Made by a program: the position numbers and the translations under genes | Shown here: piece after piece, positions 1 to 64,000 of the stretch | How the letters are laid out: each line of letters opens with the position of its first letter | How positions within the stretch are numbered: the stretch's first letter is position 1 | Source: a bacterium | GTDB taxonomy: Bacteria > Patescibacteriota > Patescibacteriia > Magasanikbacterales > GWA2-37-8 | NCBI GenBank assembly: GCA_043810165.1 | Contig: JBDROJ010000030.1 | Coordinates: 866-64,865, forward strand | Reading direction: 5' to 3' | DNA length: 64,000 nt | Notes under the pieces: model-generated | The model's database searches: none | Told to the model about the DNA's origin: nothing | The model's input: only the letters and a program-made list of their open reading frames with translations

Positions 1-2
1 AA

Positions 3-824
3 GATTACTTTGATATGTATATTGCCACTACAAGCGGACACTTTACTGCTGTTGGTGTAGATTCTGGTGAAACCTTTACCTTCGATGCCACTACTATCGG
101 TACTGCAGAAGCTGGTGAAATAGTCTTTGACAAGGATTTGAACGGTACTTTTGCTGAAGCTGCCGATGAAGGTGGTACAGCTTCTACCAGCAATTTCTAT
201 GTGGCCGGTTCAAGAATTAGCAATGTAGAATTGGTAAGCAGTTATGGCGGTGAAACCGTATCAACTGCTATCAATGGCACAGGTGTGGTTACCTTAGCCA
301 TATTAGCTATCACTACTGAAGCTAATAATAATACTGATGCTAATGGAGATGCATTAAAGCTTGCGTTGAATGAATTAAGATTTGACTTAACCAAGTTTGC
401 TTCCACTACATTAGGTGGTACAGCCACAGCTACTATCAAGAGAATAGGTAGTACTGCAAGTGCTTCTAACTTGACATATAATACCGCCTCTAGCACTACT
501 GAGACAACTGATACTTTATACTTGACTGCTGCAACTACGACTCTTGGTAACGATGCTTTGATTGAAGCAAATAAAACAGTTTACTTTGTGGTCAAGGGTG
601 AAATCAATAGTCTATCTGCTACAGCTAATATTATAAACTGGATTCAAGTTGGTCTTAGCGATATTAAAGGTACGGCTGGTTCAGCTGATGCCGATAATAA
701 TATTGACTGGTTTGATGGTTATGATAATATAAATACTGCTGCAGTAACCTTAGATTATGACTATTTATTGCTTGACACCACAAGTATCTCTGGTACTAAG
801 ATCTCTGCCCCAATTAACAACTAG
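3..824 (+). CDS. C-terminal part of a Thr/Ala/Gly-rich secreted or surface protein. It is 5'-partial: the frame is open to the window edge.
   Basis: ORF 15..824 with no in-frame stop upstream to nt 3. Low-complexity T/A/S/G-rich composition typical of surface proteins. No recognisable catalytic motif. Confidence 0.4.
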   Translation, partial: DYFDMYIATTSGHFTAVGVDSGETFTFDATTIGTAEAGEIVFDKDLNGTFAEAADEGGTASTSNFYVAGSRISNVELVSSYGGETVSTAINGTGVVTLAILAITTEANNNTDANGDALKLALNELRFDLTKFASTTLGGTATATIKRIGSTASASNLTYNTASSTTETTDTLYLTAATTTLGNDALIEANKTVYFVVKGEINSLSATANIINWIQVGLSDIKGTAGSADADNNIDWFDGYDNINTAAVTLDYDYLLLDTTSISGTKISAPINN

Positions 825-874
825 TATTAGTTGTTAATACCCCACGTTTTTCGATTGAACGCCAAAATCGAAAA

Positions 875-908
875 GACCCTCGGGCTTCGGCCTGGGGGTC
901 TTTGTTTT
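875..908 (+). terminator. Rho-independent terminator-like hairpin after the surface-protein gene
   Basis: aaaagaCCCTCGGGCttcgGCCTGGGGGTCtttgtttt: a GC-rich imperfect stem followed by a T-run. Confidence 0.5.
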
Positions 909-910
909 CT

Positions 911-1083
911 GTCATTGCAAGCGATTCACTGTCATTGCGAGGAAAACTCCTCCGCTCGCAATGACAATTATATTGACTTTTTAGGTAAAAAGCATTATAA
1001 TTTTTTTATGTCGTTGTGAATCTGTTCGTCAGAACAATCTTATCATTGCGAGGAGGAGCGAAGCGACGACGTGGCAATCTCGT
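911..1083. repeat. GTCATTGCGAG-family nested palindromic repeat (copy A, variant). It contains a promoter and an RBS that feed the GIY-YIG gene.
   Basis: gtcattgcaag(911), gtcattgcgagg(931), ctcgcaatgacaa(955) and atcattgcgaggaggagcgaagcgacgacgtggcaatctcgtgg(1042-1083). These share the core with copies at 1418, 22057, 26432, 35212, 40551, 55750, 57276 and 59304. Confidence 0.7.
973..1001 (+). promoter_or_regulatory. Near-consensus sigma70-type promoter inside the repeat element, upstream of the GIY-YIG gene
   Basis: TTGACT(973-978), a 17-nt spacer, then TATAAT(996-1001). An AGGAGG RBS follows at ~1088-1093, 9 nt before the ATG at 1103. Confidence 0.5.
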
Positions 1084-1102
1084 GGATTAAGGAGGGGTGA
1101 TT

Positions 1103-1408
1103 ATGAAAAAATACGAATACCATGTTTATATAATGACCAATAAACGTCATACCGTTTTATATACCGGAGTTACAGGTAATTTGTGTAGAAGGGGATTTGA
1201 GCACAAAAGTGGGGATAGCGATCATGAAAGTTTTACCAAAAGATACAATGTTTGTAAACTAGTTTATTATGAGAAATATGATGACATATACGATGCAATT
1301 GCTAGAGAAAAACAAATAAAAGCAGGTTCTAGAAAGAAAAAGATAGATTTGATACGCGGTATCAATCCACAGTGGGAAGATTTGTATGACGAGCTATTAC
1401 CTTTTTAA
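1103..1408 (+). CDS. Small stand-alone GIY-YIG nuclease (UPF0213/YhbQ-like)
   Basis: Motif YEYHVYIMTNKRHTVLYTGVTGNLCRRGFEHKSG matches the GIY-YIG core (Y..Y..YTG, R, E). About 100 aa. The ATG at 1103 is preferred over the GTG at 1097 because of the AGGAGG spacing. Confidence 0.7.
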   Translation: MKKYEYHVYIMTNKRHTVLYTGVTGNLCRRGFEHKSGDSDHESFTKRYNVCKLVYYEKYDDIYDAIAREKQIKAGSRKKKIDLIRGINPQWEDLYDELLPF

Positions 1409-1417
1409 GCTATATAC

Positions 1418-1570
1418 ATCATTGCGAGCGTAAGCGTGTTTGTCATTGCGAGGAGCGAAGCGACGAAGCAATCTCGTCTTTACAGAACCAACGAGATTGC
1501 GGAGTTTATCCTGAGCATAGCGAAGGACCTCTCGCAATGACAGGAACAGCACGCTTCTCGCAATGACAGG
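1418..1570. repeat. GTCATTGCGAG-family nested palindromic repeat (copy B)
   Basis: catcattgcgagcg, gtcattgcgaggagcgaagcgacgaagcaatctcgt, a central hairpin gcaatctcgtctttacagaaccaacgagattgc, then ctcgcaatgacagg twice. Confidence 0.8.
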
Positions 1571-1587
1571 AACAACAACAAAGTATT

Positions 1588-1659
1588 GGCCCGTTCGTCT
1601 AGTGGTTAGGACTTCGGCTTCTCAAGCCGGAAACAGGGGTTCAATTCCCCTACGGGCTA
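1588..1659 (+). tRNA. tRNA-Glu (anticodon CUC)
   Basis: Hand-folded cloverleaf. Acceptor GGCCCGT/ACGGGCT, D-stem GTCT/GGAC, anticodon stem TCGGC/GCCGG with loop TTCTCAA, T-arm AGGGG-TTCAATT-CCCCT, discriminator A. CCA is not encoded. Confidence 0.8.
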
Positions 1660-1669
1660 CAAATTTTAT

Positions 1670-1740
1670 TCGGGGATCGTCTAATGGTAGGACACCAGGT
1701 TCTGGTCCTGGGTATCGGGGTTCAAATCCTCGTCCCCGAG
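1670..1740 (+). tRNA. tRNA-Gln (anticodon CUG)
   Basis: Acceptor TCGGGGA/TCCCCGA, D-stem GTCT/GGAC, anticodon stem CCAGG/CCTGG with loop TTCTGGT, T-arm CGGGG-TTCAAAT-CCTCG, discriminator G. Confidence 0.8.
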
Positions 1741-3315
1741 CAAACAAGGATGAGCAGGCTCTAACAGGCCTGTTTTCCTGTAAGTAGAGCCATTTTTCAG
1801 GAGTTCTGAAGTTGCGTTTAGCTTGGGCATCCACTCAGAAAGAAAAGCAAAAGATTCTGTATATTCAACATTCAATTTTCCCTCAGTATTGATTGTCATT
1901 TCCTTGAAAATTCGTTGTATAAGGATTCTTTTTTCGTCAGTGGTAGCTTTTCTGCTGTTATACTTTTCTCGGGCTGTAAACGCCAAATTATGTATCTCAA
2001 CGCCTATCTTATAGAAGTTTCTAACCCTTTTATTTAACTTTTTTAGCTTGTCAGTGATTTCTTTTTGTTGTTTTGTAAATAGCTTAAATTTCTTATTATA
2101 ATATTCTTCGGATATTTTCTTATCCAATTTATCGTCATACATTGAATCTAGTCTATTTTCTAGTTTCTCAAATTCTTTATTAAGAGATTCTCTCGTCATT
2201 TTAGTATAGTCTTTTTTACCTTTTTTACTTTTTTTTAAAACATTTGTTATCCAATCCAAAACCTCCTTATTTAAAGGTTTTATTTTTTTCATCATTTCAT
2301 TTAATTTTTCCTCAATCTTTTCTTCTTTAATATATCCTTTACGGGAACACTCTTTATAACCACGGCAAGAGCCGTAATGGTGGCCTTTTTGTGTTTGCCA
2401 ACTAATAAGACAACCACACTCCTCACAACGGATTAAGCCTTTAAAAGTATGAAATTTTTTTCTATATTGTCCCGCTTTAAGTGGTCGGTCTAATTGTGAT
2501 TGAACTTTGTTAAATAAAGTTTCACTTACTATCGGTTCTTGTTTTCCTTTGTATTCTTCATTATTCCAAATAATATATCCGCAATAAAAAGGATCACGGA
2601 GTAAACGATGTACGACAGAATTCATTACTCTTTTACCATTAACACTTCTAAAACCGTCTTTATATAATTTTTCGGCTATTCTTTTGACAGTATAATTTCC
2701 TGTACTATAAAGCTTAAAAGCTTCTTTTATATAAGGGGTTACTTTAGTATCTTGTATATGGGTCTTATGTCCTTTTTCGCCGGTGGTAATATAACCAAAC
2801 TTATTTCCACAAGGTATCCAACCAGATTCAATTTTTGCTTTTTGTCCTTTTTTAACTTCCTCGCTTAAATTATTTGTATAGAACCGTGCAATAGCGACTT
2901 TCATATCCCAAACTAAATTTTCATGAGCCCTTGTGTTTCTACTTACAACAAAGTTTTCTTTTACAAAATGAACCTCTCTTTTTTCATCGCCATTTACCCA
3001 ATCACTAATAACAGCACCGTCTTTCAAGTTTCTTGTTAAACGATCTATTTTTTCACAAAGAATAAGATTAATTTTTCTTTTCTTAACATAGCCTAGCATT
3101 TCATTAAAAGTTTTTCTTATCTGTTTACCACTCGCACTTTCAGAAATTTTAAATATTTTAGAAATCACAAGATCATTTCGCATAGCATAACTACGCAAAA
3201 GTTTTTCTTGTGCTTCTAGAGAATACCCTCGGTCTTCCTGTTCTTTGCTTGAAACACGACAGTATAAAATACATCGATTGTCTTTTTCTTTTTCCATATT
3301 ATTTTTTGTTATCAT
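1681..3315 (-). CDS. Large serine recombinase (integrase) with N-terminal resolvase domain, recombinase domain, zinc ribbon and coiled coil. Its 3' end overlaps tRNA-Gln by ~60 nt.
   Basis: N-terminal CILYCRVSSKEQ (catalytic Ser of the resolvase fold) and ...DRLTRN. The zinc-ribbon CEECGC...HYGSC is followed by a Lys/Glu-rich coiled coil. The 544-aa size fits the large-serine-recombinase class. Position next to a tRNA is the classic integration signature. Confidence 0.85.
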   Translation of the reverse strand: MITKNNMEKEKDNRCILYCRVSSKEQEDRGYSLEAQEKLLRSYAMRNDLVISKIFKISESASGKQIRKTFNEMLGYVKKRKINLILCEKIDRLTRNLKDGAVISDWVNGDEKREVHFVKENFVVSRNTRAHENLVWDMKVAIARFYTNNLSEEVKKGQKAKIESGWIPCGNKFGYITTGEKGHKTHIQDTKVTPYIKEAFKLYSTGNYTVKRIAEKLYKDGFRSVNGKRVMNSVVHRLLRDPFYCGYIIWNNEEYKGKQEPIVSETLFNKVQSQLDRPLKAGQYRKKFHTFKGLIRCEECGCLISWQTQKGHHYGSCRGYKECSRKGYIKEEKIEEKLNEMMKKIKPLNKEVLDWITNVLKKSKKGKKDYTKMTRESLNKEFEKLENRLDSMYDDKLDKKISEEYYNKKFKLFTKQQKEITDKLKKLNKRVRNFYKIGVEIHNLAFTAREKYNSRKATTDEKRILIQRIFKEMTINTEGKLNVEYTESFAFLSEWMPKLNATSELLKNGSTYRKTGLLEPAHPCLLGDEDLNPDTQDQNLVSYH

Positions 3316-3466
3316 CTTGCATATTTTTTATACGCAATTCTTTAAGTATGGAGAAATAATCAACTAAGCCATTTGCTATTTCGGAAGCATTTTTAAAAGT
3401 TAATTCTTCCCCGTATTCCTCCTTTACAATTTGTTGAAATTCTTTGATTGATTCTTCGCTAAGCAT
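3299..3466 (-). CDS. Small hypothetical protein (~55 aa), paralog of 3634..3798. Possible regulator or recombination-directionality factor.
   Basis: The track ORF 3299..3520 trimmed to the internal Met MLSEESIKEFQQIVKEEYGEELTFKNASEIANGLVDYF. It aligns with MISEQDILKLQDIIKRNYGVELSFEETSKVANDWIAVF encoded at 3634..3798. Confidence 0.4.
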   Translation of the reverse strand: MLSEESIKEFQQIVKEEYGEELTFKNASEIANGLVDYFSILKELRIKNMQDDNKK

Positions 3467-3633
3467 ATAATTATATTTAAATACAAAAAGGGACGGTCGT
3501 TGCTTACCCAATTCAAACACTCAAAGAGTATTTTTATCGGAACGAACCGCCCCTTTCTGGCGACAAAATAATAAACTCCTTGAGTTAATTATTGAATTGA
3601 GTAAGCATATAAATTATAACACAAAACGGAATT

Positions 3634-3798
3634 TAATCAATTTTTTTCAAATTTCTCTCTGTAATCAATTTCAGCCAATACTTCAAAAACAGCAATCCAA
3701 TCATTTGCCACTTTTGAGGTTTCTTCAAAACTTAATTCAACACCATAGTTTCTTTTTATAATGTCTTGAAGTTTTAGGATGTCTTGTTCGCTTATCAT
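3634..3798 (-). CDS. Small hypothetical protein (~55 aa), not in the ORF track. Its start codon overlaps the Rep stop (ATGA).
   Basis: Manual translation of the minus strand gives MISEQDILKLQDIIKRNYGVELSFEETSKVANDWIAVFEVLAEIDYREKFEKN. It is paralogous to the 3299..3466 product. The Rep TGA and this ATG share bases, which implies translational coupling. Confidence 0.4.
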
Positions 3799-4577
3799 AT
3801 TGGCTTGAATAAGAGCGAACGATTAAGCACGCCGGTTTTAAATATTAGATCATCTAATCTGTATGCTTTATATTCAACTTCGCCGACCCACTCACTCTCA
3901 AAAGTTTTTTCAAAAGACGGTGTAAGTAAAGACAAAAACCTTTCAATAAATTTAGTGGCAAGCCAGCCCAATATTTCAATTGGATCTTTGAGTGTTTGTG
4001 AACGAAAGAATTTCTTTTTTCCAAAAGTTCTTTCGTCAAACATATCTTTACTAAGATATTTACAAACATAAGCCCCGATGTTGTCTACATCTTTTAAAGT
4101 TTTAATGTCTATATTTCCATGTCCCCAAGTTTCGTGTATCACACTAAAGTGAATAAAAGGCATATCACAAAGCAAGTGATAGTGAACTGCACCACGCTTT
4201 TGAAATTCGGGAATGGCTAAATATCTAAAATTAGGATATTTATAAGTCATCCTTTTTATAAACTGATTAAATAGATAATTAGCTTGTTTAAGATCTGTGA
4301 TGTTCTCGGCAAAGGTTAAAGTCATAAATTTGGTTAATTGCGGATTTGAGTTTATCAACCGTCGTATTTCTGTTCGTGTTCGATTGACTGAATATAATTG
4401 TTTTTGCTGTTGTTTTTTTATTCTTTCGAATATATCTAATTGTTTCGGCTCTTCATGAGTTTTTTCTTTTACGCTTTCTTGCGTCCTTTCAAAGTCCCGC
4501 CAGACGTTTTTCTTGTACTTGTAAACTTCAACATACTTGCCCGACACCACAACTCTTGTGTTGTAGGTAAAGGCCAT
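3795..4577 (-). CDS. Rolling-circle replication initiator (HUH endonuclease, Rep_trans/gpII-like)
   Basis: HUH motif GAVHYHLLCDMPF and a downstream catalytic-Tyr motif GAYVCKYLSKD (YxxK). About 260 aa, as expected for phage or plasmid RCR Rep proteins. Confidence 0.7.
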   Translation of the reverse strand: MAFTYNTRVVVSGKYVEVYKYKKNVWRDFERTQESVKEKTHEEPKQLDIFERIKKQQQKQLYSVNRTRTEIRRLINSNPQLTKFMTLTFAENITDLKQANYLFNQFIKRMTYKYPNFRYLAIPEFQKRGAVHYHLLCDMPFIHFSVIHETWGHGNIDIKTLKDVDNIGAYVCKYLSKDMFDERTFGKKKFFRSQTLKDPIEILGWLATKFIERFLSLLTPSFEKTFESEWVGEVEYKAYRLDDLIFKTGVLNRSLLFKPI

Positions 4578-4663
4578 AACAATTTTTCGTTAGATGTGTG
4601 GATATAATCAAGATTAATATGTAAGACTGTATTTTTGTTTCAAATTCCCTGTGCCAAGCAATC

Positions 4664-4698
4664 TTTTTTTCGTCGTCAGGCAGGCCGACGAAAAAAAA
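4664..4698. promoter_or_regulatory. Perfect hairpin flanked by a T7 run and an A8 run in the Rep-upstream intergenic region. Candidate origin or packaging hairpin, or a bidirectional terminator.
   Basis: tttttttCGTCGtcaggcaggcCGACGaaaaaaaa, lying between the divergent Rep gene (minus) and the ArdC-N-like gene (plus). Confidence 0.45.
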
Positions 4699-4879
4699 GA
4701 TATGCTTGCCTATCCAAGAAATTTAATTAACAAAGATTACCAGTAGTTTTTACCGTATCAGGGCTATTTAGTTTAGCGTCAGCTTTTCCCGAGTAAAGGT
4801 AGTTCAAAGACTCCACCTTGACTAAGGCAAGCTATCAGACGCTCATATTTAGCCTTGTCTAATACGGCGATAAACAGCC

Positions 4880-5227
4880 TTGTCGTATTGGTTTATTTAT
4901 TGGCTGTTTTTTAATTATATGGAAAAAATAATTTCCAATTGGACGGGTTCAGAATTTACTTCTGAGTATGTCCGTCGTCAGATTCTTACTCGCTGGGGCG
5001 AGGAAGAAGCGAACAATTACGATCCTAAGAGTAATTGTTTAACTTTTAACCGTTGGCTTAAAAACGGTTTTAAAGTTAAGAAAGGCGAAAAAGCCTTAAA
5101 GTCCTTTATTGTTATTGAACAAAAGGATCAATATGGCAAAGTTATTCGCCAATTACCGAAAAGAATAAGTCTTTTCTATGCTTGCCAAGTCGAGAAAATC
5201 GGCGAGGCAAAAAGTAGTGAATCCTAA
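4880..5227 (+). CDS. ArdC N-terminal-like ssDNA-binding domain protein (possible anti-restriction function). The real start may be the Met at ~4920.
   Basis: The segment ...LTFNRWLKNGFKVKKGEKALKSF... matches the conserved (F/W)xxWxxxGxxVxKGEK signature of the ArdC_N/DUF1738 family. It is the only plus-strand gene inside the prophage. Confidence 0.4.
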   Translation: MSYWFIYWLFFNYMEKIISNWTGSEFTSEYVRRQILTRWGEEEANNYDPKSNCLTFNRWLKNGFKVKKGEKALKSFIVIEQKDQYGKVIRQLPKRISLFYACQVEKIGEAKSSES

Positions 5228-5235
5228 CGGGTTCA

Positions 5236-5934
5236 CTACTTTTTTTGCTGTTTATGATACGGAGGGATGTTTTCATCCTTTGGAAGTAGTCCAGTATTGT
5301 CGTTTGAGTGTTCTTTAATATATTCTCGGTAATATGGAAATTCAGGGTACTTAATAAAGTTCACGGCTTCGTGCGTGTTGTAGCAATTGGCTTTAGTTTT
5401 GTTAAACAAAAATAATTTACGCTTTACCGCTCGTCGTCTTAGGTTGTCATCTTTTAAATCTTGCAATTCAAAATATGAAGCCATAAAGATAAAACGAAAT
5501 AGGTTTTTAACTTCTAAAAAGTGTTGTCCTAAATCTCGTATTCTTTTATCTATATTGCTTGTGTGTTGAACCCCTGCCCAAATATCAAGCGGGATAATAT
5601 TACCGTCTTTGTCTTTTTTAACATCATGTCTATGGGCGGAAAATTTTTGTTTTGCACTCGGAGGCATTTCTTGCCACTCACGAGAATCAAAATATCCCTG
5701 TGCCTCATCAATAAAAATCTGTCCGCCTTTGATAGATAACAGTTCGGGAATTTCAGACCAAAAATATACTTTACCTAAGTTTTCTTTTTTAAGTTTTTTC
5801 TTTTCTATGTATCCGCTAAAGTCTAGCTTCCAATTTGCATATACATCATAACCTTTCAAAAACATTTCAAGTGCCTTGTAAGTCATAAACAAAGTTTTGC
5901 CAGCTCCGGGTTTTCCTGTGATAATTGTGATCAT
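5236..5934 (-). CDS. Zot/pI-like P-loop ATPase (filamentous-phage assembly protein)
   Basis: N-terminal Walker A MITIITGKPGAGKTLFMTY and IFIDEAQ (Walker B-like). The Zot family is the hallmark inovirus morphogenesis ATPase. Position after pIII/pVI is as in the Ff phages. Confidence 0.65.
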   Translation of the reverse strand: MITIITGKPGAGKTLFMTYKALEMFLKGYDVYANWKLDFSGYIEKKKLKKENLGKVYFWSEIPELLSIKGGQIFIDEAQGYFDSREWQEMPPSAKQKFSAHRHDVKKDKDGNIIPLDIWAGVQHTSNIDKRIRDLGQHFLEVKNLFRFIFMASYFELQDLKDDNLRRRAVKRKLFLFNKTKANCYNTHEAVNFIKYPEFPYYREYIKEHSNDNTGLLPKDENIPPYHKQQKK

Positions 5935-5938
5935 ATTT

Positions 5939-6184
5939 TTAAGGCTTTAAAAATGTTACCATTTTGAGAACTAATGTAATGAGAAATAATGTCATTTCAA
6001 CAAAGAGAACTAAAAGAAGAATTTTGAATAATGAGAATAAAGGGAATATCAAATCTATCTTAGCAAGTGTAGGTGTCATAGTTGCAAACGCATTATTAAC
6101 GGCAGTTATAACCGAGTTATTAGGATCAGCTTCGGGTAAAAGTGAGAATATTTTTACCAAGATTGTTTCAATTAAACTAAGCAT
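5939..6184 (-). CDS. pVI-like small hydrophobic minor coat protein
   Basis: 81 aa and strongly hydrophobic (multiple TM). It lies between the pIII-like and Zot-like genes, the same order as gIII-gVI-gI in Ff. Confidence 0.4.
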   Translation of the reverse strand: MLSLIETILVKIFSLLPEADPNNSVITAVNNAFATMTPTLAKIDLIFPLFSLFKILLLVLFVEMTLFLITLVLKMVTFLKP

Positions 6185-6189
6185 AGTGG

Positions 6190-7932
6190 TTATTCGTTAT
6201 CGCTGAATAAATGAGTAATTCTAAATATCACATACACGGCGAAGATGAGCCACAAAATCGCCACAATATATGGTCTAATACCACTAGCAAAATATTTAAC
6301 CCTGCTATCGCTTGCCGAGAATATCTTAATGTCTAAGTCATACTCGCCGTCGCCTGATACAGATTTAAAAGTTATGTCTAAGTCATCATCATCGGGAGCA
6401 GTATATGTGCCGTTAAACATGTTATAAAATCCGTCGTGGAAAGCAAAGTAATAATTAAATACAATTTTACTTCTGAGTAATTCAACTAAACGAGGAAAGA
6501 AAAAATCAAAGTCATCGGAATTATAAATAAAATCAAGGTCTGATACATAAAGTCCGAATGGGTATTGTCTTGTCATTTCGCCGTCATCTGTAAGTTGTAC
6601 TACATAGTGAATTGAATCTGTTGAAGAAGCGGTTAAGTTTACTTGATAATTCCAAGTGTCTGCCATTTGGTCTAAAGCAATACTGTGATAACTACCATTA
6701 AGCAAATCGCCGTCGGAGTTATATTGTTTAATTGTGAAATTTAAGTTTGAGAGGGTTGAAGATGTTGGATATATAAAACCAAAAGTAAATAGACTTGAAG
6801 TTGTACCAGAGGGCAAAGTCAAAGCTGTGTCAAAAACTGGTGATTTAATTTTTATATCGTAATCGTCGTAATAATCAAAATTAAAATACCAGTCGTCGGG
6901 ATAACCCTCTATAATTTCAAGCGGTGATAAAGTTATATAGTCCATTAAGTCATCATAGTCCACGCAGTCGCCTGATACACTAGATATTTCTCGAGCAATA
7001 AGTCGGTGGTTTGTTGCTTCATGATAAAACTGACCGGAAAATTCATTATCTATGCAATCAACATTATAAGTAATATTTTCATAGCCTAGACAATCATTTG
7101 TAAAACCAATTCTATTTTCGCCCACAATCGGACAAGTTCCCGTTACAGTAATGTAGCTGTCATTTATTGCCGGACTATCATTATCATGGCTTGTTATCTC
7201 AAATGGAATAGTAATTGGATCAGCACTAAAAACTTTTACAAATATATCTGTTGATTCGCCACTGGTATATCTAGTCGCACCTTTGTAGTAATAAGCTTGA
7301 CCGTATGGGTAATTTTCACTTGAACCTAAATAATTTGAATTGTTATACATCGTTCTTAATACTGAGCCGGGTTCTCTGTCGTCGTTAGAGGAAATATTTA
7401 AAAGAGCAAAATAATTAGTGTTTGGAGAAACTGAAACAGGTTCGTCAAAGCTAAAATATGCCCATTTGTAATACAATCCGTCGTCTGTTCCACCCTCATC
7501 ACTTGCATAACAATTAACATCATAGTTAATCAATGCGTTTAATTCTTCGGCGGTAAATTCTTTTGAGGCTAAAGGACTTGAGCAACCAGAATACCAACCG
7601 TTTGTCGCTGAATCACACAAAGTTAAAGTTTTTGGTTCGGTAAAGTCGGTAAGACGACAAAGTTTAAATGCCACTGTACTAATTGCTTCCGTGTCGGCCG
7701 TGGTTATAAATTTTTGTCCGTGTCCCGTTTCGTTGCTCACTCGGATAAACCATGTATACCAATTTGAAGCCGGACCAAAATCTACGATGTCGCCTGTATA
7801 ACTATCTTCTGCCTTAGTTATTTGAGCAAACAACAACGATGTGAATAGAGATACTACTAACAATAATATTATTTTTAGTTTATTGTATTTTTTCATAGAC
7901 ATATCTGATTTTGGTACTAGTTTTTTCTTCAT
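6190..7932 (-). CDS. pIII-like adsorption or minor coat protein (secreted, with C-terminal membrane anchor)
   Basis: N-terminal signal peptide KIILLLVVSLFTSLLFAQITKA. Long Asp/Ser/Thr/Tyr-rich ectodomain. Single C-terminal TM PYIVAILWLIFAVYVIF followed by a short tail. Topology and position match g3p. Confidence 0.5.
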   Translation of the reverse strand: MKKKLVPKSDMSMKKYNKLKIILLLVVSLFTSLLFAQITKAEDSYTGDIVDFGPASNWYTWFIRVSNETGHGQKFITTADTEAISTVAFKLCRLTDFTEPKTLTLCDSATNGWYSGCSSPLASKEFTAEELNALINYDVNCYASDEGGTDDGLYYKWAYFSFDEPVSVSPNTNYFALLNISSNDDREPGSVLRTMYNNSNYLGSSENYPYGQAYYYKGATRYTSGESTDIFVKVFSADPITIPFEITSHDNDSPAINDSYITVTGTCPIVGENRIGFTNDCLGYENITYNVDCIDNEFSGQFYHEATNHRLIAREISSVSGDCVDYDDLMDYITLSPLEIIEGYPDDWYFNFDYYDDYDIKIKSPVFDTALTLPSGTTSSLFTFGFIYPTSSTLSNLNFTIKQYNSDGDLLNGSYHSIALDQMADTWNYQVNLTASSTDSIHYVVQLTDDGEMTRQYPFGLYVSDLDFIYNSDDFDFFFPRLVELLRSKIVFNYYFAFHDGFYNMFNGTYTAPDDDDLDITFKSVSGDGEYDLDIKIFSASDSRVKYFASGIRPYIVAILWLIFAVYVIFRITHLFSDNE

Positions 7933-8092
7933 CGTTGCTTAATTTTTTGAATAAAGAATTGATTACTTCAATTTCTTCCGGTTCTTCACGATATTCTTCA
8001 CTAAATTGCTGATCTGCCATAAAATCTTCTATACATTCGTAGAGAAAATTAAGTATAAAATTTCTTTCTTCTTGATTTATGTATATGCGCAT
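7880..8092 (-). CDS. Hypothetical acidic 70-aa protein. It overlaps the pIII-like start.
   Basis: ORF track only. Glu-rich. No motif recognised. Confidence 0.25.
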   Translation of the reverse strand: MRIYINQEERNFILNFLYECIEDFMADQQFSEEYREEPEEIEVINSLFKKLSNDEEKTSTKIRYVYEKIQ

Positions 8093-8190
8093 ATGTTTTA
8101 TTTTATTAGTTTAGATTTAAGAATTTTAATTCGTTATGCCTGTTAGCGGGGGCTTAGGCCATTTGAAAGCCAGCCCCCGCCAGACAAGTT

Positions 8191-8460
8191 CTATTTCATG
8201 AATCTGCGAGCTAAACGCCAAACGAAACCAATTGAAAAGATGATCACACCAACGATTACGATGTTTGCGATGTTAGCGGTTATTACACCGACAACATTTT
8301 CTTTCATCGTATCAACTACCATACCGGTAGTAGAGGCGACATCTGAATCCACGGCTGCGAAAGCATTAGTTCCAGCCAATAATCCACCGGCAACAGCTAG
8401 GCTGAAAGCGGTAATTTTGGCTTTAGATCCAGTCAATAAACTTTTGATTTTGCTAATCAT
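8191..8460 (-). CDS. Major coat protein (g8p-like)
   Basis: 89 aa. Signal peptide ...LLAGTNAFA|AVDSD. The mature ~52-aa peptide has an acidic N-terminus, a hydrophobic core IVIVGVIIFSIGFV and a basic C-terminus WRLARRFMK. This is the canonical inovirus coat architecture. Confidence 0.7.
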   Translation of the reverse strand: MISKIKSLLTGSKAKITAFSLAVAGGLLAGTNAFAAVDSDVASTTGMVVDTMKENVVGVITANIANIVIVGVIIFSIGFVWRLARRFMK

Positions 8461-8471
8461 AGTCTTATTGA

Positions 8472-8618
8472 TTAAATTTTCTTAATGAATAACAATAATA
8501 TGCCGACCACTGCTCCCAGAATAAGACCCAAAACAATCGCTTTAGCAAAGACTATTCCAATAAGTTGGAAATCATCTAAGTAGCACGAATTGTTGAGTAA
8601 GATATATTGAGAACACAT
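8472..8618 (-). CDS. Tiny TM protein (48 aa; g7p/g9p-like), not in the ORF track
   Basis: Manual translation gives MCSQYILLNNSCYLDDFQLIGIVFAKAIVLGLILGAVVGILLLFIKKI. Its ATG lies 1 nt after the upstream ORF's TAA. Confidence 0.45.
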   Translation of the reverse strand: MCSQYILLNNSCYLDDFQLIGIVFAKAIVLGLILGAVVGILLLFIKKI

Positions 8619-8619
8619 A

Positions 8620-8730
8620 TTACTTGCCTGTGGTTATTGCAAAGAAAATACTCAAGACCGTTAATAGCGAGAGAGGAAGAATGAGGCTCAACCCGAGACC
8701 GGCAAATATGTTGTTTATTAGTCCTGTCAT
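8620..8730 (-). CDS. Tiny TM protein (36 aa; g7p/g9p-like), not in the ORF track
   Basis: Manual translation gives MTGLINNIFAGLGLSLILPLSLLTVLSIFFAITTGK. It is tightly packed between neighbouring ORFs. Confidence 0.45.
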   Translation of the reverse strand: MTGLINNIFAGLGLSLILPLSLLTVLSIFFAITTGK

Positions 8731-8734
8731 AAAT

Positions 8735-8887
8735 TTAAGGTTTAAAGATGAGTAAAACGATTACTACCGTAAGCAAGCCAAACAATAGTCCAAACGAAAC
8801 TGTAATAAGTTGGCTGAAAAAGTTAATCAGATCCAACGCTTCGCTGGTTAAGGCATAAGTTGTACTGGCTGTGGTTAGGAGGTTCAT
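8735..8887 (-). CDS. Tiny TM protein (50 aa), not in the ORF track
   Basis: Manual translation gives MNLLTTASTTYALTSEALDLINFFSQLITVSFGLLFGLLTVVIVLLIFKP. It starts 2 nt after the ssb stop. Confidence 0.45.
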   Translation of the reverse strand: MNLLTTASTTYALTSEALDLINFFSQLITVSFGLLFGLLTVVIVLLIFKP

Positions 8888-8889
8888 AA

Positions 8890-9153
8890 CTATTTTTTGT
8901 TAGGAATGTAGTAATCGGCAAAAGCCCTCTTTCTCTTTTTATCAACAATGTGATAAGGGTAAATTTCAATATCTAATGTTATTGTTTCACCCTGTTTGCC
9001 GACTTTTAGATCCATATCGGATACATTTACCTTTATTGGGTAAATACTCCCGACTGGTTCTATGAATAAAGTTCGGCTTTTCCCGGGCGTACCGTCTTTA
9101 CATGTATATTCCCGGAGTTCCTCCTTTTTGAGGACACCTGTTAATTTAAACAT
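8890..9153 (-). CDS. ssDNA-binding protein (gVp-like)
   Basis: 87 aa. Beta-rich and Lys/Gly-rich, as expected for an OB-like fold. It sits immediately upstream of the small-TM and coat genes, which is the g5p position. Confidence 0.45.
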   Translation of the reverse strand: MFKLTGVLKKEELREYTCKDGTPGKSRTLFIEPVGSIYPIKVNVSDMDLKVGKQGETITLDIEIYPYHIVDKKRKRAFADYYIPNKK

Positions 9154-9262
9154 AATGGTATATTCTTTAGATTTTGAATTAAATCCGCAATCGACCTTTT
9201 ATTTTGCGTGCTTGTATTGTAAGTGAACAAGGTTCTGAAAAGTTCTTGTACAAGTTTTCAGA

Positions 9263-9292
9263 ATAATCAAAAAAGCCCCAAGTTATGGGACT
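9263..9292. terminator. Hairpin plus T/A runs downstream of the 9317 gene
   Basis: aaaaAGCCCCAagttaTGGGACTtttt, an imperfect stem with flanking A and T runs. Confidence 0.35.
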
Positions 9293-9316
9293 TTTTGCCG
9301 TTATTTTTTCAGAACT

Positions 9317-10192
9317 TTAGAGGTATTTCTTATTTAATTTTACTTTTCCTTTTCTACCAGTATTAAATTTTAAAAAGTCTTTGTGTTTTGTTTCTTTTTC
9401 TATTTTTTTGCTTAACTCAAAACAAATATTATGATATCTTTTCCAATTATTTTTATCTTTTGTATAGTCTAAATCATAAAATTCATCCTCAGCTATTTCG
9501 GCATAGTAAAAATCGTCTTTTAGATTATCTTTATTGGTAATAAAAATATGATGTAATAATTTGTGGGCATTAGTAATTTTATCTTGTTTGGATATTTTTA
9601 CTTTCACTCCTTGAACATACAAAACACTCTTTTTGTCGTCAAAGTAGGTTTTATTATCCTCGTCATCGCAAGCAAAAAAGCACTTTTTGTCTAATCTATC
9701 AAATACTTCGCTATTTACAACCTCAAAAGATAGTTCTAACATTTGTTTGGAATATGGCTTTGAAAATAATTTGCAAAAATCATCAAAGTCGTCCTTATCT
9801 TGAACACAACATTTTTTAAGTTTTTTCATTTTCTTGTGAACAAGCTCTAAATTAGAGTAGTAAGTCCAAAACTCTTTTGAAAACAAAACATCGCCCTTGA
9901 TTTTTAAGAATTCGTCCTCGTCCCCATACCCATCAGAGCTTTCGCCCATTAGCTTTATGTGGTCGTCAAAAATACCCTGCATGATATTTTTGGCAAGAGG
10001 ATCTGAGTGCAAGAAGTAAATATACTTGTAAATTATGACGAACCGTTGGAATATACTTGTCTCAATACAAAAAAGTCGAGTAAACTCGAGCATTTTTTCC
10101 TTGATTTTGCAAGCATACTGAAGCATGGGTTTTGGTGGAAAATAAGCATATTTTAGTTTATTTATTATACAGGAAAAAATCGGGGTGGACAA
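9317..10192 (-). CDS. Hypothetical Asp/Lys-rich protein at the right edge of the prophage
   Basis: ORF track only. No motif recognised. The true start may be an internal Met. Confidence 0.3.
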   Translation of the reverse strand: MSTPIFSCIINKLKYAYFPPKPMLQYACKIKEKMLEFTRLFCIETSIFQRFVIIYKYIYFLHSDPLAKNIMQGIFDDHIKLMGESSDGYGDEDEFLKIKGDVLFSKEFWTYYSNLELVHKKMKKLKKCCVQDKDDFDDFCKLFSKPYSKQMLELSFEVVNSEVFDRLDKKCFFACDDEDNKTYFDDKKSVLYVQGVKVKISKQDKITNAHKLLHHIFITNKDNLKDDFYYAEIAEDEFYDLDYTKDKNNWKRYHNICFELSKKIEKETKHKDFLKFNTGRKGKVKLNKKYL

Positions 10193-10292
10193 ATTTTGCT
10201 AAATATGCCTAAATTTGGACAAAAATATCAAATTGTTGTAAAATAAGGGAAGAAAAATACTTCTATTTAAATAAAAAATTCATTATAAAAAT

Positions 10293-12209
10293 ATGGTAAA
10301 TTTTAAAGACAAATTAGAAAATCTATTAAAGAAAGAAAAAGATTTTTTAGATGAAAATGGTGTTATTGATTATATTAAAATAAAAGACTTAGCAGATAAG
10401 ATTGATAGTAGATTAATAGAACTTTTGATTACAAATAATGAAATAAAGAAAAAGTTTTTTTCAAAAATAAAAGATGTTTATGTTTTTAACATCAATCATT
10501 TTAAATTTTTCTTAGATGAAAATAAAGTAAATAATTCATACACTCAATATAAAAATAGAATTGGTTTATCCGACGGAAAAGAATTTATAAATGATAGAAA
10601 TGATACTGTTTTAGATTTTCCTTTTAAGGATTGTATATTGGAAGGTGGACAAAGCACAGAAGAAGGCATTGATACTTATTTTGAATATTCTGATAAAACT
10701 GAAAAATATGAAGAAAAGACAGCAAAAAGAAATGAAGTATTCTTTAATCAAGTACTTGCACATGATGAAATAGATAGACTTTGTGATAGAAAAGCTCTTG
10801 TAAATTGGAAACGATTTACTAAAGATAGCAAGAAAGATGGTGAAATTGTAAAAGAAATAAAACGAGATAAAAAAGGTTTAATACAAGAGAATTTAATTAT
10901 AAAAGGTAATAACTTACTTGCTTTACATAGTCTAAAATCTGAATTTGCAGGGAATATAAAACTTATTTATATTGATCCTCCTTATAATACAAAAACAGAC
11001 AGTTTTGTTTATAATGATAACTTTAATCATAGTACATGGCTAACCTTTATGAAAAACAGGTTGGAGTTAGCTAATGAATTATTAAGGGATGACGGAATAC
11101 TTTTTGTGCAATGTGATGATAATGAACAATCTTATTTAAAAGTATTAATGGATGAAATATTTGATAGGGAAAATTTTGTAGGAACCTTGATTCATCAAAG
11201 AGCAAAAGGAGGCGGAAATGCAAAACATATCGTAAAAGGACATGATTATATTACCATCTTTGCAAAAAAACTAAGTAAAAACCATAAATTTATTAGAGAA
11301 AAAGTCATTCAAGCAAAAGTCATTGAAATAGATGGTGTTTTCTACTTAAGAAATGATGATGTTGTTAGAAAAGTTTTTGGTAAATATGATACATCTTTAG
11401 GAGATAGAAGATGTTTTTATGAAGAACTTGAAAAATATAAAAATGAAAAACAAATTAAAGAAATCAAAGAAAAAATTAAAAATAAAGATTATGTTTTAGA
11501 AAACTTTGGTAATGGAATGCAAGTGATAGTAAAATATACACCCATAGAAGAATCCTATTCAAAGTTGTATTCAATAGTCAAAGCATTATCTGAAGATGGT
11601 AATAATGAAATAAGTGAGCTTGGATTAGATTTTAGTAATCCAAAACCAGAACAAATTATAAAATTTTTAATTGAAGCGGTTACTAAACCTACAGATATTG
11701 TTTTAGATTATCATCTTGGATCAGGAACTACCTGTGCAGTTGCTCACAAAATGAATAGACAATATATTGGGATTGAACAAATGGATTATATTGAAACTGT
11801 TGCTGTAGAAAGAATGAAAAAAGTTATTAAAGGTGAACAAGGAGGAATTTCAAAATCAGTTGATTGGAAAGGTGGTGGCGAATTTATTTATTGTGAGCTT
11901 GCAAAATGGAACGAACAAGCAAAAGAAGAAATACAAAACGTAAAAGATTTATCTGCTTTCGTAAAGCTCTTTGATACTTTGTATAAAAAATATTTCCTAA
12001 ATTACAATGTTAAAATTAAGGATTTTAAAGAAAATATAATGAAAGAAGAAAACTTTAAAAAACTTACTCTTATACAACAAAAGAAAATGTTTTTGGCTAT
12101 GCTTGATTTAAATCAAATGTATGTTAATGAAAGCGAAATGGCAGATAAAAAATATGGGATTAGCGTTGAAGATCAAAAACTAACAAATACTTTCTATAGT
12201 AAAAAATAA
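10293..12209 (+). CDS. mod: Type III restriction-modification methyltransferase (Mod), N6-adenine beta-class
   Basis: Motif IV IYIDPPYN comes before motif I DYHLGSGTT. That order defines beta-class N6A/N4C MTases. 638 aa. Directly followed by a Res-type helicase. Confidence 0.8.
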   Translation: MVNFKDKLENLLKKEKDFLDENGVIDYIKIKDLADKIDSRLIELLITNNEIKKKFFSKIKDVYVFNINHFKFFLDENKVNNSYTQYKNRIGLSDGKEFINDRNDTVLDFPFKDCILEGGQSTEEGIDTYFEYSDKTEKYEEKTAKRNEVFFNQVLAHDEIDRLCDRKALVNWKRFTKDSKKDGEIVKEIKRDKKGLIQENLIIKGNNLLALHSLKSEFAGNIKLIYIDPPYNTKTDSFVYNDNFNHSTWLTFMKNRLELANELLRDDGILFVQCDDNEQSYLKVLMDEIFDRENFVGTLIHQRAKGGGNAKHIVKGHDYITIFAKKLSKNHKFIREKVIQAKVIEIDGVFYLRNDDVVRKVFGKYDTSLGDRRCFYEELEKYKNEKQIKEIKEKIKNKDYVLENFGNGMQVIVKYTPIEESYSKLYSIVKALSEDGNNEISELGLDFSNPKPEQIIKFLIEAVTKPTDIVLDYHLGSGTTCAVAHKMNRQYIGIEQMDYIETVAVERMKKVIKGEQGGISKSVDWKGGGEFIYCELAKWNEQAKEEIQNVKDLSAFVKLFDTLYKKYFLNYNVKIKDFKENIMKEENFKKLTLIQQKKMFLAMLDLNQMYVNESEMADKKYGISVEDQKLTNTFYSKK

Positions 12210-12210
12210 T

Positions 12211-14958
12211 ATGGAAGAATTGTATCAACAAATAAATACAGAAAAAAATACACTTAAAAAATATGCTCCGGAAGTCATTGAGATTCCTAAATATATTTTA
12301 AATAATATTAAATATGATTTATTTGAGTGGCAAAAAGAAGCATTGGAAAATTTTTTTGTGTATGAAAAAGATCATAAACAAAACCCCACCCATTTAATGT
12401 TTAATATGGCTACGGGAACAGGTAAAACCTTAGTCATGGCCTCTCTTATTTTGTTTTATTATCAAAAAGGTTATAGAAATTTTATATTTTTTGTAAATCA
12501 AAATAATATTGTGGATAAAACAGAAAATAATTTTATTAATAATACTCACAATAAATATTTATTTACAGATAAAATTACTATTGACGGGAAAATTATAAAT
12601 ATTAAAAAAGTTAATAACTTTTCTGACAATTCTTCTGACATACAAATAAAATTTACTACCATACAAAAACTATACAATGATATACATTTAGAAAAAGAAA
12701 ACAATATTACATTGGAAGAACTTTATAAAAAAGATATTATAATGTTAGCTGATGAAGCACATCATCTTAATACAAATACAAACAAAAAGCAGAAAGAGTT
12801 AGATCTAAATTTGGAATTAAAAGATAATGCAAGCAAAGAAGATATTGAAAGAAAAGGCTGGGAACATACCGTTATTGAATTGATTTTAAAAAAGAATGGA
12901 AAAGAAAGTAATAATATTTTATTAGAGTTTACTGCGACTATTCCGACAGAGCCTAATGTTGTAAAAAAATATAAAGATAAGACAATTTATAAATTTAGTC
13001 TAAAAGATTTTTTAAAGAAAGGTTATACAAAAGAAATCAATTTGATTGGTTCAACCTTTAGTAAAAAAGAAAGAATTTTACATGCCTTGCTTTTTAATTG
13101 GTATAGACATGAAGTTGCTTTAAAAAACAATATACATAATTTTAAACCTGTTATCCTTTTCAGAAGTAAAACTATTGAAGAATCAGAAAAAGATTATCAA
13201 GTTTTTTTGAATTTGATAAATAATTTAAATATTAAAGATTTTGCATTTTTTAATAAAATAAAAGATAAAATTACAGAAAACGATAATCCCTATGAACAAG
13301 GAAGATCTCGCACAGAAGATGTTTTAAATTTTGTAGAAAATACAAAAGGTAGATATTCTGAAGTGGTAAATTTTATAAAAGAAAATTTTCAAGAAAAAAA
13401 CTTGATAATTACTAACTCAAAAGATAAAGATGCTAAAGGTGAAAAAGGCGGTGAAAAAACAACAGAAAAACAGAATGATCTTCTAAATAATTTAGAAGAT
13501 ATAAATAATCACATAAGAGGTATTTTTACAGTAAAACGATTAACAGAGGGTTGGGATGTATTAAATTTGTTTGACATAGTCCGTCTTTATAAGGGGCAGA
13601 ATGTTGGAGGAACACACAAAGGAAAAACACCCGAAACGACAATACAAGAAAAGCAATTAATTGGTAGAGGTGTTAGATATTGTCCTTTTACTTACAAAGA
13701 TGAACAAAGAAATAAAAGAAAGTTTAATAATAATTTGAAAAATGAGCTAAGAGTATTGGAAGAACTTTATTATTATACTTACGATGACCCAAACAATAAA
13801 GCAGAACACAACTATATTATAGAATTGAAAGCCGAACTAAGAAAAGACGGCTATATTGATGATAATAAAATTGTTAAAAAATTTGACTTAAAAAAAGAAT
13901 TTAAAGATATTCCTTTTTATAAAAAAATTAAAATTTGGAAAAATAATCAAATTGACAATCCAGATAGACAAAAAGAAAACTTGAATACTTTAGCTAAAGA
14001 TTTTTTTAGCTCATATACAATTAGTGGTATTTCTTTGTCAGAAGACTGGATGAAAAATTTAGATGATGAAGATGAAATGCAAAGATTAATCTTATCAGAA
14101 CAAAATTTAAAAGTAATTAATGATAAAACTTTTAAAGATTTTGAATATAATATCTTTAGAAAAGCGATACACATAAAATCACAAAAGGAAAATTCTTTTT
14201 ATAGATTTGATAATTTGAAAGATAATTTGAAAATAAATAGTATAGATGATTTGTTAGGAAAAGATTTTTTTGGTTCTTTTAAAATTAATATTATTGTAGA
14301 AAAGAAAACAAATTTTGAAGATATTGATAATGAAGAAAAATTAAAGATTATTTCTAAATTTCTTAATGATATTGAAAATAAACTTAAATCATATATAAAA
14401 CCAAAGATAGGAACGCCTGAATTTAAAGCTTATAAATTTTCAGATATTTTTGATAAACCTAAAACAAAAAGCGTTGATAAAAAAACAGTAGAAGATTCAG
14501 AAAATTTAGCTGATGTGTTAAAAAATGAAGAATGGTATATTTTGAATGATTTTGTTGGTACTGATCAAGAAATAGAGCTTATTAAATTTATACAAGAAAG
14601 AGTTGGTAATTTAGATGAAAAGTATAAAGAATATTATCTTTTAAGAAATGAAGAAGTTTATAAAATATATGACTTTGAAGAAGGTCGTGGATTTCAGCCG
14701 GATTTCTTATTGTTTTTAAAAGGCAAAAAAGACAAAGTTTACTATCAAATTTTTATTGAACCAAAACAAAAAAAATACATGACTTCGGAAAATGAAATAT
14801 GGAAAGAAAATTTCTTAGAGCAAATTAGTGAAAAATTTGGAGATAAAAAAATATTAAAGGAAGAAAATGAAAATTATAAATTATTTGGGTTGCCTTTCTT
14901 TAATAATGAAGAGGAATATAGAAATAATTTTGAAGAAAACTTTGGTAAATTAATTTAA
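12211..14958 (+). CDS. res: Type III restriction enzyme Res subunit (SF2 helicase plus endonuclease)
   Basis: Walker A MATGTGKT and DEAH box IIMLADEAHHLN. 915 aa. Starts 2 nt after the mod stop. Confidence 0.8.
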   Translation: MEELYQQINTEKNTLKKYAPEVIEIPKYILNNIKYDLFEWQKEALENFFVYEKDHKQNPTHLMFNMATGTGKTLVMASLILFYYQKGYRNFIFFVNQNNIVDKTENNFINNTHNKYLFTDKITIDGKIINIKKVNNFSDNSSDIQIKFTTIQKLYNDIHLEKENNITLEELYKKDIIMLADEAHHLNTNTNKKQKELDLNLELKDNASKEDIERKGWEHTVIELILKKNGKESNNILLEFTATIPTEPNVVKKYKDKTIYKFSLKDFLKKGYTKEINLIGSTFSKKERILHALLFNWYRHEVALKNNIHNFKPVILFRSKTIEESEKDYQVFLNLINNLNIKDFAFFNKIKDKITENDNPYEQGRSRTEDVLNFVENTKGRYSEVVNFIKENFQEKNLIITNSKDKDAKGEKGGEKTTEKQNDLLNNLEDINNHIRGIFTVKRLTEGWDVLNLFDIVRLYKGQNVGGTHKGKTPETTIQEKQLIGRGVRYCPFTYKDEQRNKRKFNNNLKNELRVLEELYYYTYDDPNNKAEHNYIIELKAELRKDGYIDDNKIVKKFDLKKEFKDIPFYKKIKIWKNNQIDNPDRQKENLNTLAKDFFSSYTISGISLSEDWMKNLDDEDEMQRLILSEQNLKVINDKTFKDFEYNIFRKAIHIKSQKENSFYRFDNLKDNLKINSIDDLLGKDFFGSFKINIIVEKKTNFEDIDNEEKLKIISKFLNDIENKLKSYIKPKIGTPEFKAYKFSDIFDKPKTKSVDKKTVEDSENLADVLKNEEWYILNDFVGTDQEIELIKFIQERVGNLDEKYKEYYLLRNEEVYKIYDFEEGRGFQPDFLLFLKGKKDKVYYQIFIEPKQKKYMTSENEIWKENFLEQISEKFGDKKILKEENENYKLFGLPFFNNEEEYRNNFEENFGKLI

Positions 14959-14969
14959 TATATCTTAAT

Positions 14970-16442
14970 GTGAATTTATATTTTTCTGATTTTTTTAAAG
15001 TAGATCCTAAGATTATTGAAGAATATGGTGCTTTTGACATATCGCTAATTTTTGATTTACCTCTGTTTATCGATCCTTTTTTATTGTTTAATAGTAAAAA
15101 AGATGATTATAAAGAACTTCATGAAAAGATAATTGATTATTTAAAATTTTTAAAAGATAAGTCTGTAAATGGTAGTCTAGACAGCGGTGCTTTAAAAACT
15201 TGGTATTTATTTCAAGAGGTTGAACAAAATTGGTTTGGTTTCTCGTTAAAAGGTAATAAAGGTAGTGGTTTGGGCATGGATTTTGCCACAGCTTTAAATG
15301 AAAATCTATATAAAATATTTAGTAAATTTGGAGAAGAAGATATTACTAAAGGAAGTCATCTTGAAAAGTTATGCTTAATAAAAGATGGTATAGGTAAAGA
15401 TAATATTAGTGATTTTGCTACAAATTTGATTAAAGATTTTTTGTTGGAATATACAGAGACATTTACAAAAAAATATATAGACCCTGCATTAACAAAAAAA
15501 TTTAGAGTAAAAAAAGCAAAATTTAATTATAAAACCGAGACATGGGAAGAAGGAATATATCAATTACCTAAACATGAAGATAATTTTGTTTTATTAACTC
15601 CTAAAGAATTGCTTACAAAAGATGATACGTGGATTAACAAGACTGATTTAATAAAAGATTTTGAAAATATACCAGATTCTATCTCGGATGATCAACTTAG
15701 ATTTCAAATTAATAATTATTTTAAAAGTCAATTAACTAATGAACCAAATAAAGAACCAACAAAAAAAGAAAAAATAAAGGCTACTTTTGCAACACTCCAA
15801 GAATTTCCTGACTTAATAGATTTTTTTATAAAATATAAAGAAGATAATGGTGAGAGAGCAGAAAGTATTAGTGATGAAAAAGTTAAATTTTCATCAAATG
15901 TATATGTAGAAAATGTAAAAAAAATAATTCCTGAATTATCCAAAATAGGTTTTTATACATCTTATAAAGAATTTAGTTATGACGAGGCTCATACCCAAAT
16001 TTTAAATTTAAAAGATTTTATTGAAAATAATGACGGTTATAGACTGTTTTATGATAATAACGATAATGTTATAAGATCGGAAAAAGAATTACAATTACTT
16101 TTCGCTTTGGTGTGTAAAAATTCTATTTTTGATGTCAACAGAGAGCCAAATAATGGTCGTGGTCCTGTTGATTTTGCAATTTCAATGGGTCGTTCTGACA
16201 AGACACTTATCGAATTTAAACTGGCTAAAAATACCAGTTTAAAGAAAAATTTACAAAAACAAGTTGAAATATATCAAAATGCCAATGGAACAGATAAAGC
16301 TTTTAAAGTGATTATCTATTTTACAGAAAAAGAACAAGAACGAGTATATAAAATTTTAAGAGTGCTTAATTTAAACAATGAATCTAATATAGTTTTAATT
16401 GACGCTAGAATTGATAATAAGCCGTCAGCCTCGAACGCTTAA
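14970..16442 (+). CDS. Hypothetical 490-aa protein with a C-terminal PD-(D/E)xK nuclease-like motif. Candidate defence effector co-transcribed with the Type III R-M.
   Basis: The C-terminal NGRGPVDFAISMGRSDKTLIEFKLAK carries D...E-x-K with the spacing of the restriction-endonuclease fold. The ORF starts 11 nt after the res stop. Confidence 0.45.
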   Translation: MNLYFSDFFKVDPKIIEEYGAFDISLIFDLPLFIDPFLLFNSKKDDYKELHEKIIDYLKFLKDKSVNGSLDSGALKTWYLFQEVEQNWFGFSLKGNKGSGLGMDFATALNENLYKIFSKFGEEDITKGSHLEKLCLIKDGIGKDNISDFATNLIKDFLLEYTETFTKKYIDPALTKKFRVKKAKFNYKTETWEEGIYQLPKHEDNFVLLTPKELLTKDDTWINKTDLIKDFENIPDSISDDQLRFQINNYFKSQLTNEPNKEPTKKEKIKATFATLQEFPDLIDFFIKYKEDNGERAESISDEKVKFSSNVYVENVKKIIPELSKIGFYTSYKEFSYDEAHTQILNLKDFIENNDGYRLFYDNNDNVIRSEKELQLLFALVCKNSIFDVNREPNNGRGPVDFAISMGRSDKTLIEFKLAKNTSLKKNLQKQVEIYQNANGTDKAFKVIIYFTEKEQERVYKILRVLNLNNESNIVLIDARIDNKPSASNA

Positions 16443-16455
16443 TTTATAATATAAT

Positions 16456-16833
16456 ATGAATTCTAAATATAGAATTACACCTCAAACAACTAATCTTTAT
16501 AATGCCTTAATGGATAAGGGTATTAAATGCAAGATTGAAGATAACGACGGTTATAAAACGGTTGACATTTCTATACCGGAAGCAAGAATAAATATTGAAG
16601 TTGACGGATTACAACATTTTACCAATCCGGATCAAATATATGCTGATTTTGACAGAAGTTATTGGTCATATAAAAGAAATAACCGTGATACATTTCATAT
16701 CCCCAATACTATTATAGATAGTCATTTAGAAGAAGTTGCTAATGCTTTAACTACAGTAGCAAAAAGATGTATAAAAGAAATTGAGGAAAATAACAAGGGA
16801 TTTTACAGTTGGATTAAAAAAATATTCAAATAA
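16456..16833 (+). CDS. DUF559/Vsr-like endonuclease-domain protein
   Basis: ARINIEVDGLQHF matches the DUF559 VIEVDGxxH signature, followed by DFDRSYW. 125 aa. It starts 13 nt after the previous stop. Confidence 0.45.
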   Translation: MNSKYRITPQTTNLYNALMDKGIKCKIEDNDGYKTVDISIPEARINIEVDGLQHFTNPDQIYADFDRSYWSYKRNNRDTFHIPNTIIDSHLEEVANALTTVAKRCIKEIEENNKGFYSWIKKIFK

Positions 16834-16868
16834 AGAAGTTGTAGTGAAAAATAGCAAAAATAATTTAT

Positions 16869-17072
16869 ATGCAATTTACCGATAAACAATTAGATAGTTT
16901 CATCGCTTTATATAAAAAAGAGTTTGGCGACGAATTAAGCAAAGGTGAGGCTCTCCAAAAAGCAACCTCTTTGGTTTCTATGGTAAAATTGACATATGTA
17001 CCCATGACAGAAAAAGATTTTAAAGAAAGTATGGAAGCTTGTATTAAAAGTCAAAAAACACAAATTAATTAA
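16869..17072 (+). CDS. Hypothetical 67-aa protein
   Basis: ORF track only. Confidence 0.25.
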   Translation: MQFTDKQLDSFIALYKKEFGDELSKGEALQKATSLVSMVKLTYVPMTEKDFKESMEACIKSQKTQIN

Positions 17073-18423
17073 AATTTAGCTCAACCTTGCTAAAAAAAGT
17101 TCTGAACCCGTCCGCGTATGCGAGCCAAGAGAGATTGAGCGAGGTCAAAGCCTCGTTTTTTCTTTTTGTTGAGCCAAAATCAAGCGGTTCTAACCCTCTC
17201 ATTTTAGCATTAAAATTTTGAGCGTTGTCGTAAATAGGAAGCAACCAATTATTGACTGTAATTAGCACTTTTTTGTCTTCAATTACTCGGTTCGAACCTA
17301 GATTATTAAGTACCTGTTTTTTCTTGGTGTTATCACCCTCTTTGAATTTTTTTAAAGCATAAGCAGAAAAAATAAACTTTTCTTTGGTCAGTTCAATAAT
17401 TTCTTCCTCGGTTTTTTGTTTGCTATCTTTACCATTAAATTTTTCAACTTGTTTTTTAAGATTGTTTTTTTCTTTCAAAAATTCGTCATCATCCAATAAT
17501 CCTCTGGCTCTCATCATAGTTAATTCAGATAAATTGCTTTCTAACTCTTTAACTTTATCATCTCGGCTATTATCAATTACTTTGTTTTCTTGTTTCACCT
17601 TACCTTTTTGTTTATCTAAATAATCTAAACTCCACTGTAAAAACAATGGGTGCATTTCTAATTTTTCCAGTTTTTTAGTAATATTTTTGGTTATTTCTTT
17701 TTCTTCCACTGATCCTTGTTTACAAACAATAGTTTTTTTCTTATGAGTACAGTGATAATAGTCATAACCTTTGACTTTATTTTTAGCCTTAATATATTTA
17801 GTATGATGTTCTGCTGTAATACCACAACCACAATAATTACATTTAAACATACCTGCATAAGTAAAGTCATGCTTTTTAGGCTTTCTTTTGCAACCTCGTT
17901 TGCCTAATATTTCTTGGATACGATTAAACTCATCTAAATTGAGCAATGGTTTATGCTTACCTTTGCTCTCAAGGCCATTATATACGTTTATACCAGCGTA
18001 AAAGGGGTTAGCTAGTATTTTATACCAACTAGACCGAGATAAAGCCTTACCGCCTGATTTTTTCTTTTTTCTCGTTATATATCCCCAGTCATTATTTAAT
18101 ATATTTAAAACCTCTTGAGCGGTATATGAATTTGTCAGCATTAAATCAAAAGCCTTTCTAAGTAAGACTGATCTTTTTTTATCAACAATAATAGTTCTTT
18201 GCCCTTTTTCTAGCCTAACATCATTCAAATACCCCTCGGGAGCAATACCAGGTCGCCAACCTAAAGATATTTTTTTCTCTAATCCACGTTTAACATCTTT
18301 ACCTAGTTTAGATGAAAAGTATTGAGATTGAGAAAGGGCTAATTGCAACATCATTATACCCTCGGGGGAATTATCAAAATTATATGAGGCAAACTTTAAA
18401 TCATGGATAATCCCTGTTCGCAC
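17065..18423 (-). pseudogene. 5'-truncated large serine recombinase (resolvase catalytic domain missing). The 3' end overlaps a tRNA-3'-like sequence.
   Basis: It contains the recombinase-domain zinc ribbon (CNYCGCGITAEHH...YYHCTHKK) and a coiled coil. The frame is closed immediately upstream of 18423, where the IS fragment starts. The C-terminus ...LSWLAYADGFRT is encoded over aGTTCTGAACCcgtccgcgtatgcgagCCA, which is T-loop-like. Confidence 0.65.
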
Positions 18424-18437
18424 TAAGTAAGTAATAG

Positions 18438-19028
18438 TTGAAGTTTTATCTGGTGGCCATAATGGACTGGTATTCCAGATATGTCATAAGTTGGAAATTA
18501 TCATCTAGCTTAAAATCAGACTTTTGTATTGATTGTTTAAAACAAGCCTTAAAACTGGCTATACCAAATATTCACAATTCAGATCAAGGCGTTCAATTTA
18601 CGGACAAGGAATATATTGCTATACTACAATCAGAACCGACTATTAAAATCAGTATGGACGGGCGCGGGCGGTGCTTTGACAACATATTTACTGAAAGGCT
18701 TTGGCGGAACGTCAAATACGAAGAGGTCTATTTAAATGATTACGAGCCATTTGACGAGGCCAAGGAATCTTTAAATGATTATTTTCATAAATACAACTAC
18801 GAGCGCATTCATGAAAGTCTAAATTACCAAACTCCAGCTGAAGTGTATTTTAGACAAAAAAATCAAAAAAACAACAATGGACAAAAAAACGAAAGCCTAG
18901 AATGGCTTCTAAGCCCCGAGGCCGAAGCCAGACGATATCTGATGCCAAATAATCCAAAAGATTTTATTATTAATAACCAAATAATTCAATTAAATCCAAA
19001 GGTCGAGAAAATCACATTAAATTGTTAA
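18438..19028 (+). mobile_element. IS3-family transposase OrfB fragment (rve/DDE integrase core, N-terminally truncated; TTG start in the ORF track)
   Basis: HNSDQGVQFT ... ISMDGRGRCFDNIFTERLWRNVKYEEVYL ... YNYERIHESLNYQTPAEVY matches the IS3/rve catalytic core. The HTH or OrfA part and the first catalytic Asp are absent. It abuts the truncated recombinase. Confidence 0.7.
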
Positions 19029-19094
19029 TTCGCTGTCCAAAGATTGGGGGGAGGTATATTAATCAATAGTAAATTAAATAATTTCTACTAAAAA

Positions 19095-20783
19095 ATGGAA
19101 CAAAAAAATGCATTTGAAATTTTAAAAACAGGAAGAAATGTTTTTTTAACTGGTTCGGCTGGAACAGGTAAAACATACCTTTTAAATCAATATGTTCAAT
19201 ATCTAAAAAACCATGGTATTGCTCCAGCGATTGTAGCGCCAACAGGTATAGCGGCTTCCCATATCGGAGGAATGACAATCCACTCTTTTTTCGGGATAGG
19301 AATTCAGGAAAACATAAATGAATATATGATTGACAGTCTAATGCAAAAGAAATATGTGTATAAACGCATGGAGAAATTAAAAATTTTGATAATAGATGAA
19401 ATATCCATGGTTTCTCCTGAACTTTTTACTTCAATAGATAAGATACTGCGGGCTTTTAAATTTTCAACAAAACCGTTCGGTGGCGTACAACTAGTATTAT
19501 CCGGAGATTTTTTTCAATTGCCACCAATTAGTAAAAAAAATAAAAAGACCAAATTTGCTTGGCAAATCACCTCATGGGATGAAGCCAATTTGAAAATTTG
19601 TTATCTCAAAGAAAAATTTCGGCAGAGTGGTGGAGTTTTGATTGATATTCTTGATGAAATTCGTTCTAATTCAGTCTCTGAAAATTCCATGAAGGTTTTT
19701 CGTTCTTGTTACAAAAAAGAATTATTGAACGATTTCAAGGTAACCAAACTTTATACTCATAATATAGATGTCGATCGCATAAACAAGGCTAATTTAGAAG
19801 CTCTTTTGGGTGAAATGAAAATTTACCTATCTAAAAATCGTGGATCAAAGAAAAATATTGAAAGAATTTTTAAATCATCGTTGGTAAAGGAGAAATTGAG
19901 TTTAAAAAAAGATGCTGTCGTTATATTTATAAAAAATAATTATGAGCAAGGGTATATTAATGGTACATTAGGTAAGATAGTTGGTTTTAGTAAAATAACT
20001 GGTACACCGATTGTTAAGGTTTTTTCTGGACGTGAAATTACCACTGATTATGAAGATTGGAATTTTGAAAATAAAAAAGGCGATGTAGTTGCAACAGTCA
20101 AACAGATCCCTCTAAGACTTGCTTGGGCTTTAACCATTCATAAATCGCAGGGAATGACTTTAGATGCCGCAGAGATTGACCTCTCTAAAACATTTGAGGT
20201 TGGCCAAGGATATGTAGCGCTAAGTAGAATAAAATCAATTGATGGGCTAAGGTTGATGGGATTAAATAAAATTGCTCTTCAGGTTGATGAACAAGTATTA
20301 AACATCGATCAAAAAATGATGAGACTTTCCAGGTTAAATATACTTAAGTTCAAGTCTTTTTCAAAAAAAGAAAAAGATGAAATGTACAATAACTGTATTA
20401 TACAACATGGCGGTTCAATTGAAAAAAAGATAATTGCTAAATCTGCGATAAAAGAAAATACATTAGAAATGACAAAAAAATTATTGGTAAAGAAAAAAAA
20501 CATCACAGAAATTGCTAAAAAAAGAAAGCTAAGTAGAAATACAATTATTAATCATATTACAAAAATCCATCGTCTCCACCCAAGTTTGGACATATCGTAT
20601 TTGATGCCAAAAGAAAAGATACTGATGAAAGTTTCCAAAGCAATTGATAAAATTAGAATAAAAGAAAATCCTGATAATCTTTCGGAAAAAAGTCAAATTA
20701 AACTAAAGCCTATTTTTGAGTATCTAAACAAAAAGATGATCTATGACGATATTAGGTTGGCACTGGTTTTTTTGTTAAAATAA
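19095..20783 (+). CDS. Pif1/RecD-family SF1 DNA helicase with a C-terminal HTH-like region
   Basis: Walker A LTGSAGTGKT and DEISMV (Walker B). ...IHKSQGMTLD is the Pif1/RecD motif V region. 562 aa. Confidence 0.7.
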   Translation: MEQKNAFEILKTGRNVFLTGSAGTGKTYLLNQYVQYLKNHGIAPAIVAPTGIAASHIGGMTIHSFFGIGIQENINEYMIDSLMQKKYVYKRMEKLKILIIDEISMVSPELFTSIDKILRAFKFSTKPFGGVQLVLSGDFFQLPPISKKNKKTKFAWQITSWDEANLKICYLKEKFRQSGGVLIDILDEIRSNSVSENSMKVFRSCYKKELLNDFKVTKLYTHNIDVDRINKANLEALLGEMKIYLSKNRGSKKNIERIFKSSLVKEKLSLKKDAVVIFIKNNYEQGYINGTLGKIVGFSKITGTPIVKVFSGREITTDYEDWNFENKKGDVVATVKQIPLRLAWALTIHKSQGMTLDAAEIDLSKTFEVGQGYVALSRIKSIDGLRLMGLNKIALQVDEQVLNIDQKMMRLSRLNILKFKSFSKKEKDEMYNNCIIQHGGSIEKKIIAKSAIKENTLEMTKKLLVKKKNITEIAKKRKLSRNTIINHITKIHRLHPSLDISYLMPKEKILMKVSKAIDKIRIKENPDNLSEKSQIKLKPIFEYLNKKMIYDDIRLALVFLLK

Positions 20784-20811
20784 TGAGGTTCAAAAGACAT
20801 TAACTTAGACC

Positions 20812-20841
20812 AAAAAAGCTAGTCTCATGGATTAGCTTTTT
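20812..20841. terminator. Bidirectional rho-independent terminator
   Basis: aaaaAGCTAgtctcatggatTAGCTtttt lies between convergent genes (helicase on plus, 20870 ORF on minus). Confidence 0.55.
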
Positions 20842-20869
20842 AAATATATATAATATCGTTTACACCTAA

Positions 20870-21220
20870 CTACGTTTTCTTAAAATTTACACTAAAAACT
20901 GGTTCATATTCGTTGTCATACTCGTCCTTTACTTGTACGGTTTGTCCTTTCATTAATGTTGTAAGTGCGACGTCATTTAGTACTTCTTTATCAGTTTTTA
21001 TATCAAGTTTTATACTTTCTAGTTTATCAAGTTCTGAAGTAAAACCTTGTTTGATTTCTCCTTCCAAGCTTCTTTTTTTATCTCTTAATACTTTTAGTTC
21101 TTCTGTAATTTCTTGATATTGTTGTGAACTGGCCAAGGCATCTCTGTATATGCTGTTTATCTCTTTTTGTTTTTTCTGTGTTTCTTTAATGCGATTAAAA
21201 ACTTCTTGTAGATTTGACAT
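20870..21220 (-). CDS. Hypothetical coiled-coil protein (116 aa)
   Basis: ORF track only. Charged and heptad-like. Confidence 0.3.
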   Translation of the reverse strand: MSNLQEVFNRIKETQKKQKEINSIYRDALASSQQYQEITEELKVLRDKKRSLEGEIKQGFTSELDKLESIKLDIKTDKEVLNDVALTTLMKGQTVQVKDEYDNEYEPVFSVNFKKT

Positions 21221-21229
21221 AGGTATGTG

Positions 21230-21925
21230 TTATTTCTTTTCTAATTTTATACTATTAATTATCACGCCATTTATTGGGTTGTCGCGTTGATCAACCCGTA
21301 AGTTTTCAATTTTTTCAACCACACCCATGCCGTTGACAACCTCCCCGAAGTTAGTATGTTTTCCATCTAGCCAAGGCGTGGCTTGCGCAGTTACAATAAA
21401 GAATTGGGATCCATTAGTGTCGGGACCGGAATTGGCCATTGCCATACTGCCTTTAACTAATTTATGTTGATTTATCTCATCAGCAAATTTATAACCTGGT
21501 CCGCCGGTGCCGTGCCTGGATCGGTCGTCTTGTTTGCTCAAAGGATCTCCGCCTTGGATCATGAAGTCTTTAATAACACGATGGAATTTTGTGTCATTGT
21601 AAAAACCTTTTTCAGCTAAATCAAGAAAGTTTTTTACAGTGTTGGGTGAATCTTGATTATATAATTTAATGGTGATATCACCCATATTTGTTTTCAAAAC
21701 AACTTGATTGTATTTCTCTAAAATATTATCTGTCGGTGAGGCGATATTTGAATTAGCTTCTTTGCCTTGGTCGTCTGTTGTGGAGATGTCCATAGTGCTT
21801 GTGTTTAATTTAGTTATTTCATTTGAAGGAGTGGTGAAAGTTATTTTAGGCTGATCATTTTGTTGTTTGGCGCACCCGGCGCCTGTCAAAAATAGTATTG
21901 CAATGGCCAGTATTATTTTCTTCAT
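21230..21925 (-). CDS. ppiB: Peptidyl-prolyl cis-trans isomerase, cyclophilin type (lipoprotein)
   Basis: FHRVIKDFMIQGGDP, GTGGPGYKFADE and MANSGPDTNGSQFFI are cyclophilin signatures. N-terminal lipobox LTGAGC. Confidence 0.85.
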   Translation of the reverse strand: MKKIILAIAILFLTGAGCAKQQNDQPKITFTTPSNEITKLNTSTMDISTTDDQGKEANSNIASPTDNILEKYNQVVLKTNMGDITIKLYNQDSPNTVKNFLDLAEKGFYNDTKFHRVIKDFMIQGGDPLSKQDDRSRHGTGGPGYKFADEINQHKLVKGSMAMANSGPDTNGSQFFIVTAQATPWLDGKHTNFGEVVNGMGVVEKIENLRVDQRDNPINGVIINSIKLEKK

Positions 21926-22030
21926 ATTTTGCAGGTTAAGTTTTAAGTTAAATCATTATATCACAAAAAGTTTATTTAACAAAGTCTTTCGAATTGTCTT
22001 TCGAATTGACTTCCTATTCATGAAATTAAA

Positions 22031-22055
22031 AAAACCCACTTGGTGCGGGTTTTTA
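22031..22055 (-). terminator. Terminator-like hairpin downstream of the 1080-aa gene, abutting a repeat copy
   Basis: aaaaaCCCACttggtGCGGGttttt. Confidence 0.45.
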
Positions 22056-22056
22056 C

Positions 22057-22110
22057 GAGATTGCTTCGCTTACGCTCGCAATGACAGATAAGCTCCGATC
22101 GCAATGACAA
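22057..22110. repeat. GTCATTGCGAG-family repeat (half copy C)
   Basis: gagattgcttcgcttacgctcgcaatgacag ... gatcgcaatgacaa. Confidence 0.7.
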
Positions 22111-22114
22111 TAAT

Positions 22115-25100
22115 TTATTCAACAAACTTCCAACCATCATCAGTCTTTACAAAATACCATGCTTCTTTAAGCAGGACAGCGCCCTCGGTTTCATTAAAAC
22201 CTTTATGAACAAAATTAACTTTGGCTACTTGAGTGTATGTTTTTCCAATTTTATCAGCTTTGTATTTGGCTAATATTTCAATCTGCGGTTCAAAGCTTCC
22301 GTCAACTATACTGTATTTTCTTATTTTTTCTGATAGTAATTGATTTTTATCATCCACAAATTTATTGACGCTTAGTCTATTTTTTAATTCTTGGCTAGCA
22401 AATTGATGTACCTTGCTGAATTTACGTTGTTTGTAGTAAGTTTCAATGTTAGCTAGACCCTGTAATAATTGCGGATTGATATGATATATATTTTGTTTTT
22501 TATTTCCAAGCTCAAGATAAAGTACCTTGTTGAATCCAGATCCGGTTATTTTTAATTTATCAGTGGAATAAACATCTACTAATTCAAATTTGCCATCTTG
22601 ATCAACTTCAACTTTTTTATCATTCAATTTAACCACCAAGCCGTCCAAAGCTTTATAATTAATAGGGTCAATAATTTGTCCATTGAATTTATCCAGCTTG
22701 GTCTTAATTTGTTCTTTAAGGATTTGATATTTTTCTTGCTCTGTAATCGTTTGTGTTTTTTCAGCAATGGCTTCTGACAAGCTAAGCTGAATCGTGGTTT
22801 TTGGCACGGTCTCTGTCCCAAGCAAGGTAATTACTATTCCGGCTATGGTCAAGACTGCAATTGTGCTTGAACCGATGCCAACCATGGTGGTCCGAGCGAG
22901 CACGGCCACTATTAGGGCTGTTAAAAATATTAATATATAAATAAATACTGCAAAAGAGCGCGATTCCGAATAAACTTTTTCAGTGGTTTGGTTTAGCTTT
23001 TTAGCCAACTGCAGTCCTTCACTCTTTTTTTCAATTTCAAAACTGCCGAGCTTCACCTCTTTACTTTTTAATTTATCGTCGCTGATAAAGCTTGTTATTT
23101 TATATCTATCAGAAACAAAAATATTTTTTAATTTTAGATTAAACAAGCCGTCTTTGTCCACTTTGGTTTGGAATATTAGAGGAGAACCTTGTTCAGGATA
23201 GATTAATAATTGAATAATGGTGTTTTCTTGAGCATCAGTACCGCCTGCGAGTTCCACATTTTTTTGATTTTCAAGCAACCGCAAGAATTTTGTGAGTTTG
23301 GGCAGGGTTTTTCCGTTGATTTTATCCAAAGTTATTTTACTTGGCAGTTGATTAGCATTCATGCTGACGCCTTGGCCAGTCCAATTGGAAGTTTGATCTC
23401 CGGTTTGCCTATCGTCTATTTCTACAAAGCAATTGTCAACAGCCTGCTGGGTTTGTCCAGTGCTTGTGGTGATGTAAATAATTTTTGTATCAGTTTTTAT
23501 GTCAGTTTTAATTTCTGGGCAGGCTTTGGGTGCTTCACAAACCGGGGCAGTTGGGCAGGTAAGGGTAGGCGGGCATTCTTTTTCTACAAAAATATATGGC
23601 CCGCCACCACCACCGCAGGAAGGACAAGCCGGGCAGTCAGTTGTTATTGTTGTAGTAACTGTGGTGGTAGTATTTTGAGTAACAGTTGTGGTGGTTAAAC
23701 CGACTATAAAAGTGAATAGAGTAGGATTGGGTGAAACGTAGTTTTGACTTGGCGCCATATCACGTGCAGTTATTCTGGTAACCACGGAACGATCTTCTGT
23801 AAAATTAGTCGGTGGATTAATTGTAATTGTGTAGTCGCTGGAATCTCCAGAATAGGTAAATTCAGGATCGGTTTCAGTATAAGAATCATTGTCCACATAA
23901 ACCACCATGCTGTCCAAATGCACACCGGCTCCACTATCAACAACATGAAAAACGATATTAGTAGAAGATGCGTTGCCAGTGGAATAGGCTGTTGGCGTAA
24001 ATCCGCTGATGGTTGGCGGGGCTGTGTCTTCAGTGGTGAAGGAAAAGGTTTCAGCTGGCATGACATTTGGCGTTCCGTTTAAGTCGCTGGCATTAATTTG
24101 TACAGTTACTTCTTCATTTTCAGCAAAATTAGTGCCTGGATCTAATGTTACTAAAATATTGTTAATATTACTGGTATCACAAGTAATTTCACCTGAACTG
24201 CAAGTATAGTTATTTTCTCCTGTGCTGGCGCTGGTGACTCTTACAGTAATAGTACCGCTATTTACACCTTTGCCGGGGATAGAACCGCCATCGTCCTTGT
24301 AATCTTTGACGCGAAAAGTAATATTGGTACTTGTGCTAATATTAGTGGCTGCATCAGCCGGGCTTTTGTTGGTTATATAAGGATCATCATCATCGCTCTC
24401 AGTGGCAAAAGACCATTCTTCAACTACTTGGTGTGCACCAGCATCAGCCAAATCAGATACGGTTACTTCCACTGTATAGGTAGTATCGTATTCATAATAT
24501 CCACCATTTGTTTTAATATTACTATTAGGGTTAACTGTTCCGGAATATTGATAATAACGATTTTGATTGGTTGTTTGTTGCGATCCGGCGGAAGTTGATT
24601 GAGAATACCAAGTACCGCCTGATACTTTCATGCGCGTACTTGCACTTCCGCTGTTGATTCCAGACATTGCGTCATATAAATTAAAAGTTACGTTGCTGTT
24701 AACGGCTATACCAGTAGCACCGCTGACAGGGACAGTGCTGGTAACAATTGGATCGTCAGTATCGGCTAGTAGTTTTAGGCTTAAATTATCTATATCTTGT
24801 AAAATATCAGTGCCTGACCCGCCCGTTTCAGCCAAGTTAGTATCAGTAGTTAGATCTTGCGTGTATTCAAAGGCAGAGCTAAAACTCGAAGATGCAGTTA
24901 AAACTTTCAAATAATAATGTCCGTATAAGCCATTGGAATTGTTAGTAGAAACTCCAGGATTATTATATGCACTTAAATAAAGTTTGCCCAGCGTAGTTGA
25001 TACGCTGTTCCCCTGGCTTGGATAAGTATTGTATAAGCCATCAGTATAAAGTACAGTAGCAACTGTGGAACAGTCGCTTTGTACTACCTGCACAACTGAA

Positions 25101-25357
25101 GTGTCGTAATTGATTTCTACATCGGCGGCATTTGTGTTATATCCGCCAGTATTCACATAAATATTTACTTTAAAACAACGGCCTACATAAAATTCATCGC
25201 TACCATCGCCTTGGCCTTGGGATGCAGAAATACGAAAATACGGGGCAGTGGTTGAAAAAGCCTGTTCAATATATAATGAAATACCAATTATCGCACTTAG
25301 GAAAAATACAAGTAAAATTCCAATAATTTTAAAACGTTTTATCATGTTAATCACCAA
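22115..25357 (-). CDS. Very large (1080 aa) Thr/Ser-rich cell-surface protein with a Cys/Pro-rich knot and internal TM segments
   Basis: N-terminal TM or signal sequence. Long T/S/N-rich beta-rich region. CPACPSCGGGGGPYIFVEKECPPTLTCPTAPVCEAPKACPE. Hydrophobic block FAVFIYILIFLTALIVAVLA... Confidence 0.5.
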   Translation of the reverse strand: MVINMIKRFKIIGILLVFFLSAIIGISLYIEQAFSTTAPYFRISASQGQGDGSDEFYVGRCFKVNIYVNTGGYNTNAADVEINYDTSVVQVVQSDCSTVATVLYTDGLYNTYPSQGNSVSTTLGKLYLSAYNNPGVSTNNSNGLYGHYYLKVLTASSSFSSAFEYTQDLTTDTNLAETGGSGTDILQDIDNLSLKLLADTDDPIVTSTVPVSGATGIAVNSNVTFNLYDAMSGINSGSASTRMKVSGGTWYSQSTSAGSQQTTNQNRYYQYSGTVNPNSNIKTNGGYYEYDTTYTVEVTVSDLADAGAHQVVEEWSFATESDDDDPYITNKSPADAATNISTSTNITFRVKDYKDDGGSIPGKGVNSGTITVRVTSASTGENNYTCSSGEITCDTSNINNILVTLDPGTNFAENEEVTVQINASDLNGTPNVMPAETFSFTTEDTAPPTISGFTPTAYSTGNASSTNIVFHVVDSGAGVHLDSMVVYVDNDSYTETDPEFTYSGDSSDYTITINPPTNFTEDRSVVTRITARDMAPSQNYVSPNPTLFTFIVGLTTTTVTQNTTTTVTTTITTDCPACPSCGGGGGPYIFVEKECPPTLTCPTAPVCEAPKACPEIKTDIKTDTKIIYITTSTGQTQQAVDNCFVEIDDRQTGDQTSNWTGQGVSMNANQLPSKITLDKINGKTLPKLTKFLRLLENQKNVELAGGTDAQENTIIQLLIYPEQGSPLIFQTKVDKDGLFNLKLKNIFVSDRYKITSFISDDKLKSKEVKLGSFEIEKKSEGLQLAKKLNQTTEKVYSESRSFAVFIYILIFLTALIVAVLARTTMVGIGSSTIAVLTIAGIVITLLGTETVPKTTIQLSLSEAIAEKTQTITEQEKYQILKEQIKTKLDKFNGQIIDPINYKALDGLVVKLNDKKVEVDQDGKFELVDVYSTDKLKITGSGFNKVLYLELGNKKQNIYHINPQLLQGLANIETYYKQRKFSKVHQFASQELKNRLSVNKFVDDKNQLLSEKIRKYSIVDGSFEPQIEILAKYKADKIGKTYTQVAKVNFVHKGFNETEGAVLLKEAWYFVKTDDGWKFVE

Positions 25358-26000
25358 TTGAATTAAAGTTAGCTAGTAAATTTGAAATATCAATTGCATT
25401 TACTTCATTGTCTTGATTGAGATCAGCTCGTTCATTATCAGTGCCCCAAGCATCTACTAGTATTGATACATCCAAAGCATTGATTTTATCATCACCGGCT
25501 GTCATGTTAATGTCCCCAGATAGTAAAGGCACTGTACTGCTGTACGTAAAATCCAATGTTGCATTATATCCTAATATTACATTGCTAATTAATCTAGTCA
25601 GATGAGAATATCCTTTGACTGTGATATCATAGGCGTTAGAAGGCGACATGGAAGTAAACAATAAATCATATGAGACGCCAGTGTCTGAACTTGTAGCATT
25701 TGTTTCAAATAAAATGTTATCGGGATTACTTCTATCCGATCCGGCCAAGTAAAGTCTTAAGACCAAGCTAGTGCTTCTATTATAAACGGTGTCATCAACA
25801 TTGGGGATTCTTTTTTCCGGTATTGCTGTTAATACGCCAGTAGGACCAGCTGGGTTAATAACCCCTACGCTAGCTGTTATTGTTTCCGTGTCTGCAAAAA
25901 CATACCTAACAACTGCCAGACTGGATAATATAGCAACAATAACCAATATTAAAATTAATTTGGAATATTTTCTAAACATGCTAAGTATATTATAGCACAT
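25347..26000 (-). CDS. Secreted protein with a C-terminal dockerin-like repeat. It overlaps the 5' end of the 1080-aa gene.
   Basis: N-terminal signal peptide. The C-terminal DLNQDNEVNAIDISNLLANF matches the dockerin DxNxDGxVNxxDxxxL repeat. A weaker first repeat KINALDVSILVDAW precedes it. Confidence 0.45.
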   Translation of the reverse strand: MCYNILSMFRKYSKLILILVIVAILSSLAVVRYVFADTETITASVGVINPAGPTGVLTAIPEKRIPNVDDTVYNRSTSLVLRLYLAGSDRSNPDNILFETNATSSDTGVSYDLLFTSMSPSNAYDITVKGYSHLTRLISNVILGYNATLDFTYSSTVPLLSGDINMTAGDDKINALDVSILVDAWGTDNERADLNQDNEVNAIDISNLLANFNSIGD

Positions 26001-26003
26001 TTT

Positions 26004-26414
26004 TTATTGGGATAGTAGTCTTTTATCCAGAGTCTGATTTACCAGTTTATCAGCTTCTTTGTTCTTTTCCCTATAAATATGATGATAAGATATTTTTTTA
26101 AAAGCACTAGCCGTGTTATAAGCTTTAATAAACAATTTTTGCAGAGCAGGTTCTTTTACTTTGTATTGTCTATTCATCTGTTTGACCACCAGATCGCTAT
26201 CCAAATAGCATGCGACTTCATCAGCGCTCATTTGTTTGGCTTTTTCCAAGCCGGAAATCAGAGCCGAATATTCAGCATAATTATTGGTCTGCTCTCCAAT
26301 ATATTTTCCATAACTGTCCAGAGTTTTTCCGTCTTGGTTTTTGACAACCACGCCAATGGCCGAAGGTCCCGGGTTGTTGCGCGCTCCGCCGTCAGTATAG
26401 ATATTTAATTTCAT
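26004..26414 (-). CDS. rnhA: Ribonuclease HI
   Basis: IYTDGGARNNPGPSAIGVV, ...TNNYAEY..., ...DSDLVV... are the RNase H catalytic D, E, D motifs. 136 aa. Confidence 0.8.
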   Translation of the reverse strand: MKLNIYTDGGARNNPGPSAIGVVVKNQDGKTLDSYGKYIGEQTNNYAEYSALISGLEKAKQMSADEVACYLDSDLVVKQMNRQYKVKEPALQKLFIKAYNTASAFKKISYHHIYREKNKEADKLVNQTLDKRLLSQ

Positions 26415-26431
26415 AGTTTGAATTGAGTTAG

Positions 26432-26488
26432 GTTGTCATTGCTTCGTGGCTTCGCCTGCCTAGCGGGCAGGCTCCTCGCAATGATAGG
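26432..26488. repeat. GTCATTGC-family repeat variant (copy D) with GCCTGCCtagcGGGCAGGC hairpin
   Basis: gtcattgcttcgtggcttcgcctgcctagcgggcaggctcctcgcaatgatagg. The same hairpin recurs at 57290-57310. Confidence 0.65.
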
Positions 26489-26519
26489 TTAATTTAAAAA
26501 ACCTGATATGAATTTATAG

Positions 26520-27875
26520 TTAGTAATTCAAAACCCACAATCCTTTTTTATTATATGGAGTATGATACAATTTGCGGTTTTTGCTGTCTGTGGCCACTTG
26601 TCTGGCGCCTGTGTCAAGTAAATTATGAGTAACCAGGTAATATGGATATAGAACAGTTACTTTGTCATTCCATGCTAATGCCAAGGCATTGTATTCATCA
26701 AGAGGCGCTACTTGGCCAAGTCCGGCTCCAGATCGGTTTTGCAATTCTGGTAATTCGTTTTCAATATAAGTCCATAGTTCCCAAGGGCTCCAGATAAGCC
26801 ACCAATCATTGTGCGGAGAAATCAAGAGGTTCTCGCCATTTAAATTATGTGTTCTTTGATTGTTGATAATCGTCATCTCGGATTCGTTTTTTTTAATCAA
26901 TACATTATCATCTTTGCAGATTAACAATTGGTAATTTGTTTGATTTTCATCTAACTCTTTTTCTTTTAGAGTAATTTCGGTAAATTTGGAACTAAATCCA
27001 AGCCTGTCTTTAATCACCTCTATTTTTTTGCTGGTGGTATTATATTCCATTACCCAGAGCCGGTTGTCTTCCATATACCAGTCAACAAATTGATTACCAC
27101 TGATTTTTTTGGTATTTCCGGTGGCCGGAATAAAAGAAAATATGCCTTGTTCGGTGCTATAAAATAACTCGGGTTGTGTTCCTTGCTTCCATTGCGTCTT
27201 TTGCAGCGTGCCCGTACTAATTGGCAGGCTAGCCAATTCAGGCGTTTTATCTATGCAAAGCAAAGTAGGTTTTATTTTTTTTTCTGATAAATTGATTGTC
27301 GCGCAGTTGTATTTTGGCGCCCATTCGGCCAGCATTGAATAAGTAGAAGTAGATTTGAATAATAGATTTTCTTTTTGCTGTTCTTGATCCAATAGCCAAA
27401 TTTCAGTTTGTTGATTATTTTTTGCTTGATAAATTAAAAATTGATTGTCCGAAGAAAGAGAAAATGATATTATTTCTTTGTCTATTAGCAGTTCGGGCAA
27501 GTTTTTTTTGATTAGATTAATTTCTTTAATATATACTGTTTGCTTGCTTTTAATTTCTATTTCTTTTTGCCAGTCATAGTACCCTTCAGTTTTTATAGAT
27601 AGAAGATACTTGCCCTGTTCCACATTTTTTAATTTAATTTTTTTATCCAAAGTATTTTTTTTAAGTTCTACCTGATTCAAAAATACTTGTCCATTTTTTG
27701 GTTGTATATCCACGCTTAAAGAACCGGTTTCATAAGGCTTGTGCATGCTCCAGTCATAGCGATAGCCAATTGTGTACATAATAATCAGCGGTGAAATTAC
27801 AAAAAAGCAAAATACGAAGAAAGTTAGCAAAGCTATACGAAATGGCTTGGTAAATTTTGTTCCCGGGTATTCCAT
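26520..27875 (-). CDS. Hypothetical membrane-anchored protein (451 aa)
   Basis: N-terminal TM LLTFFVFCFFVISPLIIMY. Nothing else recognised. Confidence 0.3.
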   Translation of the reverse strand: MEYPGTKFTKPFRIALLTFFVFCFFVISPLIIMYTIGYRYDWSMHKPYETGSLSVDIQPKNGQVFLNQVELKKNTLDKKIKLKNVEQGKYLLSIKTEGYYDWQKEIEIKSKQTVYIKEINLIKKNLPELLIDKEIISFSLSSDNQFLIYQAKNNQQTEIWLLDQEQQKENLLFKSTSTYSMLAEWAPKYNCATINLSEKKIKPTLLCIDKTPELASLPISTGTLQKTQWKQGTQPELFYSTEQGIFSFIPATGNTKKISGNQFVDWYMEDNRLWVMEYNTTSKKIEVIKDRLGFSSKFTEITLKEKELDENQTNYQLLICKDDNVLIKKNESEMTIINNQRTHNLNGENLLISPHNDWWLIWSPWELWTYIENELPELQNRSGAGLGQVAPLDEYNALALAWNDKVTVLYPYYLVTHNLLDTGARQVATDSKNRKLYHTPYNKKGLWVLNY

Positions 27876-27973
27876 ATAGATGGGTTTGCAAAACTATGTT
27901 ATTTATAATATACTGTAATGTACATAATAGCCTAGTTTGGGTGAAATATCAAATCATGAAATATCAAATTACT

Positions 27974-29293
27974 ATGTCCAATCTAATCATCAATGGTGGA
28001 AAAAAATTAAAAGGCAATATAATCAATCAGACAGCCAAAAATTCAGCTGTGGCAATTTTGTGTGCCTGCTTGCTGGTTAAAAAAGGCAGGACCCTATTGT
28101 CTGATGTTCCTCAAATTGAAGAAGTTAACCGCATTTTAGAATTATTGGCCAGTATTGGCGTTAAAATAGAAAAAATTGGCCAAAATCAACTACAGGTAGA
28201 TGCCAGCCATGAATTGAATATGGAAAATATGGACAAGCATGCCTGTTGCGTTACCCGTTCATCTTTGATGCTAATCGGCGCTTTGGCATGTCGTACCGCA
28301 AAATATAAATTATATAAATCAGGCGGATGCAGGCTTGGCCAGCGCACTGTTCGCCCTCATATTTTTGCTTTAAGTGATTTTGGCGTTAGCATTAATTCTA
28401 AAAAGTCATGTTATGAAATAGGGAATAGTCCTTTGCGGTCAGCAGATATAGTTATGTATGAATCTGGCGATACTGCCACTGAAAATGCCATTATGACGGC
28501 CGTTTTGTCGCCGGGAGTCAGCCATATCAAAATGGCCTCGGCCAATTATATGGTTCAAGACTTATGTTATTTTTTACAGAAAGCTGGCGCTAAGATTCAA
28601 GGCATTGGCACAACCAATTTAACAATAGAGGGAGTGGATAGTCTGGATCCGGTGCAAGATTATTCCATTATGCCAGATCCGATTGTGGCCATGACTTACT
28701 TATCTGTTGCCATTGTGACCGGATCGCAATTAATAGTTGAAAATTGTCCTTTAGATTTTCTGGAGTTGGAATTATATAAATTAAAGGTAATGGGGCAAAA
28801 GTTTGAATTTAAGAACAAGAGGCTTTCAAAAAACGGTCAATTTACGATTGTGGATATAGAAGTTATTCCAAGTCAGTTATCCGCTTTGCCTGATAAAATT
28901 TACGGCAGGCCGTTTCCGGGCTTGAATATTGATAACCTGCCTTTGTTTGTGCCGATTTTAACTCAAGCAAAAGGCAGAACCCTTGTGCATGATTGGGCTT
29001 ATGAAAATCGGTCGGTTTATTATTTGGAATTGGTAAAGTTGGGCGCTAATATCACAATGCTGGATTCGCATCGCGTATGGGTGGAAGGCCCCACTGAATT
29101 TAATCCAAATAATTTAAAATGTCCGCCGGCCTTGCGCTTAGCCATTAATTTATTGATTTGCATGCTGGCGGCTGGCGGTAAATCAGTTCTGCGCAACACG
29201 TATCCAATTGATAGAGGGTATGAAGACCTGTATCATGTCTTAAATTCAGTTGGCGCTGACATAACAGTTAAAAAATCTAATACAAAATCATGA
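27974..29293 (+). CDS. murA: UDP-N-acetylglucosamine 1-carboxyvinyltransferase
   Basis: MSNLIINGGKKLKGNI..., ...KNSAVAILCA and length match MurA. The start is set at ATG 27974. The track's longer ORF would overlap the divergent neighbour. Confidence 0.8.
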   Translation: MSNLIINGGKKLKGNIINQTAKNSAVAILCACLLVKKGRTLLSDVPQIEEVNRILELLASIGVKIEKIGQNQLQVDASHELNMENMDKHACCVTRSSLMLIGALACRTAKYKLYKSGGCRLGQRTVRPHIFALSDFGVSINSKKSCYEIGNSPLRSADIVMYESGDTATENAIMTAVLSPGVSHIKMASANYMVQDLCYFLQKAGAKIQGIGTTNLTIEGVDSLDPVQDYSIMPDPIVAMTYLSVAIVTGSQLIVENCPLDFLELELYKLKVMGQKFEFKNKRLSKNGQFTIVDIEVIPSQLSALPDKIYGRPFPGLNIDNLPLFVPILTQAKGRTLVHDWAYENRSVYYLELVKLGANITMLDSHRVWVEGPTEFNPNNLKCPPALRLAINLLICMLAAGGKSVLRNTYPIDRGYEDLYHVLNSVGADITVKKSNTKS

Positions 29294-30558
29294 ATATTGA
29301 TTCACCGGCTAAAATAAGAGCAAAAAAATACGCAGGCATTTATCTGTCCGTTATTTTATTTATTATTTCTTTTGGATTAGGCCTGGTAATAGGAAAGACT
29401 TGGTTTGTTAAAGAGCAGATCAGCAACGATAGGGGCGAGGTTGAAATTTCCAAAGTAGTTGGATTGAATAGATCTTTAAATAAATCAGATAGCGTGGACT
29501 TTGAGTTATTTTGGGATGTATGGGATAAGATTAATAAAAAATATGCAAAAGAAGAGTTCAAAGAAGTCGATATGTTTTATGGTGCATTGCAGGGAATGGT
29601 AATGTCTTTGGGCGATCCATACTCTATTTTTATGCCACCAAAAATGGCTTTGGAATTTTCCAAGGATATTTCCGGGGAATTAGAAGGGATTGGCTGTGAG
29701 ATGGGCATAAAAGAAGGCCAGCTGGTTGTTATTTCGCCTTTGCCTGATTCTCCGGCTGAAAAAGCCGGATTAAGGCCGGGCGACAAGGTATTGTCTATTA
29801 ATGGAACTTCTACTTTTGGCATGGGCATAATGCAGGCAGTTAATTTAATACGGGGCAAGGCTGATACAGAAGTGGTTTTGGGCGTCAGAAGAAATGGAGA
29901 TAGCAAGACTCAAGACATTAAAATAATACGAGCTAAAATAGATATTCCGGCTATTTTGTATTCAGTCAAAAATAATAATGTTGCATATTTAAGGGTTATG
30001 CAATTTAATGGCAGTACCGCAAGCGAACTTGACAAATATGCCAAGCAAATTAGCAATAATAAATTCAAAAGCGTGATTTTAGATTTGCGTGGCAATCCTG
30101 GCGGATATCTGCAATCAGCGGTAAGCGTATCAGGCCAGTGGGTTGACAAAGATCAGATCGTGGTAAGTCAGAAGAATAAGAATCAAGATACAGGTAATTT
30201 GAAAAGCCAAGGCCCGAGTCGTTTAAAGGGTTTGAAAACAATTGTTTTGGTCAATCGCGGTTCGGCTTCAGCTTCAGAAATTGTGGCAGGCGCTTTGCAG
30301 GATTATGGTTTGGCCGTGATTATGGGTGAAACAACATTTGGCAAAGGTTCTGTGCAAGATTTTCAGACATTTACTGATGGTTCTGCCTTAAAATTGACGG
30401 TGGCCGAATGGTTTACGCCCAATGGCAAGAATATAAACGAATCAGGAGTGATGCCCGATATTGAAATAAAAGAAGATTGGATCAAACAAGATGTCGGAGA
30501 AGATGAAATGTTGGACCAAGCTTTAAAATTATTTGCAAGTAGTACGTTTAAATGGTAA
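29290..30558 (+). CDS. ctpA: Carboxy-terminal processing protease (S41, PDZ-containing)
   Basis: A PDZ region, then VLVNRGSASASEIVAGALQD (S41 catalytic-Ser region) and ...TFGKGSVQ. Its start overlaps the murA stop (ATGA). Confidence 0.8.
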   Translation: MNIDSPAKIRAKKYAGIYLSVILFIISFGLGLVIGKTWFVKEQISNDRGEVEISKVVGLNRSLNKSDSVDFELFWDVWDKINKKYAKEEFKEVDMFYGALQGMVMSLGDPYSIFMPPKMALEFSKDISGELEGIGCEMGIKEGQLVVISPLPDSPAEKAGLRPGDKVLSINGTSTFGMGIMQAVNLIRGKADTEVVLGVRRNGDSKTQDIKIIRAKIDIPAILYSVKNNNVAYLRVMQFNGSTASELDKYAKQISNNKFKSVILDLRGNPGGYLQSAVSVSGQWVDKDQIVVSQKNKNQDTGNLKSQGPSRLKGLKTIVLVNRGSASASEIVAGALQDYGLAVIMGETTFGKGSVQDFQTFTDGSALKLTVAEWFTPNGKNINESGVMPDIEIKEDWIKQDVGEDEMLDQALKLFASSTFKW

Positions 30559-30591
30559 AATGCCAATTAATTATTTTTAATAATAAAGAAT

Positions 30592-30882
30592 ATGTTATCA
30601 GACAAAATTCTTTCATCAGAACGTCCCGAGGATTATCCCGAAGGTTCTGATTATCCTAGAACCGGAGATGGTCCAGTGCTTGAAAAGTCAGATGTAGTAT
30701 ATAAGAATTATGGGGGCAGATCTAAAAAAGCAGAAGCCTATAAATTTGGACAGAAGCTTACTAATGATTCGGGCTATGTTAAAACAGAAGATATACCCTC
30801 TGATGATAGCGGTATGAGCATGGAAGAAGCTTTAGATGAAAAGCGCAGATTAGAAAAAGAGCAAGATTATAAAGAATTATAA
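30592..30882 (+). CDS. Hypothetical acidic 96-aa protein
   Basis: ORF track only. Confidence 0.25.
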   Translation: MLSDKILSSERPEDYPEGSDYPRTGDGPVLEKSDVVYKNYGGRSKKAEAYKFGQKLTNDSGYVKTEDIPSDDSGMSMEEALDEKRRLEKEQDYKEL

Positions 30883-30900
30883 TATAATTGAACACAAATC

Positions 30901-30937
30901 AAACCCGCCATCATATACATTAATGCGGGTTTTTTAT
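30901..30937 (+). terminator. Rho-independent terminator
   Basis: AACCCGCcatcatatacattaatGCGGGTTtttt. Confidence 0.6.
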
Positions 30938-31019
30938 AATTATTTGGTTTTGTAAAAGACTTGTATTAAGTGAAAATATAGTATAGGATAAGAACATATT
31001 AATTAATATAACCAATTAT

Positions 31020-31214
31020 ATGCGTATATTATTTGAAGTATTATTAATAATTATCATAGCCGGGTTTGCTTTTAAAGCATTTGGCTGGATATTTCCCAAA
31101 AAAGGATGTGAAAAAGGTCGAAATGAAGAACAAAGTAAACCAGGAGAAGTTAAGCCTGAAGTTGTGGAGGGCCAAGTTGTGGAGGATCAAGAGGGGTCTA
31201 ATTCAGTAGAATAA
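31020..31214 (+). CDS. Small membrane protein preceding the SPFH gene
   Basis: N-terminal TM LLIIIIAGFAFKAFGWIF and an acidic tail. Confidence 0.3.
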   Translation: MRILFEVLLIIIIAGFAFKAFGWIFPKKGCEKGRNEEQSKPGEVKPEVVEGQVVEDQEGSNSVE

Positions 31215-31219
31215 AATTT

Positions 31220-32023
31220 ATGGACAATTTGAAGAATAAGAAATATATCGTGGGGGCGATAATTTTTTTGTTTGCTTTAAGTGCTTTTTCAATTCTTAAT
31301 CCCATGGTAAAAATTACTGCGGGTCAGCGCGGAGTAGTCTTAAAATGGGGAGCAGTATCAGGCAGAATTTTAGACGAAGGGATACATTGGCTAATGCCGG
31401 TTATGGATGAGGTAGTTAAAATGGATGTTAAAGTTCAGAAAGAAGAAAAAGGAGCCACGGCTTCTTCCAAAGACCTGCAAACAGTTACCTCCAAGGTAGC
31501 AATTAATTATCATCTGGATTCCAAGAAAGTTGATAAATTATGGCAGGAAGTTGGTAAAGATTATAGCAATAGGGTAATTGCTCCGGCCATTGAGGAATTT
31601 GTCAAAAAAACCACAGCCAAATACACGGCCGAACAATTGATTACCAAAAGAGAAGATGTGAAAGCTGATCTAAAAAGCGCTCTTACAGAAAATTTGGCCA
31701 AGAATAATATTATCGTTGATGATATCTTTATTACTGATTTTAAGTTTTCTGATACTTTTAATGCAGCCATTGAAGCCAAGGTAACAGCTGAACAAAGAGC
31801 CTTAGAATCCAAGAATAAATTAGAACAGGTTAAGTATGAAGCTGAACAAAGAGTAGCAAAAGCCACAGCAGATGCTCAAGCAATTAAAATTCAAGCTCAA
31901 GCCATTACTCAACAAGGTGGCAAGGATTATGTGCAATTAAAAGCCATTGAAAAATGGGATGGCAAATTACCAATGCAGATGATACCCAATGCTTCTGTGC
32001 CTTTTCTAGATTTGACCAAATAG
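31220..32023 (+). CDS. SPFH/band-7 (prohibitin/HflK-like) membrane protein
   Basis: N-terminal TM, then an SPFH core (...ITAGQRGVVLKWGAV..., with an Ala/Glu/Gln-rich coiled-coil C-terminus). Confidence 0.65.
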   Translation: MDNLKNKKYIVGAIIFLFALSAFSILNPMVKITAGQRGVVLKWGAVSGRILDEGIHWLMPVMDEVVKMDVKVQKEEKGATASSKDLQTVTSKVAINYHLDSKKVDKLWQEVGKDYSNRVIAPAIEEFVKKTTAKYTAEQLITKREDVKADLKSALTENLAKNNIIVDDIFITDFKFSDTFNAAIEAKVTAEQRALESKNKLEQVKYEAEQRVAKATADAQAIKIQAQAITQQGGKDYVQLKAIEKWDGKLPMQMIPNASVPFLDLTK

Positions 32024-32056
32024 AAAAATGTCATCCCGAGAGAAATCCAAGGATCT

Positions 32057-32086
32057 AAAAAATACTGATTTAAATCAGTATTTTTT
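32057..32086. terminator. Bidirectional terminator between the SPFH gene (plus) and era (minus)
   Basis: aaaaaATACTGATTtaAATCAGTATttttt. Confidence 0.6.
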
Positions 32087-32099
32087 AAACTTATGGATT

Positions 32100-32984
32100 T
32101 TATACCCGTTCTACCCAATGCTTGTCTGTTTCAACTTCCAATTTAAGAAAGATCTTTTTATTTAAAGCGATTTCAAGCTCCTTTCGCGCCATAGTGCCTA
32201 TTTGTTTTATGGTGGCGCCACCATGCCCGATTATCATCTTTTTGTATTGGCTTTCTGAAGTAAAGATGGTGGCCATGATTTTAATAATGTCAGGATGGTC
32301 TTCAATTTCATCCACATTCACATGAGTGGAATATGGAAGTTCCTGGCGTAAAGTATTAAATACTTTTTCTCTGATTATTTCGGCTATCCATTGTTCCTCG
32401 CTCAAATTGGTTATCTGGTTATGAGGATAAGACGGCTGGCCAACTGGCAACATCTCAAAGATTTTTTTCCGCAAAGGCTTGATGTGCTTGTCTTTTAGAG
32501 CAGAAACTTCAAAGATAAATTTGAAATCTTCGTCAAGTTCTTTGTATTCGCTTAAATATTCTTTAACTTGTTCTGGCAAGTCTGATTTGTTAATAACTAA
32601 TATTTTAGGAATATCTAATTTACGAACCAATGACAATGTATATTTTTCTTCTTCCCCAAGGCTTTTGCTTGGATCAACCACATATATTATGAGATCAATA
32701 TCCTGCAATGCTTCACGCACTCGTTTTAACATTTTGCCTGACATGGCGCTTTTTTTATGCTTAAGCACGCCAGGAGTGTCAACAAACACAGCCTGTCCTT
32801 GCGCATCATTAAGAACTCCATGAATCACATCTCTGGTTGTTTGTGGTTTTTTGGTTACGGCCGCGATTTTAGTGCCAACCAAAGTGTTCATTAAAGTGGA
32901 TTTGCCCACATTTGATCGGCCTATCAGCGTAACAAAGCCGGATTTGCCTAATTGTTCATCACCCATATTTTTAGCTCTTGCCAT
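32100..32984 (-). CDS. era: GTPase Era
   Basis: G1 GRSNVGKST, G3 DTPG, G4 NKSD, and a C-terminal KH domain. Confidence 0.85.
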   Translation of the reverse strand: MARAKNMGDEQLGKSGFVTLIGRSNVGKSTLMNTLVGTKIAAVTKKPQTTRDVIHGVLNDAQGQAVFVDTPGVLKHKKSAMSGKMLKRVREALQDIDLIIYVVDPSKSLGEEEKYTLSLVRKLDIPKILVINKSDLPEQVKEYLSEYKELDEDFKFIFEVSALKDKHIKPLRKKIFEMLPVGQPSYPHNQITNLSEEQWIAEIIREKVFNTLRQELPYSTHVNVDEIEDHPDIIKIMATIFTSESQYKKMIIGHGGATIKQIGTMARKELEIALNKKIFLKLEVETDKHWVERV

Positions 32985-33055
32985 TTAAATAATAGTATTG
33001 TAGTATAATATAAGATAATGAGATAATAATCAAGTCTTAATACTATAAACTATCT

Positions 33056-33496
33056 ATGAAAATTGTTTTAATACAAAATGTACATGGTTTGGGCAAAATT
33101 GATGAAATAAAAGAAGTGGCTGACGGATATGCTAATAATTACCTGTTTACTAAAAATCTAGCCATTCCTGCTTCCAAAAAGATGCTTGCGGATTTGCAAA
33201 TGAAAAGGGATAAACAGAAAAAGGATGTGGCCAAAGATCTACAAAACAAGCAGGCTGTGGCAACTCGTTTGGATGGCTACGAGTTAGAAATAAAAGAGAA
33301 GGTCAGCAAAACAGGCTCTTTGTATGCATCTATGAGCACGCAAAAATTAGTTAAAGCCTTGCAAAAGAAAGGATTTAGCGTTGATCAAAGCCAGATAGAA
33401 ATGCCCCATATAAAAGAGGTTGGTGTTTATCAAATAAAGATTAAGTTTGACCACGGCCTTGAAGCCAAAGTCAGCTTGACTGTACTCGCTGAATAA
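33056..33496 (+). CDS. rplI: 50S ribosomal protein L9
   Basis: MKIVLIQNVHGLGKIDEIKEVADGYANNYL... is the classic L9 N-terminal domain. 146 aa. Confidence 0.8.
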   Translation: MKIVLIQNVHGLGKIDEIKEVADGYANNYLFTKNLAIPASKKMLADLQMKRDKQKKDVAKDLQNKQAVATRLDGYELEIKEKVSKTGSLYASMSTQKLVKALQKKGFSVDQSQIEMPHIKEVGVYQIKIKFDHGLEAKVSLTVLAE

Positions 33497-33503
33497 TTTA
33501 AGT

Positions 33504-33527
33504 CTCCCCTAAAAAGGGAGATTTTTT
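33504..33527 (+). terminator. Rho-independent terminator after rplI
   Basis: TCTCCCctaaaaaGGGAGAtttttt. Confidence 0.6.
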
Positions 33528-33581
33528 AATTTACAATTTTGTGGTATAATATTAACAGTTTGAAATTAATTTTGTACATTT

Positions 33582-35210
33582 ATGAATACAAAGTATATTT
33601 TTGTTATTGGCGGAGTCTTAAGCGGGGTTGGCAAAGGCGTGACCACTGCTTCAATTGGTCGTATTTTTAAAAATCATGGTTTGAATGTTTCGGCCATTAA
33701 AATTGATCCATACATCAATATTGATGCAGGTACAATGAATCCGGTGGAGCATGGAGAGGTTTTTGTGACTGATGATGGAGATGAAACTGATCAAGATATT
33801 GGTAATTACGAGCGTTTTCTGGAAACTGATATTTATTCTGTAAATTATATGACCACCGGCAGAGTTTATAGGACTGTAATTGAACAAGAGCGCGCTATGT
33901 ATTACAAAGGTCGTTGCGTTGAAGTGGTTCCTCATATACCTTTGGAAGTAATAGGGCGTATTGAATTAGCTGCCAAAAAAGTAAAGGCTGATGTGATGAT
34001 AATAGAGGTGGGCGGAACAGTTGGAGAATATCAAAACATATTATTTTTGGAAGCTGCGCGCATGATGAAGCTTAAACAGCCTGATGATGTCAGTTTTGTA
34101 TTGGTTAGCTTTTTGCCAGTGCCAAGGCATCTTGGCGAGATGAAGACCAAGCCGACCCAGCATGCGGCTCGCACTTTGAATAGCAGTGGAATTCAAGCTG
34201 ATTTTATTGTGGCGCGCGGACAGTATAAATTAGACAAGCCAAGAAGAGAAAAGTTGGCCTTGCTTTGCGGTTTGCGTTCTGAAGAAGAAATTATTTCAGC
34301 TCCTGATGTGGACAGTATTTACGAAATTCCGGCCGTTTTAGAAAAACAAAAGCTTTATGAATTATTGTGCAAACGATTAAAATTGAAAACAACGGCTGTG
34401 CGCAGTAAAAAATGGGACAGTTTTGTGAGAAAGATGAAGCAATCCGGCAAAAGCGTTAAAATAGCCGTGGTGGGCAAATATTTTGGCACCGGCGATTTTA
34501 CTTTGGCTGATTCATATATTTCCGTAATTGAAGCAACCAAACATGCGGCTTGGGATAACGGAGCCACGCCAGAGATGACATGGATAGATTCCGAACAGTA
34601 TGAGGCCAATCCGAAAAAGATTAAAGAGCTAGACAAGTATGATGCTGTGATAGTTCCTGGCGGATTTGGTACGCGCGGGGTAGAAGGTATAATTATGGCC
34701 ATTAAATATGCGCGCGAGAATAAAATTCCTTATCTTGGATTATGTTATGGCATGCAATTGGCTTCAGTAGAATTTGCCCGCAATGTGTTGGGTTTGAAAG
34801 ATGTTCATACAATAGAATTTAATCCAGATAGTCCTGATTTGATTATTCATATTAATGAGACACAAGCTAAAAATGTGGCCAAGCATCGTTATGGCGGTAC
34901 CATGCGTTTGGGAGCTTATGATTGTACTTTGAAAGAGGGGACAAAGGTAAGGAAATTATATGGCAAGAAAAATATAAGCGAACGCCATCGCCATCGTTAT
35001 GAGTTTAACAATAAATACCGAGCTGATTTGGAAAAGGCTGGCATGCATATAGCCGGTGTCAATGAAAAAGCCAACCTGGTTGAAATAATTGAATTAAAAG
35101 ATCATCCATATTTTGTCGGAACTCAATTTCATCCTGAATTTAAATCACGGCCATTGCAACCGCACCCATTATTTGTCGGGTTGATTAAAGCTGGTTTGAA
35201 GAAGAAATAA
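33582..35210 (+). CDS. pyrG: CTP synthase
   Basis: KYIFVIGGVLSGVGKG N-terminus and a C-terminal glutamine amidotransferase domain GLCYGMQ. 542 aa. Confidence 0.9.
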   Translation: MNTKYIFVIGGVLSGVGKGVTTASIGRIFKNHGLNVSAIKIDPYINIDAGTMNPVEHGEVFVTDDGDETDQDIGNYERFLETDIYSVNYMTTGRVYRTVIEQERAMYYKGRCVEVVPHIPLEVIGRIELAAKKVKADVMIIEVGGTVGEYQNILFLEAARMMKLKQPDDVSFVLVSFLPVPRHLGEMKTKPTQHAARTLNSSGIQADFIVARGQYKLDKPRREKLALLCGLRSEEEIISAPDVDSIYEIPAVLEKQKLYELLCKRLKLKTTAVRSKKWDSFVRKMKQSGKSVKIAVVGKYFGTGDFTLADSYISVIEATKHAAWDNGATPEMTWIDSEQYEANPKKIKELDKYDAVIVPGGFGTRGVEGIIMAIKYARENKIPYLGLCYGMQLASVEFARNVLGLKDVHTIEFNPDSPDLIIHINETQAKNVAKHRYGGTMRLGAYDCTLKEGTKVRKLYGKKNISERHRHRYEFNNKYRADLEKAGMHIAGVNEKANLVEIIELKDHPYFVGTQFHPEFKSRPLQPHPLFVGLIKAGLKKK

Positions 35211-35211
35211 T

Positions 35212-35337
35212 GTCATTGCGAGCGAAGCATCACTGTCATTGCGAGGAGCGGAGCGACGAAGCAATCTCGTTATTACTAGAACCAACGAGATTGCTTCGCT
35301 TACGCTCGCAATGACAGCAGAGACGCTCGCAATGACT
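35212..35337. repeat. GTCATTGCGAG-family nested palindromic repeat (full copy F) in a convergent intergenic region
   Basis: gtcattgcgagcgaagcatcactgtcattgcgaggagcggagcgacGAAGCAATCTCGTTattactagaaccAACGAGATTGCTTCgcttacgctcgcaatgacagcagagacgctcgcaatgac. Confidence 0.85.
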
Positions 35338-35353
35338 GGTTTTGGCAGTTTTG

Positions 35354-36727
35354 TTATCTCCCAGCCATTCTCACTACTATATTTATGGTCCTCAAAATTA
35401 TTCCGATATCCAATAGAGGACCTCGATTTTTTATATAATATAAATCATATTCAAGCTTGCGCAGGTTTTCATCCAGACTGCCTGTATACCCATGCCTAAT
35501 CTGCGCCCAGCCGGTTACGCCCGGCTTAACAAGATGGCGCAGAGCATAATATGGCATCTGCTGTATAATAGGATCTACAAATTCAGGACGTTCAGGCCGT
35601 GGCCCGATAATGGACATCTCGCCTTTAAGTATATTAATGAACTGCGGAATTTCGTCCAAGCGGGTTTTACGCAATATTGAACCTACTTTAGTGATACGGG
35701 CGTCTTTTTTGTCAGCAAATTGAGGGCCGTGAATTTCAGCACTGCCATCGGCTGACAATACTTTCATGGTTCGTAATTTATATAAATAAAAAGTTTTTCC
35801 AAGCTTGCCAACGCGTTTTTGCTTAAAAAACAAGGGTCCGTGTGAATTTAATTTTATGGCCAAGGCAACCGGTGCCAGAACAATTAAAAAGAAAGCACCG
35901 ATAATCAAAGCCGACAGATAATCAACTATCAACCATAAGCGGTCATATATTTTTTTCTTTTGTTCCTGCAAGTTGCCTATAAACCAGCCTTCTGAAAAAG
36001 TGAAAGGAGGAATCCTGCCCATTATTTCTTCGTAAAAATTAGCCAGGCTTACAACGCTTATCTGTTGAAACAACCCGTTGTATAGATCTTTTAATATGGC
36101 CACTTTATCCTCCATGGTTGGAGACAAGACGATGACATTAGGAGTGCTGACGCTGGCAGAATTAATTTCTGCCAAAGAGCTTCCTATATAAATATCAGGA
36201 AATTCTTGAGTGATTGAGAAATCGTCAGTTATTATGCCTTTTACTTTATAGCCAAATTGAGGTTCTTTTCTAATTATTTTTATTAACTCTTTTATCTCCG
36301 GAGTTATGCCGGCAAACACCACATTTAATTGCCAGACAGAGGCTGATATAAAACGGTTGTAAGTATAGCGCCATACAGCAACCAGGCTAAAACCAATAAC
36401 TGTGGTCAATACAAGTATGGTTTTTGGGGATACTTTTTCATCAGGATTAATATAAAAATAAAGCATGCCCATAACCAGCCAAATTAAGGCGGTTAATAAT
36501 ATGCGCTGGTATAATTTTTTGTCGTTTTTACTGGGTCCAACATCATAAAGCCCGGCAATGAACATGAGCAGGCCGGCAAATAAGAATAATATGGTCATCG
36601 GAGCTATTAGATTGGTCATGACTTGTTTATGCAGTTCTAAATGCCGAAGAGCCAAGGCAAAGAGCAGGCCTAGATACATAGCTGATAAATCTCCTAATAA
36701 TAAAGTAAGTTGTTTTAAGCGGTACAT
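35354..36727 (-). CDS. Polyprenyl-phosphate sugar phosphotransferase (WbaP/exopolysaccharide 'bacterial sugar transferase' family)
   Basis: C-terminal ...DEIPQFINILKGEMSIIGPRPERPEF... and an N-terminal multi-TM domain. Confidence 0.8.
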   Translation of the reverse strand: MYRLKQLTLLLGDLSAMYLGLLFALALRHLELHKQVMTNLIAPMTILFLFAGLLMFIAGLYDVGPSKNDKKLYQRILLTALIWLVMGMLYFYINPDEKVSPKTILVLTTVIGFSLVAVWRYTYNRFISASVWQLNVVFAGITPEIKELIKIIRKEPQFGYKVKGIITDDFSITQEFPDIYIGSSLAEINSASVSTPNVIVLSPTMEDKVAILKDLYNGLFQQISVVSLANFYEEIMGRIPPFTFSEGWFIGNLQEQKKKIYDRLWLIVDYLSALIIGAFFLIVLAPVALAIKLNSHGPLFFKQKRVGKLGKTFYLYKLRTMKVLSADGSAEIHGPQFADKKDARITKVGSILRKTRLDEIPQFINILKGEMSIIGPRPERPEFVDPIIQQMPYYALRHLVKPGVTGWAQIRHGYTGSLDENLRKLEYDLYYIKNRGPLLDIGIILRTINIVVRMAGR

Positions 36728-36823
36728 GTTGAATTGAAATTAAGTTTAAGATGACACCATGCTTATTGTATAGTATAATACCAATATCTGTAAGTCTAAT
36801 TTAAAGCTCGGTATAAGTTAATT

Positions 36824-38788
36824 ATGCTTAAACCCTATCATATTGTCTTAAAAAAATCAATACATTGGCTAATAGTAGCTGTTTTTTTATTTTCGGCTTT
36901 TCCGGCCCAAGCTAGAGTTCCCATTGATGAGAATTACAATGCCCAGAAGCTCTTTTATGAACAAATTAAAATGCCACAGGCTTGGGATTTAAGTATAGGT
37001 TCAAATGAAGTTGTTGTTGCCGTTATTGATGTTGGCGTGGATGTTAGGCATCAAGACCTGTATGAAAATATCTGGAAAAATTTGGATGAAATATCAGGTA
37101 ATGGCATTGACGATGATCATAACGGATATATTGACGATTATTATGGATGGAATTTTGTGGAAGATAATAATCTGGTGACCGTGCCTGACGCGGTAGAAAT
37201 AGAAGATTTGGGAGTGGCAAGCCATGGAACTATTTCGGCCGGACTAATCGGCGCTGTTGGTAATAATAGTATTGATGGAGCCGGCATGAACTGGAAAATT
37301 AAGATAATGCCTTTGCGTGCAATAAATAATTCCGGTTCGGGCGCGTTTATTGATGTTGCAAAAGCCATTGATTATGCGGTTGATAATGGCGCTGATATTA
37401 TCAATTTTAGCATAGTGGGGGATTCATCTAATAGTGCTTTAACGAAAAGTTTGCAAAGAGCTTATGACCATGGCGTGCTTGTTGTAGCGGCCGCCGGAAA
37501 CGAGCGCAATTCTGGCAAGGGCAATCTTGATTCTTATCCCAATTATCCTGTTTGTTCTGATAAAGGAGAAAACACAAATATTGTTTTAGGAGTTACTTCG
37601 GTTAATAAAAATGATCAGTTAAGTAATTTTGCCAATTATGGCAGTTGCGTGGATTTGTCAGCACCAGGGGAGGCTATAAATAGCACTTTGTATTTTGAAC
37701 CCAATTCCGGGCTTAATAAAACATTTGGTGGAAATATTTATGGCACATCTTTTTCCGCGCCTTTGGTATCTGGCGCCGCCGCTTTGGTAAAATCAATGAT
37801 GCCAGCATGGCAAGCCAAAGACCTGGTTAAGAATTTATTGGAAAATGCTGACCCAATTGATAATTTGAATTCCGGTTTTGCCGGGAAAATAGGCTCTGGC
37901 AGATTGAATGTATATAAGTCATTGCAGTCTGCCAAAGATGATGATAGTTATTTATCCCAAGGCCTTGACAATCTGTATTATTTTTCTGAAACAGAAGTAT
38001 TTAAATATAATACTCGCAAGCAGGAGAATACTATGTTAAGGAGGCTTTATAGCGCCAGTATACGCGCTATGGTCGTGGGTGATGTCAATGACAACAATAG
38101 TAAGGAAATAATTCTTTTAATCAGCCGTGGGCCTTTTAATTACATACATATATTAGATCAAGATGGACAGTTATGGCATGAGTTTGCCTTGGAAGGTCGA
38201 ATAGATCAAGGCGTGGATTATAGGTCTTTAAAAGTAATGCCAGATATTCAAGGCAACAAGATAGTTATTGAACAGATTAAGAATAACTTGCGCTCGCTTG
38301 AACAATATAATTCTCAGGGGATCAAGCTGACTAAAGTTTCAATTCCAAGTGGCTTTAAATGGGCGGTTGATTCAAGATTGGGCGTGGTCCTAGCCGGACA
38401 ACAAAATAGCAGTTTGGTATTGAAGAGTTTTAATTGGGATGGAAAAATAGAAAAAAGTTGGAGCATTCCAGGGATTGAACAATTTTATGATTTTAAAATG
38501 GGAGACATCTGGCCAGGAGGACGGCGTGAACAAGCGTTACTGATAGTACGGAATGGACGCATGGAAATGTTGATTATTGATCTTGCGAGCCAGAGTTCCA
38601 TGGCCAATTATATAACGGGTTATGAATATCCACAATCCGATGACTGGTATTTATTGATTGGAATCCATGACAGAATATCAATGCCTTATCAGCTCAAAGG
38701 AGGAAAGTTTGATTTTTTTAAGGGTGGATATAAATGGTTAGGCGAACTGGTTCTGCCAAAAATGATGACCGAATTCATATCCGGTTAA
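36824..38788 (+). CDS. Secreted subtilisin-like serine protease (S8)
   Basis: Signal peptide. D VAVIDVGVD, H HGTISAGLIG, S GTSFSAPLVSGAAAL form the catalytic triad motifs. Confidence 0.8.
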   Translation: MLKPYHIVLKKSIHWLIVAVFLFSAFPAQARVPIDENYNAQKLFYEQIKMPQAWDLSIGSNEVVVAVIDVGVDVRHQDLYENIWKNLDEISGNGIDDDHNGYIDDYYGWNFVEDNNLVTVPDAVEIEDLGVASHGTISAGLIGAVGNNSIDGAGMNWKIKIMPLRAINNSGSGAFIDVAKAIDYAVDNGADIINFSIVGDSSNSALTKSLQRAYDHGVLVVAAAGNERNSGKGNLDSYPNYPVCSDKGENTNIVLGVTSVNKNDQLSNFANYGSCVDLSAPGEAINSTLYFEPNSGLNKTFGGNIYGTSFSAPLVSGAAALVKSMMPAWQAKDLVKNLLENADPIDNLNSGFAGKIGSGRLNVYKSLQSAKDDDSYLSQGLDNLYYFSETEVFKYNTRKQENTMLRRLYSASIRAMVVGDVNDNNSKEIILLISRGPFNYIHILDQDGQLWHEFALEGRIDQGVDYRSLKVMPDIQGNKIVIEQIKNNLRSLEQYNSQGIKLTKVSIPSGFKWAVDSRLGVVLAGQQNSSLVLKSFNWDGKIEKSWSIPGIEQFYDFKMGDIWPGGRREQALLIVRNGRMEMLIIDLASQSSMANYITGYEYPQSDDWYLLIGIHDRISMPYQLKGGKFDFFKGGYKWLGELVLPKMMTEFISG

Positions 38789-38862
38789 AGTCGGATTCAT
38801 TATTGAAATCTTTAACAAAGAATGCTAGAATATTTATATCTTTTAAATTAATTACAAAGTTT

Positions 38863-39885
38863 ATGGAAATGCCAATTTTTGAAAAAAAGAATGTAGTCAT
38901 AACCGGAGGCGCCGGTTTTATAGGCTCTCATCTATGCGAGAGGCTTTTAAAAGAAGCCAAAGTAATTTGCTTGGATGATTTTTCTCATTCTCATCCAAGC
39001 AATATTAATCATCTGCTACAGTATCCGGATTTTGAGTTCATCAAATGCGACGTCAATCATCCAGTAGATTTAGAAAACAGTGAAGAATTAAAGAAATTTA
39101 AGATTAAATTTCAAGGCATACAGGAAATATATCACTTGGCTTGCCCAACAAGCCCAAAATCTTTTGAAGAATTGAAAATGAAATCTTTGTGGGCGAATTC
39201 TTCGTCCATGGTTAATACACTGGATATGGCTGCTAAATATCATGCCAAATATGTTTTTGCTTCCAGTTCAGTGATTTATGGCGATACTGATCATAAAAAG
39301 CAGGTTTTTAAAGAGATAGATGAAGGAATAGTACATCATTTATCTCCGCGCGGTTGTTATGATGAAGGCAAGCGTTTCGCTGAAACTTGCGTGGAAACAT
39401 ATCGGCAAGTACATGGAATTGATGCTAAAATAGCCAGGATTTTTACCACATACGGTCCGCATATGAAGCTATTCAGCGGTTTTTTAATTCCTGATTTTAT
39501 AGTAAGTGCTCTAGACGGAAAAGACTTGGTAATTTACGGAGATAAAAATTTTACCACCACTTTATGCTATGTCAGCGACATGGTAGATGGATTGGTGCGT
39601 TTGATGGCATCTGAACCAGAAGTCAAGGTAGTTAATTTAGGAGATGATCATATTGTAAGCTTAGTTGATGTGGCCAATTCCATTATTAAGATGACAAATT
39701 CATCTTCTAAAATAAATTTTGAGGATCCTTTGGTATTTTTAACGCGGAAAGGCGCGCCTGATTTGACTTATGTTAAAGAAACTCTGGGATGGATGCCTTT
39801 AGTGCGCTTAGAAGACGGTTTGACTAAAACTATTGATTATACAATTGCTAACAAAGAGGCCCTGCTATTTGACCAGGCGTTATAG
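38863..39885 (+). CDS. NAD-dependent sugar-nucleotide epimerase or dehydratase (UXS/UDP-glucuronate decarboxylase-like SDR)
   Basis: VVITGGAGFIGSHL Rossmann motif and YxxxK in ...YDEGKR.... The start is set at ATG 38863. Confidence 0.7.
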   Translation: MEMPIFEKKNVVITGGAGFIGSHLCERLLKEAKVICLDDFSHSHPSNINHLLQYPDFEFIKCDVNHPVDLENSEELKKFKIKFQGIQEIYHLACPTSPKSFEELKMKSLWANSSSMVNTLDMAAKYHAKYVFASSSVIYGDTDHKKQVFKEIDEGIVHHLSPRGCYDEGKRFAETCVETYRQVHGIDAKIARIFTTYGPHMKLFSGFLIPDFIVSALDGKDLVIYGDKNFTTTLCYVSDMVDGLVRLMASEPEVKVVNLGDDHIVSLVDVANSIIKMTNSSSKINFEDPLVFLTRKGAPDLTYVKETLGWMPLVRLEDGLTKTIDYTIANKEALLFDQAL

Positions 39886-39890
39886 CATAT

Positions 39891-40553
39891 ATGTTGTACA
39901 TTATAATTCCTGCATACAATGAAGCTAAAAAAATAGGCCGTGTGATTGACGGCCTTTTTAAGCAAGGCTTTCAAAATATTATAGTGATAGATGACGGTTC
40001 AACTGATAATACATTTGAAATAGCAAAGCAAGCTGGAGCAGTTGTGTTGAAGCATGAGCTAAATAGGGGACAAGGCGCTGGTTTGCAGACCGGGCATGAA
40101 TATGCCTTGAAACAGGGTGCTGAATTGGTGGTTGATTTTGATGGCGATGGCCAGTTTAATCCAGCTGATATTAATCCGACTTTACAGGCTATGGAACGAT
40201 CAGGTGCCCAAGTTGCCATGGGTTCTCGCTTTTTAGATAATAGATCCAATATACCTTGGCTTAAAAAGAAATTAATTTTGCCGGTTAGTCGTTGGATAAA
40301 TTTAGTGTTCACAGGTTTGAAGCTTACAGATGTGCATAATGGCTTTAGAATTTTATCACGCCAGGCTTTGGAAAAAATTAATATCAGCCAGGATGGAATG
40401 GCTCATAATACCGAGATAGTTAGACAAATTAAAAAACACAGATTAAAATATATAGAGGTGCCTGTGGAAGTTAGATATTCGGAATATGGGCAGGGAATAT
40501 TTGGCGGTTTACGGATTTTGAAGGATCTTTTATTTGGATTTTTATCAGACTGA
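39891..40553 (+). CDS. GT2 glycosyltransferase (polyprenyl-phosphate sugar synthase, DPM1/ArnC-like)
   Basis: IIIPAYNEA ... VIDDGSTDNT, then a DxD-type region. Confidence 0.75.
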   Translation: MLYIIIPAYNEAKKIGRVIDGLFKQGFQNIIVIDDGSTDNTFEIAKQAGAVVLKHELNRGQGAGLQTGHEYALKQGAELVVDFDGDGQFNPADINPTLQAMERSGAQVAMGSRFLDNRSNIPWLKKKLILPVSRWINLVFTGLKLTDVHNGFRILSRQALEKINISQDGMAHNTEIVRQIKKHRLKYIEVPVEVRYSEYGQGIFGGLRILKDLLFGFLSD

Positions 40554-40587
40554 TTTAATGACAATGAACCCACCCTCGCAATGACGG
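40551..40587. repeat. GTCATTGCGAG-family repeat (half copy G)
   Basis: tgatttaatgacaatgaacccaccctcgcaatgacgg. Confidence 0.6.
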
Positions 40588-40637
40588 ATTCAATTAATTT
40601 AAGTTAAATATTGATGGTGACTTAATACTGATTCATT

Positions 40638-40967
40638 ATGTATATAATTCAAACATTATTAGTGGTGATCTTCCTAATAGCCATAATAAACGTGATCTGT
40701 CGTTATCATACCGGCGATCTGCGCTTGGAAGGCATGGTAATCTGGGTTTTGTTCTGGCTAATAGCCGGGGTAGTAGTGGTTTTGCCTGACACAAGTTCAT
40801 ATTTTGCAGAGCTATTAGGCATAGGCAGAGGTGCTGACCTGGTTGTTTATATGGCCTTAGTTTTATTATTTTTTATAGTATTTAAGTTAATGGTTAGAAT
40901 TGAACATTTAAATAAACAGATAACTAAATTAACTAGAAAAAATGCCTTGGAAGACCATGACAAATAA
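40638..40967 (+). CDS. DUF2304-family small membrane protein (frequent GT2 partner)
   Basis: 109 aa with 3 TM. Composition and placement after GT2 and before GT-C. Confidence 0.5.
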   Translation: MYIIQTLLVVIFLIAIINVICRYHTGDLRLEGMVIWVLFWLIAGVVVVLPDTSSYFAELLGIGRGADLVVYMALVLLFFIVFKLMVRIEHLNKQITKLTRKNALEDHDK

Positions 40968-42771
40968 GTATATACTTTTTGCCTTTTTAGCCTGCCTATT
41001 TTTTTTGATAATCGGTTTTTTATCAGTTTCAGGCTTTAACTGGAAAAATTTGAAATACAGTGGCAGTGCCATTACCGGTGATGAAGTTGCATATATTTCC
41101 AGTGGTTATTATAGTATTAAAACCGGCAAGAATTTTCTTAATCCAGAACACCCGCCTTTAATTAAAAATGTGGTTGCCTTGCCTCTGCTGTTTATTAACC
41201 CTTCTTTGCCACAGATATTGGATATCCCGATAGCCAAGTATGGTCTTGGCAATTATCCTTATGAACATTTTGCTTTTTCTCATCAAGCAGAGATAGAAAA
41301 TAACCAATGGGATTGGGGCCGATTATTTTTGTTTGGGAGCAATAATGATTCTGATCGGATATTATTTTGGTCCAGACTGGCCATGATGTTATTTAACGGC
41401 TTGTTATTATTATTTTTGTTTTTTTCTTTGAGTAAATTTTGGTGTAAAAGATCTGCTTTTTTGGGCTTGCTTTTAATTTGTATTCTGCCTTTGAGCCTAT
41501 CGCATGGTTCATTAGTTATTTTAGATTTTGCAACTGCCTTATTGCAGATATTGGCCATTATATGGTTTTCAGCTTTTATCTGGCAAATAACTAACAAAAA
41601 AAGCTCTATCAGCGGGTTTTTACTAGCTACTTTATTTTTGAGCTTATCTTTATTGGCCAAATCATCTTCTTTGGTTTTGTTGCCAGTTTTATTCACTGGT
41701 GGATTGATATATATATTAAGTAAAAAGTTTTGCCGTCCGCTATGGTGGAATTATCTTTTGTCCATAGCCATCATGTCATTGGTTAGCATCTCAATAATTT
41801 CAATTTATTATATTCCACACGTACATGGAATGGATAGAATTGATACCATCAGACAGGTCATTCATCTTTTGCCTGGTAATAGTGATTATGAAAAAGTAAG
41901 CCGTCATTTTATTTTACAATTAAACCAAGGCAATTTATTTTCCAGAGCCACAGCTCAATATTTATTAGGAGTAAGCATGAGCATCAGAAGAGCCGGGTTG
42001 TCAGAACAGCAACAGTTGTATTTTATGGGAGATGTTTATGGCTTGCAGGGAGCGGGTTGGAAATATTATCCGATTTTGATTTTAACTAAAATACCTTTGG
42101 CCGTGTTGTGTTTAATTTTGTTGGGATTGATCGGGCTGATAGCTGATTGTGTTAAAAAGAAACTGCCAGATTTATTGTTTGTTTTGTTTTTTGTTTATGC
42201 TTTGTTTTTTATGGCTCTGGCTTGGTATTTTAATTTGCAGATGGGCTTGCGCTATATTTTACCAAGCATTTTTATTATCTTATTACTAAGCGCCAAATTA
42301 TTGTCTGATAGATGGCAGGATCGCGCGCCAGGCCTGCTTCAAGTTAGCCAGGTTATGGTCAGTTTAATTATAATTGGTGTATTAGTTAGCTTATTAAGTT
42401 TTCCTTATTATATTAGTTATTATAATATTCTAGCCGGTGGCAGTAAGTATGGTTATGTTGTTGCGGTTGATTCCAATTATGATTGGGGTGGGCAAGATAT
42501 TAAAAGATTGGCGCAATGGAGGCAGGAAAATCATGTTGGTATTATTTATGCTGATTTGTTTACCAATGCTCCGCCAGCCTACTACCTGGGCAATGCATAT
42601 CGGGCTTATCTTGTTGATAAGGACAATCTGCCTGCTTCAGGATCTTATGTGGCCATTTCAGCACATATTTATCAAACCAGGGTTTCAGTGAAACAAAAAG
42701 AAAAATATTTTAACAAGAATAATTTGGTGGATCGAGCAGGGCAGTCAATATTTATTTATCGCATGCCTTGA
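40942..42771 (+). CDS. GT-C family glycosyltransferase (PMT/ArnT-like, GT39/GT83)
   Basis: First-loop DEVAY motif and EHPPLIK (the ExPPL signature of PMT/ArnT). More than 10 TM segments. Confidence 0.65.
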   Translation: MPWKTMTNKYILFAFLACLFFLIIGFLSVSGFNWKNLKYSGSAITGDEVAYISSGYYSIKTGKNFLNPEHPPLIKNVVALPLLFINPSLPQILDIPIAKYGLGNYPYEHFAFSHQAEIENNQWDWGRLFLFGSNNDSDRILFWSRLAMMLFNGLLLLFLFFSLSKFWCKRSAFLGLLLICILPLSLSHGSLVILDFATALLQILAIIWFSAFIWQITNKKSSISGFLLATLFLSLSLLAKSSSLVLLPVLFTGGLIYILSKKFCRPLWWNYLLSIAIMSLVSISIISIYYIPHVHGMDRIDTIRQVIHLLPGNSDYEKVSRHFILQLNQGNLFSRATAQYLLGVSMSIRRAGLSEQQQLYFMGDVYGLQGAGWKYYPILILTKIPLAVLCLILLGLIGLIADCVKKKLPDLLFVLFFVYALFFMALAWYFNLQMGLRYILPSIFIILLLSAKLLSDRWQDRAPGLLQVSQVMVSLIIIGVLVSLLSFPYYISYYNILAGGSKYGYVVAVDSNYDWGGQDIKRLAQWRQENHVGIIYADLFTNAPPAYYLGNAYRAYLVDKDNLPASGSYVAISAHIYQTRVSVKQKEKYFNKNNLVDRAGQSIFIYRMP

Positions 42772-42777
42772 TTAGAA

Positions 42778-43617
42778 TTAGTTATTGTCCAATATATTGT
42801 CCAATAGAAAAAAGTTAATTTTATTGGAATTTAGCAAATGGGCTATGGTTTTTATGTAGGGTTTTAAGAAGTTCGAATCCCGGTGCCCGAGCCAAGAGAG
42901 ATTGAGCGAGGTTAAAGCCTCGTTTTTTCTTTTTGTTAAGCCAAAATTCAACGGTTCTAACCCTCTCATTTTAGCATTTAACTTTTGAGCGTTGTCATAA
43001 ATAGGAAGCAACCAATTATTGACTGTAATTAGCACTTTTTTGTCTTCAATTACTCGGTTCGAACCTAGATTATTAAGTACCTGTTTTTTCTTAGTTTTAT
43101 CACCGTCTTTAAACTTTTTCAGAGCATAAGCAGAAAAAATAAACTTTTCTTTAGTTAGTTCAATAATTTCTTCCTCGGTTTTTTGTTTACTATCTTTACT
43201 ATTAAATTTTTCAACTTGTTTTTTAAGATTCTTTTTTTCTTTCAAAAATTCGTCATCATCCAATAATCCTCTGGCTCTCATCATAGTTAATTCAGATAAA
43301 TTGCTTTCTAACTCTTTAACTTTATCATCTCGGCTATTATCAATTACTTTGTTTTCTTGTTTTGTTTTACTTTTTTGACTATCCAAATAATCCAAACTCC
43401 ACTGTAAAAATAGTGGGTGCATTTCTAACTTTTCCAGTTTTTTAGTAATATTTTTGGTTATCTCCTTTTCTTCTACTGATCCTTGTCTGCAAACAATAGT
43501 TTTTTTCTTATGGGTACAGTGGTAATAATCATAACCTTTAACTTTGTTTTTAGCCTTAATATATTTAGTATGATGTTCTGCTGTGATACCACAACCACAA
43601 TAATTACATTTAAACAT
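42778..43617 (-). pseudogene. Second truncated large-serine-recombinase fragment (C-terminal ~280 aa only). It is ~95% identical to 17080-17910 and ends in a tRNA-3'-like sequence.
   Basis: It starts at the zinc ribbon MFKCNYCGCGITAEHH. The nucleotide repeat spans 42880-43630. The C-terminus ...SWLGHRDSN is encoded over aGTTCGAATCCcggtgcccgagCCA (T-loop consensus GTTCGAATCC). Confidence 0.65.
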
Positions 43618-43759
43618 ACCTGCATAAGTAAAATTGACACATCCTAACTACAGTACCATGTTTTAGTTATGCACCACCATTAATATTATAGAGCCTTTTT
43701 CTGTTTGACCAAAGCCTTTTTTTATGGTTTTATATTATTAGTGTAATAATTAGATTTTT

Positions 43760-44890
43760 ATGAAAATAGCGCATATGGTATCCACTTTTCCTCCTCGCGT
43801 AGGAGGGACGGGGCAGGTATGTTTTGAGGAGGCGCAAAGGCTGTCTATCAAGGGGCACGATGTAACCGTGTTCACGCCTCAGTATCAGGATAGCCGTTTT
43901 GATATTGATTGTAATTTTAAGCTCGTTTATATACGTCCATATTTAAAGTCTGCCAATTCGGCTTGGATGCCGCAATTGCTATGGAAATTAAAAGGTTTTG
44001 ATGTTGTTCATCTGCATTTTCCTTTTTATGGCAGTGCACATTTAGCTTGGCTGGCTAGTAAATTATTTAAACAAAAATACGTTATTACTTATCATATGGA
44101 TGTGCAAGTAAGTGGATGGCAGAGCTATATAAAATCAGTTTGCGATTTGGTTTGGGCTAGAAAGATTCTGGCCGGAGCCGAGCAGGTTATCTGCGTGGAC
44201 AAAGATCATTTTAATCAAACTGAATTCAAAATTCATGTCAAGAAGGAAAAATTAGTGGAAATATATAATAGCGTGGATACTCAAGTATTTAAACCGCGCG
44301 CAGTTGAGGACTGTGATTTTGATAATAAAATACCGGATAGATTTAAGTACAAGCCCAAGATTTTATTTGTTGGCAATTTATTGCCCTTTAAGCGTTTTGA
44401 TTTATTACTGCATGCTCTGATTAAAATTAAAGATGAACAGCCAATAGTTCTTGTGGTTGGAGGAGGTTATGATTTGGAGAAATATAAAAAAATGGCCAAG
44501 GAATTAAATATTCAAGATAGAATTTTATTTTGCGGTTTTTGCAATGATCGTGAACAATTATCAAAGTATTATTCATTGGCTGACTGCTTGGTTGTTAGTT
44601 CAGACAGTGGCGAATCATTTTCATTGGTGGCGATTGAAGCTTTATCCTGTTCTTGTCCTGTGGTGGCCAGTGATATTCCTGGAGTGCGCGAGCGAGTGCA
44701 AGATGGACATACGGGTTTTATATTTAAATCAGGTTCGGTTGAGGATTTGGCAGAAAAATTAGAGAAATTTCTATCTTTGCCAGATGAACAAAAGCAAATA
44801 ATGGGACAGCGTGGAAGAGAAGACGCTATCCGCAAGTATAGTTGGCAGGGGCATATTGGCAAGCTTGAAGATGTTTATAAAAAGGTTTAA
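43760..44890 (+). CDS. GT4 glycosyltransferase
   Basis: N-terminal MKIAHMVSTFPP and C-terminal ...EALSCSCPVVASDIPGVRERVQDGHTGF (the GT4 E-x7-E region). Confidence 0.75.
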   Translation: MKIAHMVSTFPPRVGGTGQVCFEEAQRLSIKGHDVTVFTPQYQDSRFDIDCNFKLVYIRPYLKSANSAWMPQLLWKLKGFDVVHLHFPFYGSAHLAWLASKLFKQKYVITYHMDVQVSGWQSYIKSVCDLVWARKILAGAEQVICVDKDHFNQTEFKIHVKKEKLVEIYNSVDTQVFKPRAVEDCDFDNKIPDRFKYKPKILFVGNLLPFKRFDLLLHALIKIKDEQPIVLVVGGGYDLEKYKKMAKELNIQDRILFCGFCNDREQLSKYYSLADCLVVSSDSGESFSLVAIEALSCSCPVVASDIPGVRERVQDGHTGFIFKSGSVEDLAEKLEKFLSLPDEQKQIMGQRGREDAIRKYSWQGHIGKLEDVYKKV

Positions 44891-44900
44891 AATATAGGGG

Positions 44901-45734
44901 ATGTCTTTTGACTACGAACAATCAATTTGGGGGCAGGGAACTGCCAAAAAGAGGTGGACAGATTCCACTAGTTTTCGTTTACATCAGGCGCTATCAGCCT
45001 TGTCGCATTTGAAAGCAGGGGATATGGTATTGGAAATTGGATGCGGAGCCGGGCAGTTTATTAGAGCCATCAAAAAATATAGATCTGATTTGCAATATAG
45101 CGGCTGTGATATCAGCACTTCAGCTTTGTCCAGAGCGGATCAATACAGAGACGGCGTGCAATATGACCTGTCCCAAGCGCAGAGCCTTCCCTATGAAGAT
45201 AATTATTTTCAAGCCGTATTGATTTTTGATGTATTAGAACATGTTGAAGATCCGAGGACCATGCTTGCTCAGGCCAAGCGCATATTAAAAAAAGACGGGA
45301 TCTTGCATTGTTTTGTCCCTTGCGAAGCAGACAAATTGTCATTGTGGTATTGGCTGAAGAAAATAAAAATAAAATCTGATTTGACTGAAAGATACGCTGG
45401 CCATATTCATAAATTTTCCAGACAAAGCCTGAAAGATCTTTTGATCAATCATGGTTTTGAGATTATACAGTCTAGATATAGTAGTCATTGTTTAGGGCAG
45501 TGGCTGGACTTGGTTGTTTTTTTGGCCATGGATAGATCATGCAGGCGGACCAGACAAGATCAAATGAATAACGAACAATTTTTTAAGGAATATGATAAAG
45601 ATCGTGGTCGGATTTTTTTTATTTTTAAAAGATTGATTAATTGGCTGATCAATTTGGAAAATTGGTTATTCAGCCGTTTGCCATCATCAAATGTGCACAT
45701 TACAAGCATGGTTTTGAAAGAAAATATAAAATAA
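44901..45734 (+). CDS. Class I SAM-dependent methyltransferase
   Basis: VLEIGCGAGQF (motif I) and IFDVLEHVEDP (motif II/post-I). Confidence 0.7.
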   Translation: MSFDYEQSIWGQGTAKKRWTDSTSFRLHQALSALSHLKAGDMVLEIGCGAGQFIRAIKKYRSDLQYSGCDISTSALSRADQYRDGVQYDLSQAQSLPYEDNYFQAVLIFDVLEHVEDPRTMLAQAKRILKKDGILHCFVPCEADKLSLWYWLKKIKIKSDLTERYAGHIHKFSRQSLKDLLINHGFEIIQSRYSSHCLGQWLDLVVFLAMDRSCRRTRQDQMNNEQFFKEYDKDRGRIFFIFKRLINWLINLENWLFSRLPSSNVHITSMVLKENIK

Positions 45735-45746
45735 ACCGTATTTCTA

Positions 45747-46396
45747 TGAGAATAGCTCACATTGTTCCTTCAACTTTTGAATATTTTGATGATATTAAAA
45801 TGGATGCTTTTGAAACAGTAGAGCAATTGAGCAAGTATGGAATTGAATCAATCATCACCACTCTGCAATATAGCCAAGCCAAGCGCAGGGAAAAAGAAAA
45901 AATAAGCGGAAAGGCAGGAGGCCCTGCCGGCAAAGCGCCTTCATATAAATACCAAGGCATGCAGAGCATTATCCAGGCCATAGAGAATTTTAGCAGTTAT
46001 GACTTGGTGCATTTGCATTGTCCTTTTTTGGGAGCAGGTGGCAAGATACTTGAATGGAAAAGGAAAAATCCGGACACGCCTTTGGCTGTTACTTATTACC
46101 GGCCTGTTGAGCTAGTAGACTTTTTAAGTTATTTTATCAGGCTGTATAATAGCTATTATTTGTCTAAAATTATGCGCCTGGCAGAAGTGGTAATGTTTTT
46201 TCCACAGACCTATCCAAAGTCAAGATTTTCATTTTTAGATCAAAAAAAAATGGTTGATATAACGCCGACAGATCATGATGAACACAGTTTAACAGTGGAC
46301 TTGACTAATATTTGCAATAAGGTAAAATTAGATAACGCTATTATTGATAAACTATCAATTAGCAAGTTAGTATATGTTTATTCTTTGTTAATTTAA
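45747..46396 (+). CDS. GT4 N-terminal-domain-like protein (paralog of the first half of 43760..44890, without the catalytic C-terminal half)
   Basis: MRIAHIVPSTF...SYDLVHLHCPFLGAGG parallels MKIAHMVSTFP...GFDVVHLHFPFYGSAH. The start is set at ATG 45747. Confidence 0.4.
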
Positions 46397-46407
46397 TAAT
46401 AAGCACT

Positions 46408-47247
46408 ATGAGTGAGAAAAAAACTTTTTTTGCAAGTTTGCAACCAAGGAGCGCTTTGTTAGTGGGGGCCGTGGCCGGGATTTTGGCTATTTGTACAATT
46501 GGTTTTATTATAATGGGAGTGATTTACCTGCGTGGTGATTCAGATGATGCCGGCAGTAATACAAGCACTTCAACCGCTACTGCTACCAATATTGTTGACC
46601 AACAACAACCTGTGGCTGTTGAGGTTACGAAAACTGATAAGCCTAAAGTTGAATTGTTTATTATGTCATATTGTCCATACGGCTTGCAAATGCAAAAAGC
46701 ATTTTTACCGGTAATGGAACTATTAAAATCAAAAGCTGACATGGATGTTAAGTGGGTTTCATACATAATGCATGGTAAAAAAGAGATTGATGAAAATGAT
46801 CGCCAATATTGTATTCAAAAAGAACAAAATGATAAATACCTGGCTTATGCTACTTGTTTTACAGGCAAAGATGATTATAGCGCGTGTTTAAAAACCGCTC
46901 AAATTGATGAAAGTAAAATGAATGCCTGCATTAAGGCAACTGACAGTCAGTACAAAACCACGGAAAAATACAATGACAAATCAACTTGGTTAAGCGGTAA
47001 CTATCCGGTATATTTGGTTCATGGTGAAGCAAATACAAATTACCAAGTGGGCGGTTCGCCAACTTTGGTAATTAATGGTACCCAAGTCCAAGTTTCTCGA
47101 ACTCCGGAAGCTGTTAAGTCAGCAGTTTGTAGTAGCTTTACAACAACTCCTGATGAATGCGCAAAAACTTTAAGTACTAGCGCAGCTGTTCCAGGTTTTG
47201 GAACAGAAGTCGGAACTGATACGGCCGGTGTTGATTGTGAGGGCTAA
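46408..47247 (+). CDS. Membrane-anchored thioredoxin-fold protein (DsbA-like thiol-disulfide oxidoreductase)
   Basis: N-terminal TM and CPYG active-site motif (CxxC-type) in ELFIMSYCPYGLQ. Confidence 0.55.
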   Translation: MSEKKTFFASLQPRSALLVGAVAGILAICTIGFIIMGVIYLRGDSDDAGSNTSTSTATATNIVDQQQPVAVEVTKTDKPKVELFIMSYCPYGLQMQKAFLPVMELLKSKADMDVKWVSYIMHGKKEIDENDRQYCIQKEQNDKYLAYATCFTGKDDYSACLKTAQIDESKMNACIKATDSQYKTTEKYNDKSTWLSGNYPVYLVHGEANTNYQVGGSPTLVINGTQVQVSRTPEAVKSAVCSSFTTTPDECAKTLSTSAAVPGFGTEVGTDTAGVDCEG

Positions 47248-47310
47248 ATAGTATACAATAGATGGTGTTGAATCAAGGGTACATAAATAGTCCCAGTTAA
47301 ACAAAAATCT

Positions 47311-47616
47311 ATGGGTAAATTTAAAAAAGGTCTTGTTTTAGGCGGGGCCTTGGGTGCATTATTAATGTGGCTGAACGCCACTCCAAAGGGAAAAGAAATG
47401 CGCGAAAAATTATTAAGCCATGCCGATGTTTTGTTTAAGGAATTAAAGGACAGCCTTGAACAATTAGACGGGCCTACCAGGGAAATGTATGATGCTTTGG
47501 TAGAGAGAGCCGTGGCCGAATATGCAGGCAAAAAAGAAATGGCCGTGGATATGAAGGCCAAATTGATCAAGGAATTGAAGAAAAGATGGTGTAAGCTGGA
47601 AAAAGAATTGAAATAA
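47311..47616 (+). CDS. YtxH-like small protein
   Basis: MGKFKKGLVLGGALGALLMWL N-terminus followed by a coiled-coil region. Confidence 0.4.
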   Translation: MGKFKKGLVLGGALGALLMWLNATPKGKEMREKLLSHADVLFKELKDSLEQLDGPTREMYDALVERAVAEYAGKKEMAVDMKAKLIKELKKRWCKLEKELK

Positions 47617-47653
47617 CGTCAATAACACTGATTAAACACGAATAGTATTAATA

Positions 47654-49423
47654 CTATTCGTGTTTTTTAATATCTTCTATTGTAAGTTGCAGTTCACGAT
47701 TGCCATTCCACTCGTTTACGCCGATAGTGAATACCATATCAATTTTATCGCCAGGCTTTAAATTTTTTTTCCAATCAGACGGATGGCGTGTGCAATCGCC
47801 CAAGCCGAAGCCGATCGTCTTGCGCACAGTATGCGAATTATGTTTAACCATTAAGCGCAGATGCTTGCCATCTTGTCCAACCGGTTCAACGCCAGTTATG
47901 GTTAATTCACTGGCAGTATATTTAGGCTCTTCATTGGCTTGGCCAAACGGTTCAAATTTTTGTAGGAGATCGTATAAATTCCAGTCAACTTCTTCTAAGC
48001 TGACTTGGGCATCAATCATAATTTCAGGAATTATTTTTTTATTTCCAATAATTTTTTGAGCTTTTTTAACCATTGCCTGTTTAAATTCTTCCAATTGTTG
48101 GCTGTCTTTTAAAGTTAATCCGCACGCCTGTGGATGACCGCCGAATTTATCAAAAAATTCAGGCATGGATTGCAAAGCTTCTATCATATTAAATTCTGCA
48201 ATGCTTCGGCCCGAAGCGATGATTTCGTCTGTCATGGACATGGCCAAGACCGGCCGGTAGTAGCAGTCTTTTAGCCGGCTGGCTACCAGGCCCAGAATGC
48301 CTGTGGGCCAATCATTACCGCTAATAAAAATCATAGCACTATCTGTTTGTCCGGTTTCAATTATCTGTTGTTTTGCTTGAGTTACTAATTTTTCAGTAAG
48401 TTTTTGTCGATCCAGATTATTTTGATTTAATTGTCCAGCCAGGTCAATAGCTTGTTCTTGGGTTTGGGCCATGAGCAAGGCAAAAGCTGTGTTGGCGTGA
48501 TCCATTCGCCCGGCCGCATTTAAGCGCGGTATGACTTGAAAGCCAAGCCTTCTGGTATCCAATTTTCTTTTTAATTTTCGTTTTTCGTCAGATAGACTAG
48601 CTGTTTTAAACAATTCAAGCAATCCGATATTCTGTGTTTTATTCAGAACAATAAGTCCGTAGTGTACTAATGTGCGGGATTCTCCCAACAAGGGAACCAT
48701 ATCGCCAACAGTGGCTAGGGCGACCAGATCCAGCAACCATTTTTCAAAGCCTTCGTGCAAGTCTCCATCAGGTAGAGTTTGATTTTTTTCTTTATCATAT
48801 TTGAGCAAAGCTTGAATTAGCTTAAAAGCCACGCCTCCACCGGCAAGCCCTTTGTCAGGATATTTTTCTTTGGGCATCTTAGGATGGATAATAGCGTCAG
48901 CTTTGGGTATCTTATCCGGAATAGAATGATGGTCCGTAATGATTACTTGCAAACTAGCTTGTTTAATAGCTTTGATTTCATCATAATTGCTGATTCCGCA
49001 GTCGCAGGTTATAATCAAATCGGTTTTTTGCTTAATTAATTCTTCTACCGTATTAAGATTAATTCCATAGCCGTCAATTTCTCGATGCGGAAGAAATACG
49101 CTTACGTTTTTTGCTCCAAGTTTTTTTAAGCAGTTAATAATTATTGCGGCCGCGCATACTCCATCTGCATCATAATCGCCATGCACTACAATATTTTTTT
49201 GTTTTTTAATGGCTTCAAAAATAATTTTAACTGTTTTTTTCATGTCATTAAATAAAAAAGGATCATGCAGATCTTGCAAATAATCAGGATTTAAGAATTC
49301 ATCAATTTGAGATTGCTCCCGCAGTCCGCGATTCCAAAGAAGCCTGGCCACAATCGGTGGGAGTTCGGGATGTTGATTGTAGAATTCTGCTGGCGCGTCC
49401 GACAGAATATTCCATGTGGTCAT
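47654..49423 (-). CDS. recJ: Single-stranded-DNA-specific exonuclease RecJ
   Basis: DHH motifs VHGDYDADGVCAAAI, ...TCDCGI... and ITDHH, with a DHHA1 C-terminal domain. Confidence 0.85.
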   Translation of the reverse strand: MTTWNILSDAPAEFYNQHPELPPIVARLLWNRGLREQSQIDEFLNPDYLQDLHDPFLFNDMKKTVKIIFEAIKKQKNIVVHGDYDADGVCAAAIIINCLKKLGAKNVSVFLPHREIDGYGINLNTVEELIKQKTDLIITCDCGISNYDEIKAIKQASLQVIITDHHSIPDKIPKADAIIHPKMPKEKYPDKGLAGGGVAFKLIQALLKYDKEKNQTLPDGDLHEGFEKWLLDLVALATVGDMVPLLGESRTLVHYGLIVLNKTQNIGLLELFKTASLSDEKRKLKRKLDTRRLGFQVIPRLNAAGRMDHANTAFALLMAQTQEQAIDLAGQLNQNNLDRQKLTEKLVTQAKQQIIETGQTDSAMIFISGNDWPTGILGLVASRLKDCYYRPVLAMSMTDEIIASGRSIAEFNMIEALQSMPEFFDKFGGHPQACGLTLKDSQQLEEFKQAMVKKAQKIIGNKKIIPEIMIDAQVSLEEVDWNLYDLLQKFEPFGQANEEPKYTASELTITGVEPVGQDGKHLRLMVKHNSHTVRKTIGFGLGDCTRHPSDWKKNLKPGDKIDMVFTIGVNEWNGNRELQLTIEDIKKHE

Positions 49424-49848
49424 AAAGATTTTTTTAGTTTTATGTCTTTAAAATCCCAATATGAATCAGCCAATAATAAGGTAAAAGCCAGGAAGAACGC
49501 ATTAACTGACCAATAATCGCGAGCAGAAATTGGAGTGGCATAACTATTAAATAAAGCTACGCCTAAAATTATCCAATAGACCAGGCTTTTGCCAGTTAAA
49601 TTTTTTCGTTCTGATAATTTGATTTTTGCGCGCATGCACAGAGAGAATATTAAATAAAACAGTAAGAGCGGTCCGGAAACAAGCCATTCATAGTCATGCG
49701 GATCTTGTCCCAAATTTTTTAAGATGTAAAAAACAGTCCAGACTATTAAAATTAAGGCAAAAAATAAAAATATAATATCTAGTTGATATTTTTTTAATAA
49801 TTTCATAAATTTATTCTTATAATTTTGGTCGGGATGATAATGAAACAA
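49420..49848 (-). CDS. Hypothetical 4-TM membrane protein
   Basis: ORF track only. Hydrophobic segments. Confidence 0.3.
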   Translation of the reverse strand: MFHYHPDQNYKNKFMKLLKKYQLDIIFLFFALILIVWTVFYILKNLGQDPHDYEWLVSGPLLLFYLIFSLCMRAKIKLSERKNLTGKSLVYWIILGVALFNSYATPISARDYWSVNAFFLAFTLLLADSYWDFKDIKLKKSL

Positions 49849-49995
49849 TGCTACGTTAGATCCCGGACCGTGGAGTGAATGTTCAGAAATTAATAAAAAG
49901 CAGGAAGGATTGTAAAGAAGATCATGGCTATTATTGCCAATAAGGAGATTACAATCCAGATTTTTTTAAATGTTTTTGGTTTCATGATAATGTTG

Positions 49996-51783
49996 TTATC
50001 TTTTTAATACAGCCATATAAGTACTATTGGGTATGTCGACCTTGCCCTTGCCAATGGACAGCATTTTTTTCTTGCCTTTTTTTTGTTTTTCCAATAGTTT
50101 TCTTTTGCGAGTAACATCACCGCCGTATAATTTGGCAGTCACATCTTTACGCATGGCAGATAGTCTTTCGGAGGCAATTATTTTTCCGCCAACAGCGGCT
50201 TGGATTTTTAAAACGAATTGTTGGCGCGGTAAAGTTTTTTTAAGGGTTTCTACAATTTTTTTACCAATTTTAAAGGCATCATCACGCCAAACCAGTGTGG
50301 CTAATGCCTCAACCTGGTCTTCGGCCACCAAAATATCCAGCTTAACCACGTCTGTCTTTTCGTACTGATTAAATTCATAGTTCATTGAGCCATATCCGGA
50401 GGTCGTAGTTTTTAGTTTATCATAAAAATCGGTTATAAGCGAGGCTAGAGGAATTTCATAATGCAACATGGCTCGCTGGTCATTGCCAGTGCTCAAATAC
50501 TCAGTATTTAAGTAGCGTCCTTTTTTATCAATTACCAAGTTCATAATATTGCCTATATATTCTTTTGGAGTAATAAGGTCAAGTTTCATCCATGGTTCCA
50601 TTATCTCGCCAACTCGGCTGGCATCGGGCAGTTCTTGAGGACTATGTATGACTTTTTTTTGTCCATTAGTTTCGGTTATATTGTAGGCCACGCTAGGCAC
50701 AGTTACAATTATATTTAAGCCATGCTCACGGCGCAATCGTTCTTGGAAAATATCCAAGTGTAGAAGGCCTAAAAAACCGCAACGAAAGCCAAAGCCCAGA
50801 GCCAGAGAATTTTCTGGTTCATAAGCCAGAGAAGAGTCACTTAATTTTAATTTGTCCAAAGCTTCGCGCAGTTGTTCATAATCACCGCCTTCTTTTGGAA
50901 AGATTCCAGCATAAACCATGGGTTTTACTTCTCGGTATCCTGGTAGGGCTTTGGCTCCGGAGCCGGAGGCTGCGATAGTATCTCCAACACGGCATTGTTT
51001 TAAGTCTTTAAGGCCGGTAACAACATATCCGATTTCACCATTTAATATCTTTTCACTGGGTTTAAACTTAGGAGTATAATATCCAATCTCTAAAATTTCA
51101 GCATCTTTTTGCGTACCAAAAAAATTGATTTTATCTCCCTTGCACAATTCTCCGTCAAATACTCTGACCGAGGCAATCACGCCACGGTAATCATCATAAT
51201 GAGAATCAAAAATCATGGCTCGGCTAGTACGGCCTGTATTGTCAGGCGGAGCAGGTATTTGTTTAATAATCGCTTCCAATAACTGTTCCACGCCTTGGCC
51301 GGTTTTGGCTGAACATAACAAGATGTCTTGTTCCCTGCATCCGATCAAGTGGATTATTTCTTGTTTTACCTTATCAATGTCAGCCGAAGGCATGTCAATT
51401 TTGTTGATCACCGGAATAATGGTCAGATCCTGCTCTATGGCCAAATAAAGATTGCCTATTGTCTGGGCTTGAACGCCTTGGGTTGCATCCACGAGCAGTA
51501 TAGTGCCTTCTACTGCGGCAAGTGATCGGGATACCTCATAATTAAAGTCCACATGGCCCGGAGTATCAATTAAATTCAAAATATAGTTTTGATATTTCAT
51601 TCTTACCGGTGTAAGTTTAATGGTAATTCCGCGTTCTTGCTCAAGCTCCATTGAATCAAGAAGTTGGGATTTCATATTTCTTTTTTCCACTGTATTGGTT
51701 AATTCTAAAAACCTATCAGCCAGCGTGGATTTGCCATGATCAATATGTGCAATTATACAGAAGTTGCGAAGGTTTTTGTTCAT
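49996..51783 (-). CDS. lepA: Translation elongation factor 4 (LepA)
   Basis: NFCIIAHIDHGKSTLADR G1 motif, DTPGHVDF G3 motif, and a LepA C-terminal domain. The start is trimmed to MNKNLRNF (ATG at 51783) so that it does not overlap the upstream gene. Confidence 0.9.
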   Translation of the reverse strand: MNKNLRNFCIIAHIDHGKSTLADRFLELTNTVEKRNMKSQLLDSMELEQERGITIKLTPVRMKYQNYILNLIDTPGHVDFNYEVSRSLAAVEGTILLVDATQGVQAQTIGNLYLAIEQDLTIIPVINKIDMPSADIDKVKQEIIHLIGCREQDILLCSAKTGQGVEQLLEAIIKQIPAPPDNTGRTSRAMIFDSHYDDYRGVIASVRVFDGELCKGDKINFFGTQKDAEILEIGYYTPKFKPSEKILNGEIGYVVTGLKDLKQCRVGDTIAASGSGAKALPGYREVKPMVYAGIFPKEGGDYEQLREALDKLKLSDSSLAYEPENSLALGFGFRCGFLGLLHLDIFQERLRREHGLNIIVTVPSVAYNITETNGQKKVIHSPQELPDASRVGEIMEPWMKLDLITPKEYIGNIMNLVIDKKGRYLNTEYLSTGNDQRAMLHYEIPLASLITDFYDKLKTTTSGYGSMNYEFNQYEKTDVVKLDILVAEDQVEALATLVWRDDAFKIGKKIVETLKKTLPRQQFVLKIQAAVGGKIIASERLSAMRKDVTAKLYGGDVTRKRKLLEKQKKGKKKMLSIGKGKVDIPNSTYMAVLKR

Positions 51784-51791
51784 GTTTTTAA

Positions 51792-53111
51792 TTAAATTGA
51801 TGCCGCAGCAAAGGCAAATAAGGTCATAAAGCCCAATAATACATGCGTGACAATCCACAATACAACTAACGATATTAGTAATTTTTCGTTGGATAATGTT
51901 TTTCTTGGTATGTATGATAGAATTGCCAACAGTAAGAATCCGAGTATGTTTACCAGTAGAATGGACATCCATTTATATGGGATAATAGAAGAAAATGCAT
52001 AAGTACTTCCAAGAATCCAGAGATCGGTAATTCTTAAGCCAAAAATTATTATCGTTTCATATATTGGGGGGGCGGTTTTCGGTACAGTTTTTAAGGCTAA
52101 GTGAAAAATGTCAGGAATTATTTTACACAACAAAGTAATTACCATACTCATTCCAGTTGCTGGAATTAAGAAAAATAGACCTTCTTTTTTTCTGATTGCT
52201 AAATATAGTATATAGAGGGCTATAAGAAAAACCAAATTGACTATGATTTCGTGAATGCTAGTATTGTATCCATCTATCAAGTAATTATATTGTTTTGTTT
52301 TACAATTTTGTTTAAGCCAAAGAGTTTTAATTCGACTACAAAGCTGGTAGTTTTTGGTTTTACTGGATATATAATCATAACAATGGTCTTTTAACAGGTC
52401 ATTTTTTATTAAATTACATTTTTTTTCATCTAATAATAATTTTATACAATAACCAAAATTTTCACTATCAGTTTTAAAATAATAGCAAGGAGTTGGGTCC
52501 TGATTTTTTTGCACTAAAAAATCTATACATCTGGTTTTTTCTTGCTGGGGTAGTATATCTTTGCAGGTGTCATTTGGTAAACTTGTTTTTCTGTCTTTAA
52601 ATAAGGCTTCTATACAATAAAAATTACCTGTTTTAAGACATAGGTCGGTATCCTGGGTAGCAACGGCTACTTTGGCTTTGCAATAAGATCGTTCATCTTT
52701 GAATATATCATCAATTTTGTTGCAACAAGGAGTGGTTTTACATCTTTCTAGATAGCACCACCTTCGATTATTAGAAGATCTTAATTCATCACAGCTATAA
52801 TTTGGTTTTATTATTTTCAAAGCATCATCATAACATCCATCTCTAGTGCCAGTGCTTTGGTCAGAATGAAATTTATTACTTGGATTAAAAGAATAGTCGC
52901 ACAGAGACAAGTCGGCTTTATTTGCAGTAATTATTTTTTCAATGCAATATATATCAACCCAGCTTTCTTTAGTAGTACATTTTATTATATGCTCATCATA
53001 TTCTATTTTGGTTGAGGTGGGGATAATAGCGTTCGGGTCTCTGGCCTGACTAATACCGGGAATCAACAAAATAAAGGCGATAAGGACTAAATAGATTTTG
53101 ATTGATCGCAT
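51792..53111 (-). CDS. Cys-rich secreted domain plus C-terminal multi-TM protein (hypothetical)
   Basis: Signal peptide. About 30 Cys in repeated C...YC / C..D..C spacing across ~280 aa. Then 4-5 TM helices. Confidence 0.35.
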   Translation of the reverse strand: MRSIKIYLVLIAFILLIPGISQARDPNAIIPTSTKIEYDEHIIKCTTKESWVDIYCIEKIITANKADLSLCDYSFNPSNKFHSDQSTGTRDGCYDDALKIIKPNYSCDELRSSNNRRWCYLERCKTTPCCNKIDDIFKDERSYCKAKVAVATQDTDLCLKTGNFYCIEALFKDRKTSLPNDTCKDILPQQEKTRCIDFLVQKNQDPTPCYYFKTDSENFGYCIKLLLDEKKCNLIKNDLLKDHCYDYISSKTKNYQLCSRIKTLWLKQNCKTKQYNYLIDGYNTSIHEIIVNLVFLIALYILYLAIRKKEGLFFLIPATGMSMVITLLCKIIPDIFHLALKTVPKTAPPIYETIIIFGLRITDLWILGSTYAFSSIIPYKWMSILLVNILGFLLLAILSYIPRKTLSNEKLLISLVVLWIVTHVLLGFMTLFAFAAASI

Positions 53112-53225
53112 ATGGTATGGATATTAAAGTTATTAGCCTTATTATAGAGCCAATCCAGGTTTTTGGCAAGGGCATATAGCTTGACAAAACCGCTAAAATG
53201 TGCAATATTGCACGCCCCTAATTTA

Positions 53226-53257
53226 AAAAACATCCCAACAGGATGATTTTTTGTTTG
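53226..53257 (-). terminator. Terminator downstream of murJ (minus strand)
   Basis: Minus strand reads aaaaaaTCATCCtgttgGGATGAttttttaaa (plus strand reads aaaaaaCATCCcaacaGGATGatttttt). Confidence 0.5.
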
Positions 53258-53313
53258 GAAATTTGTAGATTAAATCTGAATATTCCCCGTCAGCTTGTTG
53301 CGGGGTAATTCAT

Positions 53314-54930
53314 TTAATTTTTCAAATCAACGCTCTCTTTGATTTCCACTTTTCGCAGGCGTAACCATTTTCTTTTAAAACTATCTTTAAATTGTAGAAA
53401 TTCAGGCACTCTTAATAAATAGCAAATAAAACAATAAACAAATAGTCCGACTACACCAGCGATCAGGCCTTGTAAAAAAATGCCGATAAAATAATTTTGG
53501 TCAAATTGCAGAGCCAAAGGATATTTTAAGTATTGAACCACAGAAGCCATGACTAATCCTGCAAAAGCAATTCGCCAGAATGAAGAAAATAATTTATGCT
53601 CTTCAAAAGAACCAGTAATGCCACGCAGACTTCCGGCCAGTAAAAATAAGTTTAATATGGCGCCAATGGAAAAAGCCAAAGCAAGACCGGCCACGCCCAA
53701 TGACTTCATTAATAATAGAGCCGCAATAATGGTTACCAGTTCAGAAATAATAGCAATCACAAAAGGAGTTTTAGTGTTTTCCAAAGCATAAAAAGCCCGG
53801 CAGAATAAAGGAATTAAAGATTGAGCGAATAAGCTTAAAACAAAAAAAGCCAGAGTATCAGCCGTATTAATGGTGTCTGACCAAGTAAAAGCTCCGCTTC
53901 CTAATACAACTCTGACAATTTGAGCGCGTAGTAATAAAAAGATCAATGAAATTGGAACCACCAAGAATAATACTTGTCTGATGGATATGGACAAGTGTTT
54001 TATAAATTTTTTTTCATCGTTCTCAGCAACTGCTGCAGATAGAACCGGAAACACAGCCAAAGCAAATGGGATGCCTATTATGCCTGTTGGCACGCCCTGA
54101 AGATTGTTAGCATAGTTGAAAATGGCTATACTGCCCACCGGGAGCAAAGAAGCCATTATTGTAAATATTACAATATTAATTTGGCTGACTGCTAGACTCA
54201 AAGTGCGCGGTATCATTAATTTTCCCACCAATAAAGTTTCTTTGTCTCTGAAATCAAATACTGGTTTCCAACGATAGCCTTGTGCATAAGCGCCATAAGT
54301 CTGCATAATAAGATGAATTAAGGCCCCTAATACAACACCCCAGGCCAAAGCCTTAATTCCAAAATATGGAACAAGCACAACAACGCCAAAAATTATTCCT
54401 ACATTATAGAATATCGGGGCAATGGAAAAAATTAAAAAACTGCGCAAAGATTGTAGTATTGTTCCCATAATCATTGATATGCTTAGCAATAACATGGAAA
54501 TGAACATGATACGGCCGAAGCTAACCGCCAATTGAGTTGTACTTTGATCAAATCCAGGCGCCAAGTATGGGATTAATTTGGGCATATAAATTATGCCTAG
54601 TATGGTTAATAAAAATACCAGACTGCCTAAAATATTTAAAATATTGCTGGCTAACCGCCAAGCCGATTCTTGATTTTGCTTGGTCATCAACTTGGTAAAA
54701 ATCGGTATAAAGCCAGCGCTAATTGCGCCTACAATTAAAAGATTATACACCATATCAGGCATCTTGAAGGCTGTATAATATGCATCCATAATTTCAGAAG
54801 CGCGGAAGTGGTGGGCGAACATACGTTCGCGAAACAGCCCGACCAGACGGCTAGCCAAAGCAGTACATGAAATTAAAATTGCCGCGCCTGTTACGCTTTT
54901 GGATTGTCCGTTTAAGATGCGCGAGAGCAT
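53314..54930 (-). CDS. murJ: Lipid II flippase MurJ (MviN)
   Basis: N-terminal ...ILISCTALASRLVGLFRERMFAHHFRASEIMDAYYTAF... is the MurJ signature. About 14 TM. 538 aa. Confidence 0.85.
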   Translation of the reverse strand: MLSRILNGQSKSVTGAAILISCTALASRLVGLFRERMFAHHFRASEIMDAYYTAFKMPDMVYNLLIVGAISAGFIPIFTKLMTKQNQESAWRLASNILNILGSLVFLLTILGIIYMPKLIPYLAPGFDQSTTQLAVSFGRIMFISMLLLSISMIMGTILQSLRSFLIFSIAPIFYNVGIIFGVVVLVPYFGIKALAWGVVLGALIHLIMQTYGAYAQGYRWKPVFDFRDKETLLVGKLMIPRTLSLAVSQINIVIFTIMASLLPVGSIAIFNYANNLQGVPTGIIGIPFALAVFPVLSAAVAENDEKKFIKHLSISIRQVLFLVVPISLIFLLLRAQIVRVVLGSGAFTWSDTINTADTLAFFVLSLFAQSLIPLFCRAFYALENTKTPFVIAIISELVTIIAALLLMKSLGVAGLALAFSIGAILNLFLLAGSLRGITGSFEEHKLFSSFWRIAFAGLVMASVVQYLKYPLALQFDQNYFIGIFLQGLIAGVVGLFVYCFICYLLRVPEFLQFKDSFKRKWLRLRKVEIKESVDLKN

Positions 54931-54940
54931 GAAGGTTTGA

Positions 54941-55636
54941 TTAATAAGCAGGAGTGCTTGTATTTGTTTGTGGATAATAATTAACTATCAAATTGGCTAC
55001 ATTGGTTCCGGAGTTGTTTTGGTCGGTTTGGGTGTAAAATGATCCAGCTATGCTTTGTTTTTTGAAAGAGAATCCTTTTTGAGTATCAGTATCACTTTCA
55101 GGAGTGATTACATAATCATATCTTAGAAGCATACTTTGATAATATGAATACAGAAATTTTAAATCAGCATTTAAGTTTTTCCATTCTACTTTAATAATAT
55201 TCCGCTTATCACTCACCGGCGAGTTAACTATATTCCACATATTTTTGTAAATGGAAAGTTTGTCCTTGCCTGGCTCAACCATTTGATCTTTTTCCAAAAC
55301 CGAAATTAAAGGAGTTAAAATTAATTTTGGAAAAATAGCCGATACCTCAATTACTCTATTTTTATATTCACCGGATACATAAGTAATTGTTTCAATATGT
55401 TCTTTATCATAAATCGGTATCTCGGCTGGAAAATCGCTTGGTATGGCCGATACTTGTTGAGGGCCCACGCCAAGAGCATATTTTAATAGCAATACAATAA
55501 TTACTATAAAAATAATAAAACAACCGCAACCTCCCACGCAACTGCGTTTTATGACAGAAAAGGCAGTATATTTGCGGGTAATTTCTTCCAAAGGCGGTTC
55601 TTTGATTTCAACGTCTTTTATTATGTCGCGTCTCAT
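54941..55636 (-). CDS. Hypothetical membrane-anchored protein
   Basis: ORF track only. One N-terminal TM. Confidence 0.3.
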   Translation of the reverse strand: MRRDIIKDVEIKEPPLEEITRKYTAFSVIKRSCVGGCGCFIIFIVIIVLLLKYALGVGPQQVSAIPSDFPAEIPIYDKEHIETITYVSGEYKNRVIEVSAIFPKLILTPLISVLEKDQMVEPGKDKLSIYKNMWNIVNSPVSDKRNIIKVEWKNLNADLKFLYSYYQSMLLRYDYVITPESDTDTQKGFSFKKQSIAGSFYTQTDQNNSGTNVANLIVNYYPQTNTSTPAY

Positions 55637-55749
55637 AGTTGAAATTATTGTAGCAAAAAATTGCGGTTTTGTATAGTTGTGCTATACTTTAAAATAATAG
55701 AATTCATACTAAGTTTTTTAAATTAGTGGATATAGATAATAGGCATCTC

Positions 55750-55866
55750 TGTCATTGCGAGCGTAGCGAAGCAATCTCGTTATTACTAGAACCAACGAGA
55801 TTGCCGTGTCGTCGCTCCGCTCCTCCTCGCAATGACAATGTTATCACACTTCTCGCAATGACAGAT
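55750..55866. repeat. GTCATTGCGAG-family nested palindromic repeat (full copy H)
   Basis: gtcattgcgagcgtagcGAAGCAATCTCGTTattactagaaccAACGAGATTGCcgtgtcgtcgctccgctcctcctcgcaatgacaatgttatcacacttctcgcaatgac. Confidence 0.85.
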
Positions 55867-55880
55867 CTGACTAATTTAAG

Positions 55881-57272
55881 TTGAATATAAAAGTATTAAT
55901 ACAAATTTTTATGAAAATATCTTTTCATGGTGCGGCTGGTGAAGTCACCGGATCGTGCAGTTTGGTAAAAACTGAACAAGAAAAATTTTTGATTGATTGC
56001 GGAATGTTTCAGGGTGGTAAAAAAACCGAACAGCAGAATTTGGAGGAATTTAGTTTTAATCCAATGGAATTAGATTGTGTGATTATTACTCATGCCCACC
56101 TTGATCACATTGGTCGTCTGCCATTATTAATTAAAGCCGGTTATCAAGGTCCAATTTATGCTACTACTGCTACTGCCGATTTAGCCAAATTAATTTTAGA
56201 AGACGCTTTGCATGTCATGCAACAAAATTACAAACATCACAGCGATCCGGTTTTGTATGATAGTACAGATGTATCAGCTTGCTTGCAACAGTTTAAGATA
56301 ACTGACTATGGTTCAGCTACTATCATTAAAAACAAAGCAAAGTTTACTTTTCATGATGCAGGACATATTTTTGGATCAGCTTTTGTGGAGATAGAAGCTG
56401 GTGGTAAACATGTAATATTTTCTGGCGACGTGGGCAATTGTGATGTGCCAATTTTAAGAGAGACCGAAAATTTACCCAATGGACTAGACCTGGTGGTCTG
56501 CGAATCAACTTATGGTGGACGTATTCATGAAGCCAAAACCAACCAACAAAGAGAAGAAATAATTGAAGGTATGATTGTTGAAGCCCTTGGTCGTGGTGGT
56601 ACATTAATGATACCTTCTTTTGCTTTAGAACGTACCCAGCAATTATTATATTTATTAAACGAATTAATTGACAGAAAAAAAGTTTTGCCGCGCGTGCCCA
56701 TATTTTTAGACAGCCCGCTCGCAATCAAAGCCACCGAAGTATATCGTCGTTTTCCTAAATATTATGATCAAGAAGCCAGAAAATTATATCAAGCCGATGA
56801 CGACCTATTTAATTTCCCGGGTTTAACTTTTACTGAAACCGTGGAACAATCAAAAAGCATTAATCAGGTGCCTGGCTCAAAAATAATTATTGCCGGAGCC
56901 GGCATGATGAATGGCGGTAGAATTTTGCATCATGCAATGCGCCATTTGTCAGACAACAGCAGTACATTATTATTTATCGGATACCAAGCTAATGGTACAT
57001 TGGGTCGGCAAATATTGGATGGAGTATCGCAAGTAAAAATAATGAAAGAAAAAATACCAGTTAAATGTAAAGTGCGCGCCATCGGTGCTTTGTCAGCTCA
57101 TGCTGATCAATCTAAAATTTTAGATTGGTTGGGTAACACCAAGGTAGCGCCTAAACAAGTGATTTTAAATCATGGAGAAATTGACCAGTCTGAAGTTGTG
57201 TTGCAGAGGATTGAGCATGAATTAGGAATTAAAACAAAGTTGGCAGAAATTGATCGGTGGTTTAAAATTTAA
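55881..57272 (+). CDS. MBL-fold beta-CASP ribonuclease (RNase J/CPSF-like)
   Basis: HAHLDHIGRLP (MBL motif 2, HxHxDH), downstream His and Asp motifs and a beta-CASP region. The start may be the Met at 55911. Confidence 0.7.
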   Translation: MNIKVLIQIFMKISFHGAAGEVTGSCSLVKTEQEKFLIDCGMFQGGKKTEQQNLEEFSFNPMELDCVIITHAHLDHIGRLPLLIKAGYQGPIYATTATADLAKLILEDALHVMQQNYKHHSDPVLYDSTDVSACLQQFKITDYGSATIIKNKAKFTFHDAGHIFGSAFVEIEAGGKHVIFSGDVGNCDVPILRETENLPNGLDLVVCESTYGGRIHEAKTNQQREEIIEGMIVEALGRGGTLMIPSFALERTQQLLYLLNELIDRKKVLPRVPIFLDSPLAIKATEVYRRFPKYYDQEARKLYQADDDLFNFPGLTFTETVEQSKSINQVPGSKIIIAGAGMMNGGRILHHAMRHLSDNSSTLLFIGYQANGTLGRQILDGVSQVKIMKEKIPVKCKVRAIGALSAHADQSKILDWLGNTKVAPKQVILNHGEIDQSEVVLQRIEHELGIKTKLAEIDRWFKI

Positions 57273-57275
57273 GTC

Positions 57276-57325
57276 ATTGTGAATATGCAGGCCTGCCTAG
57301 CGGGCAGGCTACTCCTAGCGATAGC
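57276..57325. repeat. GTCATTG...GCCTGCCtagcGGGCAGGC... repeat variant (copy E)
   Basis: aagtcattgtgaatatgcaggcctgcctagcgggcaggctactcctagcgatagc. It shares the hairpin with copy D at 26450-26470. Confidence 0.6.
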
Positions 57326-57439
57326 AAGAACACCTATTAAGAATCGTCCAAGAATCAAGTCGGGCGATTTTTTTGTTAATTAGATTTAATTACCAAAATC
57401 TGTGGATAACTGTGGCTATTTGTGTTTGACCAGGATGGA

Positions 57440-57482
57440 GAAGTGGTGTAAAATGGATTGTAGTGGGGAAAGGTGGGGAATT
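57440..57482 (+). promoter_or_regulatory. Candidate MraZ operator: direct GTGG(G/T)G repeats upstream of mraZ
   Basis: GTGGTGtaaaatggattgtaGTGGGGaaagGTGGGGaattt. The last two boxes are spaced 10 nt. MraZ is known to bind tandem TGGGN repeats in its own promoter. Confidence 0.45.
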
Positions 57483-57526
57483 TTTAGAAAAACCTCAAAA
57501 TTTTTCCAGTTGTTTAAGCTCTATAC

Positions 57527-57958
57527 ATGTTCATCGGTGAATATAGCCACAACCTAGACAATAAAGGAAGGCTGGCCATACCAGTCAAATTTAGGCGTGA
57601 TTTGGCTAAAGGAGCCGTGGTCACACACGGACTTGATAAGTGCTTGTTTTTATACACTGGAACAGAATGGCAAGTACTGGCCGAAAAGCTAGCTGGCTTG
57701 CCGTTTAGCCAGGCCAAAGCCAGGGCATTTGCCCGCCTAATGCTGGCCGGCGCAATGGATGTAAAATTGGACAAGCAAGGTCGGATCATATTGCCTGAAT
57801 ATTTGCGCAGGTTCGCAGGTTTAAAGAAAAATACAATAGTAGCTGGATTATTCAACCGCTTGGAAATCTGGGATGATGAAATATGGAATAACTATAAAAC
57901 TAAAACCGAGAAACAAAGCAGTGAAATAGCGGAAAGAATGGGGGAGTTAGGAATCTAG
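57527..57958 (+). CDS. mraZ: Transcriptional regulator MraZ
   Basis: MFIGEYSHNLDNKGRLAIP and a second DxxGR repeat LDKQGRIILP. 143 aa. Confidence 0.9.
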   Translation: MFIGEYSHNLDNKGRLAIPVKFRRDLAKGAVVTHGLDKCLFLYTGTEWQVLAEKLAGLPFSQAKARAFARLMLAGAMDVKLDKQGRIILPEYLRRFAGLKKNTIVAGLFNRLEIWDDEIWNNYKTKTEKQSSEIAERMGELGI

Positions 57959-57961
57959 AAT

Positions 57962-58858
57962 ATGAAGCATGAACCTGTACTATTACAACAAGTGATTAGC
58001 AACTTGCAGTTAAAGCCCGGCATGAACGTGGTTGACTGTACCTTGGGCGACGGCGGACATGCCCGTGCTATTTTAGAAAAATTAGGTAAAAAAGGAAAAT
58101 TATTGGGAATTGATGCTGATGTAGAAGCTGTTTTAAGAGCAAAAAGGTTTTTATATGAATTTGAGGATCGATTTATTGCAGTCAGAGATAACTTCGTTAA
58201 TTTAAAAAAAATTGTCCATGGCCAGGACTTTGGTCAGGTGAATGCGATATTGATGGATCTGGGCTGGTCTAGCCAGCAGTTTTCGGAAAGAGACCGCGGA
58301 TTCAGTTTTCAAAATCAAGATGAGGTGCTGGACATGCGTTATGATGTTAATTCAGAGAAAACCGCTCAGAGCGTGCTAAATAATTATTCAAATGAAGATC
58401 TGTCAAATGTGTTAAGGCGTTATGGCGAAGAAAAGTTTTATCAAGATATTGCTGATAATATAGTTATCCACAGAAAAAAACAAACAATTGAAAAAGTAGG
58501 ACAATTAGTAGAAATTATTTTACAGGTATATAGAGAAAAATTAAATACAGACAAGGATATTCCGTATCTGGGCCATATTCATCCGGCCACTAAAGTTTTC
58601 CAAGCCTTGCGCATTGAAGTCAATGACGAGCTTGAAGCATTAAGACAAGCATTGCCTCAAGCATTGGATATATTGGCTCCGGAAGGGCGCCTGGCAGTCA
58701 TAAGCTTTCACTCTTTGGAAGATCGAATTGTCAAACGATTTTTTCAAAAACAGAAAGATGCCAAAATTATAACTAAAAAACCAATTACCGCTTCATTCCA
58801 GGAAGTTAAGAAAAATCCTAGATCCAGAAGCGCCAAATTAAGAATTTTACAAGTATAA
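57962..58858 (+). CDS. rsmH: 16S rRNA (cytosine1402-N4)-methyltransferase RsmH
   Basis: HEPVLL...VDCTLGDGGHA...LGIDAD are RsmH signatures. It follows mraZ. Confidence 0.9.
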   Translation: MKHEPVLLQQVISNLQLKPGMNVVDCTLGDGGHARAILEKLGKKGKLLGIDADVEAVLRAKRFLYEFEDRFIAVRDNFVNLKKIVHGQDFGQVNAILMDLGWSSQQFSERDRGFSFQNQDEVLDMRYDVNSEKTAQSVLNNYSNEDLSNVLRRYGEEKFYQDIADNIVIHRKKQTIEKVGQLVEIILQVYREKLNTDKDIPYLGHIHPATKVFQALRIEVNDELEALRQALPQALDILAPEGRLAVISFHSLEDRIVKRFFQKQKDAKIITKKPITASFQEVKKNPRSRSAKLRILQV

Positions 58859-58862
58859 ACCT

Positions 58863-59222
58863 ATGTCCTTTAAACGCAAAGTACAAATGCAATATCGCTA
58901 TTTTATTCAGTCTTTGTTTTCTTTCCGCTTGCCAAGTTGGCTAAGTTGCATGGCCACGCGCGTGGTTTTGCTTTTAATTATAATTTTATTTGGCTCTGCA
59001 TATATTGTTAAGACTGCTACCACGGCTTCCAGCGGATATAAAATTCAGGACTTGGAAAAGCAAGTTTATGCTTTGCATGAAGACATAACAAGATTGGAAG
59101 TTAATTTGGCAGATTATAGTTCGATGGCCAGTATTCAAGAGCGATTAACAGGCAGTAATATGGTAGTGGTAAGTGAAGTTAAATACCATGATTCGGACAG
59201 GCAAACAGTAACTAAAAAATAA
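58863..59222 (+). CDS. ftsL: Cell division protein FtsL (small bitopic coiled-coil protein)
   Basis: 119 aa. One TM VVLLLIIILFGSAYIV, then a coiled coil. It sits at the ftsL position of the dcw cluster. Confidence 0.6.
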   Translation: MSFKRKVQMQYRYFIQSLFSFRLPSWLSCMATRVVLLLIIILFGSAYIVKTATTASSGYKIQDLEKQVYALHEDITRLEVNLADYSSMASIQERLTGSNMVVVSEVKYHDSDRQTVTKK

Positions 59223-59303
59223 AAGCAAAACAATTAATACGCAACTCTCTTGATGAGAGTTTTTTTATTGTGAATAAATTATTTTTAGTGTATAATATAG
59301 TAT

Positions 59304-59429
59304 GTAATTGCGAGCGCAAGTGTTGCTGTCATTGCGAGCGTAGCCAAGCAATCTCGTCGGTTCTAGTAATAACGAGTTTGCTTCGTCGCTCCGCTCCTCG
59401 CAATGACAGTGAACCGCTCGCAATGACAG
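59304..59429. repeat. GTCATTGCGAG-family nested palindromic repeat (full copy I, central loop inverted)
   Basis: gtaattgcgagcgcaagtgttgctgtcattgcgagcgtagccaAGCAATCTCGTcggttctagtaataACGAGtTTGCTtcgtcgctccgctcctcgcaatgacagtgaaccgctcgcaatgac. Confidence 0.85.
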
Positions 59430-59484
59430 AGAAAGTTAGGCTAAATTAATATAATTATTTAATAAATTATTTAATTAAAATTTT

Positions 59485-59817
59485 ATGGTAGAAGAAAAAC
59501 AACAATTAAATTTTTTAGAATCATATATCTTAGAAGTTTTAAAACAAAATGGTTTTGATGACTTAACTCCGGAAAATCAAGAAGAATTTTTGCCACAATT
59601 TGTGATTGAGGCTCAAAGAAGAATCGGCGCTACACTTATGCCTTTATTAGAAGAGGAAAAGGCTGAAAGCATGATGTCCATGGTTGATAATCCTGACACT
59701 ACAGATGAACAGTGGTGGAATTTTTGGAATCAAGCCGTTCCGAATTTTAAAGAAACAGTGAGTAAGATTTTAGAAAATTATACAAACGATTTAAAAAAAG
59801 TCTTGTCCGGATTATAA
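59485..59817 (+). CDS. Hypothetical acidic 110-aa protein
   Basis: ORF track only. Confidence 0.3.
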   Translation: MVEEKQQLNFLESYILEVLKQNGFDDLTPENQEEFLPQFVIEAQRRIGATLMPLLEEEKAESMMSMVDNPDTTDEQWWNFWNQAVPNFKETVSKILENYTNDLKKVLSGL

Positions 59818-59832
59818 TTAAATAATAAATAT

Positions 59833-62800
59833 ATGATCCGTTTAGCTCCTGGAAATTCAAATCAAGAAAACGATCCTTCTCAACAGCGAGAGGGTTTTAG
59901 GGATTTTAATCCCGGTAATTACGAAAATGGGAATTTAATCACTTATTATCAAGGCGGACAATGGAAACTAGGAAAAGTGTCTTTAGAAGCTACGCCTGCT
60001 GATGATATTAAAGTTGAAGATGGATATATAAAGATGTCCATAAAAGAAGTTGAAGAAGGAATTACTAAAAAACCTGGAAGAGTTATTTTGACTAAAACAC
60101 CTCGCTTAATTAAATTACCCGATACTTATGGTCCTGGCATACCTTATGTTTTGGACAAAGTAACTTATTTTTATGGTGATTTACACTCTGGACCGAGCGG
60201 TGAAGTGTTGGTTGATCTTAAAGCTTTGGATAAAAAGAATAAAGATTTATTAGGAGTGAATATTGACTTGTTAAACAATGTAAGGACAATAGAAAGCCAG
60301 GAAATTGATTTGGTTAAAAAAATTCAAGAGCTGGCCAATGAAGCTCGGCGCGTTTCCGGAGGCAAAACACAGGAAATAATGGATAATTTGATCAAGCTTA
60401 GAAAAACTATTGCCGGAATGCCGGTGCATCTTGGCTTTATAAGCGACTGGTCGGAAATGGCTCATCATAAAGTTGAATCCATTAACGAAAAGATACAAGC
60501 ACAAATGCAAGAGGTTCAAGAATCTCTTAAAGCTTTTGAAGAAAATATCAAACAAGCAGGAGAATCATCTGCGCAGGAAAAAAATCAAGCTGAAAAATCC
60601 AAACTTGCTCGTAAAATTTTAAGAGTCGCCGATCATATTTTGGCGGAAAATGATAACGCAATGAAAAAGAATCCGGAACTTGCGAAATGGCAGGAGTATG
60701 AAAAAAATCTTGAAAAATATAATAAAGACAAGGAAGAATTTGAAAAGAATAATAAGCCGAAAAAAGGCGATAAAGACAAAGATAAGGACAAAGGCGACGA
60801 CAAGAAGCCCGAATTTACTCAAAAGCCTCCTGTCAAACCAAGCGGAGAAAAGCCAAAATTACCAAGTGAAGATCCTGGTGCCAGAGAAAAAATCATGGCT
60901 GAATTGTATGATAAGCTTGATGGCTTAAATGATAAATTGTTGGTAGCTTATAGAGGTGATTTAAAAAATGAAGTTGATTCGCTTAGAAAAAAACATTGTC
61001 AGGAAAATAACTTGTCAGGTTTGGAAGATTATCCTAAAGATGGCGATACATATAAACAAGTAAGCACAGAGAAATTTATTGAAGTATTAGAAAGATGGAA
61101 AGGTTTGGCTCCGGAATCTACGCCTGACCAAGCTCCGGCCGTGGCTGATCCCAATAGTGCGCAAGAACAGCCATCATCGCCAGAAGTCAAAGACTATGCC
61201 AGCCAGCAAATTGAGGATTTAAATCAATTGCAAATAAATTTATTAGAAAAAGCTAAAAAAATAAATGACTTTCATAAGAGAGGTAAATTTGGATTACAAT
61301 TAATGGATATTGATGACAAAGAAATAAAGAGTTTGAACAAGAAAAGTAACAATTTTGAAAACCATGTATTGGAAGTCTATAAACATCTGGACAATATTGA
61401 TCTGGAAATTGAAGCTGAACTGCATACACAGGAAGAGTTCTCTCAAGTTAGGCCAATTGAACACCATGAAAAAAGGCAAGAAACTTTGGATTTAAGTGGG
61501 CTTGATATTATGGAGGTAATGAGAGAAAATAAAGATCGATCCAAAAAAATGCAGGATTTTATGGTTGGCCTGTATAATTCTGAATTGAGCGGAAAAGAAC
61601 CGGATGAAACAAATATCCAAGCTTTTAAGGAGCTATTTAATACGCCAGCCAACCAAGAAATTCTTGGCAAGCTTAAAAAGCGCGGTGTCAGAAGCTGGGA
61701 GCATTTCCAATCATTAATAGACAAACATGCCCAGAAAATGGTTGGAGTTTTGCGTAAAATGATTCAAGATCAGTTGGCACGACAGATAAACATGAAATCC
61801 AGCGTTATTGGCAAGCTTTGGGCACAAAAATGGCGATTGGGCATTCAAGTTGGCGTTACCATATTGGCTGCGGGCAGTATGGCCATTGGTTTTAAAGCTT
61901 TATTGTCAACCGCGGCAATTGGTGTCGTGCTTGGTGCGGCCGCTAGTAAATTAGGCTTGGGCGTGGTTACTGCCGGCGCATTTGGCTCTATTGGCGCTAT
62001 GGCCACTGGAACCGGTAAATTAGTGCATTCAGTTTTTGATAAGCTTGGCTTTAAGGATGCGCGTGAAAAGAAAATAGAAAAATACGAAAGAGAACTTAAA
62101 GTAAAAGTGATTGAAGAACTGCAAGGCAAATGGTTAGATGCCAACGAACTGGAAAATACTACGGCAATGTTTTCTGCCATAATGACAGAAGGCCTAAATA
62201 GCGGTATTGAAGAAGAAAATCAAAAAATTGGCTTGACTCAAGAGCGAATCAAAGATGTGTCTGCGGGTTTATCTGCACAAGAAAAGCAAGAGCTTGACAA
62301 AGAGTTTGCTTCTTTGGGACGTTCTGAAAGAGAAATATACTTGCAAGCCATTGACAAATTAAGAGCACAAGAAAATACCGAACCAACATTTAAACAAAAA
62401 TTAGATTTAATAGTTGCTATTGGCAGGCTAAAAGCCATTGATCCAAGTCATCCCGAACAAATGGCTGAAAAAGAGCCTGGCATGCTGGAAGAAATATATA
62501 AGAGCACTGTCGGAAAAATGGCTATTGGTTTTGTGGTTGGCGCCATGACCACAAATGAATATACTAGATTTGCTTTGGGTGCTGGCGGTGGCGGAATTGC
62601 CAGCATGGTTGCGGTTGACCGTTTGGAAAGTTCTTTAAATGAAAAAAAATCAGAAAAATTATTTCAGAAAAAACTAGATCGATTTAGGAATATTATTAAA
62701 GTATTTGATAATCCTAACTTCACAACTGATAAACAAGATTTAGCTGGTTTACGAACAGTGTACGCCGAATTTAAACTTTTATTAGAAGGCAAAACCAGTG

Positions 62801-64000
62801 GCAAAATTGAAAATGAAAATCTGGTTAAGTATATTCAAGATTATGATATTGTTAAGGCCGAGATTCGTGATTGTTTGAATAAAGTGCAAAGAATAATATT
62901 GAGTGCTGGTTTGGAAGAAATTAAAGATTTGGGAGATCTGGTGGTTGCACAAGCTGAAGAGAAAGTTGGTTGGTTGTCTAAATTCAAGAAAAAAGCCGGA
63001 TGGGGCGCTGTAAAGGTTGGTGCTGGAATTGTCGGCGGTTTTGTCGCAGGCATGGTAGCCGCTGGTATGGGTGAGCGATACCACAGGCATTTGACTATTA
63101 ACAAGCATTCCATTCTGAATTCAACTGGCGCTTCGGGCGTGCAAGAAGCAAAACCCGCAGTTAATTTGGATGCGGTTGTGGATGCTACGCCAAAACCCAG
63201 TGCCAATGAGTTATTGCAAACAAAAAACAGTCCGTTTTTTGCCAAAATGGGTGTTGCACCAACTGAAGTCAACGGCAAATTGCATGTTGAGTTTGAATTG
63301 GGTAAAAATAATGTGCCTTCCACCAGATCCAAATTTTTTCGCCTACTTGCTTTGAATGATATGAAAGAAGATATGATGAGAGATCAATTAATCAAACCGG
63401 CCGAGCAAGCCAAGGTTTTAAATGTATCAGCCAATTTGAGAGCTTTGGCCGCCGGGCATGATATCCCTGGCGCAAATATCAAGGCCAGCGAAGTTAAAGA
63501 TATAATCAGTTTTGACGGCAAAAAGATTATGGTCAAAGATTGGCAAGCTTTGTTTGAAGCAGATAATAATGTAATGGATAGACTGCAAGAGCATGCTTCA
63601 AAAAAATTTGACGGCCCCAATGGAGAATGGGCGGCTGCAGCCGCTAAATCAGGCAAAGCCAATGCTTTGAGGTATGTGGATCTTGTTAATTGGAAAAAAG
63701 ACCTGAATGCCATAGGTTATGATGAAAATCAGATGTCGGATATCCATGTGGAAAAAGGGCATTTTCCTAAACCAGCTCCGACCGAAGTTGATGCTGGCAA
63801 AGCATATTTTGACAAGAATTTTGACCCTTATACTGCTAGTAATGACCCCGCGGACTTTACTTTAAATCCTTTTGATATTCATCCTAAGACTGGTGCTGAA
63901 TCAGTTGTAATTCAAGGTCCTGTTCCAGACCTCAAAAATGTGGTTCCGAACATCTCTAATAATACTACCAGCGGGAGTAGCGGTACATCTACTGGTGGTG
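59833..64000 (+). CDS. Giant (>1389 aa, 3'-partial) hypothetical protein with coiled coils, a KD/KP-rich linker and three glycine-zipper amphipathic or TM segments. It is not in the ORF track because no stop occurs in the window.
   Basis: Manual translation from ATG 59833 stays open to nt 64000. GDKDKDKDKGDDKKPEFTQKPPVKP. Gly/Ala-zipper blocks AIGVVLGAAASKLGLGVVTAGAFGSIGAMATGTG, MAIGFVVGAMTT...ALGAGGGGIASMVAV and VGAGIVGGFVAGMVAAGMG. The minus-strand ORFs across this span are frame shadows. Confidence 0.6.
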   Translation, partial: MIRLAPGNSNQENDPSQQREGFRDFNPGNYENGNLITYYQGGQWKLGKVSLEATPADDIKVEDGYIKMSIKEVEEGITKKPGRVILTKTPRLIKLPDTYGPGIPYVLDKVTYFYGDLHSGPSGEVLVDLKALDKKNKDLLGVNIDLLNNVRTIESQEIDLVKKIQELANEARRVSGGKTQEIMDNLIKLRKTIAGMPVHLGFISDWSEMAHHKVESINEKIQAQMQEVQESLKAFEENIKQAGESSAQEKNQAEKSKLARKILRVADHILAENDNAMKKNPELAKWQEYEKNLEKYNKDKEEFEKNNKPKKGDKDKDKDKGDDKKPEFTQKPPVKPSGEKPKLPSEDPGAREKIMAELYDKLDGLNDKLLVAYRGDLKNEVDSLRKKHCQENNLSGLEDYPKDGDTYKQVSTEKFIEVLERWKGLAPESTPDQAPAVADPNSAQEQPSSPEVKDYASQQIEDLNQLQINLLEKAKKINDFHKRGKFGLQLMDIDDKEIKSLNKKSNNFENHVLEVYKHLDNIDLEIEAELHTQEEFSQVRPIEHHEKRQETLDLSGLDIMEVMRENKDRSKKMQDFMVGLYNSELSGKEPDETNIQAFKELFNTPANQEILGKLKKRGVRSWEHFQSLIDKHAQKMVGVLRKMIQDQLARQINMKSSVIGKLWAQKWRLGIQVGVTILAAGSMAIGFKALLSTAAIGVVLGAAASKLGLGVVTAGAFGSIGAMATGTGKLVHSVFDKLGFKDAREKKIEKYERELKVKVIEELQGKWLDANELENTTAMFSAIMTEGLNSGIEEENQKIGLTQERIKDVSAGLSAQEKQELDKEFASLGRSEREIYLQAIDKLRAQENTEPTFKQKLDLIVAIGRLKAIDPSHPEQMAEKEPGMLEEIYKSTVGKMAIGFVVGAMTTNEYTRFALGAGGGGIASMVAVDRLESSLNEKKSEKLFQKKLDRFRNIIKVFDNPNFTTDKQDLAGLRTVYAEFKLLLEGKTSGKIENENLVKYIQDYDIVKAEIRDCLNKVQRIILSAGLEEIKDLGDLVVAQAEEKVGWLSKFKKKAGWGAVKVGAGIVGGFVAGMVAAGMGERYHRHLTINKHSILNSTGASGVQEAKPAVNLDAVVDATPKPSANELLQTKNSPFFAKMGVAPTEVNGKLHVEFELGKNNVPSTRSKFFRLLALNDMKEDMMRDQLIKPAEQAKVLNVSANLRALAAGHDIPGANIKASEVKDIISFDGKKIMVKDWQALFEADNNVMDRLQEHASKKFDGPNGEWAAAAAKSGKANALRYVDLVNWKKDLNAIGYDENQMSDIHVEKGHFPKPAPTEVDAGKAYFDKNFDPYTASNDPADFTLNPFDIHPKTGAESVVIQGPVPDLKNVVPNISNNTTSGSSGTSTGG

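What the first reader, a model, noticed from the sequence alone, without database searches (positions are those of the whole stretch)
10293..17072. Type III R-M operon extended by a PD-(D/E)xK protein, a DUF559/Vsr-like endonuclease and a small ORF: candidate composite defence module
Mod (DPPYN before the FxGxG-like DYHLGSGTT motif) and Res (GTGKT/DEAH) are canonical. Three further co-oriented ORFs follow with gaps of 11, 13 and 35 nt. The first is a 490-aa protein whose only recognisable feature is a C-terminal GRGPVDF...IEFKLAK PD-(D/E)xK motif. The second is a 125-aa protein with the DUF559 IEVDGxxH signature. The third is a 67-aa protein. The gap spacing suggests one transcript. The N-terminal ~380 aa of the 490-aa protein match nothing I recognise. 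An extra nuclease downstream of Type III R-M is not standard. The block sits between the inovirus and a second recombinase remnant, so it is probably mobile cargo.
Basis: partly seen in the sequence, partly recalled or inferred. Interest (0 to 1): 0.7.

Follow-up and report, generated by a model that had tools for sequence, protein, structure and literature searches.

The report
R-M operon plus independent defence-gene cargo
A standard Type III restriction-modification operon carried by a filamentous-phage-like element is followed by three unrelated add-on genes, one of which belongs to a large, uncharacterised family that looks like a stand-alone anti-phage protein made of a conserved unknown front part and an interchangeable "weapon" domain.

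Summary
All five ORFs, their motifs and the 11/13/35-nt gaps are confirmed. Mod and Res form a complete, canonical Type III R-M system.

The three extra genes are not a conserved extension of it. Contigs with a 87-91% identical Res, two of which also share the upstream inovirus-like genes, lose homology 3 nt after the res stop codon. They lack all three genes, and one carries a Shedu (SduA) homolog in that slot.

The 490-aa protein belongs to a very large "hypothetical" family (Pfam DUF8370+DUF8371):
- A confident AlphaFold model shows a C-terminal restriction-endonuclease fold with conserved E371/D401/E415/K417/Q431.
- The ~365-aa N-terminal module has no structural relative in the PDB.
- In relatives that module is fused to TIR, CHAT or caspase domains instead, while its invariant polar residues are kept.
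- Homologs have no fixed neighbour but often sit at the 3' end of R-M operons of several types, in defence islands, and on plasmids.

ORF4 is a divergent DUF559/Vsr-like protein with unrelated contexts elsewhere. ORF5 resembles a recombinase-adjacent small gene.

Best reading: this is a defence-cargo slot, and ORF3 is a candidate single-protein sensor-nuclease immune gene that has not been tested experimentally.

The parts
10293..12209 (+). Type III R-M Mod subunit (beta-class N6/N4 DNA methyltransferase, 638 aa)
   Evidence: PF01555 7e-44 and PF12564 (TypeIII_RM_meth) 5e-16. PADLOC MTase_III 1e-200. DPPY at aa 228 precedes GSGTT at aa 476. It is 57% identical to Mod in L093/L094, with conserved ends and a divergent middle.
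12211..14958 (+). Type III R-M Res subunit (SF2 helicase plus C-terminal PD-(D/E)xK, 915 aa)
   Evidence: PF04851 ResIII 2e-27. PADLOC REase_III 5e-109 covering residues 2-902. GTGKT at 69, DEAH at 181, QPDF...IEPK at 829-852. It is 87-91% identical to Res in L093-L095.
14959..14969 (.). Junction: end of the conserved R-M unit and start of the variable cargo slot
   Evidence: DNA homology to L093, L094 and L095 ends at window 14958-14961, that is 0-3 nt after the res stop codon.
14970..16064 (+). ORF3 N-terminal constant module (aa 1-~365; DUF8370 region): unknown fold, candidate sensor or regulatory part
16065..16442 (+). ORF3 C-terminal PD-(D/E)xK nuclease domain (aa ~366-490): candidate effector
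16456..16833 (+). ORF4: small divergent DUF559/Vsr-like endonuclease-fold protein (125 aa)
   Evidence: Direct hits were only weak: Vsr 0.058 and MTES_1575 0.094. A profile of 6 relatives reaches proteins carrying PF04480/PF18741 at 1e-27 to 1e-34. D37, E48, D50, G51 and H54 are invariant. Its contexts elsewhere are unrelated.
16869..17072 (+). ORF5: 67-aa protein of unknown function, related to a recombinase-adjacent small gene
   Evidence: No family hit. It is 34% identical over 53-56 aa to the 67-aa gene immediately upstream of the serine recombinase in L081/L082. Its 3' end overlaps the convergent recombinase remnant by 8 nt.
17137..17158 (+). First terminator-like hairpin on the + strand after the five genes
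   Evidence: Consensus scan only, so this is weak evidence.
17065..18423 (-). Large serine recombinase remnant lacking the catalytic Resolvase domain
   Evidence: PF07508 and PF13408 hit but PF00239 does not. The XisF model match starts at model position 103. phrog_95 integrase 3.5e-46. A 94% identical DNA copy lies at 42888-43632.
18438..19028 (+). IS3-type transposase (rve) fragment abutting the truncated end of the recombinase
   Evidence: rve_3, rve and rve_2 hits on a 196-aa ORF.
1681..10192 (-). Inovirus-like integrative element backbone next to tRNA-Glu and tRNA-Gln: serine recombinase 1681-3315, G2P Rep 3795-4577, Zot 5236-5934, 580-aa protein 6190-7932, coat-like 8191-8460, 87-aa 8890-9153, 291-aa 9317-10192
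   Evidence: Pfam Resolvase+Recombinase+Zn_ribbon, REP_ORF2-G2P and Zot. tRNAs at 1588-1741. The same genes precede mod-res in L093/L094.

Best explanation
The region is the accessory-cargo end of an inovirus-like integrative element. A complete, canonical Type III restriction-modification operon (mod-res) is the conserved cargo. Immediately after the res stop codon begins a variable slot that holds different genes in sister elements.

In this window the slot holds three genes that move independently of each other and of the R-M system, although they are probably read through from the R-M promoter.

1. ORF3 is a stand-alone, single-polypeptide immune-type protein of the uncharacterised DUF8370/DUF8371 family. 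It has a strongly conserved ~365-aa N-terminal module of unknown fold and a C-terminal PD-(D/E)xK nuclease. The N-terminal module carries an invariant cluster of acidic and polar residues. I infer that it is a sensor or regulatory part that binds a conserved ligand or nucleic-acid feature. I also infer that on an infection signal this module releases or activates the nuclease, which cuts DNA. That would stop the phage directly or by killing the infected cell.
2. ORF4 is a small DUF559/Vsr-fold endonuclease-like protein of unknown role.
3. ORF5 is a small protein that elsewhere accompanies a serine recombinase, so it probably belongs to mobile-element housekeeping.

What is shown: gene content, domain folds, residue conservation, effector swapping, independence from this R-M system, and the slot being shared with Shedu. 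What is inferred: a defence function for ORF3, the sensor-to-nuclease activation, and the abortive outcome.
For: Independence from the R-M system:
- L093, L094 and L095 carry a Res 87-91% identical to this one, and L093/L094 also carry the same upstream inovirus-like genes. Homology ends 0-3 nt after the res stop, and ORF3-5 are absent.
- In L093 the slot holds a 369-aa protein matching solved Shedu SduA structures at 1e-13. A validated single-gene nuclease defence therefore occupies the same position.

ORF3 family size and spread:
- More than 6,171 hits in the large protein database.
- 2,436 representatives of 50%-identity clusters at E<=1e-3.
- At least 509 matches in GTDB species genomes, across CPR, Proteobacteria, Bacillota, Actinomycetota, Acidobacteriota and Chloroflexota.
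- Every source names it a hypothetical protein.

ORF3 structure:
- AF2 mean pLDDT 90.9, pTM 0.89.
- The catalytic residues are conserved.

Effector swapping:
- Relatives replace the nuclease with TIR (5 proteins) or CHAT (2 proteins).
- Others append CHAT or caspase, one with EAD7 (3 proteins).
- All 10 keep the N-terminal invariant residues but lose D401, and most lose E415 and Q431.

Genomic context:
- No neighbour is conserved in 80 loci.
- 19-21 of 80 loci have Type I, IIG, III or IV restriction genes or SNF2/ResIII-type helicases within four genes (19 without the helicase cluster).
- About 10 of the 27 tightly coupled upstream partners are R-M genes of different types.
- Close relatives sit in dense defence islands with AbiU2-like, Ppl-like, Hachiman HamB, DpnII R-M and PDC-S21 genes.
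- Homologs occur on 19 plasmids, 9 of them conjugative, including as apparent Tn3-associated cargo (flanked by a Tn3 transposase/recombinase and an IS256).
- The N-terminal half matches the PADLOC candidate PDC-M36A. That candidate was found by being embedded in BREX, DISARM or Type I R-M systems.

ORF4 and ORF5.
Against: - No experiment supports defence by any member of this family. PDC-M36 is itself an untested candidate.
- The N-terminal module is unusually conserved (50-68% identity across phyla). That is atypical for sensors of fast-evolving phage proteins and could instead indicate an enzyme with a housekeeping-like or DNA-processing role.
- Three variants (P0244, P0257, P0273) keep a degenerate nuclease-like region and add a protease. 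The C-terminal domain may therefore also serve as a DNA-binding or structural part, not only as an effector.
- In the nearest clade the gene is repeatedly the 3' gene of Type III-like operons. A functional link to R-M is therefore not excluded.
- I could not read model coordinates, so the spatial clustering of the conserved residues was inferred from secondary-structure positions and fold matches. It was not measured.
- The AFDB fold library was unavailable.
Confidence: 0.6

Rival explanations
1. Composite system. ORF3, possibly with ORF4 and ORF5, is a functional accessory of the Type III R-M enzyme. It might act as a second nuclease recruited by, or regulated with, Res and Mod, so that the five genes act as one defence unit.
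For: - The gaps are 11, 13 and 35 nt, and there is no internal terminator-like site.
- ORF3 homologs are the tightly spaced last gene after Type III-like MTase and Res pairs in L001, L004, L005, L076 and L081.
- The same holds after a methyltransferase, DEAD/DEAH helicase and GIY-YIG nuclease set on a Paenarthrobacter plasmid.
- An ORF4 relative follows a MethyltransfD12 and ResIII/RE_endonuc pair in L090.
Against: - The closest relatives of this very R-M system (Res 87-91% identical) lack all three genes.
- About three quarters of ORF3 loci have none of the recurring R-M neighbour families within four genes, and the partners that do occur are Type I, II, IIG, III or IV.
- The R-M partners are only 22-47% identical to each other, while ORF3 is 61-78% identical.
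- ORF4 and ORF5 never accompany ORF3 in the 80 GTDB loci, and the closest ORF3 relative (L081-L084) has no ORF4 and carries its ORF5-like gene elsewhere, beside the serine recombinase.
- TIR and protease variants make no sense as subunits of an R-M enzyme.
Confidence: 0.1
2. ORF3 is a Type IV (modification-dependent) or otherwise direct restriction endonuclease. The conserved N-terminal module would read a DNA feature such as a modified base, and the PD-(D/E)xK domain would cut the invading DNA directly, with no abortive component.
For: - It is a stand-alone gene with a BstYI/BamHI-like nuclease fold.
- It lies beside R-M and GmrSD-type genes.
- The N-terminus is very conserved, as expected for a reader of an invariant chemical feature.
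- It sits beside a methyltransferase-bearing system, as many Type IV enzymes do.
Against: - Relatives swap the nuclease for TIR, CHAT or caspase domains, which cannot restrict DNA directly.
- The N-terminus has no similarity to any solved protein and matches no known defence model in PADLOC other than PDC-M36A.
Confidence: 0.15
3. ORF3 serves the mobile elements that carry it, for example in DNA processing, element maintenance or addiction, and is not an anti-phage gene.
For: - Neighbours include serine recombinases in 8 of 80 loci, TraG/TrwB coupling proteins in 3, and transposases.
- It occurs on 19 plasmids and as apparent Tn3-associated cargo, between a Tn3 transposase/recombinase and an IS256.
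- It occurs on 10 IMG/VR contigs.
Against: - There is no conserved mobile-element partner and no fixed position relative to recombinases.
- TIR, CHAT and caspase+EAD7 effector swaps are characteristic of conflict or immune proteins.
- A sister element has Shedu in the same slot.
- It is absent from 50,697 GenBank phage records.
Confidence: 0.1

Closest known systems
Type III restriction-modification systems (EcoP15I/EcoP1I type)
   Same: mod lies upstream of res with a 1-nt gap. Mod is a beta-class N6/N4 methyltransferase with the Type III N-terminal domain. Res has SF2 helicase motifs and a C-terminal PD-(D/E)xK motif. PADLOC Type III profiles match both proteins over most of their length.
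   Different: Nothing notable was found. The recognition site, methylated base and cleavage behaviour are unknown. The middle of Mod differs from that of its nearest relatives, which suggests a different specificity.
Shedu (SduA), a single-gene defence nuclease
   Same: Both are single polypeptides with an N-terminal regulatory or sensing part and a C-terminal PD-(D/E)xK nuclease, and both are stand-alone. A SduA homolog occupies the same slot after the same R-M system in sister contig L093.
PADLOC phage defence candidate PDC-M36 (Payne et al., bioRxiv 10.1101/2024.01.29.577857)
   Same: The ORF3 N-terminal half (aa 21-249) matches the PDC-M36A profile at 1.3e-22. Like the PDC candidates, ORF3 homologs are found embedded in or appended to restriction systems.
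   Different: Only profile positions 22-245 of 457 match. PDC-M36 is a three-gene cassette, FAM_01399>>FAM_00303>>FAM_00303, whereas ORF3 homologs have no conserved partner. PDC-M36 is itself untested.
Modular immune proteins with a constant core and swappable effector domains (for example Avs/NLR-like STAND proteins and Lamassu LmuA; recalled from general knowledge)
   Same: One conserved module is combined with alternative nuclease, TIR, CHAT or caspase effectors, including an EAD7 adaptor domain.
   Different: No NTPase, SMC or other known core domain is detectable in ORF3. The protein is small (490 aa), and its constant module is a fold with no solved relative.
DUF559 / Vsr-like very-short-patch endonuclease superfamily (for ORF4)
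   Same: ORF4 has the conserved D...ExDGxxH motif and the right size. Profile-linked relatives carry PF04480 and PF18741.
   Different: Direct Pfam and NCBIfam matches fall below threshold. The adjacent methyltransferase is an N6/N4 enzyme, not a C5 enzyme, so a Vsr-type T:G repair role beside it is not expected from what is known of Vsr.

Membership tests
Type III R-M system | Mod: N6/N4 methyltransferase with motif IV (DPPY) before motif I (FxGxG), plus the Type III Mod N-terminal domain | tested here: met
   PF01555 7e-44 and PF12564 5e-16. MTase_III 1e-200. DPPY at aa 228, GSGTT at aa 476.
Type III R-M system | Res: SF2 helicase motifs plus a C-terminal PD-(D/E)xK endonuclease motif, encoded directly after mod | tested here: met
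   PF04851 2e-27. REase_III 5e-109 over residues 2-902. GTGKT 69, DEAH 181, QPDF...IEPK 829-852. The gap between mod and res is 1 nt.
Type III R-M system | ATP-dependent cleavage that needs Mod and Res together, and hemi-methylation of an asymmetric site | not testable with these tools
   This needs biochemistry or long-read methylome data.
Pfam DUF8370 + DUF8371 family (ORF3) | Matches to PF28123 and PF28130 | tested here: met
   The identical protein P0001 and all 120 listed relatives carry precomputed PF28130 and PF28123. The local Pfam copy does not hold these models.
PD-(D/E)xK nuclease superfamily (ORF3 C-terminal domain) | The alpha-beta-beta-beta-alpha-beta core fold | tested here: met
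PD-(D/E)xK nuclease superfamily (ORF3 C-terminal domain) | A conserved catalytic D...(D/E)xK set at the expected strand positions | tested here: met
   D401 is conserved in 60/68 sequences and lies just before strand 2. E415 (61/68) and K417 (67/68) lie in strand 3. E371 is conserved in 65/68 and Q431 in 57/68.
PD-(D/E)xK nuclease superfamily (ORF3 C-terminal domain) | Metal-dependent nuclease activity | not testable with these tools
   This needs purified protein.
PADLOC PDC-M36 | Full-length match to the PDC-M36A profile | tested here: not met
   Only profile positions 22-245 of 457 match, on ORF3 aa 21-249.
PADLOC PDC-M36 | A three-gene cassette with two FAM_00303 partner genes | tested here: not met
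   ORF4, ORF5 and the other neighbours gave no PDC-M36 hit. No neighbour is conserved in 80 loci.
Shedu (SduA) | A DUF4263-type nuclease domain or a match to SduA profiles | tested here: not met
Type IV (modification-dependent) restriction enzymes | A recognisable modified-DNA reader domain joined to a nuclease | tested here: not met
   The N-terminal module has no Pfam, NCBIfam or PDB relative. Relatives exist without a nuclease.
DUF559 / Vsr-like endonucleases (ORF4) | A match to PF04480, PF18741 or TIGR00632 above threshold | tested here: inconclusive
   Direct matches were Vsr E 0.058 and MTES_1575 E 0.094, both below the cut-offs. A profile of ORF4 relatives reaches many proteins with precomputed PF04480/PF18741 at 1e-27 to 1e-34.
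DUF559 / Vsr-like endonucleases (ORF4) | The conserved acidic and histidine motif (D...ExDGxxH) | tested here: met
   D37, E48, D50, G51 and H54 are invariant among the relatives.

The most novel reading that the evidence does not exclude
The DUF8370 module is a new sensor fold, possibly an enzyme, that acts as a guard of restriction systems. It would monitor a conserved signal produced when R-M systems of any type are attacked or fail. Examples of such a signal are a phage anti-restriction factor, or a DNA intermediate left by translocating restriction enzymes. It would then fire an interchangeable effector (nuclease, TIR NADase or caspase/CHAT protease) as a second line of defence. This reading would explain the extreme conservation of the module, the repeated placement of the gene as the last gene of very different R-M operons, and the effector swapping.
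Probability: 0.12. Interest if true: 0.8.

Novelty: new variant of a known kind. Interest (0 to 1): 0.55.

Why it matters
The R-M operon itself is ordinary, and so is the idea of defence genes clustering on mobile elements.

What is worth following up is ORF3's family:
- It has thousands of members across most bacterial phyla and on conjugative plasmids.
- It is catalogued only as two DUFs.
- It has a confidently predicted ~365-residue module with no solved structural relative and a dozen invariant polar residues.
- That module is combined in nature with four different kinds of cell-killing or DNA-cutting effector.

That is the signature of an undescribed single-gene immune system. If defence is confirmed, the family would add a widespread new sensor module to the bacterial immune repertoire and give a tractable 490-aa protein for finding out what it senses.

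The window also gives a clean natural comparison for experiments: the same element and the same R-M system, with either this gene or Shedu in the slot.

Tried and rejected
- The first AlphaFold run, with 20 similar sequences, gave pLDDT 60 and was discarded. A 68-sequence diverse alignment was needed.
- The AFDB Foldseek library was unavailable. The BFVD viral library gave only weak matches to nuclease domains.
- Sequence and profile searches of ORF3 against the PDB found nothing.
- Exact look-ups of the window protein's source contig failed.
- Literature searches for PDC-M36, DUF8370/DUF8371 and homolog accessions found nothing beyond the PADLOC candidate list. The supplementary family annotations for FAM_01399 and FAM_00303 were cut off in the stored files.
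- I considered that the 22-nt repeat at 950-971 and 22070-22114 marked att sites of a 21-kb island. I rejected this because its 14-nt core motif occurs 22 times in clusters across the window, so it is a dispersed palindromic repeat.
- I looked for an ORF5 paralog next to the intact recombinase in the window and found none.
- I considered ORF3+ORF4 as a two-gene unit. I rejected this because ORF4 is absent near all 80 ORF3 homologs and near the 78%-identical relative.
- The bulk neighbour scans report only counts per family, so the R-M fraction near ORF3 homologs is a lower bound drawn from recurring clusters.
Full report
**Observation**

The five co-oriented ORFs are at the stated coordinates: mod 10293-12209, res 12211-14958, ORF3 14970-16442 (GTG start), ORF4 16456-16833 and ORF5 16869-17072. 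The gaps between them are 1, 11, 13 and 35 nt. All quoted motifs are present. No terminator-like site lies on the + strand inside the block. The first follows ORF5, at 17137-17158, and a promoter-like site precedes mod at 10216-10244. Both are consensus matches only. GC falls to 0.22-0.28 across 10-17 kb, against 0.31-0.40 in the flanks.

**The R-M system**

Mod has the N6_N4 methyltransferase domain and the Type III Mod N-terminal domain, and Res has the ResIII helicase domain. The best PADLOC Type III profile for Mod scores 1e-200 in two stretches, and the REase_III profile covers Res residues 2-902 at 5e-109. Res also carries its own C-terminal PD...ExK motif. This is a complete, ordinary Type III system.

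**ORF3: size of the family**

The protein is identical to an NCBI MAG entry annotated "hypothetical protein". It belongs to a very large family:
- more than 6,171 hits in the word-indexed database;
- 2,436 representatives of 50%-identity clusters at E<=1e-3;
- at least 509 matches in GTDB species genomes.

The family spans CPR phyla, Proteobacteria, Bacillota, Actinomycetota, Acidobacteriota and Chloroflexota at 50-68% identity. Precomputed Pfam hits are PF28123 (DUF8370) and PF28130 (DUF8371). Local Pfam and NCBIfam have no model for it. Sources call it hypothetical everywhere I looked. PADLOC matches only its N-terminal half, to the candidate PDC-M36A at 1.3e-22. PDC-M36 is an untested three-gene candidate from a screen for genes embedded in BREX, DISARM and Type I R-M systems.

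**ORF3: structure**

A first model from 20 similar sequences was poor. A 68-sequence alignment that included representatives at 30-52% identity gave pLDDT 90.9 and pTM 0.89.

**ORF3: effector swapping**

Among the representatives, ten longer or differently ending proteins were scanned:
- Five have TIR in place of the nuclease region.
- Two have CHAT in its place.
- Three keep a nuclease-like region and add CHAT or a caspase. One of these also has an EAD7 effector-associated domain.

All ten keep every N-terminal invariant residue. All ten lack D401, and most lack E415 and Q431. The N-terminal module is therefore the constant part, and the nuclease is one of several interchangeable effectors. 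That architecture is typical of immune or conflict proteins.

**ORF3: genomic context**

In 80 GTDB loci with 10-kb flanks, no neighbour family is conserved. ORF4 and ORF5 are never nearby, and relatives of this window's Mod or Res are detectable in only four loci.

Recurring neighbours are Type I HsdM/R/S, Type III-like Res and Mod, MmeI-type IIG enzymes, GmrSD-HNH, SNF2 helicases, serine recombinases and conjugative coupling proteins. Between 19 and 21 of the 80 loci have such restriction genes or SNF2/ResIII-type helicases within four genes (19 without the helicase cluster). In 27 loci a co-oriented upstream gene lies within 60 nt, and roughly ten of those partners are R-M components of several types.

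The closest relatives are especially often the last gene after Type III-like pairs (L001, L004, L005, L076, L081), but they also occur in other settings:
- between a DpnII-type R-M system and a Hachiman HamB gene (L006);
- after a PDC-S21 candidate (L002);
- next to AbiU2-like and Ppl-like genes (L081).

On plasmids, a Paenarthrobacter plasmid has the order methyltransferase, DEAD/DEAH helicase, GIY-YIG nuclease, homolog. On S. meliloti pSmeSM11a the homolog sits between a Tn3 transposase/recombinase and an IS256. There is no hit in the GenBank phage set. Ten IMG/VR contigs carry a homolog.

**The reciprocal test**

I searched for close relatives of this Res. Three metagenome contigs carry a Res 87-91% identical to it. 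L093 and L094 also share the coat-like gene (81%), the 87-aa gene (74%), the 291-aa gene (58%) and the 580-aa gene (53%) upstream. Their Mod is 57% identical, with conserved ends.

DNA homology with the window stops at 14958-14961, right after the res stop codon. ORF3, ORF4 and ORF5 are absent. In L093 the slot between res and a full-length serine recombinase holds three genes:
- a 369-aa protein that matches solved Shedu SduA structures at 1e-13;
- a 160-aa hydrophobic protein, probably membrane-bound;
- a 70-aa ORF.

So the R-M system is conserved cargo of this inovirus-like element. The region 3' of res is a variable slot that holds a known single-gene nuclease defence in one element and ORF3-5 in another.

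**ORF4**

Direct family hits are below threshold: Vsr 0.058 and MTES_1575 0.094. PDB sequence searches are negative. A first search with the single ORF4 sequence found only five relatives; a profile built from them then recovered dozens more at 42-69% identity. The same profile search reaches many proteins carrying DUF559 (PF04480) and PF18741 at 1e-27 to 1e-34. D37, E48, D50, G51 and H54 are invariant. ORF4 is therefore a divergent DUF559/Vsr-fold protein.

Its relatives sit in four different settings:
- near dnaA and dnaN among small unknown genes;
- after an HD-domain gene, near a tyrosine integrase;
- beside McrB-HNH and Schlafen-like genes;
- directly after a methyltransferase and ResIII/RE_endonuc pair.

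There is no fixed partner.

**ORF5**

ORF5 has no family hit. Its only relative found is the 67-aa gene immediately upstream of the serine recombinase in L081 and L082 (34% identity). In the window it is convergent with the recombinase remnant and overlaps it by 8 nt. It most likely belongs to a recombinase or mobile-element module.

**Interpretation**

The five genes are best read as a defence-cargo region, not as one composite system. The parts are a canonical Type III R-M system, an independently mobile candidate immune gene (ORF3), a small DUF559-like gene and a mobile-element leftover. They are probably co-transcribed because of where they were inserted.

For ORF3 I commit to a mechanism in which the N-terminal module senses a signal and the C-terminal nuclease acts as the effector. 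My confidence is about 0.6 that it is a stand-alone defence gene, and lower for the details of the mechanism. The very high conservation of the N-terminal module argues that it recognises a conserved ligand or nucleic-acid feature, or is an enzyme. It argues against recognition of a variable phage protein. This last point is inference.

The rivals cannot be fully excluded without experiments. They are an R-M accessory subunit, a direct Type IV-like restriction enzyme, and a mobile-element function.

**Novelty**

The R-M system and the island architecture are known kinds. The ORF3 family is catalogued in Pfam as two DUFs and is partly related to a PADLOC candidate, but I found no evidence that it has been characterised. 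The effector-swap pattern, the N-terminal module with no solved relative, and the slot shared with Shedu make it a good candidate for a new single-gene defence family.

Noticed in passing
window 1588-10192: An integrated inovirus-like element lies beside tRNA-Glu and tRNA-Gln. It has a full large serine recombinase (whose ORF overlaps the tRNA-Gln end), a G2P rolling-circle Rep, a Zot protein, a 580-aa protein and a coat-like 89-aa protein. The same genes precede the same Type III R-M system in L093/L094. A filamentous-phage-like element therefore appears to carry an R-M system as conserved cargo.
   Followed up: partly
L093 9134-10243: In the sister contig, the slot just after the 91%-identical res holds a Shedu SduA homolog (E 1e-13 to PDB 8ti8/8ti9/8ps4). 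It is followed by a 160-aa hydrophobic (probably membrane) protein, a 70-aa ORF and a full serine recombinase.
   Followed up: partly
window 910-966, 1417-1568, 22073-22109, 35211-35337, 55750-55863, 59303-59428 and others: A dispersed palindromic repeat with core CGCTCGCAATGACA occurs 22 times in clusters, on both strands, against 0.2 expected by chance. It resembles REP-type intergenic repeats.
   Followed up: partly
window 17121-17865 and 42888-43632: The C-terminal part of the serine recombinase remnant is duplicated at 94% DNA identity about 25 kb away, where it lies in a 279-aa ORF (42778-43617, minus strand). The window therefore holds two decayed copies of one recombinase.
   Followed up: partly
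window 10293-12209 vs L093 3964-5996: Mod is only 57% identical to its counterpart although the adjacent Res is 91% identical. DNA identity is about 79-87% at the two ends of mod and is lost in the middle. This is consistent with exchange of the target-recognition region and a change of specificity.
   Followed up: no
window 19095-20783: A PIF1/RecD-like SF1 helicase with a C-terminal HTH_40 domain lies just past the IS fragment. It matches the PADLOC candidates PDC-S68 and PDC-M16A at 1e-17 to 1e-20.
   Followed up: no
L081 4563-14070: The locus of the closest ORF3 relative (78% identity) has this order: Type III MTase, an embedded 194-aa AbiU2-like HEPN gene, Type III REase, a 179-aa unknown gene, the ORF3 homolog, then a 961-aa Ppl-like/AAA_23 protein. 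It also lies beside a G2P Rep and a serine recombinase.
   Followed up: partly
window 1097-1408: A small GIY-YIG domain ORF (103 aa) lies between clusters of the palindromic repeat, upstream of the tRNA genes.
   Followed up: no
L002 2575-5174: The Type III res homolog in this locus is split into a 96-aa ORF and a 642-aa ORF with a gap between them. It may be a frameshifted or decaying gene.
   Followed up: no
window 9317-10192: A 291-aa ORF (TTG start, minus strand) between the inovirus-like genes and mod has no family hit in any library. It is conserved at 58% identity at the same position in L093/L094.
   Followed up: no

Follow-up and report, generated by a model that had tools for sequence, protein, structure and literature searches.

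The window, the whole stretch of DNA analysed here, is 64,000 nucleotides long. At its end a plus-strand frame runs from an ATG at 59833 to base 63999 with no stop in 1389 codons and is still open at the window end (59833..64000), as the sequence-only reading had described; the other five frames contain 40–161 stops each over the same span. With the window's base composition, a stop-free run of 1389 codons has a chance of ~10^-46.5. A deposited 1679-aa protein, P0001 ('MAG: hypothetical protein ABIH87_03570 [bacterium]', from a contig of 65,935 bp), starts with exactly this translation, which makes up 83% of it; because of this identity the gene should end near contig position 64872. At the N-terminus the two closest relatives read MIRVA where the window protein has MIRLA, which supports the ATG, and the window protein runs colinear over its length with both P0002 (1646 aa) and P0003 (1704 aa). 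We conclude that the large ORF is a real, intact gene. Its absence from the ORF track, remarked on earlier, arises because ORFs running off the source end are left out and only shadow ORFs are listed over this span; it reflects a listing rule, not biology. The product, at 1679 aa, is large, but it is not 'giant' by the usage of a giant-gene preprint in which protein size bins begin at 5,000 aa (10.1101/2023.11.21.568195).

The large gene had been placed directly after ftsL, but a 110-aa ORF (59485..59817) and a 262-nt intergenic region intervene; these and all features below are on the plus strand. The 110-aa product, which has no hydrophobic segment, resembles Pfam PF18908 (DUF5663) in size, sequence family and place upstream of a large gene. 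Its own score is sub-threshold (21.3 bits, E=4e-4, gathering cut-off 23.7), but it is 31–57% identical (E 1e-19 to 1e-41) to the DUF5663 genes, for which PF18908 hits are recorded, found ahead of the large gene at seven other loci. Its stop and the ATG of the large ORF downstream are 15 nt apart, and 4-nt overlaps between genes occur in loci L001 and L002; this short or overlapping spacing suggests co-transcription. After the ftsL-like gene, a terminator-like hairpin (59243–59261; 7-bp stem, 5-nt loop) followed by the T-run TTTTTATTGT (together 59243..59271) parts the mraZ-rsmH-ftsL unit from the module, and an analogous hairpin follows ftsL in a Magasanikbacteria locus, L008. The intergenic region (59268..59452) contains two promoter-like sites (59268–59296 and 59423–59452) and, at 59303–59428, one copy of a dispersed palindromic repeat that folds as a long hairpin (-59.5 kcal/mol, z=-5.1).

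Domain boundaries can be drawn along the large protein, which begins with a beta-rich domain (aa 30–143; 59920..60261). AF2 gives strands over aa 35–143 (10-residue block pLDDT 59–84, mostly >73); BLAST finds the domain kept in seven relatives, and an eighth, P0008, aligns in MAFFT. It is predicted to be cytoplasmic. Its best Foldseek PDB matches, the UHRF1 tandem Tudor domain (E 0.3–1) and PWWP domains (rmsd 3.2–4.0 over 68–73 columns), are not significant (overall E 0.3–2, all >0.1) and are accompanied by no sequence match, so that they serve as a lead only; from the model, the domain is possibly a tandem Tudor/SH3-like barrel. A long helical region follows (aa 144–306; 60262..60750), with AF2 helices at 144–173, 178–200, 203–208, 211–278 (68 residues) and 281–306 (pLDDT 84–92). 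The low-complexity KD-rich linker that the sequence-only reading had picked out comes next, as a disordered Lys/Asp/Pro-rich stretch, KKGDKDKDKDKGDDKKPEF...PPVKPSGEKPKLP (aa 307–347; 60751..60873). AF2 shows no secondary structure over aa 306–347, with pLDDT <50 at 316–324, and it is the linker's position and proline-rich character, not its sequence, that are conserved across the family. The second helical region by AF2 secondary structure (aa 348–655; 60874..61797) holds a disordered Pro/Ser/Gln-rich insert (aa 424–454) and the family motif G(V/I)R(S/D)W at aa 618–622; L585, L614, G618 and W622 are invariant in ten family members. Two more AF2 helical domains alternate with the hydrophobic blocks described below, one between blocks 1 and 2 (aa 728–892; 62014..62508; helices 740–865, pLDDT ~55–82; F735, L828 and Y836 invariant) and one between blocks 2 and 3 (aa 929–1054; 62617..62994; helices 909–1041, pLDDT 61–83; G986 invariant).

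The three Gly/Ala-zipper hydrophobic blocks reported previously are indeed present, at aa 667–727, 893–928 and 1055–1081, and their 124 residues carry 6 of the protein's 14 GxxxG motifs and 12 [GAS]xxx[GAS]xxx[GAS] motifs. Block 1 (61831..62013) has a Kyte–Doolittle peak of 1.86 and the conserved pattern VGGG...AGG..GG.IRG, with 28 Lys+Arg in the 15-residue flank before it and 39 after (summed over ten members). It may be a membrane hairpin with both ends cytoplasmic; in the window protein its length would allow three helices, and the topology would then be the reverse of that in relatives. Block 2 (62509..62616) is weakly hydrophobic (8 Gly in 36 residues, two GxxxG motifs, G919 invariant) and shorter than in relatives; both flanks are positive (29 and 42 Lys+Arg), and it may form a re-entrant or interfacial hairpin. 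Block 3 (62995..63075; Kyte–Doolittle peak 1.75) is asymmetric, Lys+Arg falling from 40 in the preceding flank to 12 in the following one (sum for nine members), with a negative net charge in the following flank in seven of the nine, as a single transmembrane helix with its N-side in and C-side out would have. AF2 pLDDT is <50 in blocks 1 and 2 and ~36–57 in block 3. Hydropathy and charge counts are the sole bases for this putative topology, which is supported by the lack of an N-terminal signal peptide, the positive charge on both flanks of blocks 1 and 2 and the drop across block 3.

Beyond block 3 lies an alpha/beta domain of ~170–180 aa (aa 1131–1310; 63223..63762), predicted to be outside the cell and common to P0002, P0003, P0007, P0010, P0013, P0014, P0017 and P0018. 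AF2 folds it confidently (pLDDT 88.8, pTM 0.87); it has no Foldseek neighbour in the PDB (best E=2.5, TM<=0.21) or BFVD (best E=0.49), and a PDB sequence-profile search gave no match. The same domain occurs on different cores, in shorter proteins and in otherwise unrelated proteins, and an alternative C-terminal module is common to P0004, P0008 and a divergent 1563-aa protein of locus L006. The part after block 3 also holds Ser/Thr/Gly/Pro-rich linkers; one, recognized by its low-complexity Ser/Thr/Gly-rich runs (aa 1375–1402), starts at 63955..64000 and leads to a C-terminal tail, to aa 1679, outside the window. For residues 1331–1679 BLAST yields no relative, P0002 and P0003 included. Such a mosaic C-terminal pattern is typical of exposed, ligand-facing regions.

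When 1.84 billion representatives were searched exhaustively with HMMER, 17 relatives of the large protein came up, 10 of them at E<=1e-10. The family is conserved: the relatives are mostly 1400–1800 aa long, the bulk of them 1430–1780 aa, and most share an architecture in which a beta domain is followed by helices, three Gly-rich blocks and a variable C-terminus. Among 185,579 species genomes a single family locus turned up. No Pfam or NCBIfam model matched the window protein or its 17 relatives, nor did searches of the window protein against PHROGs, PADLOC, the PDB and phage sequences give a match; the profile search likewise gave no PBP or SEDS matches, in agreement with the sequence-only reading. 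There was no homology or fold match to any characterized anchor, adhesin or envelope protein. The two relatives with source names come from Patescibacteria and Candidatus Magasanikbacteria; the large protein belongs to a rare, lineage-specific family of membrane proteins of the Patescibacteria (candidate phyla radiation). The family's rarity fits an accessory role but gives little statistical power.

The gene module is conserved as well. At nine other independent loci a 104–125 aa adaptor (DUF5663 in most) and a 62–73 aa helical protein are encoded together with the large gene, and the order adaptor, 62–73 aa gene, large gene holds at all other loci with upstream DNA; in L006 the modules are duplicated in tandem. 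A Wzz-like/PDZ-like/polytopic membrane trio lies upstream of the module in six of the seven other loci with enough upstream DNA (Wzz-like protein 26.8 bits, cut-off 25.5). The window module has neither the 62–73 aa middle gene nor the trio, and because of these absences it may work differently from its relatives or be decaying. Genes around the large gene in the window include murJ, glycosyltransferases, a sugar transferase and an epimerase, and neighbours across loci, such as infC-rpmI-rplT, smpB and mraZ-rsmH, are housekeeping or envelope genes. In small, compact genomes, however, arguments from neighbourhood carry little weight.

From these features we infer what the large protein and its partners might do. 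The reading that we favour, with low confidence (a probability of roughly 40%), is that the large protein is an envelope-spanning anchor or surface protein made with a small cytoplasmic DUF5663 partner. The first ~1050 residues would stay in the cytoplasm: a beta-barrel-like domain comes first, then long helical rods connected by disordered linkers that are charged or rich in proline, and the Gly/Ala-rich helical hairpins would pin this part to the membrane twice. The final single transmembrane helix would pass the last ~600 residues outside, where the conserved 170-aa alpha/beta domain would be followed by Ser/Thr/Gly-rich linkers and lineage-specific modules. On this reading the protein would most likely serve as a structural anchor or surface-display protein tying the cell interior to an external ligand, either an envelope polymer or a host surface, and the DUF5663 protein, elsewhere with the 62–73 aa helical protein, would act as a cytoplasmic assembly or adaptor partner. 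We counted the envelope-related neighbourhood (the Wzz-like trio; murJ and the glycosyltransferases) for an envelope anchor, and the mosaic C-terminal region for an exposed, ligand-facing part.

MapZ/LocZ, EzrA, TolA and RodZ are bitopic scaffolds of division or the envelope, each with helical regions in the cytoplasm and a domain outside. The large protein is comparable to them, in architecture only, in its large cytoplasmic region, membrane anchor and external globular domain. As a lineage-specific scaffold for cell division or the cytoskeleton, akin to MapZ, EzrA or TolA, it would use its cytoplasmic helical rods to organize FtsZ or the divisome, with the anchor holding it and the external domain reading the wall, and would be expressed with or near mraZ-rsmH-ftsL. 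Long cytoplasmic helices with a membrane anchor fit such a role; neither ftsI nor ftsW follows ftsL in the window, and the order beta-CASP–mraZ–rsmH–ftsL–module recurs in a Candidatus Magasanikbacteria contig (L008), so that the large gene lies near mraZ-rsmH-ftsL in two genomes. However, the module follows mraZ-rsmH-ftsL at these two loci only, and because the MraZ, RsmH and FtsL-like proteins of the two genomes are 78, 51 and 46% identical, inheritance of the gene order accounts for the match no less well than function. An unrelated soluble 1724-aa protein stands between ftsL and the module in L008; in the window the terminator-like hairpin, repeat element and promoter-like sites intervene, and the large gene is tied to a DUF5663-like partner of its own. 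Co-conservation with mraZ-rsmH-ftsL, proposed earlier as a check, was found in the one Magasanikbacteria locus but not in the six of seven loci that adjoin the Wzz-like trio rather than dcw genes. The earlier argument that the gene sits where ftsI or ftsW would be therefore loses its functional force, and its position after ftsL is probably incidental. Moreover, 18 representatives among 1.84 billion proteins, and one locus among 185,579 species genomes, are far too sparse for a core divisome component. The protein has no sequence or fold similarity to the four scaffolds, greatly exceeds them in size and carries two additional Gly-rich hairpins, and its family has a mosaic, fast-evolving external part, a rare distribution and usually non-division neighbours. 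We consider a divisome scaffold, as first suggested, unlikely.

Distinctly improbable, in our view, is a delivered effector, polymorphic toxin or alpha-helical pore former, whose Gly-zipper blocks would insert in a target membrane and whose variable C-terminus would carry the activity. LXG polymorphic toxins of type VIIb secretion are partnered by small helical Lap proteins, and the two small helical proteins encoded upstream in relatives could by analogy be chaperones or targeting factors of a large protein with C-terminal modules exchanged between cores; the tandem modules of L006 fit this too. Yet the window protein has no LXG domain, signal peptide or recognizable secretion domain, and toxin, immunity, PADLOC and PHROGs searches gave no match. 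No toxin or immunity gene or secretion ATPase lies nearby, no conserved small 'immunity' gene lies downstream, and secretion-system genes are not consistently beside the module across loci. The zipper-like blocks share with the glycine-zipper segments of Gly-zipper_Omp, Gly-zipper_YMGG, Rick_17kDa_Anti and VacA-like GxxxG proteins small residues four apart in hydrophobic segments. This likeness is at motif level, with no match to Pfam glycine-zipper models at E<=0.1, and says nothing on pore formation. The searches gave no fold match to pore-forming toxins, and Foldseek none to pore formers of the ClyA or colicin type. The N-terminal beta domain sets the protein apart from LXG toxins, and the membrane core, not a trafficking domain, is most conserved. 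The positive charges flanking its segments are patterned as in a stably inserted, resident membrane protein, contrary to the secreted, toxin-like or pore-forming product entertained by the sequence-only reading and consistent with the envelope anchor preferred here.

Like many phage tape measure proteins, the large protein is long, rich in helices and equipped with hydrophobic Gly-rich segments, and recombinase, R-M and helicase genes lie at 1.6–21 kb of the window. Nevertheless, part of a mobile element or prophage is very improbable: neither PHROGs nor a tblastn search of 50,697 phage records gave a match, the C-domain has no BFVD fold match, the possible mobile region is 38 kb from the large ORF, and the chromosomal context is of housekeeping or envelope genes at every locus. 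A chance frame, chimeric assembly or decaying pseudogene, to which the missing middle gene and shortened block 2 might point, is hardly credible given the ~1e-46 chance of the open frame, the conserved start residues and the full-length colinearity with relatives from independent samples.

The plus-strand frame that the sequence-only reading had described as continuous proved open from the ATG at 59833 to the window end, over 1389 codons, and its translation is identical throughout to the first 1389 residues of P0001, a 1679-residue protein recorded as 'MAG: hypothetical protein ABIH87_03570 [bacterium]' and carried on a contig of 65,935 bp. The ORF track does list only shadow ORFs over this span; since ORFs that run off the end of the source go unlisted, the omission reflects a listing rule rather than a biological oddity. 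The closest relatives, P0002 and P0003, begin with MIRVA and the window protein with MIRLA, an agreement that supports the assigned start codon. A read-through fusion with the preceding DUF5663-type gene was considered and rejected; the two share a frame, yet every relative has them as distinct genes.

An exhaustive HMMER search with residues 480–1679 against 1.84 billion cluster representatives returned 17 relatives, of which 10 reach E≤1e-10 and most have 1430–1780 residues. With 18 representatives among 1.84 billion proteins, the family is rare. Nine relatives align with P0001 from the N-terminal region through the last hydrophobic block. The family, taken as P0001–P0005, P0008, P0009, P0011, P0012 and P0015, has a conserved core marked by a G(I/V)R(D/S)W motif and a VGGG...AGG..GG.IRG hairpin, together with a further Gly-rich block and a final transmembrane helix. 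Profile positions 1–556 of a core HMM matched the window ORF at E=7e-189, a value obtained with a nine-member alignment that includes the window sequence itself; membership is independently supported by phmmer matches and invariant residues. The two relatives that carry a source name are assigned to a 'Patescibacteria group bacterium' and to 'Candidatus Magasanikbacteria'. In two pattern scans, 185,579 species genomes yielded a single locus, and one scan of JGI metagenomes likewise yielded one, both already known. In a word-indexed homology search the whole ORF retrieved itself alone and residues 1–200 nothing; the core alignment also retrieved nothing, probably because Gly-rich and low-complexity words took up the 8000 candidates considered. 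No meaningful Pfam or NCBIfam match was found in any of the 18 members, the only NCBIfam hit, to the exonuclease VII small subunit (19 bits, cut-off 113), being rejected as a helix-composition artefact. Literature searches on large Patescibacteria proteins gave nothing specific to this family.

The anatomy proposed from the sequence alone was largely upheld. The linker is Lys/Asp/Pro-rich (residues 306–347), and the three Gly/Ala-rich hydrophobic blocks lie at residues 667–727, 893–928 and 1055–1081, holding within 124 residues 6 of the 14 GxxxG motifs of P0001. The claim of coiled-coil stretches stands as far as long helices are concerned, which AlphaFold2 predicted with good confidence. In the model of residues 1–1083, built from a ten-member alignment (mean pLDDT 68.9), a beta-rich domain at residues 35–143 (block pLDDT mostly 73–84) is followed by long helices at 144–306, one of 68 residues (pLDDT 84–92), an unstructured linker at 307–347, helices at 348–423, an unstructured insert at 424–454 and further helices up to residue 655; blocks 1 and 2 have pLDDT below 50, and helical domains lie between the blocks. 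Foldseek found no match to this model in the PDB at E≤0.001; the best matches of the N-terminal domain, to tandem Tudor and PWWP barrels (E 0.3–2), are a lead only.

The N-terminus of the window protein, MIRLAPGNSNQENDPSQQREG, is hydrophilic, the first hydrophobic segment starting at residue 667, and no N-terminal Sec or Tat signal peptide was evident on inspection of the sequence. Summed across the family, Lys and Arg in the 15-residue flanks number 28 before and 39 after block 1, 29 before and 42 after block 2, and 40 before and 12 after block 3, where the net charge of the following flank is negative in seven of nine members. From this charge asymmetry, together with the lack of a signal peptide, we infer that the N-terminus lies in the cytoplasm, that blocks 1 and 2 form returning hairpins and that block 3 makes a final pass, placing the last ∼600 residues outside.

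The external region appears modular. A domain at residues 1131–1310 is common to P0001, P0002, P0003, P0007 and P0010 and recurs in four proteins that are shorter and otherwise unrelated; AlphaFold2 folded it from nine sequences with pLDDT 88.8 and pTM 0.87, and Foldseek found no neighbour for it (best PDB match E=2.5, TM≤0.21; best BFVD match E=0.49). Other members carry instead of it an alternative C-terminal module, common to P0004, P0008 and a divergent protein at locus L006. For the final 350 residues of P0001, BLAST gave no relative, not even in P0002 or P0003. Ser/Thr/Gly-rich runs part the modules. A conserved membrane core bearing exchangeable external modules is expected of an exposed, ligand-facing protein.

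Ahead of the large ORF lies a 110-codon ORF (59485–59817), its stop 15 nt before the ATG. It matches DUF5663 (PF18908) with 21.3 bits (E=4e-4), below the Pfam gathering cut-off of 23.7, and is 31–57% identical (E 1e-19 to 1e-41) to the DUF5663 genes upstream of the large gene in seven loci (L002, L003, L004, L006, L007, L010 and L011), for which the PF18908 matches on record are unmarked in six and marked weak in L002. Its homology to accepted DUF5663 members is thus clear, and it occupies the same gene position. Across the contigs of nine family members, wherever upstream DNA is present, the order is a gene of 104–125 codons, a gene for a helical protein of 62–73 residues and then the large gene. 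The first of these is DUF5663 in L002, L003, L004/L005, L006, L007, L010 and L011, and a different small family replaces it ahead of the two large genes that diverge most, one in L006 and one in L008. We found no literature on DUF5663 or PF18908.

The window holds the adaptor gene of this module and lacks the middle one: the 15 nt at 59817–59833 are all that separate the DUF5663-like gene from the large gene, whereas every other locus examined carries it between the two. An HMM of the 62–73-residue proteins recovers all the others at E≤1e-19 and has no match in the entire 64-kb window (best E=0.02), so that here the middle gene was either lost or moved beyond these 64 kb. At L006, positions 577–13609 hold tandem modules, 108 aa – 63 aa – 1563 aa and 104 aa (DUF5663) – 63 aa – 1579 aa, with a trio of genes (polytopic, PDZ-like and Wzz-like) between them; the first large protein there (1563 aa) has a divergent core and the C-terminal module common to P0004 and P0008.

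Among the window neighbours are murJ and genes for several glycosyltransferases, a sugar transferase and an epimerase. In the best-supported reading, which we adopt tentatively and with a probability of about 0.4, the large ORF would encode, in these envelope-related surroundings, an envelope-spanning anchor or surface-display protein made with small, cytoplasmic partner proteins. A function outside all the readings named here keeps an appreciable chance. Unlikely, in our estimate, is a more ambitious version in which the module would be an unrecognised, Patescibacteria-specific trans-envelope apparatus for host-cell contact or envelope organisation in ultra-small episymbionts; the Gly-zipper hairpins would then join a helical scaffold in the cytoplasm to an external head that can be exchanged and would include a domain with a fold unseen in solved structures.

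In the same surroundings, a cell-surface polysaccharide cluster at 35354–47247 contains a Bac_transf sugar transferase, an S8 subtilase, an NAD-dependent epimerase/dehydratase, GT2 and GT4 glycosyltransferases and a methyltransferase, and upstream of it lie genes for a 1080-aa Big_5 protein (22115–25357) and a dockerin-like protein (25347–26000). murJ is flanked by two membrane proteins without a Pfam match, one of 439 aa (51792–53111, minus strand) whose N-terminal half is Cys-rich and whose C-terminal half is polytopic, and one of 231 aa (54941–55636, minus strand) with one hydrophobic segment. The listed lepA ORF (49996–51972) carries ∼60 extra residues at its N-terminus and runs into the 439-aa ORF, so that the true lepA start is probably further downstream.

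Upstream of the large ORF the order is a beta-CASP/metallo-beta-lactamase gene (55881–57272), mraZ (57527–57958), rsmH (57962–58858) and a 119-codon ORF (58863–59222). The product of the latter matches FtsL profiles weakly, at 22.4 bits for NF053549 (cut-off 55) and 15.3 bits for Pfam FtsL_2 (cut-off 24.6), and thus reaches no curated FtsL cut-off in Pfam or NCBIfam; to call it FtsL-like is reasonable but not proven, on the grounds of its position after rsmH, its one transmembrane segment and its 46% identity to the gene at the same position in Candidatus Magasanikbacteria. The large ORF does not come directly after ftsL. Between the two lie a terminator-like hairpin with a T-run 3' of ftsL (59243–59271), a promoter-like TTGTGA-17-TATAAT (59268–59296), a copy of a palindromic repeat, a second promoter-like site and the 110-codon ORF.

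A role as a division scaffold would draw on mraZ–rsmH–ftsL synteny, which is found in two genomes. In the Magasanikbacteria locus (L008) the order is beta-CASP – mraZ – rsmH – 119 aa – 1724-aa protein – 125 aa – 62 aa – large gene, with identities to the window of 78% for MraZ, 51% for RsmH and 46% for the FtsL-like protein, and again with a terminator-like hairpin 3' of the 119-aa gene. By these identities the window very probably derives from a related lineage of Patescibacteria. Of the seven independent loci whose upstream DNA extends for 2 kb or more, this one is the exception: in the other six the module is preceded by a trio of genes for a polytopic membrane protein of ∼263 aa, a ∼355-aa protein that matches PDZ weakly, and a Wzz-like protein of ∼201 aa (26.8 bits, cut-off 25.5). 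The window holds no homologue of these three at E≤1e-3. The position after ftsL is therefore limited to two related genomes, with transcription signals intervening in both. No Pfam family matched residues 1–1389 at E≤0.1, and the sequence-only reading was right that penicillin-binding protein motifs are missing: none of the 18 family members, the window protein included, gave a Pfam match to the transpeptidase or dimerisation domains of FtsI and other class B proteins. SEDS motifs are likewise missing; FtsW/RodA proteins have a polytopic FTSW_RODA_SPOVE domain with about 10 transmembrane helices, and here there is no Pfam match and there are three hydrophobic blocks only. The terminator, the other surroundings in six loci, the small number of family members and the variability of the external part all weigh against it, and we regard the divisome scaffold suggested earlier as clearly unlikely.

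Two observations concern the loci compared. The 1724-aa Magasanikbacteria protein (L008, 2149–7323), encoded 3' of the ftsL-like gene, is soluble, with no hydrophobic or transmembrane segment and no Pfam match; it matches neither family profile and was rejected as a homologue of the window protein. The Magasanikbacteria MraZ has 190 residues, and its extra N-terminal residues 8–45 are 48% identical, over 42 aa, to a stretch at window 57390–57554 (plus strand), upstream of mraZ and in a different frame; either assembly could contain a frameshift here, or the match could mark a conserved short upstream ORF.

A toxin or pore former, the other suggestion made from the sequence, is distinctly improbable. 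Its support is at motif level only: GxxxG is enriched in the window protein, and Gly-zipper_Omp, Gly-zipper_YMGG and Rick_17kDa_Anti in Pfam gave no match at E≤0.1. A phage or mobile origin, for instance as a tape measure protein, is very unlikely in view of housekeeping neighbours, the lack of a match in PHROGs (E≤0.1) and an empty tblastn search of 50,697 phage records; PADLOC and PDB sequence and profile searches also gave no match to the window protein. An artefactual origin of the ORF is very unlikely too; a stop-free frame of 1389 codons has a chance probability of ∼10^-46.5 at the window base composition, and the remaining five frames carry 40–161 stops across the span.

Patescibacteria make up a large fraction of bacterial diversity, and most are attached to other cells; to our knowledge, almost nothing is known of the proteins that form their envelope and mediate contact with their hosts. 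An unannotated frame has become a defined family with a conserved module, a testable topology and an external domain whose fold is predicted with confidence and has no known structural relative, which gives footholds for structural and localisation studies. It is new in having no sequence or fold relative in the databases searched; we claim no new mechanism. Orphan large proteins are common in Patescibacteria genomes, and for this reason the most probable outcome is a lineage-specific surface protein of local importance.

The repeat upstream of the 110-codon ORF belongs to a dispersed palindromic set with the core CTCGCAATGACA / TGTCATTGCGAG, which has 22 matches with at most one mismatch against 0.16 expected. 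The copies, at 910–1052, 1441–1568, 22075–22109, 26475–26486, 35211–35337, 40575–40586, 55750–55863 and 59303–59428, mostly form intergenic inverted pairs; that at 59296–59445 forms a long hairpin (-59.5 kcal/mol, z=-5.1). No Rfam family matched at gathering scores, and the repeat looks like a REP/MITE-type element. Finally, positions 1588–21000 may be an integrated mobile region: tRNA-Glu and tRNA-Gln (1588–1741) are followed directly by a large serine recombinase (1681–3315, minus strand), and the region further contains a type III restriction-modification pair (10293–14958), a second recombinase-domain protein (17065–18423) and a PIF1-like helicase (19095–20783).
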